A DNA stretch of 64,000 nucleotides from Cyanophora paradoxa CCMP329 (lineage: Eukaryota > Plantae > Glaucophyta): positions 248,001-312,000 of the forward strand of contig QPMI01000117.1 of the NCBI GenBank assembly GCA_004431415.1. The letters run 5' to 3'. The translations under genes were made by a program, and so were the position numbers. Below are positions 1-64,000 of this stretch, piece after piece. Numbering within the stretch: position 1 is the first letter of the stretch; the number at the start of each line of letters is the position of its first letter. Below the pieces are notes generated by a model. The model was not told the origin of the DNA. It saw nothing but the letters and a program-made list of their open reading frames with translations, and did no database searches.

Positions 1-55
1 CAATGTTGTCTTGCGTGATCTATACGCGCATATAGATCGAGTCAGTGAACAAGTT

Positions 56-786
56 TCACTTTAGATTCAAATACAAGCTATTAAGCTGCACCCTCTCAAG
101 ATCTTTTTCGAGCCTGGCTGCGCGCTTTTCAAGAATGTTTGGAAATTTGAAAGCCGCGCGTCGCTTGGCCGGCTCAAGAACTCTCCTACAATCACCCGCG
201 GCCGGCGCGCCGGCAAGATCTGATGGCGCGGACCCTGCTCCGGTATCTCCTGACGACCTGATCTGCGCGAAAGGTCGCTTTCGGGAGATGCTAACCGCCA
301 CTTTAAGTTTCGACGAATTGCAGACCTCGAGCTCTTTTTCATGATCGGCCTGTAAAGGCTTTTGAGGACCTAGGCCTGACCCCTCCGTTAGAATGGCGCC
401 TCGAGCTCGCGCAAGCGCATCAGAAGGAAATTGGTATTGCCTATGCGACAAATTACAGTTGCAGTTTAGACTTGTAAATGAATACCTGAACTAGCCCTTG
501 TAGTACTTGCACCAGCGCACGTGTACGCATCAGTAGGATCGTGGACATTCCTGATTTCGAAACTGGACGTCGATATGTACAAAATTAGAAGTCGAAAAGT
601 AAAGTGCTGTCTATGCATCCGATTGCAACAGATCAAAGTTTCCGACCTGATAGGGGTGGCAAGTGATAGGACGCCCCTGTCATCATCATAACGAGCTTGT
701 TTATCCTTGGAGTCTGAAGCTTTTTCGCGATCAATCGCATAGTCTCCGCTGCCACCAAGAAACGATCCATGGCCACTCTCTGTCAC
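56..786 (-). CDS. possible exons of an uncharacterised minus-strand gene running off the left edge
   Basis: Two adjacent minus-strand ORFs (466-786, 56-451) with ordinary amino-acid composition; no recognisable motif; exon structure not resolved. Confidence 0.25.
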
Positions 787-1289
787 CGTACGTTGTTAGA
801 GCTGGGGACTTGATAAAAGAGCCACTGACTTGCCGCGCGCGTCAGTTGGGTCCGGGGAAGGGAATTTAATCATGTGAACGGGACTGTTGCACTGCAGTGG
901 CTTGGCATTCACAGCGCGCACAAGACTCGCACAAAATGGGCGGGGGGGCTGCAGTTTGGCAGCCCCGTGCGGGACTGCACTGTCACTGCACGGCCTTGTA
1001 CTTCTTACCGCCCTTGGTGTCCCCGCCCCCACGGCCGTCGCGCGCGTGAGGCCCTGAGGCGCGGCGGCCGCGGGAGCACGGGTGCGCGTGTGCGCGGGTG
1101 TGCGGCTTGCAATTGCCTAGAGCCTCGGAGGCTGGCCTCGAGCTCCGCGCGCGCGCGATCTGCATGCGCGGGCAAGCCTGGGCGCGGGCGCAGGGACACT
1201 GCTCGAGCTCATGATCGATATCACGCTCCGCTCATGATCATGATCAGAAAGCGGCCGGCGCCGGCGGCGGCTGCGCAGCGCTAGCGGGC

Positions 1290-1770
1290 CAGCTCAGCGG
1301 CTAGTGCGACCGGCTTAAGCTTGTGGCCCGCTCGCGCGCGGTTGGAGCGGCTGTGGCGCGCGCGGCGCCGGCTAGCGTCATGATCAGCGCTAGCAGATCT
1401 AGATCTAGCTATAGACTGCCGCGCGCGCGAGAGGCGTGACAGTTCAGATCATCGGCGCGAGAGCGTTGCAATTGAGAGCGCTATCCGATCATCGGATCGC
1501 GAGCTGAAGAGGAAGCGGCCGGATCCCGGCCTGCGTTGCGTCGACGTCGCGCGAGAGGCGTGACAGTTGAAGCCGCGGCCGGCGCAGAGCTGAATTTAAG
1601 AGGAATGCGAGTGCGCTAGTGCGACTGGCTTGTGGCCGAGCTCGGGTGCGTTGACCGTGCACGTGTCGAACCGAGCCGAGCTGTGGCGTGCGCGGCTGGC
1701 GCGCGCGGATAGCGATAGCTGCAGCAGAGTGCAGTTGAGCGCTATCCGATCATCGGATCGCGAGCTGTGC
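1290..1770. repeat. degenerate dispersed direct repeats
   Basis: GCGCTATCCGATCATCGGATCGCGAGCTG at ~1478 and ~1739; CGCGCGAGAGGCGTGACAGTT at ~1424 and ~1548; GCTAGTGCGAC(C/T)GGCTT at ~1300 and ~1615. Confidence 0.6.
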
Positions 1771-2213
1771 GGGGGGGGGGGAAGTGGTAGGGGGGGTCCG
1801 TAAACAGACTTTTGCAGGGTAAGTTAACGCACTCTCCAATGTGATTGGCTAGCGCGCGCGGCTTCCCTCCACGCGACCGCGCTCGCGTCTGGCCTCGCTC
1901 TCGCAGAACGAAATGTCGAGCATGATGCAAGCATCGACCTCGAACTGGTTTGGCCCTTATACCTGCTCCCTGTGCCTCGCTGGACCCCTTTTTGTCCCGG
2001 GTGTTGGTGCCTGTTCCTGGATCACCCTTTGGTCCGTCGGGACCGGGAGACATGGTTTCGGGATCCCCTTGTGATGGGCTTTCAGGATATACCGCGCGGC
2101 CCGGGTTTTGAGGAGGTCGGGGAAATGGGATTTGGGGTAGGGTTGGGCCCAAAGGACAGGGACAGGGGAAGTGTTTTTCCCTTCCCCAATTAGAGCCGTG
2201 AGATCAGAGTAAA

Positions 2214-2594
2214 TTAATATTTACCTGTATCTTCATGTTTGTCTATGCTATTCTCAGTAGTTTTTGCTCTTTTTACACCTCTAGTTTCGCAATTCATCTC
2301 ATGATCGAAGGCAGATGCGTGTTCAGCTGCTGAAGCTGCAGTTGCGCTAATTGGCTCAACGCGCACAACATCAATGGCATTTGATATTGTAGGTTGCGAT
2401 CTTTGTGTTTCGAATTCCCTCCTATCCACGGGTGCCGATGCAGCAGCAGCTGTTGCAGCTGCAGATGCGGCGATATCGATTCCGTTAACGCTGGTATCTG
2501 TAGGCTCGACACGTACAAAGGAGTCCGATGCTGCAGCTGCAGCTGCAGTCCCCACAGCTAGCGCTGCAGATGCCGTTTTTAAATTTGCGCTCAT
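2214..2594 (-). CDS. Ala-rich low-complexity ORF/exon with a repeated VRVEP motif
   Basis: MSANLKTASAALAVGTAAAAAASDSFVRVEP...DVVRVEPISATAASAA in the ORF track; no family match recognised. Confidence 0.25.
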   Translation of the reverse strand: MSANLKTASAALAVGTAAAAAASDSFVRVEPTDTSVNGIDIAASAAATAAAASAPVDRREFETQRSQPTISNAIDVVRVEPISATAASAAEHASAFDHEMNCETRGVKRAKTTENSIDKHEDTGKY

Positions 2595-4209
2595 TGGATC
2601 CGATGATTCCGATTTGGACGTGGGCGCTGCAGCTGCACGTCGAGGAACGGCTGTAATTCTTTTATATTTACCCGGCGCCGGCAGCTGCGGCTGATCGATA
2701 TCGATATCGATATCGCGAACGCGACTGGGGGGTTTGTAGCATGCACGTCCGGTGCCTGCGGTGCCTTTTTTACGCGTCAGGGGAGGCCTGTAGCGCGCGG
2801 TGGCTGCGGGCCGATGCTGACTGGCCGTAAGCGCGGGCGTTGGCACCCCCGAAACTGCTTCATTGGACTGCCGGGGCTGCAGCTGTGAGGTCGAGCCGCT
2901 GCCGATCTCACGTTTGCGTTTTGCTTCAATCTTTGCTCTTAGATCTGTGCATGCGCACAGTTAGTTATAGAAAATATAGAAAATTCAATTTGCACGCAAC
3001 CTGTGCTTTTGTTTGCTGTCGTATGATCATGATTGCTAAGCGTCGCTGGGCGCAAAAGCTTAGAACCCTGATTCCGGGAATCCTGCTGTAACTGCGGCTG
3101 CTGCAATTGTCGCTGCCGTAAAAGCTGCAGCTGCTGCAACTTTAAGTTCGAAAGCTGCGGCGCTGGGGCGCTTGGAACTGTTATTTTGGCTGCGGATGGA
3201 GATCTAGCGATAGAGCTTGCGGGGCTGATAACGGAGGCCGATCGCGATCGCGAGGGCTTGAGGCCGCCGAGCCCGCGGCCGAACATGGGGTGCATCCTCC
3301 GGAGTCCCCACCTCGGGATCGATCTGTGAGTGTGCGTGATCATGATATATAAATATGTAAGAAATCAAGAAGCCTTTGAAGGAGCTCTATATATATACAG
3401 CGCTTGCAATCGTCACGGTTGAACTTCGCGCGGGGGCCGCGGCCGCGGGAGCCTCGGAGGTCTATAGCTATATATATTGAATTCGGGAAGCTAAAACCTA
3501 GTATTCATAAGGTTCGCTTACGACCCTAGCTATGAACTCGATGACGAAGATAATCGAATATAGATATCGGGCTAGCTAGCTATATGTATAGCGCTAGTGC
3601 TGCAGCTGGGTGCACGTGTCGGCGCGAATGCGAGCGCTCGCGGTCGCACCTCAAGCCTTCCAAATCTGTGCAACTCCCAGCTGCAGGAGTTGATGTACGT
3701 CGCCGAGCTCGAGTCGATATCGATTGACCGCGCGCGCCGCGCGCGGCGCCAGCGGCCGGCGCGCGGCCCAGTCGACGGGGCGCGGTTGGAGCTGCGGCCC
3801 GGGCGGGGAACATTAGATAGCTGCGCATGACTACGGTACGCCACGTCCACGTCCGCTAGCGCTGCCCCACGCGCGCGCGTCGGGGATCCGGACCGCGCGC
3901 GCGCGCTGGGCCGGCCGCGCGCGGGACGCGTACGTGAAGGGCGTCGCCTAAATGTCACGCGCGGGGAAGTACTATCTTTCTGATCTGACGATCACCCGCG
4001 CGCGTGCGCCGATCGCCCTCTTAGATCTCTAACAGCCGCCGTACGTACGGCTCTGATCGTACGCACCGGCTCTAACGAGGCCGACGTTCGCGATCCGCGT
4101 GCTCTCAACGGCGTCCTCTCGCCAGCCTTAGCGCTCGAAGGCCTAGAAGTTCAGTGCGGGGGTACACCCGAGAACCGCGACCAGACCGCCCGCCGGCGCC
4201 TCTGAGGCG

Positions 4210-7200
4210 ATGGCGGGCGCCGGCCTGACGTACGAGCGTGCGCTGCGGGCGGTCCGGGCGCGCGCGGAGGGCCAGATCTTCCCCAGAGACGAGGACACCG
4301 TGCGCCGGCCCGCCGCGCGCCCTCGCGCTCGGCAGCCGCATCTCCGCCCTTCCCTCGGTCCTGTACAGGCGGCCTCGTTCCCCGCGAGGCCGGCCGCGCG
4401 TAGCTAATACACCCGAGGCTCCCGAGCTCGAGCGCTAGCTGGAGGCTGCGCGCGGGCCGCCGGCCGAGCGAAGAGACGTGCGCTTACGCCGAGGGCCCTC
4501 CGGCGCAGGAGGCGGGCCTCCCGCTGCACGCGGCGGTCTGCGCGTGGCGGGAGCTTCGGGAGGAGGCGGAGCTCGTCGCCGAGCGCCACGCGGCGGCCCT
4601 CAACTCCGCCGCCGACCGCTACGGATGCCTCGCGCTGTGAGCGGCCGCGCCGCCCCTCCCGGATCGGCGCGCGCTGATCGGCGCTCGGCGGCGGCGGCGG
4701 CGCGGCGCAGGCACCACTGCGCGTACTCGAACGCGCGGGCGGAGGCGGCGCGCTGGCTGCTGGCGCGCGGCGCGGACGTCGACGGGCGGAGCGCCTCGCG
4801 GCGGACGCCGCTCCACGAGTCCGTCGAGAGCGGGTGCGGCCCGAGCGGCCCGAGCCCGGCCCGAGCCCGCCGAGCCGCCCGCCCGGAGCCCGAGCCCGAG
4901 CGCGCGGCGCGGCGGACGGCGCAGGACGCTGGAGGTGGCGCGGGTGCTGCTGGCGGCGGGGCGGACGCGGCGGCCGCCGACGAGGGCGGGAAGCAGCCGC
5001 TCCACCTCGCCTGCCACGGTCCGCCCCGCCCCGCCCCGCCCCGCCCCGCCCGCCCCGCCCCGCCCCGCCCCGCCCGCCCCGACTTCGTTCGCAGGGGACG
5101 CGCCGGAGCTCGTGGGGGCGCTGCTCGACGCGGGGGCCGACGCGCGCGCCGCCGACGCCGACGGCGCCACTCCGCTCCACTTCGCCGCCTACGCCCGCCA
5201 GAAGCCGGCGCGCCGTGATTTGATCTATCCCCCTCCCTCCCGCCCGCCCGCCGGCCCCTGACGCCCCGCCGCCCGCCCGCAGAGGAACCGCGAAGCGCAG
5301 GCACGCGTACCCCTCCCGCCCGCTTTTACACGGGACTGACGGGTACCCCTCACAGGCCGCGATCCTGGCGATCCTCACCAAGAGGGGCCAGATGGGTACG
5401 TGGATCCGTTCCCGGGGTACCGCGCTCCATTCCCACCCGCGCCCCGCAGCCCGGGCCGACTTCGCGCGCTGCACGGCGAGCGGCGCGTCGCCCCTCGGCG
5501 CCGCCGTCCGGTGCGCCGCCGTACCCCCCGAGGCGCGGCCGGCGGAGGGTGACGGCGTACCCGCCAGGCTGGAGCTCGTACCCCTCGTGGAGCAGATGCT
5601 GGCGGCGGGGGCGGACCCGAACGACGGCGAGGCAGGGGGGGAGGCGCGCCCGCACCTGTACGCCGCCCTGAAGGGCTGGCAGGGGGTGCGACCGTACCCC
5701 CCCGACCCGCATTTGAAACTGAAAGGACTTTTTCGAACTGAACTGAATCGACTTTTTTCCAGTTTGGCAACGTTCGAATGGCGAGGGCGCTCGTTGCCGC
5801 CGGAGCGGACTGCTCCCTGTACCCCCCCCCCTTGCCCCCTGTACCCCTCCCGCCCCAGGATTGACGGTACCCCCCGCAGGACGGTCCCCGGGGAGGAGGC
5901 GCCTCTCGCGATCGCGATGGGCGTCGGACGGCGACCTGTGCGCTGTACCCCCCTTCCCTTCCACCCCCCCCTTCTGAGCCCTCCTCCCCAGAGGCAGGAT
6001 GGGGGGGAGGATGGACGGGACTCCTGGCGGGCCCTCGTCGCCGAGGCGCGTACCCCCCCCCACGCCAACTGTACCCCTCAGGACCCGCCTCATCACGCGC
6101 CCCCAGATGATCGATCGGGGCGCCCCCGTCAGCGGCCGGACCCTCGACGGTACCCCCCTTCCCCGCACCTCCTCCTCCTCCCCCCCTCCCCGAGAGTGCC
6201 TGGCAGGGGTGCCCCTGCTGGTGCTGGCGTGCTCGCACGGGATGGGCCCCGCCGTCCTCCGCCGCATGCTCGAGCGCGGCGCCGGTGCGCGCCGTTCCCC
6301 TGCGGCGCGCCCGGCCCCCTCCGGCCCTCTGTCTTACGCCGCGGCAGACGCGAACGAGGGGGACCGGCGGGGCGTGACGCCGCTCGCCGCGGCGGCCGCG
6401 CGCGCCGCCGAGGGGGACCCCTTCCACCAGACCGAGGCGGGCACCCCCGGCCCTTCCCCCCCCACCTCCCCTTCTGTACCCCTCAACTCTGCGGCAGGTC
6501 ATGCGGCTGCTGCTGGATGCGGGGGCCGACCCCAACGCCCGCACCGACGCCGCCTACTACGCCATGGGCGTGCGCCCCTTTCCTTCCCCTCTTACTTTGC
6601 CTACCCTCCGCCCTTACTTTGGGCGCAGGGGGCGGCGGGGGGGGCGCCGCGGGTGCCGCTGGTCTTCGCGTGCGCGGCGCGCGGCACCGCAGAGGGCGTC
6701 CGCCTCCTCCTCGCCCGGTACCCCCCCGGCACCCGGTACCCCTTAAGCTTGCTTGCTGAGGGTCGGGGCCGGGCCGGCGGGCGGGGGCAGCGGGGCGGGG
6801 GCGGGGGCGGTGGACCACGAGGGTTCCTCCCTCCTCCACCTCGCCATCGCCAACGTGCGCTCGGGCCCGCCCCGGCCCCGGCTCGTCGAGCCAAGCCGAG
6901 CCGCGGCCCGCGGCCTAATGAACGGGCGGCAGGGGTGGGAGGAGGTCGCGGAGCTCGTCCTCGGGGCCGGCGTCCCCGTGCGCTGCGCCCGGCCGCCCTC
7001 GCCTTTGAATTCCCGGGCGCGCGGCTCAGCCGTCCCGCCCTATTTTTAGGTGGACGCGGGGGACGGGAAGGGGCGGACGGCCCTCGCCGCCGCGTGCGCC
7101 CGTCGATCCCGACCGCATTTCGTCGATCCCGAACGCATTTCGTCGATCCCGAACGCATTTCGTCGATCCCGAACGCATTTCGTCGATCCCGAACGCATTT

Positions 7201-10200
7201 CGTCGATCCCGAACGAATGCAGGCGGGGGCGGACCCGAACGTCGCGGACGGGGAGGGCGCCACGCCCTTCCTCCTCTGCGCCGAGGCCGGGTGCGCAGGG
7301 CTGTACAGTCCGCTGGAGACCGCCGCCGTGGCCGCCGCCGACTTCGTTCGCAGGTACCTGGAGCTGGCGGAGCTGGTGCTGGGGGCCGGCGCCCGCCCCG
7401 ACGGTGCCTTCCGAATTCCCCGCCCCGGCCCGCCCCGGCCTCTTCCCTTGCCCTTAACGGGGCGGCAGCGGTGGACGGGCGGGGCCGCGGCTTCTTCCAC
7501 TTCATGGCCCGCTTCCGGTGCGAACGAAGTTTCCTCCGGATTCGAAGTCTTCCCCCGCAGGGCTTCTAACTCGAGCCGCGCGGCGCAGGCGCGTGCTGAA
7601 CGAGAGCGACATCGAGGTGCCGCTGATCTGATCTGATCTGATCCGATCTGATCTGATCTGATCTGAGCGCCCCGCGGCGTGCGTGCGCAGGTCTTCGCGG
7701 CGGCGGGGGCGCCCCACGACCTGCGCGACAAGTCCGGCAGCACCCCGCTCCTCGTGCGCCCGTGGCCGGCCCCACGCAAACAATTTTCGATCCCCGCTGA
7801 GCGCACCGCGGCCGGCCTCAGATCGCGTGCGACACGCGGGCGTACGCCCTCGCCAACTGGCTCTACCGCAAGGGGTACCCCCCTCCTTCTCCCTTGCACT
7901 ATTCCCTGTCCTCAGCCCTTGGCCGCAGGGCGGACGTGAACGCGCGGAACGAGGAGGGGGACACCCCCTTCCTCGAGAGCCTCGAGGCCCGCCCCCGCCT
8001 GCCCGCCCCCGCCCGCCTGCCTCTGACCAGCGCGCCCGCCGGCACCGCCCCGGCCGGGCCGCAGGGCTCCTTCAACTCGACGATGGACAACCTTGAGGTC
8101 CTCATGATCAAGGTACCGTCCCGCTCCAGGGGCCTTCCTCCCGCAGGACGCAGGTCGCTCTCTAGGCGGCTCCGTTCTGACGCTCCGGGGATTGCTCTCC
8201 GGCCCGGCGGTCTAGGCCCGGGGATAGCGCTTCCCTCCCTGGCGGCACGGTTCTGACGCTCGGGGAATCGCAGGAGGGGCGGGCGGACCCGCACGCGACG
8301 GCGCCGGACGGGCGCTCGGCCCTCCACCTCGCGGTGGGCCCCGGCCCCTCGCCTCCGTCCCTCCGCGCCCTTGACCCTACTCGAGCTTTCCCGCGCCCAA
8401 CCTCTCCTCGCACATCTAGACTCCACCCGGCCGCGCCCCGAGAGCCTCTCACCCGGCTGAGCCCCCCCGACCCCGGCCCCGCAGCTGGCGAAGGAGAACC
8501 TGGCGGCGTCCGGGGCGCTCGTCGCCCGCGGCGCCGACCCCCTCCGCACCGTCCGCCCGCCCCTCGCAGCACGCCCTGCTCTGCTCTGACCCGAGCCCCC
8601 CGCGCGGGATCGCAGTCGGGGCGGGACGGGGAGACGCCGCTCGCCCTCGCCGCCTCCCGCGGCTACTTGCCCCTCGTCGAGGTGCCCCCCCCCCCCCCCC
8701 CCCCTCCCCCGGCCGCCTCCTGCCAACATTTCCTCATTTCTTGCTCAGGCGATGTGCAAGAGCGTCGCCGCCTCGGGGCGCTCCTCGGGTGCCTCCCCTT
8801 TAGCTTCCCACCTCTTTCCTCCCCTTTGACTTCCCATCCTTGTCCTCTTCCTCTCCTTCCTCTCTGAACCTGGGGACAGAGATCGACGGGCGGCTGGCGG
8901 GCGGCGCGACGGCGCTCCTGGCGGCCGTGCGCGCCGGCCACAGGGGCGTCGCCCAGAGTGCGTGTCTCCTTTATTAAAGGGTGCCCCTTTCATTTGATTC
9001 TGACCCGCCGGACCCGCCGCACGCGCAGCGCTGCACGCGCACGGGGCGAGCGCAGCAGTGGCGGACGAGGAGGGGGAGACGCCCGTCCTCTCCGCCACGC
9101 GGGCGAGCAGCCCGCTCTGTTCTACCTCTTCGTTCCATCTAAAACGGCCTTCGTTCGCGTTTTGCAGACGGCGGCGCGGCACGCAAGGGAGGCGAGGGAG
9201 AGCGAGGTCGTGGACGCCCGGGTACGTCGTAAACCTTTCTCTCGTCTTTTGAATTTGAATTTGAATCTGTTGCTTTGGTGCGCGCGTGCAGGCGGCGGCG
9301 CATGGCGATCAGTTCCACGGGTTCCACGCCCCGCAGCCCCTCGTCGCCCGCCGCAGCACGCTGGACCACGTCGAGCCCGAATCGGCGCCCGTCGCGGTCC
9401 GATCCGCTGCCCTCCGCTCCGCTCGCTTTAATAGTAATTTGCCACGCGATTACGACTGCCCACCGCGCGCAGGCGAGGCAGCCGCGGCTGGCGCCGCTGC
9501 CGCGCTCCGTCAGCGCCGCCACGAGCAAGGAGTGGGCCGAGGCGAAGCGGTGCGGGCCGCGCCCGCGCCATTGGATCGAACAAGCGAACAGTGCCATCGA
9601 CGTCGACTCTGTCATTTCGGACAGGTTCGAGGAGCTGGCGGCGTGGCTGGTCAAGGGCGCCCGGGCCCCGCTCGCCGCCCAGGACGCCGACGGGGTGCGC
9701 CCCTCTGAAATCATTGCTGAGAAAACCGGCGCCTGAGCGGGGCGGGGCTGCGGGGGCAGAACACGGCGCTGCACCTGGCGGTGGGCGGCGGCCTCGTGGA
9801 CCTCGCCAAGGCACACCGGCCTCGCACCACACCGCACCGCTCGCGCCCGTTTCCGTTTTATTTTGACGGGTGCGGCGTGCGCAGGCGATGCTGGTGGCGG
9901 CCGCCGACCCCATGATCACCAACAAGGCCCGCCCTCCCGCCGCCTCCCGGCCGCTCTAGCTCTGAATTAGAAAGGCTCTCTTCTGCGAGCCGCGCTTCAG
10001 AGCTAGGGCGCTTCAGAGCTCTTTGGGCCTCTAGGCGCTTCCAGGCGCTTTGAGAGCCCTCAGCGACCTCTATGGCTAGAAGGGATCTGAGTCTTGGGCC
10101 CTTCTCTGCGAGGCCGCGGCCTCTGATTCCTCCCTGCGCCCGCCCGCGCCTCGCCTCCGCCGCAGGAGGGGAAGACGGCGTTCGAGATGACGGACGACGT

Positions 10201-13200
10201 CCGCCTCCGCTTCGAGCTCAAGGCCCGCCCCCGCCCCGGCCCCGCCCACCTCCATGCACATGACCATGAGCTGAGCGCGGCGCGCAGGCCTCCTCCCAGG
10301 CGCGGGACGTTTTTATAAGGTGCGCCCCGCCCCCTCCTCGCCTTCGGTCCTATATGGGTCCGCCTGCGCCTAGAGCGTTCGCTGACAGGGCGCGCGCGCG
10401 CGCGCGCAGCTACGCGCACAAGCCGCCCGAGATCGCCGAGTTCGCCACGCGCCTCCGGTGCGACTGCCGACGAAAGGAGCCGGAAACCTGTAATCCGTCT
10501 CGCGTTTCTAACATGCGCCCCCGCCCGGCCCGGCGCGCCCCGCCCGGCGCGCCGCAGGGACGCGCTGGAGGCGCGGCACCTCTCCTGCTGGCTCGACCAG
10601 ATGAAGCCCTCCGGTGCGCTCCCTGATCGTGATCTGAGCTTCCTTCTCTTTGGCTGAGCGGCGGGGCGGGGCGGGGCGGGGCAGGGATCGCGGCGGGGAC
10701 GGAGTGGCGGCAGGAGATCGGGCGCGGCATCCGCGCTTCCTGCGCCGTCGTCTTCGTCGCCAGGCGCCGACCTCGCACGCTCCTTTGAATCGTGCGCCTG
10801 CGCCTGACGCTCCGCAGCACGCACTCGTGCTCCTCGGAGTGGTGCAAGTGCGCCGCCCCGGCCCGGCCCGCCGCCCGACCCTTGGCTTCCCATTCTCGCT
10901 CCCGTCTGAGCGTCAACGGACAGGCGGGAGCTGGCGCTGGCACGGGCGCTGGGGCGCCCCATCCTCCCCGTCTGGCGCGAGCTCGTGCCCCTCGACGAGG
11001 AGGCCCGCCCCGCCGCCCCCGCGAACCCGCACGCCCTCGCCTTGCAGAGGCCTTTAACCTATGCGTCGCAGATGAAGAGCTACCTGTGGAAGACCCAGTT
11101 TGCGTGCGCCCCGACCCGCGCCGCCCCGCCCACCTGACGAATTGACCCGAACTGACGAGCGTGCATGGCCTCGAACCCTTAGTGACTTCACGAAGGTCTG
11201 TGCTTCTCGATCGGCAGGACCCGATCTGACCCGATCGGCCCCGCCGGCCGCGGGCAGGACGCGGGGTTCCAGCCGGCGCTCGACTCGCTCGCCTCGACCC
11301 TCGGCGACATCGTTGGCCGCGAGAAGGTTCTTTTGCGAGCTTTACAATCCATCAGAAACGAATCTTATATATATATTACTCTTTCTTGTCAGGCTGCGCG
11401 GGACGCGGCGGAGGCGAGCGAGGCGGCCGGGGCGGCCGCGGGCGGCCCCGGTGGTGTACATGTCGGGGAGGAGGAGGAGGAGCGGCGGGCGGCGGAGGGG
11501 GCGCCGATCGTGGACCCGACGCGGGACGGGGACGACGCGCCGCCCTTCCTCGTCGTCTGCCACGCCGGCAGGTGACCGTAGCTAATCTCTCAGCTTGAAC
11601 TCACTCTAAAGTTTCACCCTTTCCATCCAACTCGTTTGCGGGGCAGGGAGCCCTTGACCTAATCTCTCGGGCTTGAACTCTTAAACCCCAATCCTTCCAT
11701 CTAACGAAGTTTTGTGCACGAAGTCGACAGGTCTACTACCTAAGCCTTTACCTCAGCTCTAAGCTTACACTCTTAAAGCCCCACTCCTTCCATCTAAAGA
11801 GTTTTGTGCGGCAGGGAGCCCGGGTTCGCGGGGCGGCTGGCGCGGGGCCTGCGGGCCGGGGGCGTCGCCTGCTGGCTCGACGCCGCCCCCGACGAGGAGG
11901 AGGGGCAGGGGGAGGGAGGGCGCGGCGCGGGGGAGGGGGGAGGAGGCGGCGGGGCCGGCGGGGCGGGGGCGCGGGCCATCGGGCACCCCAAGTGCGCGGG
12001 GCTCGTCCCCGTCCTCAGGTGCCGCCTCCGATTCCCCTTCGATAATTTCCGATCCCGTTCTAATTCTTCCTCCTGCCGTTTTTACACCTAATTCCGCTCT
12101 TGTCTCTAATTCCGTTCGCTTTTTCGTTCTCATTCCGTCCTTAGGTGCCGATTCTCATTCCCTCATTCCCTCTCTGCAACCGCTGCGCACCTGCCGGCCT
12201 CTCCTTGACTCGCATCCCTCGTCCCTCCGCCCGTGCCGGGGCCGCCCCCGCAGCGCGCGGACGATCGGGAGCGACGCGCTGCGCGACCGCTGCGCCCTCG
12301 CCGAGGACGCCGGCCCGCCCCGCGCCGCGCCGCCCCGCCGCCCTCTCTGTCGCCCAAGCTCGGCTCACTGAGCTCCCTTCGGGTCGCCTTGCTCGCAGGC
12401 CTGCCCCTCTTCCCTGCCCTCCTCGCCGAGGCCCGCCCTCCCTCCACTTCCCCTCGGGCCGCGCCCTTTAGATCTCCCCTGAGCGGATTGTGCGGCAGCT
12501 GGGGGGCGGGGCGGAGGCGGACGCGCTGGCGTACTCGCTGGCGCGGGCGCCCTCCCTCTCCTTCACCGACCTCTTCGGGTTCCCCCGGTCCGCCCCCCCG
12601 CCCGCCCGTCCGCTTAAGAAAGTCTCGATCCGGCAAAGGCCTCGCACGGCGCTCCTTGAGCCCGCGCCCGCTGACGGCGCCCCGGCTCGCCCGCAGGGAC
12701 CTGGACCGGCTTGTGGAGGAGATCCGGCGGGGCGCCCCCGCCGCCGCCCGCCCCGGCGGTGCGCGCGGAACATGGGACGGCTCGTTGAGGGCTGTCAGGC
12801 TCAGCCAGGTCGCAGGGGAGCCCGTCGTTGCGGCGGCGCCCCTGGCGCGGCCCGCGGGGCCGGGGGCGCCTGCAGCTGGCGGGCACGGATCCGCGGCCGT
12901 GGCAGGGGCCGCGGGCACTGCAGGCGGGGCGGACGAGGCGGCGTCGCTCCGGGCAGAGGCGAGCGAGCGCTTTAGATCTGTACATTCGCATCCCGTCTGA
13001 CGGCGCCGCTTCAGGTGGAGCGGCTGAGGCGGCAGGTCGCTCAGCTGCGGGCGGAGAACTCCGCCCTCCGCTCCGCATCCGCCGCCTCGAGCTCCGGACC
13101 CGCTCCCGCAGCCGCGGCGCCGGCCGCGGCACCGCGCTCGGCGCCGGGGCTCGCGGCGAAAACCGCGGGGGGGGGAATGAAGCCGGGGGAGCGGCGGCAA

Positions 13201-13275
13201 AGCGACGGGGGAGCCCCCGTTGCGACGTCGACGTCGACGTCGTCGAGTAAGACATCGGTCTGCTCTGTACAATGA
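4210..13275 (+). CDS. multi-exon ankyrin-repeat / TIR / degenerate TIR / coiled-coil / CaaX protein
   Basis: Spliced exons give many ankyrin motifs (WLLARGADVDGRSASRRTPLH, LLDAGADARAADADGATPLHFAA, AGADPNVADGEGATPFLLC, ADVNARNEEGDTPF, GETPLALAASRGYLPLVE, EGKTAFEM); TIR at 10.3-11.0 kb; second TIR-like unit at 11.5-12.6 kb; VERLRRQVAQLRAENSALR coiled coil; ends SKTSVCSVQ* at 13275. One apparent -1 frameshift near 4960. Confidence 0.85.
7101..7215. repeat. 20-bp minisatellite in an intron (5 full copies plus a partial)
   Basis: CGTCGATCCCGAACGCATTT tandem, between donor GTGCGC (7094) and acceptor GCAG (7222). Confidence 0.95.
7623..7666. repeat. (CTGAT)n microsatellite in an intron
   Basis: About 8 tandem CTGAT/CCGAT units. 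Confidence 0.9.
10303..11002 (+). other. TIR domain 1 (TIR_2-type), catalytic Glu retained
   Basis: Spliced: RDVFISYAHKPPEIAEFATRLRDALEARHLSCWLDQMKPSGIAAGTEWRQEIGRGIRASCAVVFVASTHSCSSEWCKRELALARALGRPILPVWRE; box1 FISY and WCxxEL motif. Confidence 0.9.
11540..12590 (+). other. TIR domain 2, degenerate (no catalytic Glu)
   Basis: Spliced: PFLVVCHAGREPGFAGRLARGLRAGGVACWLD...AIGHPKCAGLVPVLSARTIGSDALRDRCALAEDAGLPLFPALL; aligns with TIR1 but SEWCKREL is SDALRDRC. Confidence 0.7.
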
Positions 13276-14834
13276 GGTTTTGAATGAATGTATTAGCCTT
13301 CAAAGTATTTCTTAGTATATATATATATACGTACTACGGTAGTCTTTAAATTTGGCGTGGGGATGGAAGAGAAATATATATGCCGCGCGTATATATATAC
13401 GTGTGCGACCATCCGACCGGCTCCTGGTATACTTCTCAACCTCTTCGAGCTTTCGAAAGTTTGCTGTCCTGCTGACGTCGACCACATTCGGGCGTTCTTC
13501 AAGGCTTGATCTGGGCGGCCAAGGTTCTGAATGCATACCCAGACGCTCCTAAATCGTGAAGCTTCTGGAACACGATCTACTCCAGTGCAGTATCTGATTG
13601 CATTCCCGTCGACATCGTGAATTTAAGCTTGTATTTGAACAGTATATCTCCCCCTTTTCTGTAATTTTCTCGCTCATCGATTCGAAATGATACACATGTT
13701 TTTTTCCCATCAACTTGTTCCTGATGCAACATCCCCCCGGGTCCACATTCACCCCTCACGAGCCCCACCCCTGCTCCTGAAGCAAATCTGTGTGACAGGT
13801 CGTAGCGACTTTGAGGCACCACGTGCTATGACAGGTCGTAGCGACTTTGAGATCTAGGCCCTGGATACGTACTAGATCAATGAAATACGGACCGGATGCC
13901 GCCACCCCTGCTTAATTATAAATATAACCGTTGAACTAGGTCTTCAACGTCGACTCGCCCCCGCCCCCGCTCGTCTCAGGAGGTGCAAGGTGGGGTCTAA
14001 AGTTGGGGCGTTGACAGAATACACCAACTAAATAATGCTCAGCGGCTATCTTCTAGATCTACGCTCGCTAGGCGTAGGCCTGGGCCTGCGCGCAGCGCCG
14101 CCCAGCGGCCGCCCTTGAAGCCTACGATGGAGAGGAGTAACGTCCTGGTGGTCGCGGTTGGCGACCCTTGCCCGGTTCGCGTGCGCGCGCGAGGGACCGG
14201 CATGGGCGCGCGCGGGCCCGATCGAGCGGGCGGGGCCGGCTGGAAGGCTGTTCGATCGCACACTTAGCTACCTGCGACTGAGGCTGAAGGCCGGCAGCGA
14301 CTGCTGGCGCGCGGATTGCTAGAACCGATACGCTTGCCCGCTGGGAGGCGTGGCGGCTTGGGGAGGTTTTCGGACACGCTTCGGAGTCTCTGCGGGGGCC
14401 CACCGGTCGCCGCTATCCCGCGCGCCCTACTCTACGCTCCCGGCGTGCTCCCAGGGGGGTACCTCTCTAGTTCCCGGCAATTATTGCCTTGCAATTGAAG
14501 CTACCGGGTAACTTAAGCTGGAAGCTAAAGCCAATTTCCATTACTACTACCAGTACCGTTGAACATTCGCGCTTCGAAATTAAATTCGACTTGGCCGGCG
14601 CCTTCATGATCAAGGCTTGTCCGTCAAAACTTGACTCAAAGGGTCGATTGACCAAATTTTTTGTGAAGTCAATCGCGAGAAAGAGCCTTAGACGCTGCTA
14701 AGACGCATGGCTGTCAAAAGCCTGTCGACGCGTACGTCATGCATGATCAGTGCCTGTCACGCACGCGTACGTGACGGCGGTGACGCAGCTGCCGCAGTGC
14801 CAGCTGAGTCACAGGCACTCCGGGCACTGCTAGC

Positions 14835-15326
14835 TAGGGCTGGGTTCAGTCACTGTCAGTCAAAGTCAGAGGGTCTGACTGACCCGACTGAGTCACCAAA
14901 TTGGCCGACTGAGGTTCTCTCAGTCCCATACAAAACCCTGCTGGGAGCGTGCCCCCCTGTGGGCTTTTTCCATCTGAAGCTCGACGTGGATCGATCTAAA
15001 AAGGATCTTCTGTCGTCTTACCTCCAGAAAAACAACGAAATCTGAACGAAACCGCCCGCGCTAGCGAGGCTAACGGGGGCCGAATTCCTTTCACCCAGTG
15101 TTCTTATAAGCTTTGCTCGCCTGATCTCTCCCTAGTAGTCCCTACTGCCCGCGCACTGTGCAGTCTGTGCTTGGCAACTTAGATGGATCGCATCTGGGTC
15201 ATTTCCGGGTCATTTTCCTCAGTTTTTGCACGGTAGCCTGACTGAACCTCAGGTTGACTGATTCAGTCACAGTCAGGGGGGCTGAGCGACTGGGTCAGGG
15301 GTGGAGCCTGACTGAACCCAGCACTA
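14835..15326. mobile_element. non-autonomous hAT element (MITE)
   Basis: TIRs TAGGGCTGGGTTCAGTCA / TGACTGAACCCAGCACTA; perfect 8-bp TSD CTGCTAGC (14827-14834, 15327-15334); subterminal AGTCA/TGACT repeats. Confidence 0.9.
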
Positions 15327-15383
15327 CTGCTAGCTGACAGCTGCAGCCTGTGACAGGCTGTGCGCGCACTCTCTAGTTAAGTA

Positions 15384-15737
15384 CTGTAAACGTAGAAAAG
15401 TTCGTCACGGCGTCGAGTTTCAATTTCGACAAAACCCGAAAATCATTTTGAATCGTGACGAAAATATGGTTCGACAGCATCATAATTTCGTCAGCCCCGC
15501 GACTCCGCCATAGACGACGTCTATTTCGTCTATATTCGTCAGACCTGCACTTTGACGAATATTTGATACTCTTGAACGGGATTTTTGTATGGAGAAGGGT
15601 ATACTAGCGGCTGACCCGTCTATGGCGAAGTCGCGGGGTTGACGAAAATATGATGCTGGCGAACCATATGCATATTTTCGTCACGATTTTCAGGTTTTGT
15701 CGAAATTAAGTCTCGACGAACTTTCCTACGTTTACAG
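15384..15737. mobile_element. Tc1/mariner-type MITE with long (~130 bp) imperfect TIRs
   Basis: TA|CTGTAAACGTAG...CTACGTTTACAG|TA; arms ~15384-15518 and ~15617-15737. Confidence 0.85.
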
Positions 15738-15929
15738 TATATAGGAATCATAATACTATGATAATAGGATACGGCCAGACCGGGCCCGGGGTCACAGCTG
15801 CAGTGTACACGTTGCGGCCGGCCGCGGGCAGACTGCGCATGCAGCCTGATGATGCAGGCTGCAGCCTGCGGGCTGCAGCTGCATGCATATGGGCATGCGC
15901 ATTGTTTTTGCGCAGGCACTGCGGCAGGC

Positions 15930-16170
15930 TACTACCGTCGGGCACTAAATTACTGCGGCGTTAATTAACGCGGTTTCGAAAATGGCCCTCCTCTGAGCGA
16001 AATACCGCGGTACTAAATTAACGCGGTTTTAAATCTTTGAGGCTTGTATGGGGCAGTAATTTTAGGGGGTACTGTATTGGGCGATTTTTCAGCAGCAAAT
16101 TACCGCGGCACCAAATTAACACGTTTTAACAAACTTTTGCGCGTTAATTTGGTACCGCGTTAGTTAAGTG
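15930..16170. mobile_element. truncated copy of the pogo-like MITE at 22.7 kb
   Basis: Colinear with 22731-22970 (TACTACCGT..GGCACTAAATTA, TTGAGGCTTGTATGGGGC, AATTACCGCGG repeats); right TIR missing. Confidence 0.8.
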
Positions 16171-16495
16171 GCTAGTACTACTAGGCTAGCAGCCCGCTAG
16201 CTTAGTATTATACCGGTATACCGTAGTACGCGATACGTACTACGGTACGGTAGTAGCTGGCTAGGCCTAGGCTAGCAGCTGCAGCGCACTGCAGTGGGGG
16301 TGACTGCACTTGGCACTGCAGTCACTGAGTGCCAGCCTGGCACTGCGGCAGTGCACCGATTCAGCAACCCTCGGACGCAGCGATCGCGACGCCGCGCCCC
16401 AGGCGCTGAGCACGAGCGGCGTATACTACGCCGTAGAGCTAACGTACTCTTGCCCCCGGCATCCTTGCACTCGCCCCGGCGATACGAGGCTAAAG

Positions 16496-17803
16496 ATGGG
16501 CTCCACTACTTCCCGCTGCATGTAGCTACTCTCGATTGATGAAACCTGCCCGCGTCAAGTTCGGGAGACGCTCGTTCGCAGGTCGAAATATGAGGAGGTT
16601 GAGGTGGAAGCTACATATTACACTCCTCGAAATATAAGCAAGGTGTGCGGAGGAACCGTCATAAATGAGTGGAAAACAGCAAAAAGAGATCACGTGCCCA
16701 CGGATCAAGAGAAATACCGGTGCGTGCAGGAGCCACCGCCGAACAGATCTGCATGCAAGTATCGTAAATTGCGAACTCTGAACAGGTGCATGAAGGCCGG
16801 CGGAAAGGGCATCCTTTCCATAACCTACGATCACGGCTCGAGCTCGCCAACGGGCTCGACTTGTTATGTGCGCGAATCCAGTGATTTGAAACGAGTTTTC
16901 ATCTGCCTGCACGACATCGATATCGATAAGCCGTGATTGCAATCATGCGCAGGACACACGCGCTGCGAAACCCGAGATTAAATCCTACTTATCTTCGACG
17001 TGCATGTGCGACACTCGGCAGCAAGCGGTGGCATGGGCACTTGCATGACGCGTTGCATATGCGCATTCGCGCACATTTGCAGGTCCAAGTCCTGCTGCAA
17101 TGGAACGGAACTCATGAAATGGGATGGAAAAGCCACGAAGGAGATGGAAGTCGAGTGAGCTAGCTGAAATCTCTTGCAATTGGCGTCACACACGGCGTTG
17201 TGCAAACCACCGAACAGATGCAAAAAAGCCGGCGGCAAGTCCCTCGACGAAGTAGCCTTGGATATTGATAACGGGACCTTTTCTAGTTGCATTTACCTGG
17301 TGCGCATACGTCGCATCTATGTCCGGCAGCCGCTGAGCGCCTTTTAATTTTACGGCTGATCGTGAATTGCAATCTTGTTCCGTTGAACCGGTGAATTAAC
17401 TTTCGAACATGTGCGCATGTGCATGCTCTTTCTGCGCATATATATAATTATAATTCGCAATTCTAAACGTAATGGGAGCCTTCTGTTGAGCGCAGGAAGC
17501 TCGATTTCAAGCTGAGCGATGCTAAACGCATTGACGAACCCGTGCAATTGCAAGGTGCGCATTGCTGGCTGTACTACAGTAGTACCACTTGCAGATCACC
17601 TCATATGCATTCTCGCCCGCGTAACCCACGCTTTGTTTTGCGCACCGGCAGCCGCTGAGGAAGACATATGCATGTACAAGGACGCGGAGGTCGAGGGCTT
17701 CGAGGCGGACGAGGAGCTGGACGCGGAGCTGTACGGCCTCACCGGCGGCGCCGGCGCGGAGGAGTTCGGAGCCGAGGCCCCCGCCCCCGAGCTGCAGGCC
17801 TAG
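16496..17803 (+). CDS. multi-exon Cys-module protein A (two CxKAGG repeats) with acidic tail
   Basis: Exons ...SKVCGGTVINEW...EKYR|CMKAGGKG...STCY, SKSCCNGTELMKW...|CKKAGGKS...SSCIY, and a last exon DAEVEGFEADEELDAELYGLTGGAGAEEFGAEAPAPELQA*; start codon uncertain. Confidence 0.55.
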
Positions 17804-19837
17804 GCCCAGGCTCGAGGCCGAGCCGTGCGGGCAAGTGCAAGGACCTCGGCCTGTACTCTACGCATCCAGGCAACGTTGGCGGCATAGCGATAGCTCCAGT
17901 GCAGGCAAACGCAGCTGTCTACATCTTAGTTTGCTAACTAATTCAATGATTACTGCGGGTTGGATACGGATCGGGAGTTGGGCGCGGGGCCGGGCCGAGG
18001 GGGGCGGCCGGGACCCATGCATATGGCCATGGCGCCCACTGGCGGGGCGGGGGCCTACTCGGGCTCTGCGCATGCAGGGCGCGACTACGGGGGGGGAAGG
18101 GGGTGTCCATGGCGACTAAGGCGGGGCCGCGGGGGCGGGGGGGCCGACTAATTATAAGGGAAAGATTATTATTCTGGACGATTTGGCTTCATAAACTTGA
18201 GAGAAGCAATCATTGAATTGGCGCAAGAGTGAAGCATTTAGTGTGCGATATGATGCCTCTGAATACATTTTTGATGTTCACTATCGCGCGGATTCTGTAC
18301 GAGATTTTCCTACATGTACAGCTACGTATACGGCCATTCGAATTCGAAGATCTAGAGGAAAACCTTTATAAGAGGCCAGTTTCGCGGCGAGCAAGTCGGG
18401 CAAGCAGTGCGCCCGGCCGGCGTTGACGTCGTCTTCGTGCCCCAGCGTCGAGTCCCCGGCGGGCCTTAAGCTGCATTGGGATCGTACGCGGCGGGCTGCG
18501 GCCCGGTGCGCGCACGTGCGTCGTGGATCGGAGGGCGTGACCTTAAGCTTGATAAGGCTCTTCGACGGGGCGCGCAGCGCCGATCGCGATGGCGATGTGG
18601 TGATGTCTTCGTTTCGACCGTCCGACGGTCGGACCTCACTGAGTCACCGCGTTTCCCGTGATTTATAAGCTTCCTCCACCTCCGTCTCCGCCTCCGCCTC
18701 ATGATCAGCTGCAGCCTTCGTCACAGTGGGTCAGGTGCACGTGGTCGACACGTACTCGCGCACTCTGCGGCGGCCGTAGTGCTGGGGTACCGCGCGTTCG
18801 AATTCGACCGCGAGCTTCGCGTCGCCGACATGATCATGATCCCGGTACCCCCTCCGCCGCTTCTCACCCCGCCCCCCTCCGCCCAGCCGACGCCGCCCCA
18901 GAACCGGCTCCGTGGCTCGAGGGCGCGATTCGATCGCTCGGCGTCCGTCCTCGGGTCCAACCGATGATCCCTTCCACACCGGCCATCCAGGCCCGCCCGC
19001 AGCCATACCCCTCTCCGCCCCGCCCCGCGCCCCGCCCCACCCGCGCCCCAGGCCTGCCCCGCCCAATGCCCCCCACCCTCGCCAAATCAAAGAAAGGCAC
19101 CTCGGGCTGCATTGGCTGCGGGAGGAGGCGCCCGCCGATCGCGAGGCGCGCCTCGAGCGAACCACCGAACTCCGCGGCCATGTTTCTAGAACCAGCAAGA
19201 GGGCATCTAGGACCGTGTAGCTCATCATGCCACGCCTCCTACTCAACGCCCGGCGCGTATTATATGGTCTGGGCGTGATCTGGACGGCTTCAGCTTCAGC
19301 GACAGCTCGACCACGACAACAAGCTGAAGATCCGATTTTGCCCTTATCCTCCTGTAGCTCGGTTTGGCCTCCATAGTCGCGCCCCGCATGTGCCACGGTG
19401 CAGAGCACGAGAGAAGCCCCTGCACCCCCCCCCCGCCCCCCCCCCCCCCCCCGCCCCCCCCCTCCCTCCCCTCCCCCCATGGCCAGTGGCCGTGGGCGCC
19501 AGGGTCCCGGCCGCCCCCTCGGCCCGGCCCCGCGCCCGACTCCCGACCCGTATCCAACCCGCGGCCGCAGTAATCATTGAATTAGTCAGCAAACTAAGAT
19601 GTAGGCAGCTGCGTTTGCCTGCGCTGGAGCTATCACTATGCCGCCAACGTCTGGATGCGTAGAGTACAGGCTGAGGTCCTTGCAATTGCCCGCACGGCTC
19701 GGCCTCGGGCCTGGGCCTAGGCCTGCAGCTCGGGGGCGGGGGCCTCGGCTCCGAACTCCGCGCCGGCGCCGCCGGTGAGGCCGTACAGCTCCGCGTCCAG
19801 CTCCTCGTCCGCCTCGAAGCCCTCGACCTCCGCGTCC
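17678..19837. repeat. inverted repeat, arms ~17678-18016 and ~19503-19837
   Basis: The last coding exon and 3' flank of gene A is the near-exact reverse complement of 19503-19837. Confidence 0.95.
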
Positions 19838-20510
19838 TCCCCGGCGGCCGCGTCTTCGTCCGAGCACGTGCAATTCACTAAGGGGAATCGCACTCGTGAG
19901 TTGCATATTTAATGAAACTCGAAAAGCTCAGCGGCTTATGATGTTAGAGCGTGCGAGCACCTGAAACGTCTGGTCGCACGTTGATGGAAGGTTCATACAA
20001 GCTTTGCAATCTCGTGCGTTCCAGATCCTTCATATATACCGCGGTGCGCATGCATATATGCGCACGAGAAACACGAGTTATGCTCATTATATTTCTTATG
20101 AGTCAACGTGGGCGAGGACTGTACCGCGACTGGGACTAGGCATTCGTCCTCGCATTCCTCGACGAATTGTGAACGTCCGTCGACGTAAACATTCAAGGTA
20201 CGGCAGTAGTGCTGGTGGACGGAATGGCCGCCGGCTTTCAGGCACCTGTACATGTCCGGAGCCACATGCATGTTAGTAACTTTGTAAGAACTCGAGATGG
20301 CGTGCGCGTTGAAGACGCATGCGCACTGCCATGCTCTCTCATCGTTATTTTTGAATTCTGATCCGAACAAACCCCTGACGTCTGATCCGAGGCAATTGAC
20401 CCCCGACCTAGAGGCTTGTCAGGCACGCGCAGCTAAAGCTGCATGCGCAGGGCGCATATATATATATACCTGCACTGCACGTCCCAACTGGCGCCAACAA
20501 CGCGTGCCAT
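19718..20510 (-). CDS. multi-exon Cys-module protein B, paralog of A
   Basis: MARVVGASWDVQCR|SGVNCLGSDV...AWQ|CLKAGGHS...; same acidic last exon as A; ATG context CTAAAGATGG shared with A. Confidence 0.55.
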
Positions 20511-20739
20511 CTTTAGATGTTACGTATTATATAACGTATACGAAGTTTAGCTGTAGCCTTGAAGCCCCGAAAATGGCAAGCTATAGCCCACTGGCCAGTA
20601 GCAGACTCTAGATCTGAGAGCGTTGCCAGCTGCACTGCGGCAGGCTCTGACAGCGTCTGAGAGACTACTAGGGCTATATACTATGATAGCTAGCGCCAGC
20701 AGCGCTTCGAATTCGAAGGCAGCGCTTCCGTAGGCTACG

Positions 20740-21540
20740 GGTAGACTTGGCCGGCCCGGACAAGCGCTTGGCCACTTGCAATTGGCCGGGTCAAGCACTT
20801 GGCCCGGCTTGAGGCAAGCCGAAGTGGGGGTACACTTCTGCAAGCCCTCAGCGCCGCAGCGAAATGCTAGCGCTATAGCTATAGCTTATTTTGCTTTGAA
20901 TTCGAAAGAAACACATCTAAACACTGATCATGAGCTGCTAATACATATCGACTCGGCAAGCTTCCGCGCGCGGAGCTCGCGACGCTGGCCGTCGACGTCG
21001 GCGCGATATCGATGATCATCGGATACGTATATACCTGCACGCTCTTCATGATCAGACCTCTAGATCTACGATCGATCGCCATGCTAGATCTACCGACGTT
21101 CGCGCGCGATGCCATCGATCGCAGGCACGCGCGCGCGCGTGCCGCGCCGGCTTCGAATTCGCTGCAGCTGCGTCGAAGTACCCCGCGCGCCGATCCCCCC
21201 CCCCCCCCCCCCCCCCCCGGGGCCAGGGCTTGAGCCGGCTTGAGTCGGCCAAAAGCCGGTCAAGCGCTTGGCCGCCCAGCCCGGAGCACCTGCCGAGAGT
21301 TATTCGTATATTGCCGAGAGGCCGAATTCGGCAATTTCGTATATTGCCGAGCTCGAGAGGCCGAATTCGGCAATTTTAAGCCACGGCAATTCTCAGGGGG
21401 TAGGGCTAAACGACCGATGTTGTATGGCGCCATAGAAGAAATCCAGAGTTTCGGCAATTTATCGCCACGGCAATTCCGGTTTTGGTCGAATTCGGAAATT
21501 TAACTACACGGCAATTTAAGCATTAATTCCTACAGTACCG
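20740..21540. mobile_element. probable decayed MITE fragments
   Basis: Clustered CAAGCGCTTGGCC/GGCTTGAG repeats (20750-20820, 21225-21280) and repeated CGGCAATT motifs (21290-21520) ending ...CTACAGTA; no clean TIR/TSD pair. Confidence 0.4.
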
Positions 21541-21744
21541 GCCGCGGTAGCCTAGTACTGTTAGACACAGTCACTGAGTGTTACTACTAACTTACTAGTA
21601 CGGTAGTAGTACCAAGGTCCAAGCCTTTGAAGGGTAGACCCGGGTAGTACATGCACTGTGATGCACATTCGATGATTGCACACTGGTACTGTGGTACACT
21701 GAGCAGTGAGCAGTCACTGCCAGCCTGTGCCAGGCAGTGCCAGC

Positions 21745-22716
21745 TAGGGTTGCCGGCCCGGAGTTCCGGAGCACTGAAACTCCGTACGGAGTGCGGAGTT
21801 CCGGATCCGGATCCGGGTGGGTGGGCGGAACTCCGTACGGAGCGGAGGCCCCCATACAAACCCCGGTTCGAACCCCTACAGCGCCAGTAGCGCAGAAGGC
21901 GGGAGCGGCAGCAATCCGAGCGCTGCAATGAGCAGCAGCAGCAGTCCAATCGAGTTGCCAGACAGTGAGAGGCTGAAGCCGGGCCAGGAGTACTTCCCGC
22001 GCAACGAGACGCGCGGGAAGTGGTGGTGCAAGTTCTGCCGCAGCTGGGGAATCCCGCTCGCACGGTGGAATCTGACGCACGCTCGAACGCACATCCTCGG
22101 CCACGAACGAGCGGGTGAGGGCCCTTAATGTCGAATTAAATTTGTTATGCTAGCGCTGTGCTTATATTTGCACAGGTCATGAAGATTGTCTTCTGCTACT
22201 GGAACCTGCGCGCCCTCAACGAGCCGATCGACGAGGATCAGTTCGAAGAGTGGCTCGCACTCGCGTCCGAGGAGCTCGCCGGTCCGCCCGTCTTTCCTTT
22301 AACTATTTAATTCGAACATCCATTGCAGCTGATCCTGGCCTTGCACAGCCGAGGAGCTCGCAAAGGAGGAGGCGGCAAGGCTGGCATCGAAGACTGGCGG
22401 CAAGCTTGCAGTGGCGGTCGCGGGCGTTGCGTCAGACGGGGCCCCGGCCGCGGGGCCCTCGGGGGTGCTGCCTTCCGTGCAGGACGACGGGGAGGAGGAG
22501 GAGGAGGAGGAGGAGGAGGACGAGGAGGATGACGAGTAGGACGTAGCAATAGCTTAGTCATCTGGGGGCACTCTTACGTGCACGGGGGCGCCTCCCTTCT
22601 GTCATTTTGTTAGGAATCTCTAGTACATACGGAACTCCGTGCGGAACATGCGGAACTCCGGGTCAGTTCCGGTTCCGGGTGGTCTACCCGGAACTCCGTG
22701 CGGAGCGGCAACCCTA
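21745..22716 (+). mobile_element. internally deleted hAT transposon with BED-finger and C-terminal transposase remnants
   Basis: TIR TAGGGTTGCC/GGCAACCCTA; 8-bp TSD GTGCCAGC (21737-21744, 22717-22724); subterminal GGAACTCCG repeats; KWWCKFC...HARTH (BED-like, from ATG 21928) and KIVFCYWNLR (hAT C-terminus, ~22180). Confidence 0.92.
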
Positions 22717-22732
22717 GTGCCAGCAGACAGTA

Positions 22733-23000
22733 CTACCGTGTGGCACTAAATTACCGCGGCATAAATTACCGCGTTAGAAACTCCGGCCCGAGGGTGGCCA
22801 AAATACCGCGGTACCAAATTACCGCGTTTTAAAAAACTTGAGGCTTGTATGGGGCGGTTATTCGGGGGGGTACTGTATGGGGGGACTTCTCAGCAGCGAA
22901 TTACCGCGGTACAAAATTACCGCGTTTTGCCAAATTCTCGACGCGGTAATTTGGTACCGCGGTAATTAGGTGGGCGCGGTATTATAGTGCCACACGGTAG
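22733..23000. mobile_element. pogo/Tc1-like MITE
   Basis: Perfect TIR TACTACCGTGTGGCACTA (22731-22748) / TAGTGCCACACGGTAGTA (22985-23002), TA flanks, internal AATTACCGCG repeats. Confidence 0.88.
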
Positions 23001-23336
23001 TAACTAGTGTCAGTGATGACTCTGATGAGTGATCTACCGGTACTAGGTCCGGTAGTACTGTCAGTCCGTAGTACTGTACTCCCGGAGTCCCGGGCCCCGG
23101 CCCCCGGCTACTCCGTAGTAAGTCCGTACGGTCTGACAGCCGCTGAGCCATGCGTTTTAAGGCTCTTTCTCGCGATTGACTTCGCAAAACAATTTGTTCA
23201 ATCGACCCAACTTGGCAAGGCGCCGGCCCGCCGGCGCCGCCGGGCCGCCGGCCATCTAATGAGTAATGACTAATGACTTGTCTGGAGAGGGGTACTAATG
23301 ACTGACGCGTCTAGGGCGGCATGATGCGCCGGCATC

Positions 23337-23459
23337 GCGGGGCTGACGAGAATTGTCGAAGTTAAAAACAGTCGAACCATCATGGCATATTTTCGTCACG
23401 ATAATCGGGTTTTGTCGAAATTAAGTCTCGACGAAAATTTCTACGTTAACGTTTACAGT
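23337..23459. mobile_element. solo right arm of the 15.4-kb MITE family
   Basis: GCATATTTTCGTCACGAT...GTTTTGTCGAAATTAAGTCTCGACGAA...CGTTTACAG matches 15670-15737. Confidence 0.8.
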
Positions 23460-23833
23460 GCACTAAATATTTCCCGACTTACAGATACAGCCTGGCAGTA
23501 ATTGAGCCTGAGCCTGTGAGCCTGTGAGCCGTACCGGTCACTGGGTCACCGGGTAAAGCTACAGCCTAGTACTGAGCCAGTGAGCCTACAGACTACAGTA
23601 TACTATACGTAGACCGTCGCGATCGGACGCCCGGCGGCGGCGGCGCCCGCCGCGGCCCGTGACAATTGCAAAGCTTTACCTGAGCTGAGCTGAGAGCCTG
23701 CCGCAGTGCCAGGCTGAAACCAGCAGCAGCAGCAGCGCGCGGGTACTACGCCGGGTAGCAGGCACCAGCAGGCTGGCAGCAGCAGGCAGCAGGCAGCAGC
23801 CGCTGAGCAGCATCAGACCGCCAGTCTCTCACA

Positions 23834-25997
23834 ATGGTAAAGATTACCGGCTGGGGCAACCTGGACGCTTGCTCGGCAAACGGGGCGGCGCTTGTCAGCC
23901 GCTCGGTCGGCGCGGCCAACGCTAGCGAAGCCGCACCGACCGTCCGCGACGTGTGCTTGCAGCCCTCCGTTACACACTACTCGTCGGAGTTCGAAGAAAC
24001 GCCCTGCGCGCCATGGTGCATATATACATGTACATGTACATTCGTATTAATCATCAAGGCGTGGCCCGCGGCCGCCCCCCGGGCCCGCCCTGTCGCTCTT
24101 CTTTTCTGATCGTAAGGTGTGTACCTGTGCTCAGCCCGGCGGTCTCGAAGATACAGACGTGCGCGGAAGCTGTCTTCGTGCACATGATCGCGTCTCGCTC
24201 AAGCTAACGTCCCTCTCGCGATCGCGCAGGTACTCCACGTCGAATTGCAGCGGAAAAGCGCTCCTGACGAGGACCTTCCAAGGGGAGCTCACGGAGCAAA
24301 CCCTCGCGGACTCATGCGGCGGATCGGGCGCCACGTACTACACTGCCGCCAAAGGCGCGTTCGGGGGCACGCAGGCTGCCTGCACCAAGTGGTGCGTGCC
24401 AGAAGCATAAATATATATAAATGAACATATTTATCCACATCAATTCAATTTTGCAAACGAAACTCAATATTAATTTCGTCCACACGCACTGCTCAATTTT
24501 TGCGTGTCCGACGGTCCACACGCACTGCGGCAGCCCCACTCTGACGGCGGTCTACGCATACTCCAACAAATCGCCGGCTGCCGGGGACGCCGTTTGCAAC
24601 ACCAAGAAGGTGGTAGACGTGAAGTACTACCACGGGGAGCTGACGGCGGACGACCCAAGGCTCTCTGCGGACGTCGTCTGCGATGCCGTCGAGTCGCGCT
24701 CATACGGTGCCAAGGTCTTGCCGAACGGCAATGCGAAGTCTGCTACCGATCTCATCCCGTGCACGCGCTGGTGACCCTCTTCCTATAAGCGTCGAGATAT
24801 TTCTGATTATGCCCCATGACCAGCCCCGCACTAAGCATCGTGACCACTTACCCCTTCGACAATTCTTGCGATACGTGGGTGGACCCAGAGCGGCAAGAGA
24901 AGACGGCAAAGATGGCGGAGCTCATGAACAAGGGTGTGGCGCCGATGACGCGCGAGGAACTGGTCGACTTGCAGAGCATCAAGGTCAACTTGGAAACTTT
25001 CGCCGATAAATTCAAGAATGATGAAAACTCTTTGAAGAGGGACGCCTGCTTTAAAGAAGAGGTGCGTGTTTATGTGCGGACCCGGGCATTCGAATTCTAT
25101 TCATGATCATGAATACTAGCGAGCCGCTGAGCGAGCTTGAGAATCGTAATGGCATTCGTTTCGATGGAACAATATATAATCCACATATTCCACATATTAT
25201 GCGCAGATGTCGCGCTGGGAGGACGGGAAAGCTAAGGCCGGATTGACGAACGAGGAGGCGAAGGAGCTGGTGAAGTTGGCGCTGGATTTCGCCGACGATC
25301 CGCCGGAGTGGGTTTCGTTCACGAGCGCCCCCTTCGACTACGGAGACGAGGCCGCAAGGACGGCCGCCATTAAGGCCGCCTGCAGTGCCACCTACACCAC
25401 GTTCAGCAGATGGGATGGAAGCAAATCCCTCCTCTCCAACGCAAAATACGAGACCGTCCCGCACAAGAGCTACTCGCTCTCGAATCTCACGTGGCTCGGT
25501 GTCGCGCCTGGCACGGCTGTACCTTCCGGCTGCACGCCCTGGTGCGGATCGGGATCGCCCCCGTGCCCGGCTCGGCCTTCGATCACGATCGCAATGTTTA
25601 AATCACGAGTCTCACATGAGGCGCCGCAGCCCGAAGTCTCAACAGCTTGATGGCGCCATGCAGGTGCGGCTATGGGCTCCTTGGCTTGGGCCGCACGCGT
25701 GAGCTCGATCACACCTGCTCATAAGGCGCCACACAGGAGGCGGCCGCGGAGCTCGAGGAGGCGGAGTTCGAGGGGGATCTGGAGGAGGCGGACTTTGCCC
25801 TCGACCTCCAGCTCGCCTCCTGCACGCCGGTGCGCACTAGCTATAGTGTACTGGCCTGGCATATGTATATGCGCGGCTTCCCCTGACCACGATCTCTCTC
25901 CGAGGCTCGAGCTTCTTTGAATTCCCCGAACCGCACTAATTTCAGCTTCCACGTGCGCGCGCAGGATGCGGAGCTTGTGGAGGATTTTACATTGTAG
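23834..25997 (+). CDS. multi-exon Cys-module protein C with acidic tail
   Basis: MVKITGWGNLDACSANG; exons YSTSNCSG...DSCGGSGATYY...ACTKW, AYSNK...VCNT...VVCDAV, TYPFDNSCDTW..., ...GCTPW; tail ELEEAEFEGDLEEADFALD...DAELVEDFTL*. Confidence 0.6.
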
Positions 25998-26339
25998 CGA
26001 ATTTCGCCAATCGCAAGTTGTAGCCTCCAGCTCAGACTCTGCCTGAGAAGCTGGAGCTTTTAGCTCAAGATCAATTTCTCATTCTCTAGGCCTATATAGC
26101 TATTATTGAAATACGAACTACATATGCGCACATGCGCCGTGGCACATTAATATTGTAGATCGGAGCCGAAAGAGGACACTTGCACAATGTACAACTTCCC
26201 TTGCTATCTGCGCATACGTATATACGTATGCATCGTCTGTGTCGTCGATGGGACTAGTGTACATGTATGTGCAAACAGCAAGAGATTGATATCGGTGCTG
26301 GCGGAGGGGAGAAGGTGGCGAGCACCTTCGCCCCTGCTC

Positions 26340-29300
26340 GTCTCGAAGAGGGGCGAGGACGGCGGGGAAGAGGGGCAGCCCTGCGAGCAAAGCGACCCGA
26401 AGGGAGCTCAGTGAGCTGCGATTGGGCGACAGAGAGGGCGGCGGGGCGGGGCGGGGCGGGCCGGCGTCCTCGGCGAGGGCGCAGCGGTCGCGCAGCGCGT
26501 CGCTCCCGATCGTCCGCGCGCTGCGGAGGCGACGGAGGCGGCGCGCGGCGGGGGGCGCGGGGGGGGGGGGGGGGGGGGGGAAGGGGGAGGGGGGGGAGAT
26601 GGGGGGGGGGGCGCAGTCGGTCGCAGAAACGGGACGAGAATCGGAACCTGAGGGCGGAAGAGATAACGAAATTTGAAATTAGAGCGGAATTAGGTGTAGA
26701 ATCGGAATGAAAACCGGCACCTCTACGCGAATTGAAGGGAGGCCGGCAGTGCACAGCGGGCGCAGAGGCGTGACGAGACGCGGCACCTGAGGACGGAATG
26801 AGAGCGGAATCGGAATAACGTGAAAGGGAATTGGAAGCGGCACCTGAGGACGGAATGAGAACGAAAAAGCGAACGGAATTAGAGATAAGAGCGGAATTAG
26901 GTGTAAAAACGGCAGGAGGACGAATTAGAACGGGATTGGAAATTATCGAAAGGGAATCGGAGGCGGCGCCTGAGGACGGGGACGAGCCCCGCGCACTTGG
27001 GGTGACCGATGGCGCCCGCCCCCGCCCCGCCTCCTCCCCCCCCCTCCCCCTCCCCCTCCTCCTCCGCCCCCTCCTCGTCGGGGGCGGCGTCGAGCCAGCA
27101 GGCGACGCCCTTGGCCCGCAGGCCCCGCGCAAGCCGCCCCCGCCCCCGCCCCGCTGCCCCCGCCCGCAGGCCCGGCCCCGACCCTCAGCAAGCAAGCTTT
27201 AGGGGTACCGGGGCTCCGAGGGAGGTACCGGGCGAGGAGGAGGCGGACGCCCTCGGCGGTGCCGCGCGCCGCGCACGCGAAGACCAGCGGCACCCGCGGC
27301 GCCCCCTCCGCCGCCCCCTGCGCCCAACGTGAGGGCGGAAGGCGAAGTAAGAGGGGAGGAAAGGGGCGGACGCCCATGGCGTAGTATGCGGCGTCGGTGC
27401 GGGCGTCGGGGTCCGCCGGGGGGGCCGGGTGCGCCTCAGGGGTACAAAGCGCACTGGCGCCGCGCTCGAGCATGCGGAGGACGACGGCGGGGCCCATCCC
27501 GTGCGAGCACGCCAGCACCAGCAGGGGTACCCCTGCCAGGCGCTCTCGGGGAGGGGGGGAGAGGAGGGGCGGGGAAGGGGGGTACCATCGAGAGTCCGGC
27601 CGCTGACGGGGGCGCCCCGATCGATCATCTGCGGCCAAGTGATGAGCCGGGCCCGAAGGGGTACAGTTCGCGTGGGGGGGGGGTACGCGCCTCGGCGACG
27701 AGGGTCCGCCACGCGTCCCGCCCGTCCTCCCCCCCGTCCTGCCTCTGGGGAGGGGGATCAAATGGGGGGGGGAGGAGGAGGAGGAGGGGATCATCCTGCC
27801 TCTGGGGAGGAGGGCTCAGAAGGGGGGTGGAAGGGAAGGGGGGTACAGCGCACCGGTCGTCGTCCAACGCCCATCGCGATCGCGAGCGGCGCCTCCTCCC
27901 CGGGGACCGTCCTGGGGGGTACCATCAATCCTGGGGCGGGAGGGGTACCGGAGGCAAGGGAGGGGGGTACGGGGAGCAGTCCGCTCCGGCGGCGACGAGC
28001 GCCCTCGCCATTCGAACGTTGCCGAACTGGAAAAAAGTCGATTCAGTTCTGAATTTGAGGCCGGACGCGAGCCGGGGGGGAGGGGGGTACGGCTCGCACC
28101 CCCTGCCAGCCCTTCAGCGCGGAGTACAGGTGCGGGCGCGCCTCCTCCAGCGCCTCGTCGTCGTTCGGGTCCGCCCCCGCCGCCAGCATCTGCTCCACGA
28201 GGGGTACGAGCTCAAGCCTGGAGGGTACGCCGTCACACTCCGCCGGCCGCGCCTTGGGGGGTACGGCGGCGCACCGGACGGCGGCGCCGAGGGGCGACGC
28301 GCCGCTCGCCGTGCAGCGCGCGAAGTCGGCTCGGGCTGCAGGGCGGGGTTGGGGATGGGGCGCGGTACCCCGGGGACGGATCCACGTACCCATCTGGCCC
28401 CTCTTGGCGAGGATCGCCAGGATCGCGGCCTGAGAGGGGTACCCGTCAGTCCCGCCCAAGAGCGGGCGGGAGGGGTACGCGCGCCTGCGCTTCGCGGTTC
28501 CTCTGCGGGCGGGCGGCGGGGCGTCAGGGGCCGGCGGGCGGGCGGGAGGGGGGGGGGCAGATCAAATCACGGCGCGCCGGCTTCTGGCGGGCGTAGGCGG
28601 CGAAGTGGAGCGGAGTGGCGCCGTCGGCGTCGGCGGCGCGCGGGTCGGCCCCCGCGTCGAGCAGCGCCCCCACGAGCTCCGGCGCGTCCCCTGCGAACGA
28701 AGTCGGGGCGGGGCGGGGCGGGGCGGGGCGGGGCGGACCGTGGCAGGCGAGGTGGAGGGGCTGCTTGCCGCCCTCGTCGGCAGCCGCCGCGTTCGCCCCG
28801 CCGCCAGCAGCACCCGCGCCACCTCCAGCGTCCTGCGCCGCCGCGCCGCGCCCTCGGGCTCGGGCTCGGGCTCCGGCGGGCGGCTCGGCGGGCTCGGGCC
28901 GGGCTCGGGCCGCACCCGCTCTCGACGGACTCGTGGAGCGGCGTCCGCCGCGAGGCGCTCCGTCCGTTGACGTCCGCGCCGCGCGCCAGCAGCCAGCGCG
29001 CCGCCTCCGCCCGCGCGTTCGAGTACGCGCAGTGGTGCCTGCGCCGCGCCGCCGCCGCCGCCGAGCGCCGATCAGCGCGCGCCGATCCGGGAGGGGCGGC
29101 GCGGTCGCTCACAGCGCGAGGCATCCGTAGCGGTCGGCGGCGATGCTGAGGGCCGCCGCGTGGCGCTCGGCGACGAGCTCCGCCTCCTCCCGAAGCTCCC
29201 GCCACGCGCAGACCGCCGCGTGCAGCGGGAGGCCCGCCTCCTGCGCAGGAGGACCTTCTACGTAAGCGCATGTCTCTCCGCTCAGCCAGCGGGCCGCGCG

Positions 29301-29552
29301 TAGCCTCCAGCTAGCGCTCGAGCTCGGGAGCCTCGGGTGTCTTAGCTACGCGCGGCCGGCCTCGCGGGGAACGAGGCAGCGTGTACAGGACCGAGTAAAG
29401 GGCGGAGATGCGGCTGCGGAGCGCGGGGGCGCGCGGCGGGCCGGCGCACCGCGTCCTCGTCTCTGGGGAAGATCTGGCCCTCCGCGCGCGCCCGAACCGC
29501 CCGCAGCGCCCGCTCGTACGTCAGGCCGGCGCCCGCCATCGCCTCAGAGGCG
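26340..29552 (-). pseudogene. inverted, internally deleted paralog of the ankyrin-TIR gene
   Basis: Reverse complement matches 4197-6810 joined directly to ~11830-12420, introns included; ATG at 29539; junction near 27135 is out of frame as assembled. Confidence 0.88.
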
Positions 29553-29588
29553 AGTGGCACGGCCGCGGCTCGGGAGCGCTCAAGCACA

Positions 29589-32500
29589 ATGAAAACAAGA
29601 AAACAAAGTGTACCCCACCCCGAGGAGCTTCTTGGCGAATCCCGCGGTCGACGTCGACTCGCCGCGCGAGCGGATCGGAAGGAACGAGAGAATCGCCAAT
29701 TGGTACGCGTGCGCGCGTGCGTGGGTCTCTTCATCGGTCGATTCAAAATTGAAGGTGCCGGCGCATGCGCAGCAGCTGCGATTGAGGCGAGCGCAAAGCG
29801 GAGAGCGAGCGCGTCGCAAGTAGCGCGATCGCAAGGATGGGAGCGTCCCAGGCGCGGAGAGCATGGGATGGTGCGCATGCGCCGCCATTCGAATTGAATT
29901 CGCCGCCGGGCGCCGCGATGAAGCGAGCGAGCCGCAGAGAGCGAAGAGAGCGCATTCGACCATGAAGAAGGTGCGCCAGATGCATGCGGCAGCGCCCTGT
30001 GCGCTGCGGCCGCGCGCGGGCCGCCGAGTAAGCTTTAAGACGCGTACGCGTACGCGCGGCGGCCGTGCGCGGGCGCCGGCAACGCTCCGCCTGCGCTTAT
30101 CATGAGCTGATCGCGCTCTCCTCGCGCAGGGTGCACGTGCGACTCGTGCGAGCCCGGCGCGGTGTCCGAGCTCGAGGCGGAGCTCGAGGCGGCAGATCTA
30201 GACGAGCACGGCGCCGGCGCCACGCGTACGGCCGGCAGAACAGCGGCCGAGCTCGAGGCTGCAGAGCGCTCGGAGGTGCGCATCTTACTTATGTTACAGC
30301 GCACGCGTGCGTGCTGCTTGCGTGTCGTCTAGTGTGCTAATCTTAAGCTTTCTATCTCCTTCGAAAATCGTCAGCGGGAGCAGCTGCGCAAGCAACAGCT
30401 CATGTTGCGAGAGTACCTTTCAAGAGCGCCAGTAGCGGCGCCAGCAGCTGCAGCTGGACCAGGTGAGCGTGCGCGGCAAGCGCGCGGGCGCTTGGCAAGC
30501 ACTAGTGGGCGTGCCGTGCTTAAAAGTGGATGTGCAATTGCAAACTGCGCCGCAGTGTCAGGTCCAGGATCAACAGGTGGCGTACGGGGCAGTCCATCGT
30601 CAAGATCGATGAATGGTGTGGCTAAAACGAAAATAGGTGCGCAGCGCAGACTGGGTCGCAACCTTTTCTGGACCCGCGGCCGAGGGATCTAAGACGTCGA
30701 CGTCGCCGCGGCAGATCTAGAGCCCGCGATTGCGCGGAGTTCTACGAGCACTTCCCGCACGAGTACAGCAAGACAGGATCAAGACTGGCTTTGCGGAAGG
30801 ACTGGCTGTGAGTATGCAGGATATCGCGTGCGTGGGAAGAAGCGACCTGCAGTCCCGGTTCTAGATCTCGATCTCGAGCCCGAAGGAACAGGTCCGGGGC
30901 CCACGGAGGAACCTCAATGCTTTAAAAGAGTCTGAATGTGCTGCAGAGACAGGATATACGGCATCAGCCTCCTCGTCATCGTCAACTTCGTTGGCACGTG
31001 CACAGACGAGCGGAAGCAGCAGTGGCACTGGAGCTTTGAAGCAGGCTGCGAAGGCTACGACAAAAGCGAAGCCAGCTTTGAAGCAGGCTGCAAAGGCTAC
31101 GACAAAAGCGAAGCCAGGTCTGGGTGGGCTATACATGTCGGCGGCGCTGGCCGAGATCTTACCAGCGTAACAGGAATTACCTCATCGGCCAATCCAGCTG
31201 CAGAATCGATGCCTGCAGCAGCAGCTGCTGCGATGAAAATCGCTGTAGATTCAGGTGCGTTCGGGACGCGGAAGGAGCGCTGACGATGGCCACTAGCGAG
31301 GGGAATTTATGTTGGGGCAGGGAATTCGAATGCTGGCGACGACCAGAATCGGCCTCCGTGTGGACCGGGTGCGGCTGCAGCACATCAACGGAAATCATCC
31401 ACTGCAGACTTCGGGAGTTTTGAAGTTGAGCAAGAAAATCTTCCTCCAAAAAGCAGCAATGCTGCGCTTCCCCGGTGAGGATCAGCACTTCGGCAATTTC
31501 TGCTGCATTATTATTTGCAGAGCGACAATAATTTATGCCGCCACAGTTCTACAGCTTCCGGATCCGTCGTTCGCCCTGCTCACCGCAGTTGGGAGGACGA
31601 AGTGAAGCGCATCGCCGAGGAGCTCGATAGCGAGGAAGACTTGCCAGAGCAGACGATGCAAAAGTCATCGACGACGTCGACGGCAAGCCTGGTGGCGCAG
31701 GTACCTGCGCACTTCGTGAAAAGAATTTCGCCAACTACGGGTACGGCTCACTTCGGATCTGCTGCTGAGGCGAAACTAAAGCACGCGAGCACAGGTGCGA
31801 CAAGCCGGAAGCTTAAGCAGTCGCTTTGGAAGATCTGACTATGTCCGCGACGGCTGCAGCTGCAGGGGCGTTTGCAAGTAGCGCCAGCGTCCAGGCTCGC
31901 GCATCGGTTTCGAAGCCGATCGCAAAAGGATCAGGTGCTCATCGTGATCGTCAGGGGACTTCGACATTTGCATTTACCAGAAGCGATTCAGGCTTACCTG
32001 TGAACCGCGTTGGAGGGAGCGCGTACGTGTCAGCTGCAGTGTCGTCGCTATTGTCCATGAACCCGGCGTCAATCAAGGCTGCAGCTAGCGCTGCCAGCTG
32101 CGGCCAGCCTTCGGGAGCCTTCGGGGCGCCTGCGCAGGCCAGGAGCGGCGAGGCACTCACGTCCAAGAGTGGGACGGGCAACCCTGCCTACGTCAAATCA
32201 CATCTCTGGGCAGATCTAGAGTTCGACAGTTTCGAGAATGAACAGACGGCCATCACGGCGATGCCCGCCTACGCCAAGAAGTCCTTCGAGGAGCTCCGCT
32301 GGGAGGACCACCGGATTGTCGAGAAGGGCATCACAGAGGTAACCTAACTATTTGCTTCCTAGACCCTGCGCATGCCCTTGTGCGTGGCTCGATCTGATTA
32401 ATTATCCTCGGCAGATGATCGATATCTCTGGTGGTACGCACCAAATTGTTCTCCTCCTCCTCTTCTGACCTGATCTTGTGACCGCGCGCGCCTCAGGAGG

Positions 32501-35500
32501 GACCACGCCTTTTCTTTCCGCCAGAAAAAGTGCCAATCTAATTCAGTCCGCTCGGGGTACTGTGCATTTGCGACCAGCCTCTGCAGATCTTCTTCTTTCT
32601 GTATCGAGAACACTCTGGCGGCGGCTGCAGGAGGTGAAAGCCGCGCATCACCACGAGCGTGCTTCGCGCAGCTCTTTGCAGAAGGTGTGCATGTTCATGG
32701 TATTTCGCTTTTGCATGGCTCGTGCACTCTTACTTGCTCATGCTCACATGTGCAGGCTCACTCATCGCTGAAGATCGATCTGGCGGAGGTTCCCTAACCT
32801 TTTGAGTTAATTCCTGCTACCGCAATTCACTCACCCTGTTCGTGTTATTTGAGCAGGCATCTCGAAAAATCGAAACTCTTGAGAAAGAGGTGTCGAAGGT
32901 TTGTCGTAATATTTTAAATCTGTGTGCTCGCAATATGAATCATGGAGCCCATTCCACTCCATTTTACAGATGAAGCAGTCAGACAACATTCAACACGTTA
33001 TTAAGCTCGAAAGTGAAATCGATAGGGTAAGCTACACCCGGCGCTCAATCTTCACATTCGCTTACAGCGCTGTAGATCAAGCACGAAAACGGGGCTCTCG
33101 CTGAGAAGGTCAGATTGGCTGCAGTCGAAATCACAGAGCTCAAGAAGGTGCGCGGAATAATATTCTACTTCCTTTCTATTCGAATTTGCTCTCATGCGCG
33201 TGCATATGCATGTGGATGATTGCAATTGATCACAGAAAGTAGAGATCGCAACGAAGGTGATGCAAAGTTTCGGCCTAGATCTAGAGCCGCGACCGGCTAC
33301 TTCTATATATGTCTGACGTTCAATTCAGGAGAAGGAACTCGTCTCTTTGCGATGCCAACGCCAGGAGGCGCACTTGAAGCGCGCTGTGGAGGACGCGAAT
33401 TCGAAGCAGCAGACGGGCGCCGCGGCCGAGCAGCTGCAGCGCGTGACGGCGGAGCTTGCGGAGGCCCGAGCGGAGGCCGATCGGCTCACAGAGGACCTTG
33501 CGAACACCGTTCGGCAGCGCGAGGCGGCTCTCACGCAGAAGGACCAGCAGATCGCGGCCCTGACCGAGCAGCTCGACAAAGCAGTCCAGGAGAAGGAGAA
33601 GGCGCTCGAGGCCGCGCGGGCTTCGGAGCGCGAGCGCGAGCAGGCGCAGGAGGCGCGGGATCGGGCGCAAACAGATGCGCGCCAGGCGGCGGAGCGCCAA
33701 CACAAGGCGGAAAAGGAAGCCGAGAGTCACAAGAGCGCGACGAACAAGGTGGATTGCGCTTGCGATAAGAATCGCGCGGGGCTGGGATCGTGTTGTGCCA
33801 CCATTTAAACAATACATGTACAGGCCTAGGGAGTCTTAAGCTTGTCGCGATCTTAATTCGCCATCGCTAATTTATTTGCAGGAGCGGGAGGACGCGGTCC
33901 GCAACATCCGGACGGCGGGCGCGAAGTTCAAGAAGGCGGTGGAGGAGCGGGACGCGGCGCGGGCGGAGGCGGAGCGGCTGAGGGCGCAGCTCGCGGAGGC
34001 CGAGCGCGTCGTGCAGGAGACCTTCGAGCAGCAGGCCCGCCCGCCCGTGCCCGCACCCTCACCACCGCGGCGTCGTCGCCGCAGTTTGCGATCACTCACG
34101 CATCCACGCTCCGGCAGGCGCAGGCTTCCTCCGAAGGACCGAAGCGGCAGTCGGCCCCGGCGAAGAAGCTGCAGGCGGATCTGAACGCGGCACAGCTGGC
34201 CAGGAGCAAGGCCGAACAGGCGTGCGCCAAAGGGGAAGAAGAGAAGAGGGCGATGGCCTGCCAGATCGCTGAATTGGAGGTCCGACATCTCCTCCATTTC
34301 TCTCTTTCGAATTCGCGATCGTGATTGTATTGTTCAAATGCTGTATATATCAGGAAGACGCTCGCAAGCGCGAACAAACCCAACGGCCTCTGCACGAGAA
34401 ACTTCGCGCGCTCCGAGAAAGCCAGTGAGCCGTTTTCGAAATCTTAAATTCAATCCACCGGCAGAGAAGCTTTAGCGCTGTTATATGTGACCGGCTGCTG
34501 TACAGAGCGATTCTCCTCAAACTGTTCTTCGAGCACGAGCGGAAGCGCGCTCTGAAGGCGCTCAAGCTCCCCAAGCCGAAAAGCGCTCCCACAATCAAGC
34601 TCAAGGTGCGACAACCGTCGAATGCTTAAATCCAATCAGCTCGAACGTTAATGCTGCGATGTCACAGGTCTCCAGGTCTACAGAGGAGAGCCGGCTCGCG
34701 TCCTTCGACACGGCCTTCGCGGCCTACGAGCGGGCGGACCCGCGGGAGCGGCAGCAGCTCGCGGACGCCTTCTCCCACGTCCTCGAAGTCACGTTCGCGG
34801 GCGAGACGGGCGTCGACCAGAGCGGCCTCTCCCGCGAGTTCTTCCGCCTGGTACGGTGCCGGCGCCGCGCTTGTGGTTAGCGGTGTTCAAGCTTTGATAC
34901 TTCGCGCTCTGCGCAGTTCTTCGCGGATGTAGAACGGCTGCGCGCCGGGCCCGCTGAGGACGCACCGTTGCTGCTCGGCCGGCACTCGGCCGGACGCGGC
35001 CGGCTCCCCATCGCAGCCGCTTTGAGCCCGAGGTGCAGTCCAGCGGGCTGCCGCCTTGTCTAGATTTCCCTTCGCCTGCCTAAAGCTTGTGGCGCAGCTC
35101 TTCGAATTCGAAGAGCTTGAAGCGAGTTGCGGCGGGCACGGATCAGGAGCCGCCGACCAAGCGTGCCTGCGGCGAGGGGCGGGGGCGGCCGGCGAGGAGG
35201 GCGGCGGGGAGTCCCACCCCGCAGGCGTCGACGTCCTCGAGCTCGCAAGCGCCCATCGTCGAACTGGATACAGGCGAGAATTCGAGCGAACCGAAATTAA
35301 ACAGCCTCCGCGTCGAATTTCGATATATATTGATATTTCGACTGTGCGCAGACGACAAAGAGCGCCGCGAGTCTGACGAGGGCGTTTCGGACCTGCGCGC
35401 CAAGTACCGTTTCATTGGCGTCGCGTTGGCACGCGGTGCGTCGCGCACGCTGATTTTAAGACGCCGCTCTATTCACGATGTTTACGATGCCAGCGCTCGC

Positions 35501-37217
35501 CACGCGGCTGCTCGACCCGGGCGAGGTGGACCCGCTCCCGCCCTCCCTCGTCCCGCTCGTCCCGCTGCTCGCGGGGCGCGAGCCCGCCGCCTGCACCGCC
35601 GCCGAGGCGCTTGCGCTATGGGAGCCGTTCCTCGACCCGGTACGAATTCCGTGCTGATCTTTTACTGTCCGGCCTCTGATGCCGGACCGGGCGCGCGCAG
35701 CAAGTGCACAGGACTCTCGCTGCGATCCTGTCCGACCCGTTCCGGGTGCATATGCATCCGATGTAGAAGAAATCTTGTTCAAGTTCTCAAAACTTTCTGC
35801 TGAATCCTGCCACATGCGCAGCTCGCCGCGGAAGGGAAGGACACGGTGATCCCGATGGAAGGTTTCCTGAAGGGCGCCCCCGGCGTGCAGGAAGGCGACC
35901 CGTCCCTCGATGTGCGCGCACCCCGCTTTCGATCTCTGATAGAAAGCGACTCCCTTACTGCCGGCCTCGCTTAATCGCCTCGCGCAGCTGACGCAGGAGA
36001 ACGCGGAGCGGCTGATCAAGCGGGCCGCCCAGTGGCAGTGCATCGACTCCCGGCGCCCGCACATCGACGCCATGCGGGTGCGCCGTCCAAACATTCCAGC
36101 TCGCCCGACGCGGTCAGACCTGCGCCTTGCAGGAGGGATTCCAGAGCGTCCTCGGGGGCTCGCGATCGGCGGACGCGAAACCGGCGGCGCAGGGCTGGCG
36201 CAACGTATCCGAGGCCCTCGCACAGGCTCGCCCAAATCATTCTACCGCTCGCCCGTCGTCCAGCCTGGCAGGAATCCGATCTGACCGACCCCGGATCCGC
36301 CCGATCCTCGTAAGCAGGTGTACCCCGAGGAGCTCGACTTGCTCGTCGCGGGTGCGATTTCGACTCTTTCTTCTGCTAGCGAGCAGACTCTCAACGACTC
36401 GCAGGCCAGCCGTGGACGGCCGACCTTCTCATCTTGAACGTGATCGCATCTTTATTTTCGACTTATCTCTCTTTGTCTCGACCAACTCTAAATCCCTCCG
36501 TTCGCGCAGCTCCGATTCGACGAGGGCTGGAAGGACTATCCGAAGGCGTGTGCTCGCTGAAGCGGGTCGAACCCCAGCCTCTTCGCCCGTCTGACGCCCC
36601 CTTTCCCCCCGCAGGACCAGGAGCTCCTCCAGGAGTGGCTTTTTGGGGCGTTCCGGAGCGGCGAGATCAGCCCTTCGCGCTTCGCAGAGTTCGCCGGTGC
36701 GTTGGATTTGTTAATATTAGTCGTTAACCGTTTCTGTCGAGGCCACAGAGTTTAATCGCGTTCCGTCGACAGGCCGGGCGTCTGTGCCTCTCGACGGCGA
36801 GCTCATGGGGTGCGGCCGCTATCTCCAGCTTTAGCCTGCCGTGGCCGCCGGACAACGACGCCTCGAGCTTTGATTGTTTATTTACATGTCCGGATGCAGG
36901 CGGATCAACGTGAAGCCATGGGTCAAGCGGGAGCCCGTCGCAGAGGGCTCCATCCGGCACCGGACCGCCCTCGAGCGCTTCCCGCGCCTCCCGCGCGCCC
37001 ACACCTGCTCCGACGTGGTGCCTGCAGCCTCTCCAAGCTTGCGTGCCATCGAGCCGACAACCGCGCGCGCGCTGCGCAGGTGGTCCTGCCGGGGCCGCCC
37101 GAGCCCGCGGCCGGGGGCGCCGGCGCCGGCGCCGGCGCGGATCGCGGGGAGGGGCGCCGGGTCTTCGTCGCGTGCATGAGCCTCGCCCTCGCCGCTAGCT
37201 CCTTCGAGCTCAAGTAG
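29589..37217 (+). CDS. multi-exon HECT E3 ubiquitin ligase with GLEBS motif and long coiled coil (5' end uncertain)
   Basis: HECT motifs LEVTFAGETGVDQSGLSREFF (~34780-34845), YRFIGVALARAL, IDAMREGF, PEELDLLVAG, LPRAHTC (Cys 37006-37008), terminal SFELK*; GLEBS at ~32250-32310; coiled-coil exons 32.6-34.5 kb. Confidence 0.85.
31033..31116 (+). repeat. 42-bp in-frame tandem duplication (ALKQAAKATTKAKP x2)
   Basis: Two near-identical 42-nt units ending at a donor site. Confidence 0.9.
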
Positions 37218-38282
37218 CCGTGCAGTAGTACTAGTAGTACTAGTAGTAGTACTAGTAGCCTGCCAGGCTGGCAGCACCGTGCACGTGCACATGCCACGCG
37301 CACGACACACGTGCGAAATCCGAAGCGCGATGTGTATCCGTACTACAACTTCCTGTCACGACTCGGGGGGCTTGCAATCTATGACGTCGACAGTGAATAA
37401 GCATGCAGAACCAAGGAGACCGAAGTTTCTAGGAAAATTGATCTTCTTAACTTCCAAGGCTGTGAGCTTTCTGAGAGCGACAAGTGATCCGGATCCCAGC
37501 GTTGACAGCTGTAGCTCGTTTTATCTACTAGTGGCCCGGCCGCGTTTTGGCGCGCCGGGGGTGCAAGGGGGGAATCTGGATCTAATGAAAGAGTAGTAGT
37601 GGCACGAACATGCACGGGGCAGATGTAGATCGACCCCGGCCCAGCGCGCGCGGCAGGTTGAAGTAGTAAAGATAGAGACAGATTATATATGATTGTAAAG
37701 AGTAGAAAAGGGCTGTTATGCAGAGGCTGCGATCTAACCGAATAAAGAAAATCCTGAAAGAACGGCCAGATTGAGCGCACTGTATATGAAAGATTGTTCT
37801 GGAGCGAAAAAACGCTGCGCATCATTTGTGTGCGCGCGGCCTACCGCTAACCCTGAACAGCTGGCTAAAAGATGATGGTGCTGTCTGCAGAGGGCTCGCC
37901 GTAAACATAGGCGATCCAGGCCTTCTGCAGGGGGTCGGGGCGGAAGTCGACCATGGGGGTGAGCGGCAGCCAGCGGCGCCGGTCATGAAGAGGGCGACAA
38001 CGCAAACTGAAGCCTGATCCGTCACGAGCGGCAAGCGGTGTGCAGCGGAGCGCCGTGCCCAGCAACCTAGCTGGACTGCTGGCCGGGTGGCAGGCGGCAA
38101 GGGCGCAGGCACGCGGCGCAACGCAGGGCGTAAGCGGGGCGCCGACTGAGCAGACAAGCGGCACGTCGTGCGCAACACGCGAACTGGTCTGCTGGCCGGG
38201 TGCCGTGCGCAGCCGGTGCTGCGCATGCGGTGCAAGCTCGATGCACTGAAAAGTAGTCCAGGCGGCACGTCTACCGTGCGGC

Positions 38283-38455
38283 GTACGCGGCGCACTGCAG
38301 CTGCGATGAAGCGGAAATCTAGAGGACACAGCTAGAGAGAAGTGGTTCCATGCAGAACCGCGCAACGAAGAGCAAGGTGTACGCGACGCACTGCGAGGAA
38401 GCCGAAATCTAGAGGAGACAGCTCAGGAGAACTGGTTCCATGCAGAACCGCGCAA
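38283..38455. repeat. ~96-bp imperfect tandem duplication
   Basis: GTACGCG.CGCACTGC...GAAATCTAGAGGA.ACAGCT...TGGTTCCATGCAGAACCGCGCAA twice. Confidence 0.85.
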
Positions 38456-38792
38456 GGAATTCGAAGACAGGAGTGAGAGAGAAGTTATATAATTATATAA
38501 TTAGTTTTCCCCTCGAAAACCAGTTTTTCCCCTCGACTTTGACGCTCGAAAGTCGAGAGCTGACCGGTTCACCGAGCCAATCGGAACGCGAATAAGCCTC
38601 TTTTTTGTTGCAAACTGGACCTCGAAAACGGCCTCATAGAAAACTTTTGGCTGAAGCGAGGGAACGGGAAGCAAGGGGGGGAAGACCTTCGGTCTTCTTT
38701 TCCCCCCTTGCAACATGTAGTGCAGGCTGTGCCCGGCACGGCCCGTCGGCGGTCCGGCACGTGCACTATAGCTAGTACTGCAGCAGGACTCA

Positions 38793-39960
38793 GTGAACCA
38801 CTTTTGCCGGCTCCGGATCCGTGCGCTTCGAAATTCCGGCTCCGCCACGTGCACGCTGCTCCGCTTCCGAAGTTCCGGATCGATATCACCGCAGCTTCGA
38901 CTCCGGCTCCGCCACGCTCTCCGCGCTCCACGAAGCGATGAAGAACCATATTTCCCGGCTTCACGAGCCTCCGAGACTAACGGCTGCAATTGCTGGTCCG
39001 TTACTTGAATAGCCTTTTTTGCGCTTGAATTCCGGCTCCTGCACGTCCGAACTTCATTTCCCGGCTTCCCAAAAATGATATCCATGCAGAGGCTGACACG
39101 TTCGCGAATCTTATCCGGATCCGACTGCAGCTGAACCACTTTGCTGCGCATATTGTTGCCCCCCACCCAGCTTGACCGGTCAACGGGTGTTAAACTTTCG
39201 ACGGGCCGGGGCCCGAGGGCTTAAAGAACCACATCCAACTTTTGGAAAGATTATCAATGGGCGCTCTTCGTTTTTTTCTGTTTTCCTTGCCAAATCTTTT
39301 TTCCTTTTTGTTGTTTTTCGTTTTCGGTAAATGGTCATTCATGAATTCGAAGGAACATAGATGCATGCGCATGCGATTGGGCTTGTACGTGTACTGCAGC
39401 TCTGTGCATCACAGTGTATGCATGTAGCTATAGGTTGGTACTATAGCTCTAGCTAGCTAGCTAGCTAGCTATAGATGTATACGTACCCGGCGGCCGCAGT
39501 GCAGGCTGCGCAGCTGCATGTAAATGTGTGCAGGTGCATATGCATGCATGCGCAGCTGCAGCTGAGGCGGCGCTGCAGCTCGACCCGGTGAACCACTTTT
39601 GCCGGCTCCGCTCGCTTCAAAATTCCGGCTCCCGGAGTCCGCCACGTATACGTACACGCGCGAACGTTAACGCTGCTCCGCTTCGGGATCCCCGCAGCTC
39701 GAGCTCCGCTAGCGCTTTCGGCTCTGCCACGCTCCACGCCCCACGAAGCGATGAAGAACCACATTTCCCGGCTTCGCGAGCCTCCGAGTTTAACGGCTGC
39801 GCATGCAATTGCTAGTGCTGTGTTCGTCAAATTTGCTTTTCTAGTCCGTTGCGATATCGATTGCTCTGCCACGCTCCACGCTCCACGAAGCGATGAAGAA
39901 CCACATTTCCCGGCTTCGCGAGCCTCCGAGTCTAACGGCTGCAATTGCTAGTCCTGTGCT
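38793..39960. repeat. intergenic direct-repeat family (3 copies)
   Basis: CCACGAAGCGATGAAGAACCA(T/C)ATTTCCCGGCTTC.CGAGCCTCCGAG..TAACGGCTGC at ~38928, ~39741 and ~39883; GTGAACCACTTTTGCCGGCTCCG at 38793 and 39588. Confidence 0.85.
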
Positions 39961-40113
39961 CGTGGAATTCGCTTGTCTAGTCCGCTGCTTGCTAGCGCTC
40001 AGCGGCTCCACGAACGCTCAGCCCGGCAGTTTGCCCGTCAGCGCTCAGCGGCTGCGAGTTGCAAAACGCATGTGCATCGCCTAGCTATAGCCGCTGAGCG
40101 TTCCGCAGTGCGG

Positions 40114-43100
40114 ATGTCTTCGAACGAGAACGCTAGCTTGTCTACGGTGCCGAAGACCGCCAACGCCGACCCCCGCGGGCGACGTATTTCCAGGGTTCAA
40201 GCGTTCGCCGTCTACCTCGGGTACGTTTGCGGCCTGTCCACTTGCCGAGTTGCCGAGTCGATTTTTTGCGCCTGCTGCTGCAATTCTCTTAGCGCTGTCG
40301 CAGACCTGTAACACCTGCAAACGCTCCTGAAGTCTCGGCGACCCTAGGCCTTCTTGGCGTTGAAAAAAGGCCTAGGCCTTTCGACCTCGTGGTCTTAGGC
40401 GCGTCGAAGCATGCGCGCGCTCGCGGCTAGATGTCCTAAGCGCAGACCGACACCGACTGATCGTGAACGCAGACCCCGCCGCTGTCCAGGTTGACGTGCG
40501 GGACCTAGGCCTGCAGCCGCGGTCGGAGTTGGCTGCAACAGCCGGATCTTCAGCGGAGGGCGCCGGACCTGTGCACTTCGTCGCGCGCTTTGACCTCGCG
40601 GATGCCGATTGCAAGCTTAAGGGCACCCTCGCGATCGGTGCGCGTGCGAATCTATATGCTTCGATTCGATGCGATTAAATTAGTTGTGACGCCCGTTGTA
40701 CATGCGCTGATGCCCCGTATACGCACGCGTGTGCAGAGCGCTGGAAGGAGGCCGAGGCGAAAGGATTCGACGGGGTGCTGCTCGCGGGCGTGGGGGCGGC
40801 CAAGTCGCCGAGCGCGGTTGCGGCCCTGGTGGAGCGGCTGGCAGAGCAGAAGCCCCTCGGCGAGCGCCCGCTTCTTTTCCTCGAGGACGGGGCTGCGGTC
40901 TTCCGGCAGCCAGCGGCCCGCTCGCTGCTCTCGGGAGTCCTCTTGACAGACCTTTGCGTCAACTCCGATGGCTCGCCGCGGTGTGCGAGCTCGAGCCTCC
41001 GATCGCGATTCCAATTATATCTAATATTAATTAAATTAGCCGACGGCGCCGCGGCCTCGAGCTCTGACTCTGGAATACCCAGGGTCTGGTACGGCGAGGC
41101 GTGGCGCAAAACACGGGAGTACCGCGACGAGGTGAGCTGAGTAATATAGATCCGGAGGGGCCCGGCCCGGCGCCGATTTACGGGACGGCAGCTGCTGGAG
41201 GAAACGCGGACGCGGGCGGGGTTCGTGGTGCTGGCGGTGGGAGTCGCGCCGAGCGAGCGGCACGCGCGGCCGGAGGTGGTGCGGCGCTTCGCGAACCTGA
41301 CGAGCGAGTACCCCATCGCGGGCTACTTCTCGAGCGACCCGACCTTCAAGGACCTCGGCGCCGTCCGCCCGCTGCGCCTCGGGCACTCGCCGCTGGCCCT
41401 GCTCTCCTCCGACCCACAGGCCCGCGGCCGTCGCCCTCTGGCCGCATCAAAATCGCGTGGGCCGCTCACGGGAAGCCGCGCACGGCATACGCAGGTTCGG
41501 CGCTTGGACGCCGCGGGGGAGCGGGCGGGCGGCCTGCCTGGTGTCCCCGAGCATCTGCTCACGCGCGAGGAGGCGGGCGGACCGGAGGCGGCCACCGCAT
41601 GCCTCTCCACGCCGATCGCAGCAGCCCTCGCCACCGCCGCCCAACTCCTCGCCGAGCGCCGTGCATTTCTTTCATTCTTTGATTTTCCCGTCCTGGCCAT
41701 GCTGCGCAAGGAATAAATTCGAATCCGCGCAGCGGAAGCGGAGCGGACGTGGTCGGCCTGGCTGGCGGAAAGCGCAGTGGCGCTGGAGGAGGCCTGCGCG
41801 GGGCGCGAGGCGGTCACCCTCCTTCGTGAGGCAGCGGTTGCGGAGCGCAATTCACGGGCGGATCTCGCGATCGATATCACGGGCGGCATGGAAGGCAACG
41901 GCGATCGCGACGTGAAGAGCGGCGTCGCGGCGGCGACGCTCGAGCTTCCCGCGACGTGGGCGGGGGACGCGTTGAACGCAGGCACGAGCGACTGGAGCTG
42001 GCGGGGCGGGGCAGCGGCGATCGGACAGTGGGAGCTCTGCTGCGGAGTGCCGAGCGAGGCGGCCGTGCGGCGAGTCGTCGCGGTCCAGCGGGCGCTGCGG
42101 CTCGGCGGCACGTTGCTGAAGATCTCCACCCCACGCGTCGCGGAGGTAATTTATATTTATATCTATGAATAACGCATATGTCATTACGTTGCCGTGGCTG
42201 AACCTCAGCACGCGCACGCATTTATATAATTATGTAGGCCTTCGACGGCGGGTGCGCTGCTGCAGCGCGCGCGGTTGCAATTGCAATCGCACGGGAATTC
42301 GACGTCGCTGACGGGCCGCAGGACGGAGAAGAACCCGCAGCGACCGCTGCTGCAGCGGGAAATGCGGGAGGCAATCGCGCTGCTGGAGGCGGCGGCCGCG
42401 GACGCTGCGCCCCACGCTGCGCTGCTGGGGCCCTTCGCGGCCGGCGGCCCGCTCGCGGAGGCGGCGCCTTTCCGGCTGCTGCAGCGGGTGGTGGAGGCGC
42501 TGCGGAATTCGAAGGGCGAGGGGCTTCCGGGACCCGCTGTCCACGTCTGGTCCTCGGGTGCGCCGGCGCCGCCCTTCGCATAAATTCGAACGAGCCATGT
42601 TGCTGATCATCATGACGCGGCACGGCCAGACCACGTGAGCCTCGCGGTCGACGCGGCGGAGGGCCCGCTGCGCTTCTTCACCGTCGCGGAGATCGAGGCC
42701 GACCCGCCCGCCCTGCACGGTGCCGTCATTATTGGCGAACGTCGCAAATTAAACAGCTTTGATTCCGATGGCTTAACATTAGCCCAGTGTACGTGCGGCG
42801 GCCGCCGGAGCCGCACGCGCACCCGAACGTGGCGGAGGCGGTCCTCTTCTGCGCGCTGCGCGCCGGCGGCTACCCGCCGGCGCAAGCGCGGCTGCTGGTG
42901 CGCTTTTCTATCTTTTATAAAAACGAACTTCATTCCACCAAACAAGTTCGACAGAGCGCGATGGCGCGGCGCCCGTCAGAGAGAGACGAGGAGGGCGCTC
43001 GCGATCACGGCTCTAAGGCTGCGCCCCTCGCGATCGGCGACACGGCGCGCGCGGAGGTTCTCCTCGCGTCCCTTCGGGAGCTTCAGGTCTGATCATGATC

Positions 43101-46100
43101 ACATAATGATCGAATCGGACGCATACAGACCTGATTCGAATTCGCGCGTTCGAATACGGCAGGCCTTGGTGCTGAGCTGCGCTGCGCGAGCGGAGGCGAT
43201 GGAGCGCGACGAGCTCCTGCTGGCGGAGGAGCGGACGGCGCTCGCCTCGATGGAGCGCTGCATCCTGGCGGCCGCGCTCGCCCGCATGTCCTCCCACGGC
43301 CTGCGGATCTCGGCGCGGGGCCGCGCCACGTGCGCAACCCGCCCATAATTCTAAGGCGCCGCTCACGCCGCGCAGTGCGGAGACGCTTCGAAAGGCGGAG
43401 GACCGGGGGACGGAGGACCCCTGGCTGCAGCTGGTGCGGCGGGCGCTGTGGCAGCCGGAGACGATGGCGGAGTCGCTGCGGCCGCTGCTGGCCGCGCTCG
43501 CCGTCGGCTGCGACGTCTGCCGCCGTCCGCCGGGCGCCGCCGCGCGGGCCGTGATCGCAGCTCCGATTTCTGCACTCCGAGCATGGTGAGCAAGGTTTAA
43601 ATTTAATCTATTTTGTAACATTTATCCGATGATCCCATGATCATTGATCGCGTGCAGCGCGTTCGACGAGCTGGAGGTGACGTGCAGGGACCGAGCCTTG
43701 ACTTCCCCCTGTCAGATCCTTTCATCTTCTTGTGTAATTCAATTTCTCCTGAGCTTATATCACTGATCATAAATCCGCGAGCAGACTTCGTCAACGTTCC
43801 TGACGTCACAAGTACGTATCTATACGTTGCCCTTTTACGCGACTTGTGCGCAACCCCGGAAGTGATTATGGCTGCTCAGCAATTTATACGGAATGGACGG
43901 GCATGCGGAGCGAGCAAGCGGAAAACGTGTTCGGCCTGTCGAAGTACAAACTATGCGAGAATTTCCTTCACGAGCGGGTGCGCGCGTTTACATGATATAA
44001 TTATGGTGGAGGCGTCAACCCGCGCGCGTGCTGCAGCTGATCATGATTGCTCTGATTTTGCAGATTCGGAGAGATATGGCGTCAGAAGACCCAGACCCCG
44101 AGTCGATATGGCCGCCGCCACCTCTTCCATCCACACGTGAAGCAGCATCGAAGTGGATCCGGAAATTTGTGGACGGGCTCTTCTTTCAGGTAAACGCCTG
44201 ACTGTAAATAAAAATTGCGGTCTCAATAAAATACGTATACGCAGGTGCCGCTTGTGCTCCAACTAGTGCTCTTCGCGGTGTGGGGCGTCGGGCCGTTCTC
44301 GTCTCGAGGACTCGACCCCTCCGTCTCCGTCGCTCTGACCGTGGCTCTCTACGTTGCTCTCATTCTGTCGGCCGCGTCCAATCAGGCGCGCGCGTGCTCT
44401 AGAGTGCAGTTAGAAGTTTTTGTACAGAACTGACGAAGCGGAGCAGGGCGTCTCGCTCTTCGTGTATTGCTACAAGTTTCAGGCCTCTTACTCCCTCATG
44501 AAGGCTTCGATTGCGCAAATGACCCTGGTCTGTTCTTTTCTGCTCGCCCTCTTCGTCTTGGACTGACCGTCTACAGGCGTCCCTCGTCCTGTACATCGTT
44601 GGCGGCGGTGGAGCCGCCATTTCCATCTACCGCGCCGTGCGTTTAATTTAATTTCTTCTAGAAGACACCTTTATACATGTTGTCGAGTTTCGTGTCAGTT
44701 CGATGACTGGCGGCTCGCGGCGGTCTTCCTCGTCTACGTGCTCCTGTTCGCCTTCCTCGTGTCGCTGACGGCGGTGCTCTACGCGCTGCACCCGACGGGC
44801 TCCTCGGCCTGGAAGTCGGCCGAGGGGCACGCCATCATCTCCGCCATGTTCGCCGCCGTTCTGTGCTCCCTCCTGCTGGACTTCGCGGTTCGCCCCGGCG
44901 ACGTCTGGCGACGCGAGTACAACCACCTCGCCGCCCTTGCTGCCGCCGACGTCCTGTTGGGCTACTTCTCCGCTGCCCAACTGCAGCACCACAACACCGC
45001 TTTCGACACCGTCAAGCCCACCCCCGAGGCTGACATCGTTGCGGTAAGCGTTGACTTCAACTGTCCGGACGGCGACGCGCCCTTAAAATTACCATTCCCG
45101 CAGTGGTACGCGCGGCGCAGGCGCCAGCCCCCGGCCCCGTTGAAGTTGAGCGACGAGACAGCCGACACCATTGCTGTAATTGCCTCCTTACTTTAATTTA
45201 TCACTACTTTACATTCCCGTCTGAAATTACATCGCAGTGCCTGGAGTGGTGGACGCGTGCTGAGGGGACGCTCCTCACTGCGGAAATGGCGAAGAACAGC
45301 GAGGCACTGGCGGCCGCTCGCAAGGCCCGGGACCGCTTCGTCACCGACGCTCGGGTACGTGGTCGCTTGCTCAATCGACGGCCGCAGCATCGTGTGACGT
45401 GGGCGTGTGCCGGCGCCAGGCGAAATTCGCGGCGGAGTGCGCACAGGCGGCGCACCGCGGCAGGTTCATGGGTCGCTGGATGCCGTTTCTCGCCGGGCGG
45501 GCGACTTTCGACGAGGTGTGCGAAATTTCCGGAGTCTCGAATTAGCGTCGTAAACGTTTTCGCGTCTAATTCGAGAGGCATGCGCAGCTCGTGCTTCCTC
45601 GTGCACAAAACCTGGATGCCGAGAGCACTCTCGTGCAGTGGACATCGGTGCACCCGCGCGCCCGTGCCCGCGCGCATCATTCGCTTTGCGCAAGCGAGCG
45701 GGCGCGCCTCATTCGCGTGCAGGGGTACACGATGAAGGCGGTCCCGCCCCCGTTCACGAGGGAGTGGGACGAGCTCCTGGGGGAGGGCGTCGCGGCCTTC
45801 TCGGTCAAGCGGCGCGTGGACACCCCGCACCGGGGCGGCGCCGCGTTCGACGCCGTCATCCCGCACGCGATCGCCGGAGCGCTCTTCTTCGTCCTCCTCT
45901 TCTCCGACCGCCTCGTCCGCTTCTCCTTCGCGCCCCTCGAGTGCGCATTTTAGAATTCGTTTCGAATTCATTCCCGACTTCAGCTTCAACTCACACTGTA
46001 CGGTCATCGCTTCAGGACGACCGCACAATACGAAACGGCGCTGAACGTGGCTGTGATGGTGCTCATTGCCTGCAGCTGCTCCATGGAGACGCTTTGGGGC

Positions 46101-49100
46101 CGCCTTCCCTCCCTTGCGCGAGCTTGGCCGAAGGTACGCGAAATTTGATCCGAACAAATGAATTTAAGTATCCGCACGCACACGTGCACCAATCCGCTCC
46201 GCGGCAGCTGCGTGTCGGAGTGGACGGCGCCACGCCGCAGGCGGTGATGAAGGAAGAGGAGCGGCAGCGCAACCGTCTCTTCTTCTCGGAAATTGCCGTG
46301 CGCGTCGATCCTCGATCTGCTATGCTTGCATGCTTTGACGCTAGCGCTTGCGCAGCGCCTCGGGGCATTGTTCCTCGTGGTAGTAGGCCTGGGCGCCGCA
46401 CTCATCCATTTCACGCAAGCGACCGCGTGCGCTAATCTTTGTGTATTGTGCTGCCTCGCCTGCTATCTTCTAATCGGCTTGCAATTGCGACTGATATTAA
46501 TATTATTCCGTGCAATTTCCGTAGCGGCGGCTTCTCAGTGAAGGGATGGATAATCTACAGCATCGCTTGTGTTGCCTTTTTGGGTCTTCAGGTTTGTGTC
46601 TCTTAGGCTTAAGCTTCTGGCGCCGGCAAATGCAAAACATCAAGTTCATGCCAATTCGAGTCGATAAATCAAATTCTGAAGCCTTTTTTGCAGGTGATGT
46701 ACTGCACCGAGATATTCTATCGGTGCTGTTGGATTCCGGTTCGCAATTGTTGAGAATGAATTCCTCTAGATCTGATCTTCAATATTAATCATTGTCATTA
46801 TCACGTGCACAGTGGAAAGAGGAGCACATGAAGAAAACGCTCGTGGCTTGGAGCTACGTCGTGGGCTGCAGCGTCGGTTTCCCTGCGGGCTGCATTGCTG
46901 GTTCGTACCGGGCACTTGGTCGTGCGATTTCGGGTCGCATATTCACACCGCACAATTGCAAACAGTGAAGTTCACGGGCAATCTGGACTTTGCTCTTTTA
47001 GCGCCGCTGGCCGGGACCTGGTCAGGCTTCGTCTTCCACAAGGTAAATGCAGTTTTGTCCCAACGTCTCAAAGCTATAGAATATCGGTTCCAAGCTAGGA
47101 ATCGCTGAATCAATTCGCCTCAGATTTTGTTGTACTTCGAGGGGGCGCACGGCTGGTTCGACGGCATCCCGCTCCTCTCCCGCCAGGCCGCCCGCTTCGA
47201 CGACCCGGACCCGAAGGCGCGCCCGCCCCTCCAGAGACATCCCGCGTCGGTCGCAGTCGCTCACGGCGGTCGCGCAGGAGGCGGCGGAGGCGGAGCGGGG
47301 CGCTCGCTGCGTGGCGGTGCGGCTCGTCGGGCAGCCGTGCCCCGCCGCGCCGGAGGAGATCGGCGCCCTCGCCGCGCGCCTCGAGCTCGCGACGGCCAGG
47401 CCGGACTCTGGCGGCGTCCGTGCCGTCTCCAGCGCCGTCCGCGGCGCCGCAGCCACCCTTTGCGGGCTGGCGTCGCGGCGCCTTGGGCGGGGCGGCTTCC
47501 ACTCGGCGCTGCTGAGCGCCGTGCCGGCGGGGCCCGAGCTGCTCGCCGAGGCCCACGACGCCTTCGCCGACGGCGAGGGGCTTCAGGTGCGTACTGCGAC
47601 GTCGACCGATTTCCACGCGCGGGAGGCCTTCGAAATATTCTTGATTCGGGGGTGGCCGTGGCCGCAGGTGTATGTCGTGTCGGATGGCTTCGTTGCCAGC
47701 GAAGGAGCGGGCACAGTGCTTGTACGCGGCCTTGCCACCTCCGGGCGGTACGTTGTTCTCGCACTTCAGCTAACACATAAATAGGCTTTGCATATTTTAG
47801 ACGTCGAATAATATGTATTAACGGTTACTTTGCACGCAGGTACCCCCTGGCGGCGCTGCACGTGCCTGCCAGCTGGTCCCATCGCTCATCGCCGGTGCGT
47901 CCCTGCGAAATCAAACTGGCCATGACTGGCTATGGCAGCCGAGCGGCTAAGAAGCGCCCCTTGCAAATGTAGGCCCGGCTGTTCGTGTCGGAGGCGGCGG
48001 TCGGCGATGGGGAGCGCCCCGCTGCGGCGGCGGTGGCGGAGCTGATGCTGCATGCGCTCGACAAGGCGCGCCGGCGGGCCGACCCGGAGGCCGCCGCGTT
48101 CGGCCCGGCGGACGACGACGCGCCCGGCGGCACGGGCGCCACAGCCGCCGAGCTTCTGCTGAGCGAGCAGGACCCGCCGGCGCCGGACTACGTCCCCGCC
48201 CGCTTCCTGCCGCAGCTGCGGCGCTGCGACGGCGGCGCGCTGGCGGTGCTGGCGGCGCGGGCGCACTCCTCTGCAGCGGTGGTGGCGCTGGCTGGGGTCG
48301 ACGTGGACCGGCGCTGGGCGGAGCTGCCGTGGGGCGCCCGCGCCATCGCCCTCGCGTGCCTCGCGGGAAGCCCCCAGGAGGCTGCCGCTGCCGCTGGGGA
48401 TGCCGCCCTGCGCGCGTCGCTCGCGGAGCTGTACGGCCGCCCCGTCGAGCCCGCCGCCTGGCACGAGGCTTGTGGTGCGCTATTTCGCTCCTTGCGAAAA
48501 TTTAACCGGCTTGCAAAAACAGTGCGCCGCAACGGTTTTCGCAGCGCGCGGACAGATTCTGGCCCGCCTCGCGCACGCGGTCGGGCGCGCGGCGCGGGAG
48601 GAGGCCGCAGCGAGGCCCGCCGAAGCGCTCGCGCTGGAGCTGCCGGAGCCGGAGGCCGCCCCGTTGCCCCTCGTATGTCCAAGATTCGAATTCGAATTCA
48701 TGCGCATGACCTAAATCGTCCTAACGCGGCGGCGCAGGGGAGCGAACGGCTGGCACCAGAGGACTTGTTCGTGCGTCTGCCGCGGGCGCCGGACTCGCTC
48801 GCGGCGCGGGCGCTGGAGCAGCTGCACGTGCGCGGTCCGCGCCACTCTTTTCACTGCGTTCTCAAAATTAGCGCGCGCAGCTTATTGCTCGCCTCTGGTT
48901 CCTTGCCGTGACGGGCGACCCCTCTTTCCCCGCCGAGTCCGTGCTCTCGCTTCGCAAATTCTGCGTCAAAGATGTCATGCCGGCAAAGATGCTAAGGGCG
49001 TTCGACGTCGCAGGTATGGCTACGCCCTGCACGGACCACGCGAGCCGGGACCCGACGCCGCTGTTCGCGCCGGCTGCCTCGCCTGGCCGCTCTACCCGTG

Positions 49101-52100
49101 CGTACTTGCGATCTCAAATTGTTTTTGCATGTGTCAAGTCGTTACTTCACGTTTTTCGCGCTATTTGTAATATTAACTGACGAATCGTCAGGCTGGCGTC
49201 GCACCTGATTCTGCTCGTGCACGCGGCGGCCCGGCCCGTCGCAGGGGCCCTCTTCTGGGGCATGGCCATGGCACTCTCGCCAAAGCTGCGGGCGCTGCAG
49301 CGCGCGATCGAGCGCGGCATCTACCGCCGCGAGCTCCGCCGCGACGGCCTCCTCACCGCCGTCCAGTGCAACCTGTTCGACGTGCGCCTACTGCAGCTGT
49401 ACGTTTAGCTCATCGCACCTTAGCTAATGTACACACAAATTGCAGGGTCCGGTGACGGGCTTCGTGCGGCGGGCGCCCGACGACGCCAGCCGCGTGCTCG
49501 CTGTCCACGTCCTCCTGGGCGTCCTCGACGCGTGCGGGCCTCCCCGCCGCCCGTGCCGCCTTCCGCCGACGCGCCACAGGGAGCCTCGGACGACCTGCGT
49601 GGGCCACGTCGGAGTCGCCTCGGGCAAGGAGGGCGGCAAGGCCGCGCTCTCGCTCTCCGGCTGCGAGTGCACCTTCGTGCGGGCCGAGTACGACGGCGAC
49701 GGGCGCATCCGCCGCCGCCTGCAGTACCGCAGCAACGCCGTACAGTGGACCGCCTTCTACTCGTACGACGGATCCCGCGAGGCAAGCCAAACAACTCTCC
49801 TGCTACGTAAACCGTCCCCAGCTGACCCCTCACAGGAATTCCCCGAGCACGTTCCCAGCACCAAGCGCGTCTACCAGGGCGAGGTACCAGAGCGTCTCGA
49901 TCCTATTTTTGAGGTTTTAATCTCTTGTATTTCATTATGACTTGCATTGCGATCGCCAGATGTTCGACGAGCCGTTGCTGAAGGAGGGAGAGCCGCGACC
50001 TTCGGGGCTCACCCAGGTGCATGGCTAGTTATAATTATAGCGATAGCGCTTGTTCTGTTCGAATTCGCTATTATCGATGCTGAGGTGGCGCGGCCGCATG
50101 CGCAGGAGGTGCGGTACGACGCGACGGGGCGCGAGGCGGCGGCTGTGGTGTACGTGCGGTTGCCGTGGGACAAGGCCTCGTCGCAGCTCGTCTCCGCTTT
50201 CCACAGCTTCCCGATCGACGATCGCGACCAGCTGGTCGACTCGCACGCGGTGGCCGCCGAGTACGCCGGCGTGCCGCTCGGCCCGCACCGCACGGGCGCC
50301 CTCTCCATCGAGCTGTACCCCCACACCCTCCTTCCGAAAGAGGCGAGGCCCCTCCCGCATTCCAAGTCCATCATCCCCCGATACTGAAAGAGGTCGAGGG
50401 CCTTCCGAATTCTCTCTAACGTCGACGTCGGGGGCAGGTGACGATACGGGAGGAAGGGATGCCGACTTTGCGCATGACCTATGCATGGTGTCATCCACAG
50501 CACCCAATTGTCACAACCGTAAATAAGCCGTTTCAATATATCGTTTGCTTCAATTTGCCAACCGTGCTCTCTTAGGTAAATGTACAAACAAATGAGCCAT
50601 GCGAAGCGCCTGAGCTGGTGAGCATTATATTCGTATACGTGCTGGCGTACATTTTAAATTTGGGAACGCAATTTAAAAAGCTGGTTCCAGGTCGAAAAAG
50701 ACACGCTTGGGCTTCTCTCCCGCCTTCGCCACGTGGCCTCCATCTATCAGGTCCGGATCCACCAGTATAGAATTTCCGAAGAGAGTCGGCGAGCCTCATG
50801 ATCACGACGGCTCGCTGCAGGACGACCTCCTAGCGCCGCTTCCGAGGGCAGAAGAGAATCCCGAGAAGCCGACTCTGCCGTCGCCCTGGAGCTGGCGGTC
50901 GAGTTCGAAGCGCCGCTCGCGGAGCGTCGCGTCTGCAGCGATGCCGACGGCGATGGCGCGAACTGCTCTATGGCGCGCCTGGGCCGCGGTGCGATGATCA
51001 TGAACCGCTCCAACGCGAGGACCACCGCAGTCACTTAGGAGAACTGCAGGGCGCGGTGGACGGAACGCAGGTTCGGCTGTGGGACGAGGCACTGCTGCGC
51101 GAGGAGCCCGCGCTGCGGCGTTACTGGCGGCTGCGGGACTGGGGCCTGCTGGAATCGGCCCGCGGGGAGCTGCGGGAGCGCGAGTCGGACATTGTCGCTG
51201 CGATCAGTTTCAACAACGAGGCACGCCCAAAGCCATGTCCGCACGCAGCTCGTGGCGGCAGTGTGACACTTCGCAGGGTGTGCGGACGCTTACGGCCTTC
51301 CGTACGTCGGACCTGTTCGACATGTGCCGTGGCGGCTCGTCGCAGCGGTTTGCCCCACCGCTCAGGCTCGCAGTCGAAGTTACGCACTTATGAAATAAAC
51401 TGCAGATACTCGATCGCCGAGGCCGAGGCGCCTGCAAGGGCGGGGCCGAAAGGGGAGGGGGCCGATCCCGACGACCCGGCAATTTTTGCGCGCTGGAACG
51501 AGGCTGCCCCGCTGCCCGTCACAAACGTCGACACGGGCACGTGGCCCATGGACGGCGGCGTGCGTCCCTGCATGCTCCAAATAATCTCTACCTCTGAAAA
51601 TAAGTATCGCAAAGGGCGTGGCGGCGTGCCGGCGCGACCTGGTCGACACGCTCCCTCATCTCCGATGGGACGCCTCAATCGAGCTGGGCAACGAGGCCCG
51701 CGGTTCGTGATTACCGCTCGAGCTTCGGTTTTCGAATTCGCAGAACCTCACTCTTAGTATCTCAGTGCTGCCTCCGGGCTACAACGTGACGCGGAACGTC
51801 CGCTCGCTTCACTTTACACCGCTCTGGCACATTTCGGGGGTGCGCTCTGGCTCATCGCCCATCAGCCGGCGGATTCGCTTTCTAATCGCATATGCACGTG
51901 CTCGCAGCTGCCGCAGGTGCAGCAGGCCGATCAGGAGATGGCCGCTGTGCCTTACGGTCTGCTGGCGGCGCGGCGCTGGCGGACTTGTCCAAGCATCATT
52001 CGGCGCTTCTTCGTTCCGGTCCTGCGTCGAGTGCGTTGTCTTTGGATTCGCTCCGCATTCAGAACCATGTTTAGCTGCAGGCCTTTTACTTGCAGATGAT

Positions 52101-52140
52101 ATTATAAAAGCTGGTTTCTGCCCTCGCGGGCGGGTCACTT
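40114..52140 (+). CDS. very large multi-exon membrane protein resembling fungal Gtb3-class GT4 polysaccharide synthases; 3' part absent or interrupted
   Basis: N-terminal FDGVLLAGV...LSGVLLTDLCVNSDGSPR...EVVRRFANL; multiple TM exons at 44.2-47.1 and 49.2 kb; ARTALWRAW, WDEALLREEPALRRYWRLRDWG, DTGTWPMDGGGVAACRRDLV (51530-), YNVTRNVRSLHFTPLW, RRFFVPVL resemble recalled motifs of that family. Confidence 0.65.
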
Positions 52141-52590
52141 TGCGTGTACCCCCCCGCCCCTCTTTCCCCCCGCTAGGGCCCCATTGGCGGCGATGGCCCG
52201 TACCCCCCCTCTCGCGAATGGACCCCGCGGAGACCCGATGGGAGGGCGGGGGACGGGGGGTAGGGCTGCAGCGAGGCCGGCGTACCCCCCCTTGATCCCA
52301 CGTACCCCCTTTCGCCCGCGCGGATGGGTACGGGCGGCGGTCGACTCCGAAAGGGCAGCGAGGGGGCACGCGCGTCACGGATTCACGGAGGTCACGGGGG
52401 GCGCGGCGGCCTGGGGGGGGGTACGGCCGCTGTCTGGAGCGGGGCCGGGCTGATTGGGGGGTACCCCCTGCCGCCGCCGAGGTGCGAGGAGGATTGGGCT
52501 CGGATCCGAAAAAAACGCGTTGGGATCCTAACATCGGATTCCGAGGATACTAGGAGGCTCGGGCCGAGGGTCCTGGGAGGATGGACGGCG

Positions 52591-52603
52591 GCATAAATAG
52601 GGG
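52591..52603 (+). promoter_or_regulatory. TATA-like box of a repeated promoter module
   Basis: GCATAAATAGGGG 35 nt before ATG 52638; identical at 60479-60491; both preceded by AACATCGGAT(T/C)C and CGGATCCG. Confidence 0.65.
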
Positions 52604-52637
52604 TTCGTGGGCCCATTCCCGGCACTCTTCCACCGAG

Positions 52638-53705
52638 ATGAAGCGCGGCGCCGACCCGAAGCGGCACCCGGCGCGCCTGGCGATCGACCTCAGCGACGAC
52701 GAATCGCCACCCAAGCGACGCAGCACGAGCCACCTGCCGGGCGTACCGCTGCATTTGGTGGCGCGGAAGGAGCCGCAGCCGGAGCCCGAGACGCTCGCGG
52801 AGATCAAGCAGGCGCTGAAGGACGTACGCGAGCTCGGCGGGCTCGTGCTCGACTCCGCCGAGCCGCACGCGATCCGATTGGCCGGCGTGTCCCGGCCGGT
52901 CGCGGCGGTGCGGATCGGGCCCGAGGCGACGGCGGAGGCCCGGCGCATCTACCGCCAGCACTTCCGGGGCCCGGCGGTCCGCATGCTGGACGCCGACGAC
53001 ATAGCGGACGTGCTCGCCTTCCGCATGCCCGACTGGGCCCGGCAGCCGACGAGCGGGGCGTACCGTAGCGCGAAGGAGACCGTGCACCTGGCCCTCCGGC
53101 TGCGTGACGGCACGTGCCAGTACTGGAACTGCTGGGACGCCTGCAACGGACACGACGACGCCCTGTACCGCGCCTGCTGGAAGTTCGTGATGCGGCGAGC
53201 GGTCCGCGACGAGACGAACGAGTTCTACGACTCCTGCAAGCGCGAATCGGGCGGCAGGCGGCTCACGTGCTCGACCTGCGGCGCCATCGAGGGCGACACG
53301 CCGCACCACGTGGACCACGCGCAGCCCGACTCGTTTGCGCGGACGCTGCTGGACTTCTGCCGCCTGCGGGGGCTCGAGCGACCGGACGGGCGCATCGAGG
53401 CCAAGATCTCGGCGCGGAGGGCCTCGGAGGGCGAGGAGGGGAACTACCACCTGCTGCTGCCCGTCGTGCTCGAGACGGTCCCGCCTACCCTTTCGAGCGA
53501 CTTTGCGGACTACCACCGCTCCCAGCCAAAGCAGCTGCGGGTCCTCTGCCGGGCCTGCAACGTCAAGGCCAGCAGCACCGCATCCCGAAAGGTCGGGCGC
53601 TACACCATTGGCGGGCGGCTGGTGTGCGAGCGGAACGGCCCATTCGACCGCGACAGGCCAGCGTCATCTGTCCGCGTCACCCTGAACGCCCGTAGATCGC
53701 CGTGA
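52638..53705 (+). CDS. DCL (DUF3223)-like plus HNH endonuclease
   Basis: Intronless; LALRLRDGTCQYW (DCL-like), MRRAV, CSTC...HVDH..P.SF, FADYH...LRVLCRACN (zinc-bound HNH fold). Confidence 0.75.
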   Translation: MKRGADPKRHPARLAIDLSDDESPPKRRSTSHLPGVPLHLVARKEPQPEPETLAEIKQALKDVRELGGLVLDSAEPHAIRLAGVSRPVAAVRIGPEATAEARRIYRQHFRGPAVRMLDADDIADVLAFRMPDWARQPTSGAYRSAKETVHLALRLRDGTCQYWNCWDACNGHDDALYRACWKFVMRRAVRDETNEFYDSCKRESGGRRLTCSTCGAIEGDTPHHVDHAQPDSFARTLLDFCRLRGLERPDGRIEAKISARRASEGEEGNYHLLLPVVLETVPPTLSSDFADYHRSQPKQLRVLCRACNVKASSTASRKVGRYTIGGRLVCERNGPFDRDRPASSVRVTLNARRSP

Positions 53706-53954
53706 CCCGCGGCATCATGCGTGAATGTGCGCGACGAATGTGAATTTGTACACAATCCCTGCCTACCCCCTGCTGCCGCCGACATGCGAGCGGGATTAGG
53801 TCGGGCGGGGGAGCCCGTTTGGCGGCCAGGAGTTGCGTTTCACGGGGCGGGGTGACTGTATTCGGACTCAACGCCCGTCACTTATGGGCGGACCGTCACG
53901 GTGCGCAGTGACGTTTCGCACCCCCTGACCGTCCATCCCGTGCGCCACCTACCG

Positions 53955-54105
53955 AACGGGTGACGCTCGCATGCTGACGGCCGGCTGAATGGGTGACGCG
54001 GACGACCGGGCGGGTGACGCGCGCGGGATTGGGGTGACGCCGCCGACTCCGGCAGTGGGTGACGGGTGACGCCGACATTGGAGGTGAGGGAATGACGCGT
54101 GACGG
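53955..54105. repeat. cluster of GGGTGACG direct repeats
   Basis: At least 6 GGGTGACG plus further TGACG copies in ~150 bp. Confidence 0.75.
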
Positions 54106-54805
54106 TGAGGGCGGAGGGGGGTGAGACGCAGGGGGGGTACGTGATTCATCAATATTCATATTAGGGCTAGACATGAAGGTCGACCGAGGACGACGAGACT
54201 GCCAAAGAGCCCGTGAGCGACACCGTGCCATCCGAGAGGAGGGCCGTCGCCGCGCCGGTCCCGAAGGGCAGGAGCGTCGTGAGCGTGCCCCGCCTTGCCA
54301 TCCAGCCCGAGGACGCCAGGGTCCAGCTCGAGTAGACCGCGCCGGCCTCCTCGACCTCCAAACCGCACGAGACCCCCGTGCCCGTCGCGCCCCCGACGTT
54401 CAGGCGGATCTGCTGCTCCTGAGCTGCGCGTCCACCACCAGGTTGCCGCAGGTGACGCGCAGGCCCTTGTCGCGCAGGGCCGGGCGTCGGCATCTCCAAC
54501 CTGTGCTGCTGCCTCATGACGCGCAACCCGGGGTTCCGCGACTCGCGCTCCTCCGAGTTCCCCATCCTGCGATGGAACGTCCTCAACCTCGGGACCAGCC
54601 CGAGACGCTCGCGGAGATCAAGCAGGCGCTGAAGGACGTACGCGAGCTCGGCGGGCTCGTGCTCGACTCCGCCGAGCCGCACGCGATCCGATTGGCCGGC
54701 GTGTCCCGAGGTTGCGCACCGCCGGCCCGCCCGCCCTGCACGACTCGCGCATGCTGCCCTCACCGTCACGCGTCATTCCCTCACCTCCAATGTCGGCGTC
54801 ACCCC

Positions 54806-54879
54806 CTGCGCGACCAGATGATCACCGCATCGGACGTGGCGGCCGTCCTCGGCCTCAACCCCTACTGCTCGCCGAACCA
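54806..54879 (+). pseudogene. fragment of a YqaJ/lambda-exonuclease-like viral recombinase
   Basis: LRDQMITASDVAAVLGLNPYCSP matches the N-terminal R..ITASD.A..LG.NPY.S motif; no downstream nuclease motifs. Confidence 0.7.
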
Positions 54880-55001
54880 GGGGTACGTGATTCATCAATA
54901 TTCATATTAGGGCTAGACATGCTCGGGGTCCTCGGCGCTCTCGGAGCCGCTAGAGTCGTCGTCGTCGTTCCGGGGCGGCGGCGTCCAGGGCTCCAGCCCC
55001 G

Positions 55002-55873
55002 GAGCGCATCTCCCTCAAGGTCCTCGACCAGCACGGTGCCGTCGACATCTACCGCATCAAGAGCACCAGCCGCCTCGAGAAGCTCTTCGTTACGCACGGG
55101 AGGCGCATCGGCGTGCCGGCCGACCGCATCCGCTTCATGTTCGACGGGGCGCGCATCCAGCCGCACCAGACGCCCGATGGGGTGGGGCTCCAGGACGGCG
55201 ACGAGATCGAGTGCGTCTCTCTTTTGTTCCTTTGCGCGCCGCCGCTGACTCTCGCGGGCCCGCAGCGTCATGATGGAGCAGGTCGGCGGCGGGCGGGTCC
55301 GCGTCATCGTGCACGACAACCTCTTCACCTTCAAGGGCTTCGGCCAGACCACCGAGGTCCCCACCGTCTGGGCCTACCGCATCGACTCCAACCTCTCGCT
55401 CGTGCACCTCATCGCGCACCACTCCGACCGCATGCTGCACCAGCCCGGCACCGTTTACCTCGCGCTCAAGGGGGAGCGCATCGACCCGCTCGACACCGCC
55501 GAGTCCCTCGGGTTCTACGACAACATCGAGCTCGAGTGCGCTCTTTCGTAGCCCTGCGCCGGCCCTTTGTCTGACGCCGCCGCACAGGGCCCGCTACGAC
55601 CCGGAGGCCATCCACGTCACCGTCAACTTCAACGGCCACTGCATCCCGTACCGCCTCCTTCCCCACATGCAGATCGGCCGCATCTTCGACTCGTACCGCA
55701 AGCCCCTCGGGATGTGGCCCGACTCGATGCGCATCCTCTTCAACGGCATGCGAGTCCAGCCGTGGCAGATGCCCGCGGAGGTCGGGCTGTCCAGTGGCGA
55801 CGAGATCGATATTTTGAGCGGCCAGGAGGGCGGAGGTGTTCCAGAAGACCCAGCGGGCGAAACTCGTCAGTGA
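55002..55873 (+). CDS. tandem triple SUMO-like (Rad60-SLD/SUMO fold) protein, 2 introns; start unresolved
   Basis: ERISLKVLDQHG...YRIKSTSRLEKLF...IRFMFDGARIQPHQTPDGVGLQDGDEID|VMMEQVGG; unit 2 ...LKGERIDPLDTAESLGFYDNIELE; unit 3 ...MRILFNGMRVQPWQMPAEVGLSSGDEIDILSGQEGG; introns 55211-55265 and 55536-55587. Confidence 0.88.
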
Positions 55874-56057
55874 GCCGCGGTCCGCCAGCTGCAACCCCCC
55901 CGGGTGCGCGTCGAACCGGTTGCGAACGTCCTCGTAGGCACCGGCCGGCTCCCATATTTACCAAAAGTTTCGCGATCGAGCGCCCAGCAGCTCACGTAAT
56001 AATTAATTTTAACCCACCGCCTGGGTCGCCGACGTCCAGCGCCGCGCCAGGTCGGCC

Positions 56058-57744
56058 ATGCGCGAGTACGACTCGACCAGCCCTCGCTGGACGTCGCCGC
56101 CGCCCTCAACGTCGTGGGCCACATGGGCGAGGCGACCTTCCAGGCCGTCGTCGAGACCTCGCGCCCGCTCAAGGCCGTCGTCGGGCGCGAGAACTTCGCC
56201 TACTTCAACCCCATCGACATCATGGACGGCTTCCTCGCCTCGGACCACACCAGCGCCACCGCCATCCGTTCGCGCGTCCACTCCGAGGTCGGCGCCTTCC
56301 TCGCCGACTCCCAGTCCCTCCGCTACGTCCACTTCCGCACCGCCCTGCCCCTCAACCTGCTCCTGGCGCACATGGCGATGCGCGACGCCACCATCGTCGT
56401 GCGCTACCCCCCTTGCCCCTTCTACCGCTGCCCCCCTGACCCCTGCTACCCCTGCAGATCGCCGCCGTTCACGCGGGGTGCGACGGCGGCGCGTCGGGCC
56501 CCGTCGACATCGACTCGACCCGCGCGCTGGCCTCGGCGGTCTACGGCTACACTGTCGAGATCATGGACACCTTCTACACCGCCTTCAAGCGCGCGATGGG
56601 CTCCCAGTCCGACGAGTCCGACCTCGAGGCCGAGCTCAAGTCCATCGCCGACCCCGGCGACAGGATCAAGTGCACCGGCAAGACCCGCACGCTCCTCAAC
56701 AACCTCGAGAACAAGTGCGACGCCAACGAGCCGCACCGCCACGTCGACTTCCCCCCCGGCGGCTCGTGCATCTCCCAGATCGACCTCCGGCCCAAGACCG
56801 TCGCCCCCTGCAACGAGCGCCTCAGTCTCTCCTCGACCATCCGCCCCGAGTTCATCCTGGCCCAGCGCAAGTTCACGCGGGGCCTCCGCTGCATCTACGA
56901 GTCGATGATCCAGCCCGGCGTCGTTGAGGACGAGTCCGTCAGCCCCCCCGTCGTCATCGATCTCTCCCCCAACGCGGCCAACATGGGGGGCGCCTTCCCC
57001 GTGCTCTTCAACCTCGTCGCCTTCGCCCTCCGCAACCACGACCGCGGCGAGGGCGTCCGCTACGGGTTCCGCCACGTCGCCTCCATGAACCTCGAGACCC
57101 GCGGCACCTTCACCGTCTCCTTCACCCCGCACGTCATCGGCCAGTGCGACGTCATCTTCGTGCACGCGCTGACCTGGGTCGACTGGCGCAACGGCGAGGT
57201 CCCCAACAAGAAGCGCCCGTTCTGGAGCGAGGTGATCGGCCACGGTCTCGGCGCGGTCCTTCACGTCGCCAACCAGCCGACCCCCTTCCCCGTCGTGTGG
57301 ACCCGCGACCAGACCGAGAAGCTCTCCGGCTGCCACATCGACCCGCTCTTCAACTCGATGCGCTTCGGTGGCAACGCGGAGCTCCTCGAGCTCTACCCCA
57401 TCATCGAGATCCCGCCGCAGGCCTTCTGGCTCGGCGCGGGCCCCCTCCCCCTGGGGGCGACCGTCACGATGGTGATCATCGGGGGTCCGCCGCAGATGCG
57501 AGCGCCAGGGGCCAGGGGCGAGGTCGTCGATGAGCGATTCGTCCCCGGAGTAGAGGCGCAAAAAGTTCGTGTGTCCAAAGGTCCGCTTGAAGTACTTGGC
57601 GCCGCGGCCGGGCGCGGACGTCCTGCGCAGGCGAACGCGCGCGCAAGTGTCAGGCGAACGCTCGCGTGTCAAATTAACCAAGAGCGCACCCGCTCGGGCG
57701 CCGCCAACATCCAGGTCATGCCGACCGTCCTCGGCTTCAAGTAG
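56058..57744 (+). CDS. uncharacterised ~540-aa protein, one intron, apparent frameshift near start
   Basis: Strong GC3 codon bias; intron 56399-56457 joins ORF 56114 in frame to ORF 56563-57744. Confidence 0.65.
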
Positions 57745-58169
57745 TTTTCGTGTTCCCGCGAGAGCGCGTTAGGGCCCGCAATCCCCCGCGATCACCGCCC
57801 AGCAACTCGTCGTCCTCCTCGACGCCCACCCCGCCACCTGGGCCGCGCGGACCGCCATGTCGCCGGGGTCCCGCTCGGCCCGATCGTACAGCCAGCGCTC
57901 CATGTGACGCCCAGAGCGCCACCGCAGGGTCGGGGGCGGTTGTGTGCCGCTAGTGCGCATCCCCGCAACCTCGGGCGGCCTGCATTTTTGGCGGTCGTAC
58001 TTAATGAATTTCTTCGCGATCGAACGACTCGGTCCCAGGGTCCCACTTTTTGACTTGGGCTGGGGCGTGATGCCCGACGTCCAGTACCGAATGGCGTCCT
58101 GCGCTTGGGGGCGGGGGTCGAGGCGTTCTGCATTTCCGGGATCGCCGCGGGCAGACTGGGAATGGGCGG

Positions 58170-58609
58170 TGGGTGCAGAACGGCGACATCCTCGAGTGCG
58201 TTTCTCCTTTCGCGTCTACCCCGCGCCCCCCTGACTTTTCGCGTACAGCTACGAGCCGGCCCAGACCGGCGGCGGCCGCTCCGAGCCCACCGAGTTCGAC
58301 GACGAGCCCGCGCCCGAGCCGGAGTGGCGCGAGGTCGGCGACGGCCTCGTGCAGACCGTCGTGCCCGTCTCCATGCCCCGCTACGTCCTCGAGGGATTCG
58401 CGCGGCTCCCGCTGGAGGGGCGCTGGGACATGCAGAGGCTGATGGACGACGAGTTCCACAGGAGCGCGCAGAGGGCCGCGGCGTTGTGCGGGCCCAACAC
58501 GCCCCTCTCGACGCTGCGGATCCTCATAGCCCAGCAGGCGCAGGACGACTTTTACGCCACGATTCTTCCCGCCCTAGATACGTTCCTGATCGAGCGCGGG
58601 CTGTTCTAG
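58170..58609 (+). CDS. SUMO C-terminal segment (QTGG) fused to an orphan helical domain; 5' part missing or unresolved
   Basis: VQNGDILD|YEPAQTGGG after removing intron 58196-58248, continuing in frame to ...DTFLIERGLF*. Confidence 0.65.
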
Positions 58610-58637
58610 TTTTTTTGAGCAGAGTTGTGTGTCTTCA

Positions 58638-59777
58638 ATGGATTCCCAACAGACCCCGAACCCAGGAAGAGAGATACTACAGGGGATAGACAGGAGCTTT
58701 GAAATGTACTTCAATGCGCGGCGATCAAACCAAGACATGAGTGAGAGCGTGAATCTGCTCATGGAAACACTAGAGCGGGCGTTCCCGGCAAGGGGGCCGG
58801 ATCGGATACTGGAAAACGCCCTCGTAACGACCCACAAGGTCTTGCGACTCCAGGACAATCCCCAGATTCTCCAAAATGCTCTGGAGCCAGCAATTGAGAG
58901 AGACGACCGTGCCAAGTTCTTCCTGAGTCTTGTACTAGATAGGTACAGAAAGATAGACCTGTACTTTTCGCAGGAGGGCGCGTCCTCCGACGAAACCGAC
59001 GAGCCCAGCGAGCCCAGTGAGCCCGACGAGCCCGACGGGCCCCGCGAGCCCGGGTTGATAGGGCGTGTACTCGGAAGTTTCATCGCGCAGACCCCGCAGG
59101 CACTCCGGGACCGGATGCAGAGAGTGGGCGCCACAACCCCAGCGGTCATCGATGCGGCCGCCCCACCCCTCGCCCCCCCGCAGGCCTTTGGTACCCCCCC
59201 GCAGACCTCATCCTCTCCCGCGGGGTGGACAGAGAGAGCAAGACGGGCCGCCGGGGGGCTTTTTGGCAGGCGCAGGGGGGCCGCAGCCTCCGCGGTATCC
59301 CCCGCAGGCCCCGCAGGCCCCGCAGCCGCCTCAGCCACCGCAAACCCCGCAGCCCCCGCAGCCTCTTCCACAGCCGCCGCAGCCGCCGGGGGGCTCATCG
59401 CGGGCCCTGCAGCTGCGACGAGGGGCGAGTTCCAGATGCAGACGGATCCGGAACCGGGGCCGGAGAGGCGGTCGATTGCCGTGGGGGGCGATGAGCCCAT
59501 CTTCCGTCTACCCCGCAACCGCATCCGATTCCAGCCTTCTTTTGCCCCGTACCCCTACTACCCCCCGCCCCTCGAGTCGCCGCGCAGGCCCCTCCCGCCC
59601 CCGATCCCGCTCCTTCCGGGGCTGCAGCAGATCCCTCACGATTACGCAAGGCTCACAGGACAGGGAGGCTGGTCTAACGGCTACGGAGGCTACCAGGGCT
59701 ACGGAGGCTACGGGGGCTACGGCGCGCGACAGGGGCCGACTTCTGCTTTCGGATCGTGGCCAGGCGCTTGGCGGTGA
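58638..59777 (+). CDS. orphan intronless protein, helical N-terminus, Ala/Pro/Gly-Tyr low-complexity C-terminus
   Basis: Long ORF with different codon usage in its N-terminal part; GGYQGYGGYGGYG tail. Confidence 0.65.
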   Translation: MDSQQTPNPGREILQGIDRSFEMYFNARRSNQDMSESVNLLMETLERAFPARGPDRILENALVTTHKVLRLQDNPQILQNALEPAIERDDRAKFFLSLVLDRYRKIDLYFSQEGASSDETDEPSEPSEPDEPDGPREPGLIGRVLGSFIAQTPQALRDRMQRVGATTPAVIDAAAPPLAPPQAFGTPPQTSSSPAGWTERARRAAGGLFGRRRGAAASAVSPAGPAGPAAASATANPAAPAASSTAAAAAGGLIAGPAAATRGEFQMQTDPEPGPERRSIAVGGDEPIFRLPRNRIRFQPSFAPYPYYPPPLESPRRPLPPPIPLLPGLQQIPHDYARLTGQGGWSNGYGGYQGYGGYGGYGARQGPTSAFGSWPGAWR

Positions 59778-60142
59778 TCGGGGCGTACTTGGCCGCGTGG
59801 GCCCTGCGGGACTCCTCGGCCTTGCGCGCCTCCTCGGCCTCGCGCTTGATCCGAAGGGCCTCCTGCTTGGCCCGGTAGGCCTCGCGCTCCTCCGGAGTCT
59901 GAGGAATCGTGCGCCACCTTGTGGGCCAGAAGGGCCGGCCCGTGCTGCTCCGGTGGCTGAAGGGCTCGGCGGGCACGGCGGGCTCTGCGGGCTGGCGCAG
60001 AATCAGCATAGGCGTGCGCGAACCAAAAGGGGGCGCGGCGGACCTTGGGCGCGGGCTCGGCGGAGAAGATGCGGGCACAGAGGGCCTCGGTCTCCTCGAG
60101 GTTGCCGCAGTCGAAGAAGGTGTTGTCGTCGGCGGTCGACAT
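59674..60142 (-). CDS. small basic/coiled-coil orphan protein, one intron
   Basis: Intron 59992-60043 (GT..CTGAT..CAG) joins MSTADDNTFF...PAPK in frame to PAEPAV...TPEEREAYRAKQEALRIKREAEE. Confidence 0.6.
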
Positions 60143-60244
60143 GGCGGGGCGGCGGAGGGTTGGTGTTGGAAGAGAGATTCGGTATGCCTCAGAAAGTGTG
60201 AGGCCGACTGGCGGCGACTCGGGTTTTGTGGGGGCCCGGGGGTG

Positions 60245-60491
60245 CTAGGAGCCACGGCCCGAGGAGCCTAGGAGCCACGGCCCGAGGAGCCTAGGAGCCG
60301 GAAAAAAAGAAGTCCTAGTAGCCTGAAATTTCAGGCAAGGTGTACCCCCCCAAGTCTCCTAAGACCCGGGCTCCTAGGCGGATCCGGATCCGAACATCGG
60401 ATCCTACGAGGCAGGGATCCGAGCTTGCAAGTACCATCCGACGTTCGGATCCGGGGTCGGATCCGACTTTGGCCCGGTGCATAAATAGGGG
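60245..60491. promoter_or_regulatory. divergent promoter region with a 23-bp tandem repeat and GGATCC palindromes
   Basis: CTAGGAGCCACGGCCCGAGGAGC x2+, multiple (C)GGATCC(G), and GCATAAATAGGGG, between ATGs 60142(-) and 60545(+). Confidence 0.6.
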
Positions 60492-60544
60492 GCCGCGCGC
60501 CACCGGGGCTCACTCTCGTCCCGCTAGAACAGCCGCAACCCGAC

Positions 60545-61249
60545 ATGGCCCGCAGCGATTCCAAGGTCCCCGAGGTTCCGGACGTCTCCAAGGGCGCCGA
60601 GGTTGCCGAGGTCGCCAAGGGCCCGGACGGTCTCTGCTGCGGGTGCAAGGACCCCAAGGCGCCCCAGGGGAAGCGCGACTGGCCGAAGAGCAGCGTGCCG
60701 TACCTCGCGTCCTGCAAGATCCCGAGGTCGCCCGGATACGTGCGCCGTCCGGGGCCGATCTCGCGCGCCGGGGCCGACCGGGTCGCGCAGGAGGTCGTCC
60801 TCTTCCACGGCAAGAGTTACAAGGAGGTCACCCAGGTCATGGTGTTCGGGCGGTGCTGGGACGAGGAGCGCATGGACTGGTACGAGCACCCGCTGATCGG
60901 CCAGTGCGGCCACGTGGTGCGATCGGTGGACTGCCCCGTGTCCGGCAAGGACTACCTGGTCTGCATCTTCCCGAGCCTGGACTACGTGGTGCGGCCCTCT
61001 TCGGGCCCGAGTACGCCTTTCCTAACCCCGGGCCCGCAGTGGGTCCACGGCGAGTGCGTCGTCGGGTTCACCCACCGCTTTGCCACCCGCAGCACCCCGG
61101 CGTTCCCCAGGCAGATCGCCGCAGCCCCCGCCGTGCCCGTAGATCCCGTAGCCCCCGCCGGCCCCGTAGAACCCGTCGGCCGCAAGAGGGCGCGGGCGGG
61201 CGACGATGCCCCACAGGAGCGCCGCGTCACCCGTGTCACGCGCAAGTAG
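60545..61249 (+). CDS. orphan 234-aa protein with basic NLS-like tail
   Basis: Intronless ORF downstream of the TATA module; ends GRKRAR...RRVTRVTRK. Confidence 0.7.
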   Translation: MARSDSKVPEVPDVSKGAEVAEVAKGPDGLCCGCKDPKAPQGKRDWPKSSVPYLASCKIPRSPGYVRRPGPISRAGADRVAQEVVLFHGKSYKEVTQVMVFGRCWDEERMDWYEHPLIGQCGHVVRSVDCPVSGKDYLVCIFPSLDYVVRPSSGPSTPFLTPGPQWVHGECVVGFTHRFATRSTPAFPRQIAAAPAVPVDPVAPAGPVEPVGRKRARAGDDAPQERRVTRVTRK

Positions 61250-61301
61250 GTGGTGTGTGCGCGAAATTTCGAGGGGTACGGTAGATCGCAAGGGATCCAC
61301 G

Positions 61302-61880
61302 ATGCATTGGATGCACGGGGGGTTCCCCATTCGGGGCGACAGGGGGAACAGCAACCGCCTCTTCCCCGTCACCGATGATCCGGAGGTCAACAGGGCCGCG
61401 GGGCTGGCGACGGAGATCGAGGGGTACGCGGTGCAGCTCCGACGGCAACTGGCGATGCTGCAGAGGGTAAACGAGGTTCACCTTTACGAACAGCACCTGT
61501 CCGAGGAGATGCGGCTGCCCCCCGAGGAGCGGTTCGGGGATTATCAGGGGGACCCCGGGCTGTTCGATGTCATTTTCAGGCCGAAGGGGGAGGTCTACCC
61601 GTCGAACCCGTGGGAGCACAGGATGATCGAACTGCGGGGGGATCCGGCGGCCCAGGAAAGGCACGTGCAAGACTTCCGGAGGTGGGTACGGGGAGAAAGT
61701 GACAGAACCATGGGGCTGTACTTCCCGCTCGTAATGCAACTAGGGGAGCCGCACGCGTCCCAGCTGGACAGGACGATGCCCCCGCAGGCCTGGGATGATG
61801 GCGGTCGCGGCAGGTTCGGCGTCGGGGTCCGCAGCTACATCGATCGGCAGCGGATGCAGGAGATGATGCGGCACACGTGA
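61302..61880 (+). CDS. orphan protein (~190 aa)
   Basis: Intronless ORF with normal composition from MHWMHGGFPIRG. Confidence 0.65.
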   Translation: MHWMHGGFPIRGDRGNSNRLFPVTDDPEVNRAAGLATEIEGYAVQLRRQLAMLQRVNEVHLYEQHLSEEMRLPPEERFGDYQGDPGLFDVIFRPKGEVYPSNPWEHRMIELRGDPAAQERHVQDFRRWVRGESDRTMGLYFPLVMQLGEPHASQLDRTMPPQAWDDGGRGRFGVGVRSYIDRQRMQEMMRHT

Positions 61881-61891
61881 GGTCTACGGGG

Positions 61892-62137
61892 CTACGGGAA
61901 GAGCCACTTATCCACCGTCGTGCGCACCCCGAAGAGCCGGTGTGCCGCGATCCCGGCCGCAAAGACCGAGAGGAGCGCCGTCCAGATGCAGATCCCGTAG
62001 TAATCCGCGAGGACGCGAGCGGTCGCGATGCTTAACAGGATATCGACGATCGCGAGGCCGCAGACGTGGAAGTGGACGCCGGTGCCGGGGCGGCCGAGGG
62101 AGTCGGAGAGGTGGGAGAGGGAGGCTTGCATTTGCAT
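61892..62137 (-). CDS. small two-TM orphan protein
   Basis: Hydrophobic segments LAIVDILLSIATA and IWTALLSVFAAGIAA. Confidence 0.55.
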   Translation of the reverse strand: MQMQASLSHLSDSLGRPGTGVHFHVCGLAIVDILLSIATARVLADYYGICIWTALLSVFAAGIAAHRLFGVRTTVDKWLFP

Positions 62138-62155
62138 GTGATAAAGGAAGACAAT

Positions 62156-62614
62156 TTAGACGTTGTACTTCTCCTGGTACGCCTTTTTGCGGATCCAGAG
62201 AGCATTGGGATGTGTTGGGTCATAATTGATGCTATCCGTGTCTGGGATGTACCGGCCCTTTTTCTTGTTTGCCTCATCGCCATCCCAGTTGCTGATTGTC
62301 ATACTCTCGGGATCCTCGCCATCCACGGTTATGATGAGAGGCTGATCCTTATTCCATCCTGGGTAATCGGGGATGGTGAGGCGGTATACATCCTCCCCAT
62401 CCTTGGTTGTTCGGGAGTAGCGGATGACATGCGGGCGCGCCATTCCCTTGACACCACCGGGAAGGGTAGCCTCGTGTGTCGGGTTGTACCACTTGCCCTC
62501 GAGGGGGTGCGCGGTCTTTCCGGTGTCGGAGCTGCTTCCCATGAGCAAGAAGGCAGCACCGACACCGACAACAAGGAGGAGGATAACGAGGATGAGGACA
62601 GCAGAGCCGGCCAT
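62156..62614 (-). CDS. N-terminally membrane-anchored orphan protein
   Basis: MAGSAVLILVILLLVVGVGAAFLLM TM, then LEGKWY beta-type domain. Confidence 0.7.
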   Translation of the reverse strand: MAGSAVLILVILLLVVGVGAAFLLMGSSSDTGKTAHPLEGKWYNPTHEATLPGGVKGMARPHVIRYSRTTKDGEDVYRLTIPDYPGWNKDQPLIITVDGEDPESMTISNWDGDEANKKKGRYIPDTDSINYDPTHPNALWIRKKAYQEKYNV

Positions 62615-62648
62615 GGGTGATACAGAGGATGCAAGAAAAATCTAGGAC

Positions 62649-63644
62649 CTAAGACCTACCGATGGCAGTGTTCAGGGCATCAAATGCCAGCCGTAAATCG
62701 TTTGCCTGTGCATCAGTTACGGCAGTTCCCATCACATAGCCGCCATTGCGATTATCCGACGGTCCGTGTATTTCTTCAGCTTCACCTGCAGTTCCTGTAG
62801 CGCTTCCATGGGAGGTGCTTACTGTAACACTCCAATCCGAAGGAGTGGAATTTTGTGTACCAGTTACAAGAGTGCATTCCGACTTATTGCCATTTGCATA
62901 GTAATAAACAGGTGTACCCAGAGCTCCCTGCGTCATAAGCATCAATCCGACAACCGGCACTGTTTGATTTGTGTTCATCTGTCCACCCCATCCGCAGCGG
63001 TTTGCCGTATTGTCGGTGAGAATGTAGTGGCGCGACCACTCCAACCCCCTGAATACGCCCATGAGTCGGGTTGCGGTTGGGGGCAAAGAGAGGGCAAATA
63101 CCCCAAAGTGGAGGTTCGATCCATTGGTAGTTATCGAAGAAAGTTTGACCCCTGTGTCAATAAACCCACCCGCAGTTACAGAGACCCGAGTCCCCGTGAT
63201 TCCTTGCAGTCTTCCATAGGTACAAGCTGTCGCACCAGTCCCCAAAGCTCTATTCGTGTCTGCAGTTGCTCCCAAAACCGTATTGATCGGACAGAGAGCA
63301 GTATTGATATCGGCACCACAGAAGGTATTCAACCGCCTGAGTGCACCCCATGTTCCGTTTGCAGAGTTAATGAGCGCGTTCACAAAAGCAATATGCGCAT
63401 CCTCCTCTGTGGCGTTCACTCCCGCCCCTCCGTTCGCCGCTATGGCCGCTTTCCAATCTGCAACTCTCTTGTTCGCAAATGATTGTGTTCCTTTCAAGGT
63501 CGACAGCCTAACGACCCCAGTGGTTGGGGCAGGGTACGTTGAGAACCCCAGCAGTTTCGAAAAGCGGAACTTGCCAGTCAACCCCATCATTTTCTGCAGG
63601 GATGACATGGTGATCTTTGTTGTCCCCACGGTCTGGACAGGCAT
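62649..63644 (-). CDS. virion fibre/tail-like protein
   Basis: N-terminal ITMSSLQKMMG...PTTGVVRLSTLKG motif of the kind seen in viral fibre proteins; DWKAAIAANGG...AFVNAL..G.W..L..L..FCG; Thr/Gly/Asn-rich beta-sandwich-like body. Confidence 0.55.
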   Translation of the reverse strand: MPVQTVGTTKITMSSLQKMMGLTGKFRFSKLLGFSTYPAPTTGVVRLSTLKGTQSFANKRVADWKAAIAANGGAGVNATEEDAHIAFVNALINSANGTWGALRRLNTFCGADINTALCPINTVLGATADTNRALGTGATACTYGRLQGITGTRVSVTAGGFIDTGVKLSSITTNGSNLHFGVFALSLPPTATRLMGVFRGLEWSRHYILTDNTANRCGWGGQMNTNQTVPVVGLMLMTQGALGTPVYYYANGNKSECTLVTGTQNSTPSDWSVTVSTSHGSATGTAGEAEEIHGPSDNRNGGYVMGTAVTDAQANDLRLAFDALNTAIGRS

Positions 63645-63702
63645 GAGGTCATGAATCAGACAATCAAATTATTTTTACGGCAGACTGGACCATCGTACCG
63701 AG

Positions 63703-64000
63703 TCACCTCACAAAAACCATCACCGGGTTGCTGTTCTTGAAGGTTGGATGGAGTGCTCCTTGTGTGTTGAATCCATTTTCACCCCAAAAAATCCAGGTTG
63801 GATCGTGAACGCTCCCGGGTGATATCCATGGATCTTCAGCGTTTAAATTGCGGTGGTAAATATAGGCATTTGTGTTTCTGTCGGCGGTCCCCATGTTCTG
63901 AGATGACCCAGTCATTGTAACTACTTTTCCAGATTCAATCGGGAACGTAATCTGGGACAACGGGAAATAAAACCAGTACCCGGTTGTTGTCCAAAAAAGG
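63703..64000 (-). CDS. 3' end of a further orphan ORF, truncated by the window
   Basis: Open frame ending ...HPTFKNSNPVMVFVR*. Confidence 0.55.
   Translation of the reverse strand, partial: LFWTTTGYWFYFPLSQITFPIESGKVVTMTGSSQNMGTADRNTNAYIYHRNLNAEDPWISPGSVHDPTWIFWGENGFNTQGALHPTFKNSNPVMVFVR

Follow-up and report, generated by a model that had tools for sequence, protein, structure and literature searches.

In a 64,000-nucleotide stretch of the Cyanophora paradoxa CCMP329 genome (the window), the forward-strand region 4210-13275 most likely represents one gene of 57 exons, which the public BRAKER/AUGUSTUS annotation splits in two. The inferred gene has a CDS of 4362 nt without internal stop, encodes 1453 aa and contains introns of 54-243 nt. 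After a short N-terminal region, the predicted product would have a long ankyrin array, a first TIR domain (TIR1), an acidic linker and a second TIR domain (TIR2); behind these would come a disordered Ala/Gly/Pro segment, four leucine-zipper heptads and the C-terminal residues CSVQ. A first-pass annotation of this DNA had already read the region as one protein. Tests by Pfam, PDB and fold and at the level of exons bore out the order of the modules; the single chain is our interpretation of the splice sites, and the public annotation has two genes instead. Taken as a whole, we lean with slightly better than even confidence towards a single intron-rich nuclear gene with a product of about 1453 aa, which would work by the mechanism outlined below.

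Two adjacent EukProt models of Cyanophora paradoxa match the window at 100%. The first, g1125 (tig00000459_g1125.t1, P0001), maps with 39 exons to 4210-9956 on the forward strand and encodes an ankyrin-only protein of 956 aa. The second, g1126 (P0122), maps exactly to 10187-13272 on the same strand and encodes 421 aa with the C-terminus CSVQ. The limits given in the first-pass annotation coincide exactly with these models: position 4210 is the ATG of g1125, position 13275 belongs to the stop of g1126, and 227 nt separate the stop of g1125 from the ATG of g1126. A stop-free piece of 552 aa from the region, used in a word search, matched only these two local public models. The mean intergenic distance in the genome is 770 bp, the public annotation was made with BRAKER1 guided by RNA-seq, and the genome authors describe their own gene models as in need of manual curation (PMC6704402).

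We propose that g1125 and g1126 are connected by a GC-AG intron of 239 nt at 9927-10165 (forward strand), predicted from the sequence, within which the annotated TAG stop of g1125 (9957-9959) would fall. The donor of this intron, GCCCGCCCT, is the same as the accepted donor at 12431, four accepted introns start with GCCCGCCC, and the context of the 9927 donor is similar to the donor of the next exon (direct repeat D8). With the acceptor CCTCCGCCGCAG the join keeps the reading frame, with phase 0 on both sides. It leads into the junction exon EGKTAFEMTDDVRLRFELK at 10166-10222 (forward strand), in which public g1126 begins at the internal ATG 10187; the part upstream of this ATG is open and in frame, and seven of its seven third positions are G or C. 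The G-x-T-A-F motif of the junction exon extends a hairpin pattern that is found 12 times in P0001. With the join the sequence reads ADPMITNK-EGKTAFEMT and fits the pattern G-x-T-[PA]-[LF] that the other repeats show, whereas without the join ADPMITNK runs into a Pro/Ala read-through and the hairpin is truncated. The merged chain, for which the checks were confined to frame, stops and coordinates, is open as far as the stop behind CSVQ, and all modules are collinear. Because of the in-frame GC-AG join, the completed ankyrin repeat and the short gap we regard g1125 and g1126 as one gene.

It seems unlikely to us that the annotation is correct as it stands, with an ankyrin-only gene g1125 and a separate TIR-(TIR)-zipper-CaaX gene g1126 that starts at ATG 10187. 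The public models, guided by RNA-seq, are divided in this way, but 1.6 kb further downstream the same annotation lost an exon that is clearly coding. An in-frame stop of its own is available to g1125, but its annotated end is a Pro/Ala-rich read-through just beyond a perfect GC donor of the type used in this family. Likewise g1126 has its own ATG, but 21 nt before it lies a strong acceptor, from which the sequence can be read through in phase without a stop, and an ankyrin hairpin is completed by the join. The gap between both models has an intron-like GC content and lacks an AT-rich stretch of the kind that follows the stop at 13275. The length of the joining intron speaks for two genes: apart from a public intron of 801 nt, the 52 accepted introns measure 54-161 nt (median 71), and the added or altered introns (239, 243 and 235 nt) exceed every one of them. 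Against the one-gene view, the RNA-seq-guided public annotation still has two genes and an exon-skipping intron of 801 nt. Both the split and this intron could reflect real transcripts or isoforms.

Within the proposed single gene, the N-terminal region and the ankyrin array extend from 4210 to 9926 (forward strand) and comprise exons 1-38 of g1125 and exon 39 trimmed to the GC donor at 9927. A long ankyrin array had been noticed earlier from the letters, and it is borne out by P0001, which matches 4210-9956 at 100% and gives Ank_2 at 3.3e-55 in 9 stretches and PF00023 in 12 separate stretches. Several Ank repeats of 33 residues are present in tandem; the final complete Pfam repeat covers aa 914-946 and ends with ...ADPMITNK. 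A word search with P0001 was dominated by generic ankyrin proteins (24-38% identity) and yielded neither paralogs nor information on the architecture.

TIR1 is encoded at 10288-11326 (forward strand) by nine exons, located at 10288-10319, 10410-10457, 10558-10613, 10685-10763, 10818-10847, 10924-11002, 11072-11103, 11183-11195 and 11258-11326. The motifs DVFISY (codons from 10306) and SEWCKREL, which the first-pass annotation had named as marks of this domain, both arise from the public splicing of P0122; in SEWCKREL the Trp is encoded by 10840-10842 and the catalytic Glu by GAG at 10928-10930. A Pfam comparison had been suggested as a check, and besides the Ank_2 match of P0001 it returned TIR_2 (PF13676) for aa 20-141 of P0122 with 4.6e-21 and 76 bits (cut-off 28). 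PdTIR (3h16) and AbTIR (7uwg, 8g83) were the PDB sequence matches of TIR1. SEWCKREL aligns to the kkdWtnyEL stretch of AbTIR; its Glu aligns with AbTIR and PdTIR and is invariant in alignment A1, and FISYA and S-x-W are also common to TIR1 and its closest relatives. The AF2 model of TIR1 has a pLDDT of 88.2 and a pTM of 0.84, and its top Foldseek matches are AbTIR (7uxu), SARM1, RPP1 and SPARTA, with a probability of 1.00 and TM values of 0.65-0.76. Judged by sequence, TIR1 is firmly assigned to the TIR_2 type and carries the catalytic signature of NAD+-cleaving TIRs in full; AbTIR, PdTIR and SARM1, all NADase TIRs, come closest to it. An exhaustive search with one 75-aa piece of TIR1 returned P0122 of the same locus only. 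Since residues 1-215 of P0122 matched only bacterial-type TIR_2 proteins in a word search (30-37% identity), a full-length member of the family was not retrieved. An acceptor at 11048 and a phase clash after the exon 11072-11103 were replaced by the public 13-nt exon ADFTK on the basis of homology to P0126.

Even with one gene, the TIRs might be non-enzymatic modules for assembly or adaptor functions, as in animal TLR/MyD88 and some bacterial TIR mimics, or they might have a non-immune role in NAD homeostasis or in the control of stress or cell death. Many proteins use a TIR fold as a scaffold, and catalysis does not follow from a conserved Glu. On the other side, FISYA, S-x-W and the catalytic Glu are all retained in TIR1 at the positions seen in its closest relatives, and the best matches of TIR1 in sequence and structure are the proven NADases AbTIR, SARM1, RPP1 and SPARTA. 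The site is clearly lost in TIR2, and the window offers no neighbouring gene for a downstream partner of TIR signals, as the flank pieces have no informative Pfam match. We consider an explanation of this kind rather doubtful and continue with TIR1 as a putative enzyme.

TIR2 begins in the Ala/Glu-rich linker exon at 11393-11571 (forward strand; public exon 11 of g1126), which ends in strand A (PFLVVCHAG, from 11543). The public intron of 801 nt is a size outlier in the gene. We added an exon at 11815-12018 (forward strand), absent from the public model, that would supply helix A with strand B (FAGRLARGLRAGGVACWLD) and, after a loop rich in Gly and Glu, strand C. Its GC content is 0.85, compared with 0.48 and 0.58 in the flanks, and its GC by codon position (0.90/0.69/0.955) is like that of accepted exons. 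Local alignment to helix A-strand B of TIR1 gave a score of 50, which none of 2000 shuffles reached; hhalign placed the exon on columns 17-39 of the TIR profile A1 with an E of 4.3e-5, and in a six-frame scan of the window it was the fourth best TIR-HMM match. The exon shares with TIR1 the direct repeat D5 (33 nt of DNA, 76% identity), and the paralog model P0002 contains a homologous stretch as coding sequence.

A second exon absent from the public model, 12254-12312 (forward strand), would provide helix C (SARTIGSDALRDRCALAEDA-G). It is bordered by the acceptor CCGCCCCCGCAG and the donor GCCCGCCCC, has G or C at 20 of 20 third positions and shows zero differences across 19 codons from copy B, the paralog described below. 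Helix C of TIR2 aligns to that of TIR1 without gaps, SDALRDRCALAEDAGLPLFP against SEWCKRELALARALGRPILP, with Arg (CGC, 12288-12290) at the position of the catalytic Glu and Ala (12276-12278) at that of the Trp. Other ends for the exon from 12254 were rejected on account of poor donors, introns of 32-50 nt or a misalignment of helix C to TIR1. Strand D, (G)LPLFPALLAE, is assigned to 12399-12430 (forward strand), where the public exon starts earlier, at 12373 after a GAG acceptor; the acceptor CCTTGCTCGCAG used here gives an intron of 86 nt, a junction codon GGC and a gap-free alignment of helix C-strand D to TIR1. The remainder of TIR2 (LGGGAEADALAYSLARAPSLSFTDLFGFPR, DLDRLVEEIRRG...) lies at 12499-12758 (forward strand) in the exons 12499-12587 and 12697-12758, public exons 13-14, which are collinear with the D-E region of TIR1, the single matches being weak. 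The test of the collinear chain against TIR1 gave a z of 3.1, and the score was reached in none of 300 shuffles; outside helix A-strand B the individual pieces of TIR2 fall short of significance. Pfam returned no matches for single stop-free pieces or single TIR2 exons, and for the stop-free pieces of the TIR region this is explained by the shortness of the exons.

With the skipped exons added according to the splicing that we infer, TIR2 would be a full but degenerate TIR with a BB loop of Gly/Glu low complexity. It is probably an internal duplicate of TIR1 that lost the catalytic Glu and the neighbouring Trp. If it folds as a TIR, it would be a pseudo-enzyme, because Arg and Ala occupy these two positions. 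The second TIR with Arg in place of the catalytic Glu, as described earlier, is recovered once 11815-12018, 12254-12312 and 12399-12430 are part of the model.

Downstream of TIR2, a short leucine zipper is encoded at 12944-13083 (forward strand), split by an intron at 12959-13014. The exon parts 12944-12958 and 13015-13083 specify four xLRxxxx heptads, SLRAEVE RLRRQVA QLRAENS ALRSASA, in agreement with the short coiled coil noted before; the zipper-type Pfam matches over this part (ZapB, bZIP, TSC22, DivIC) are weak, with E about 0.1. An Ala/Gly/Ser/Pro-rich tail then precedes CSVQ and the stop at 13261-13275 (forward strand; TGC TCT GTA CAA TGA), and the sequence 3' of the stop is AT-rich. 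The CSVQ terminus, likewise part of the earlier description, is a CaaX-type end by position, with the Cys fourth from the C-terminus and the stop directly after it. Its a1 residue is Ser and not aliphatic; a2 (Val) and X (Gln) agree with the preferences of farnesyltransferase. Yeast Ydj1, which ends in CASQ, is farnesylated. The surroundings of CSVQ contain neither a polybasic stretch nor a second Cys nearby. For the last intron a version of 35 nt was discarded as too short, and the public GC-AG intron of 56 nt was preferred.

The window contains a truncated inverted duplicate of the gene at 26352-29552 on the reverse strand. This copy B, public g1131 (P0002, 524 aa), lies 13 kb from the gene itself (copy A) and is convergent to it. 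In copy B the front half of the ankyrin array is fused to the TIR2 exons, and there is no counterpart of TIR1, the zipper, the CaaX end or the rear part of the ankyrin repeats. The blocks 4197-6325, 6524-6810, 11830-12163 and 12243-12427 of copy A were paired with copy B by blastn, with a concordant result of tblastn. Divergence between the copies amounts to 4.5% in exons and 6.6% in non-exon sequence, and no stops were found in copy B. A six-frame TIR-HMM scan of all 64 kb detected TIR1, TIR2 and the TIR2 fragment of copy B only, and permissive tblastn with the exons produced only noise. The 4.2 kb upstream of the gene contain no strongly coding stretch and no head-to-head partner gene, and candidate coding pieces of the flanks in the window gave no informative match in Pfam.

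The presence of a truncated duplicate 13 kb away, and protein searches that gave no transcript-derived protein for the gene, would suit a decaying or unexpressed family member, that is a pseudogene or a gene existing in annotation alone. We regard this as very improbable, as the chain of 57 exons and 4362 nt remains open, GC3 is 0.90-0.95 with a normal codon-position pattern, the catalytic motifs are intact, and the differences between copies A and B are skewed to third codon positions (14/14/32).

For the intact gene favored here, AbTIR (7uwg, 7uxu, 8g83) and PdTIR (3h16), which match TIR1 best in sequence and structure, share with it the FIS[YH]A strand A, the position of the BB loop, the S-x-W...E helix C and the ILP[VI]W strand D. 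These proteins are small, mostly TIR-only or coiled-coil-TIR, with 24-38% identity to TIR1, and in contrast to the Cyanophora product they have no ankyrin array, no second degenerate TIR and no CaaX end. SARM1 (ARM-SAM-SAM-TIR), whose TIR is among the top fold matches of TIR1, resembles the predicted protein in having helical repeats before an NAD+-cleaving TIR together with an oligomerisation module. Pfam found neither SAM nor ARM in P0001 and P0122, the ankyrin repeats taking the place of ARM; unlike in SARM1, the oligomeriser would be a short zipper on the C-terminal side, and tandem TIRs and a prenylation-type end are present. Plant TIR-NLRs and paired NLRs such as RPS4/RRS1 are similar in combining a TIR enzyme with a repeat sensor and an active with an inactive TIR, and plant TIRs are fold matches of TIR1. 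NB-ARC and LRR were not among the Pfam matches of P0001 and P0122, and in contrast to RPS4/RRS1 the active and the inactive TIR would reside in one chain at a locus without head-to-head partner. For oomycetes, Lapin et al. 2022 (PMC9153377) list ankyrin repeat-TIR proteins as uncharacterised. Compared here by their description, these likewise fuse ankyrin repeats and TIR in a microbial eukaryote; a second pseudo-TIR, a zipper and a CaaX end are not mentioned for them. The statement of the first-pass annotation that the architecture is uncharacterised therefore agrees with the literature searched, but the oomycete proteins had already been listed and both halves of the Cyanophora gene were in the public gene set.

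For the mechanism that we propose, SARM1, AbTIR and the TIR enzymes of plants and bacteria served as models. A ligand may bind to the ankyrin array, or the array may hold the protein in an off state. Zipper and TIR-TIR contacts would gather the TIR1 domains, with TIR2 acting as a non-catalytic partner or as a brake, and assembled TIR1 would cleave NAD+ or produce ADPR-type signals. Farnesylation of CSVQ would place the protein at a membrane. By analogy, a reading as sensor, enzyme, scaffold or inhibitor, membrane tether and immune receptor fits the residues. More tentatively, and with low confidence, we suggest that a glaucophyte, a member of a deep branch within the plant supergroup, uses an NLR-independent, lipid-anchored TIR receptor in which one chain holds a live and a dead TIR as a built-in asymmetric pair. 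The dead TIR may give or block the partner surface that usually comes from a second molecule, and a ligand on the ankyrin array may turn on NAD+-derived signalling at the membrane.

NAD+-cleaving TIR enzymes are an immune tool common to bacteria, plants and animals; to our knowledge, almost nothing is known about their deployment by microbial eukaryotes. For the public Cyanophora models of this region, our analysis implies a probable merger of two genes, with three exons to be restored or re-cut. Surveys that use the public models would record 'ankyrin only' and 'TIR only' proteins and overlook the fused architecture and the second TIR. If the proposed reading is true, an early-branching relative of plants would have a compact, NLR-free link between sensing and TIR signalling at a membrane, and the protein would allow the role of a dead TIR beside a live one to be studied in a natural example.

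The GC content of the window amounts to 0.69-0.76 over 4-12 kb and to about 0.55 at either side. There is no sensible long ORF of bacterial type within the window; instead, many short coding pieces with changing frames were observed. With a stop-free piece of 552 aa as query, a word search yielded two EukProt proteins, tig00000459_g1125.t1 (P0001, 956 aa) and tig00000459_g1131.t1 (P0002, 524 aa), the latter a truncated inverted duplicate. P0001 could be mapped at 100% to 39 exons (4210-9956), which are separated by introns of 54-161 nt with GC instead of GT donors in 5 of 38 cases. Comparison with Pfam confirmed the ankyrin array proposed by the first-pass annotation, with Ank_2 at 3.3e-55 and PF00023 in 12 separate stretches. 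The final complete repeat (aa 914-946) ends with ...AADPMITNK, and beyond this repeat the public model reads into ARPPAASRPL-stop. A tandem repeat at 7101-7215 (20-nt unit x5.8, 98% matches) extends from the end of public exon 19 (7050-7121) across the whole of the next intron; in open frames it produces a repeated pseudo-peptide which could mislead a reader. A perfect-looking intronic (CTGAT) x8.8 stretch is located at 7623-7666 within the ankyrin part.

An exhaustive search with a 75-aa piece (10910-11134) identified one protein only, tig00000459_g1126.t1 (P0122, 421 aa), with an exact mapping to 16 exons (10187-13272), the N-terminal sequence MTDDVRLRFELKASSQARDVFISY and the C-terminal sequence KTSVCSVQ. 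The exons of the first TIR domain (TIR1) read by hand are identical to those of this mapping. GC-AG introns account for 11 of the 53 introns of g1125 and g1126 together (21%), and GCCCGCCC opens four of them. The C. paradoxa genome has a GC content of 67.6% and many short introns with a mean of 86 bp (PMC6704402).

The public annotation treats g1125 and g1126 as two separate genes. This reading has the advantage that the Cyanophora models (BRAKER1/AUGUSTUS) were RNA-seq guided. According to their authors, these models "will require additional manual curation" (PMC6704402). An intron joining both models would have 239 nt and thus be longer than every accepted intron of the gene. Nevertheless, we consider a single gene at 4210-13275 of the forward strand the distinctly more probable arrangement, because of the short gap, a GC donor, an in-phase acceptor, a completed ankyrin hairpin and the intron-like GC content of the gap. 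The g1125 stop codon (9957-9959) and the g1126 ATG (10187) are separated by 227 nt, and the mean intergenic distance in Cyanophora is 770 bp (PMC6704402). Directly 3' of ...ITNK (9926) the sequence GCCCGCCCT is found, which also forms the accepted GC donor at 12431; 239 nt downstream, the strong acceptor CCTCCGCCGCAG (10165) is followed by a frame which is open and in phase with g1126. The joined product reads ADPMITNK|EGKTAFEMTDD, corresponding to the hairpin and the first helix of one extra ankyrin repeat; EGKTAFEMTDD fits the G-x-T-[PA]-[LF] pattern, which is present 12 times in P0001. The gap has a GC content of 0.64-0.67 and contains no stretch comparable to the AT-rich one after the true stop at 13275. 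A frame and stop check of the merged chain resulted in 57 exons, 4362 nt and 1453 aa with 0 internal stops. At all three points of disagreement with the public models the introns are 235-243 nt long and exceed every accepted one.

Single exons of the TIR region are too short and gave no Pfam match, but P0122 as a whole matched TIR_2 with 4.6e-21 (aa 20-141), in agreement with the proposed TIR assignment. Among solved structures, PdTIR (3h16) and AbTIR (7uwg, 8g83), an NAD+ hydrolase, come closest. The SEWCKREL motif claimed for TIR1 is present and aligns onto the W...EL stretch of AbTIR. An alignment of TIR1 with eight TIR_2 proteins (30-38% identity) revealed as invariant the F-I-S-Y-A motif, the Glu of helix C, and a single Ser and Ala each. 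The same alignment served as input for an AlphaFold model; its pLDDT was 88, and the best fold matches of the model were AbTIR with a substrate analogue (7uxu), SARM1, RPP1, RPS4 and SPARTA TIRs. TIR1 is therefore an ordinary TIR_2 domain that carries the catalytic hallmarks of NAD+-cleaving TIRs, and a candidate enzyme. The closest non-self TIR by motif is P0126 (Logan-derived, 302 aa), in which both SEWCKREL and QYADFTK of TIR1 recur; the latter speaks for the 13-nt exon (ADFTK) of the public model. The remainder of P0126 is AT-rich-type sequence without ankyrin repeats.

The public g1126 model contains an 801-nt intron (11572-12372), whereas the remaining 52 introns of both models are 54-161 nt long (median 71). 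Within this intron we located a putative hidden exon at 11815-12018 (+). Its GC content is 0.85, compared with 0.48 and 0.58 in the flanks, and the values by codon position (0.90/0.69/0.955) follow the pattern of accepted exons (0.75-0.79/0.58-0.61/0.90-0.95). In translation, FAGRLARGLRAGGVACWLD aligns with FATRLRDALEARHLSCWLD of TIR1 with a score of 50, which was matched by 0 of 2000 shuffles. The exon also aligns with columns 17-39 of the TIR profile (hhalign E 4.3e-5), ranks next after three TIR1 exons in a six-frame TIR-HMM scan of the window and shares a 33-nt DNA repeat (D5) of 76% identity with a TIR1 exon. Its homologue in P0002 was called coding by the same annotation pipeline. A second candidate exon at 12254-12312 (+) has the acceptor CCGCCCCCGCAG and as donor another GCCCGCCCC; together with the acceptor CCTTGCTCGCAG at 12398 this results in an 86-nt intron with fitting phases and the junction codon GGC. 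The public model enters the 12399-12430 exon 26 nt earlier using a GAG acceptor, the sole one among 53 introns. The proposed intron 11572-11814 is AT-richer (GC 0.48), and about 92 nt within it are tandemly duplicated, including the acceptor-like motif, which occurs twice (TTTGCGGGGCAGGGAGCCC at 11635 versus TTTGTGCGGCAGGGAGCCC at 11803).

With both exons added, helix C-strand D of the putative second TIR domain (TIR2), SDALRDRCALAEDAGLPLFPALL, aligns ungapped with SEWCKRELALARALGRPILPVWREL of TIR1. The alignment places Arg at the catalytic Glu position, as originally noticed, and Ala at the Trp position. Other TIR2 pieces are individually weak against TIR1; the six exon pieces chained collinearly scored above 300 of 300 shuffles (z 3.1). 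The BB-loop region consists of a Gly/Glu-rich stretch of about 30 residues. In our reading TIR2 would be an old internal duplicate of TIR1 and now a predicted pseudo-enzyme.

Downstream of TIR2 the chain continues for 142 residues, enriched in Ala, Gly, Ser and Pro. Both features previously assigned to this tail were recovered: four xLRxxxx heptads (SLRAEVE RLRRQVA QLRAENS ALRSASA) for the short coiled coil, and the terminus ...SSSKTSVCSVQ-stop. CSVQ fits a farnesyltransferase-type CaaX box with Val at a2 and Gln at X, as judged from the motif. Yeast Ydj1, which ends with CASQ, is farnesylated. Since neither a polybasic stretch nor a second Cys is located near CSVQ, attachment to a membrane, if any, would be weak or dependent on partners.

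An inverted partial duplicate (g1131) is located on the minus strand at 26352-29552, with blocks at 88-93% identity. It retains the equivalents of 4197-6325, 6524-6810, 11830-12163 and 12243-12427 and lacks the rear ankyrin repeats, TIR1, zipper and CaaX end; a deletion of about 5 kb fuses the front ankyrin exons to TIR2 exons. The similarity extends from just 13 nt 5' of the ATG to the end of exon 12399-12430. The copies diverge by 4.5% in exons and 6.6% in non-exon sequence, the differences counted per codon position (14/14/32) show a third-position bias, and g1131 contains 0 stops, so that some constraint or gene conversion persists. A six-frame scan of the whole 64 kb detected no TIR beyond TIR1, TIR2 and the TIR2 fragment of g1131. 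The flanks (1-4200 and 13300-26350) have a much lower GC content than the gene (0.53-0.62), a gene-like GC3 of at least 0.85 is absent from both except for one 63-aa piece, and ten candidate coding pieces from them gave no informative Pfam match. Thus, there is no head-to-head partner gene in the window.

The Pfam matches of P0001 and P0122 include no NB-ARC, LRR, SAM or ARM. The encoded protein is therefore neither a TIR-NLR, which contains NB-ARC and LRR, nor a homolog of SARM1 with its SAM and ARM domains. TIR1 as a TIR_2 member resembles NADase TIRs. Word searches, restricted in protein length, returned mainly generic ankyrin proteins for P0001, and no full-length paralog or ortholog was among the matches of P0001 or P0122. 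Our literature search found no paper on Cyanophora TIR proteins and none describing a prenylated TIR. The initial view that the architecture is uncharacterised agrees with this search; ankyrin-TIR proteins as such have been mentioned, as uncharacterised, in oomycetes (PMC9153377). The single parts are ordinary; what is undescribed is the predicted union of ankyrin repeats, a live and a dead TIR, a zipper and a CaaX box in one chain.

Follow-up and report, generated by a model that had tools for sequence, protein, structure and literature searches.

How a stretch of mobile DNA in the alga Cyanophora paradoxa came to carry several SUMO-like sequences, and whether they still work together, is the question raised by the locus at 55-58 kb of the 64,000-nucleotide stretch of DNA analysed here (the window). 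A preliminary description proposed that a virus-like element had captured a host SUMO gene at the DNA level and amplified it into a tri-SUMO gene and a SUMO-effector fusion that would hijack the SUMO system.

The array at 55-56 kb was examined by profile search and structure prediction. The results showed that a single spliced, stop-free frame of 762 nt, without frameshifts, contains three SUMO-like units. The Pfam profile Rad60-SLD matched each array exon (E 6.7e-11, 2.7e-3 and 1.6e-4), with units 2 and 3 taken singly falling under the Pfam cut-off of 23.8 bits (17.9 and 21.9 bits), and the public Cyanophora paradoxa model P0001 contains three Rad60-SLD stretches (E 3e-24). Units 1-3 are of the beta-grasp type, match PF11976 and are nearer to SUMO than to ubiquitin; AlphaFold2 predicted three beta-grasp domains, with 10-residue pLDDT blocks of 91-98 in unit 1, 81-92 in unit 2 and 87-95 in unit 3. 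Both checks, named in the preliminary description, bear out its three units in one frame, and the tails are also as it claimed: QVGG in unit 1, none in unit 2, and QEGG plus a short tail in unit 3. The di-Gly stands at the canonical spacing after the last strand in units 1 and 3 and in a fourth tail at 58.2 kb. The FDG motif of SUMO contacts Ubc9 and its basic groove binds SIMs. Unit 1 retains FDG and the basic groove residues, unit 2 has LKG, and unit 3 has FNG and has lost the groove lysines.

Three introns of the locus share the pattern GTGCG..CTGAC..CAG and lie in phase 2 in the same D/E codon, as had been described, which supports amplification at the DNA level. The statement that all units have the same intron was too broad, since the site is common to three of four units and unit 3 has no intron at that codon. 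No intron was found at this site in 60 metagenome SUMO loci, and an exact-pattern search of metagenomes for a SUMO gene with this intron gave no hit.

A search with unit 1 returned the C. paradoxa SUMOs P0167 and P0168 as the top two of ten matches. Unit 1 is 57.8% and 55.8% identical to these host SUMOs and at most 51% identical to 46 other SUMO domains, and it agrees with P0167 at 15 of the 16 residues surrounding FDG and in the 7-residue tail. These two best relatives agree with the proposed host origin, and the array probably descends from the SUMO gene of this alga. In a quick, poorly resolved tree, unit 1 and the host SUMOs did not group together. Units 1-3 have Y-R at strand 2, where six canonical SUMOs have F-K/R, and their DNA likeness is high (z 10.6 between units 1 and 2, z 13.1 between units 1 and 3), indicating one common ancestry. 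Coding constraint is evident in how the units diverged: unit 1 retains 25 of 33 invariant columns but 19 of 45 variable ones, and in simulated random decay to 57% identity only 26 of 500 runs were stop-free and GC3 reached at most 0.91 versus the observed 0.93. Units 2 and 3 retain only 10 of 30 and 13 of 33 invariant columns.

The 5′ end of the array is not its own. Unit 1 has no in-frame ATG, a TAG lies upstream at 54951, and the unit adjoins a patchwork of recently duplicated fragments; the array now starts only by splicing-on of a YqaJ fragment, the first exon of P0001. Short-read contigs of runs X1 and X3, which may be the source of the window, match 54892-60274 with 0 differences and 0 gaps. 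Long-read error was rejected as the source of the gene breaks, as the same breaks are present in these contigs.

Of the fourth 'SUMO', only a tail of some 22 residues is present. Its junction at 58.2 kb exceeds what chance would give: when the 24,444 GT-AG junctions in the window were scored for a SUMO tail, its value of 27.4 was the best not using the unit 1 donor, and the best junction unrelated to the SUMO units scored 12.1. The described fusion of a SUMO C-terminus to an orphan domain thus stands at its junction but has neither SUMO body nor start. Scanning of all six frames of the window with a SUMO profile showed three domains, none of them at 57.7-58.2 kb; DNA likeness upstream of the donor is weak (z 2.2, with 12 of 300 shuffles equally high); and no in-frame ATG was found for the gene, which has a TGA at 58068. 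A hidden SUMO body was ruled out on these three grounds. Only two splice models rescue the gene, both with a non-consensus donor and both without the fold. Ulp/SENP proteases require a folded SUMO domain. As the fourth gene is a tail without fold or start, the proposed 'protease-released effector' is unsupported.

The SUMO genes lie downstream of an insertion point at 52116-52117 that cuts a host exon. Three X1 contigs start at 52116, each with a different flank, and in X1 and X3 one contig apiece departs from the window at 52117 and reads on in the host-exon frame, a continuation not present in the window. The contigs support a discrete insertion, repeated at its end, into host DNA, with the locus inside it. 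The left-junction contig could stem from a paralogue of the host gene. No partner (terminal repeat) of the left end was found within the window, and inverted arms at 4.2-6.8/27.1-29.6 kb were rejected as element ends, an intron-rich ankyrin gene being located there. Searches with Pfam, PHROGs, NCBIfam and phage tblastn revealed no capsid, packaging ATPase, polymerase, primase or integrase in 52-64 kb, a result obtained with libraries that contain no profiles specific to Polinton-like viruses (PLVs) and for an element that continues past the window. Of the 'virus-like element', the insertion and the location inside mobile DNA were borne out and viral hallmark genes were missing from the window; the element is thus only probably a PLV. 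C. paradoxa has 366 listed PLV capsid genes (PMC10120064 supplement). Rfam gave no hit in 52-64 kb, scans of viral contigs with unit 1, host SUMO, a SUMO alignment and the 62.6-kb ORF showed no relatives, and a word-based search with unit 1 alone gave no candidate.

Both genes flanking the array carry an IDLS motif of SUMO-binding type. The pattern [VI]DL[ST] occurs in 2 of 12 element proteins versus 0.16 expected (P 0.009, post hoc and for one of four patterns), and the other three patterns (psi-KxE, SIM+acid and NLS) were not enriched in element proteins. For the IDLS-bearing neighbour g1138, a single-sequence fold prediction (pLDDT 31) was not usable, the PDB held no match, and a complex prediction of the array with its IDLS segment scored 0.00, which allows no call either way. 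The HNH-like ORF gave one chance 26-residue match to a phage protein in the viral scan. The orphan gene P0166 has its first ATG out of frame, and its 3′ end continues into sequence antisense to the gene after it; truncation or a frameshift affects each of the four genes with introns in this block. Orphan ORFs and YqaJ and HNH fragments give the SUMO genes element-like surroundings. The same 12-nt motif lies upstream of two intronless ORFs, likewise in line with an element, and the low-GC3 ORFs at 62-64 kb look fibre-like, by eye only.

The search for other copies, also suggested in the preliminary description, showed no second array copy in X1 at 80% likeness; one contig covers the SUMO exons, and the array protein formed a cluster of one. 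A single copy means that, within the data seen, the element family does not conserve the array as cargo. With four intron-bearing genes broken and no second copy seen, a working hijacking system in this copy is doubtful. RNA runs X21, X22 and X24 (same species label) left the SUMO exons uncovered, which is neutral as evidence; their host exons are not identical to those of the window, and the runs may be from a different strain. In X21, a loose end at 55234 that resembled SUMO was discarded, as it was not recovered on repeat and had no match to P0167/P0168.

Features of the SUMO locus and the surrounding insertion (positions in the window)
Feature	Position	Strand	Remarks
Mobile insertion	52116..64000		Left end 52116-52117; right end outside window; probably Polinton-like virus
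Intronless HNH-like ORF	52638..53705	+	N-terminal IDLS motif (52683-52694), acidic run, basic patch; Pfam HNH only E 0.16
Patchwork of recent duplicates	54064..54990		In place of SUMO gene 5′ end
Patchwork: 42-nt exact repeat	54134-54175/54880-54921
Patchwork: 112-nt exact copy of HNH-like ORF	54597-54708
Patchwork: 49-nt inverted copy; acidic remnant	within 54064..54990		Acidic remnant on minus strand
YqaJ/lambda-exonuclease N-terminal fragment	54818..54882	+	Pfam YqaJ E 0.021; TIGR03033 E 0.0075
Putative first intron of P0001	54883..54988	+	Good donor; no CTRAY branch site; spans rearrangement
SUMO unit 1 body	54990..55210	+	56-58% identity to host SUMOs
Intron 1	55211..55265	+	Phase 2 in D codon; also in P0001
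Unit 1 tail and unit 2 body	55266..55535	+	QVGG ends 55290
Intron 2	55536..55587	+	Codon and phase of intron 1
Unit 2 end, unit 3, 12-residue tail, stop	55588..55873	+	Unit 2 without di-Gly; unit 3 intron-free; QEGG ends 55834
Orphan gene (P0166)	56058..57486	+	Intron 56399-56457; VVIDLS at 56950-56967
Frameshifted gene remnant	57490..57903	-	Intron 57623-57689
Remnant of fourth SUMO unit end	58152..58195	+	29/44 nt as in unit 1 before donor; no fold; no in-frame start
Fourth-gene intron	58196..58248	+	Codon and phase of introns 1 and 2
QTGG tail fused to 112-residue orphan domain	58249..58609	+	QTGG ends 58273; coding-type third positions, GC3 0.94
Intronless orphan ORFs, small membrane-protein-like ORFs, low-GC3 ORFs	58638..64000		Low-GC3 ORFs at 62-64 kb

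To the reading that we prefer we give an even chance: a host-lineage SUMO gene was multiplied at the DNA level in a mobile, probably Polinton-like, element, likely as a SUMO-chain mimic, and the present copy is rearranged and probably defective. The gene was likely captured from the host lineage and multiplied as DNA inside the element, and the array would have been expressed by host polymerase and spliceosome. Cleavage by host Ulp/SENP behind QVGG and QEGG would release unit 1 as a near-canonical monomer and units 2 and 3 as a fused dimer. With FDG and the basic groove kept, unit 1 could be conjugated or could soak up host SUMO-binding factors; units 2-3, whose surfaces are changed, would act more as a scaffold or decoy, and the IDLS motifs of the two flanking genes may dock on SUMO. 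The shared phase-2 intron was likely a shuffling point joining 'GG tail + cargo' exons, which would explain both the array and the tail-orphan fusion. In the present copy, the array depends on the YqaJ splice for its start and the fourth gene has lost its SUMO body. Counted against this reading are the missing hallmark genes, the single copy, the result of the quick tree, the few invariant columns of units 2 and 3, the occurrence of head-to-tail SUMO ORFs in cellular genomes, and the confinement of introns to 55.2-58.3 kb, as expected of a host-derived segment.

That confinement bears directly on a somewhat unlikely alternative, in which the array is a host SUMO paralogue later swept up with three other host genes as decaying passive cargo, or lying between two nested insertions. 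All five strong intron motifs in 52-64 kb fall inside this block, the element genes outside it are intronless, and the block has a GC3 of 0.93-0.98 with C-rich third positions; however, the GC3 of the intronless element ORFs is equally high (0.90-0.92), and gain of spliceosomal introns is known from viral genes in latency (bioRxiv 10.64898/2026.10.09.758095). The single copy, the breakage of every block gene at a junction, and an internal [QE]xGG followed by at least 60 residues in 67 of 165 other matches (the named ones fungal) are also in line with a host paralogue. On the other hand, the intronless HNH-like ORF also has an IDLS motif, and g1138 found only itself among 1856 candidates, so that it has no close host paralogue.

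An extension of the preferred reading, which we consider unlikely, is that a glaucophyte PLV lineage evolved its own SUMO module, a family of exon-shuffled SUMO units with introns (cleavable monomer, fused dimer and SUMO-cargo fusion), together with SIM-bearing viral proteins, intact in diverged sister elements. A DNA virus of medium size would then encode a ready SUMO chain and not just SUMO proteases, ligases or SIMs. It is improbable that the system works in this copy, with the tri-SUMO yielding monomer and dimer and the second gene freeing an effector after QTGG. The open array, the start that the public model supplies through a GT-AG intron and the coding-type GC3 of the orphan exon would fit such a system, but the first intron of the array has no branch site and extends across the rearrangement, and the fourth gene offers the proteases no folded domain and has no in-frame start, its two rescue splices being non-consensus and fold-less. 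It is very improbable that the host has domesticated the array as a decoy for SUMO-binding proteins that invading elements or giant viruses bring in: no other gene of the block is as little damaged, and the array is fixed in 20 listed DNA runs (all possibly of one strain), but it has no promoter or start of its own, its chimeric 5′ end looks recent (exact repeats), and no orthologue was found.

Viruses attack SUMO signalling via proteases, ligases and SUMO-binding motifs, and SUMO is described as encoded singly. If the preferred reading is true, a fused SUMO chain carried by a virus-like element would be a different route to SUMO interference, and would give a hint that algae keep integrated viruses in check through SUMO-dependent silencing. 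It would also place spliceosomal introns and intron-mediated shuffling within an element class described as intronless. The weight of these implications is limited by a copy that is broken and single and by a viral identity that is only likely. No published case of such an element carrying a SUMO array was found. The analysis also suggests, as a side result, that SUMO ORFs of the head-to-tail kind are widespread among fungi.

Compared with canonical SUMO (P0167, P0168; PF11976), unit 1 is alike in the beta-grasp fold, FDG and xxxxQxGG tail at 56-58% identity, whereas the array consists of three fused units, units 2-3 are about 30% identical, unit 2 lacks a di-Gly, and each unit has 1-3 lysines versus 6. 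Poly-SUMO ORFs of Rhizophlyctis rosea (P0004), Cadophora (P0161) and Diplocarpon rosae (P0018), known here as database gene models, likewise have several in-frame units, some QxGG-ended and some not; head-to-tail SUMO ORFs being common in fungal databases, the architecture of the array is not new. Those ORFs, however, are cellular as far as named, have units nearer to canonical SUMO, and are of independent origin in the quick tree. RENi proteins (Rad60, Esc2 and NIP45) have two SUMO-like domains after a long N-terminal region. Together with SUMO-v and the cereal di-SUMO-like protein DSUL, their fused, partly non-cleavable domains are a model for the unit 2-3 dimer; the array differs from the DSUL/RENi architecture in its three units, two with QxGG, and in having no long N-terminus. 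DSUL, unlike the array, has two units and a non-conserved di-Gly, and is encoded by host genes (PMC11371177). The Chlamydomonas SUMO1 tail repeats and SUMO-2OG-Fe(II) oxygenase fusions show that algal SUMO tails can be repeated or domain-fused; in the part of PMC7522501 consulted, these are host genes, and the fusions have a full SUMO without di-Gly, the reverse of the fourth gene. PLVs of C. paradoxa resemble the element in a multi-copy end in host DNA, orphan intronless ORFs, an HNH-like gene and low-GC3 ORFs, whereas the element has no hallmark gene in the window and a block with five spliceosomal introns, PLVs being described as intronless (PMC10120064). PF11976-type domains are present in a selfish element, the Burro retrotransposons (PMC6431247, in part), and in a large DNA virus, as the 'Rad60/SUMO-like' proteins of pithovirus MAGs (match ranks 46 and 49). 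By annotation these domains are single, and the portions of the records consulted report no array or introns. In pestiviruses, ubiquitin-like insertions have a processing role. The insertions of cytopathic pestiviruses (including SMT3B, a SUMO), which by the sections consulted (PMC13517609; BFVD) belong to an RNA virus, were captured from mRNA and are intron-free, unlike the element here, lie before a viral protein and are the nearest precedent for a tail joined to cargo.

The feature described in the preliminary description is real, and it was partly misdescribed there. Once its two introns are spliced out, the array reads through without interruption between 54954 and its stop codon at 55873, and Pfam Rad60-SLD matched each array exon (E 6.7e-11, 2.7e-3 and 1.6e-4). 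AlphaFold2, with a 30-row alignment, predicted three beta-grasp domains (mean pLDDT 81.5) lacking a fixed mutual arrangement (pTM 0.43). These results bear out the claim of three SUMO-fold units in one frame. The best relatives of unit 1 with a solved structure were SUMOs, not ubiquitin; the top PDB matches from Foldseek with the array model were linear ubiquitin chains. The public gene model P0001 (280 aa, EukProt label Cyanophora paradoxa) is the same protein and contains both array introns. Because the public C. paradoxa gene models were made by Augustus trained on RNA-seq (PMC6704402), P0001 is a prediction and not proof of a transcript.

Features of the element and its surroundings (window positions)
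Feature	Position	Strand	Remark
Ankyrin-repeat host gene	4197-6810; 27134-29552		intron-rich; inverted duplicate, 88-97% alike, ~20 kb apart
Weak likeness to SUMO C-terminus	15495-15623	-	tblastn E 0.07; missed by SUMO profile; probably chance
Host nucleoporin gene	31817-32344		Nup98 GLEBS match, E 3.1e-7
Host membrane-protein gene	43000-52117		large, intron-rich, with paralogues; exon cut by insertion; related spliced contigs in RNA runs of same species label
AT-rich 12-nt motif	52592; 60480		same motif, GGATCC-rich repeats before, intronless ORF downstream of each; candidate element promoter
HNH-like ORF	52638-53705
IDLS motif, first	52683-52694		precedes acidic run and basic patch
Rearranged stretch	54064-54990
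YqaJ fragment	54818-54882
SUMO array	54990-55873	+	introns 55211-55265, 55536-55587
GC3 drop in unit 3	55811-55873		just past missing-intron site
Orphan gene g1138	56058-57486		coding signal stops at strand-like TMVIIGG (57466-57486), reminiscent of a ubiquitin-like end
IDLS motif, second	56950-56967
Fourth gene	58152-58609		intron 58196-58248

The tri-SUMO gene and the SUMO-QTGG fusion had all been said to share one intron. The introns at 55211, 55536 and 58196 do share codon and phase, the last with the same signals as the array introns, but unit 3 is intronless. GC3 falls from 64/68 in the unit 3 body to 6/9 and then 4/11, which would fit either precise loss of the intron or replacement of the 3′ end. 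Among 24,444 GT-AG junctions scored, that of the fourth gene gave the best SUMO-tail score not dependent on the unit 1 donor. The 44 nt preceding its donor are identical to unit 1 at 29 positions, and farther upstream the DNA likeness wanes (z 2.2). The SUMO profile detected three domains across the window and none at the fourth gene, whose frame is closed by a stop at 58068. The proposed SUMO-QTGG fusion retains a SUMO tail and an intron junction but has neither a SUMO domain nor an in-frame start. The two remaining genes of the block are also broken. Pfam, even at E 10, found no ubiquitin-like domain at the g1138 end.

At 52116 three contigs of the DNA short-read run X1 start with unlike flanks, and at 52117 one X1 and one X3 contig depart from the window. 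Read by hand, their letters extend the host exon in frame, and this continuation is absent from the window, indicating that the host gene is interrupted by an element whose end is repeated, with the SUMO block downstream of the break. Summed X1 contig depth, which is not a copy number, was 793 in the insertion-end bin versus 22-132 across the remaining 29 bins. In 52-64 kb, Pfam was run on each of the 75 stop-to-stop frames that reach 90 residues, and PHROGs, NCBIfam and Pfam at E 10 were run on 15-16 chosen ORFs. No viral hallmark gene came up in this stretch, and apart from SUMO the matches were limited to weak ones to YqaJ and HNH. Of the 'virus-like element', the insertion with its repeated end is supported; viral hallmark genes were not detected in 52-64 kb. 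Since 366 Polinton-like virus (PLV) capsid genes have been catalogued for the species (PMC10120064 supplement), a PLV is the likeliest class, an assignment we consider fairly probable. The 52-64 kb stretch has five strong intron motifs, every one of them within 55.2-58.3 kb; GC3 is 0.93-0.98 in the block, 0.90-0.92 in two intronless ORFs and down to 0.49 at 62.6-63.6 kb. At the 80% likeness level the SUMO exons matched one X1 contig, with no second close copy in that run.

Comparison of P0001 with shorter proteins gave 10 matches, the top two being host tandem SUMO genes. Unit 1 was 57.8% and 55.8% identical to these two host SUMOs and at most 51% to 46 other domains, in a candidate set biased by shared words. 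A quick tree (51 rows, 94 columns) had a branch with units 1-3 together on the same side and did not join the host SUMO pair to them, but it is uninformative because of its long branches. A Y-R at strand 2 common to units 1-3, together with DNA likeness, implies multiplication from a single ancestor, and the shared intron places it at the DNA level, as had been proposed. The array intron site was found in none of 60 metagenome SUMO loci, some of them cDNA (30 contiguous to GG, 20 other, 10 with the motif not found). Unit 1 keeps 25/33 invariant versus 19/45 variable SUMO columns; units 2 and 3 keep 10/30 and 13/33 invariant columns. Under a substitution-only null, 26/500 runs at 57% identity were without a stop and 0/500 retained GC3 0.93. 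Unit divergence was constrained. We give an even chance to the reading that a host-lineage SUMO was multiplied in a mobile, probably PLV element and was once a SUMO-chain mimic, this copy being probably defective. That the array is passive host cargo seems somewhat unlikely.

If the array was a chain mimic, the most economical story is that the captured SUMO served the element's ancestor as a pre-formed chain. The Ulp/SENP protease would set unit 1 free and would trim unit 3. Being near enough to host SUMO, unit 1 could be conjugated or bind SIM proteins; units 2-3 have altered surfaces and are akin to fused SUMO-like dimers. A phase-2 intron immediately before the tail would turn 'tail + cargo' into a movable exon, which would account both for the unit 1 tail joined to the unit 2 body and for QTGG joined to the orphan domain. 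Unit 2 without di-Gly may be a by-product of exon shuffling, not a selected block to cleavage. In 12 element proteins [VI]DL[ST] occurred twice versus 0.16 expected (P 0.009, post hoc test), and three other motif patterns were not enriched. Both occurrences are IDLS, a SUMO-binding-type motif, in genes flanking the array. On sequence, VVIDL, a candidate 'type b' SIM, fits the hhXh SIM core with acidic flank. That core is described in PMC8616421. A PLV lineage with its own SUMO module and SIM-bearing viral proteins, intact in diverged sister elements, is a tentative and rather unlikely extension.

In the frame of unit 1 a TAG stands at 54951, and no ATG follows it. The start of P0001 is supplied by 22 codons of the YqaJ fragment via a 106-nt first intron, which has no branch site and crosses the rearranged stretch. 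Within this stretch lie exact copies, 42, 49 and 112 nt long, of neighbouring DNA, along with YqaJ, HNH and tail-like fragments, a patchwork that suggests very recent template switching within the element. Short-read contigs of X1 and X3, which may be the source of the window assembly and are not independent populations, matched 54892-60274 with 0 differences and 0 gaps, ruling out long-read error as the source of the gene breaks. A fully working system as first proposed is improbable, and domestication of the array by the host more improbable still.

A profile of the three units matched 1687 proteins at E 0.001, of which the best 150 were listed. In a simple motif count over 165 other collected proteins, 67 had an internal [QE]xGG followed by at least 60 residues. 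Of 30 proteins looked up, the named multi-unit ones were fungal or plant and none was viral. Databases often contain head-to-tail SUMO ORFs with internal QxGG, and named fungal examples come from Rhizophlyctis, Cadophora, Helotiales and Diplocarpon. The architecture is not new to databases; the available portions of a fungal (PMC7691676) and a plant (PMC11371177) SUMO review hold no description of head-to-tail SUMO ORFs. No SUMO array in a PLV was found in the literature and supplementary tables searched, a point on which full supplementary domain tables could bear. Giant viruses have Ulp1-like proteases, and SUMO as cargo is not mentioned in the portion available (PMC11915834); latent punuivirus genes contain introns (bioRxiv 10.64898/2026.10.09.758095) and PLVs contain introners (PMC12166617). 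Published relatives in kind are DSUL and SUMO-v (PMC11371177), the SUMO tail repeats and fusions of Chlamydomonas (PMC7522501), Burro retrotransposons carrying a SUMO-like domain (PMC6431247), pestivirus insertions of SMT3B and other ubiquitin-like sequences (PMC13517609) and two Rad60/SUMO-like pithovirus proteins in BFVD. The array is a variant of two known things, poly-SUMO or SUMO-like arrays and captured modifiers in mobile DNA.
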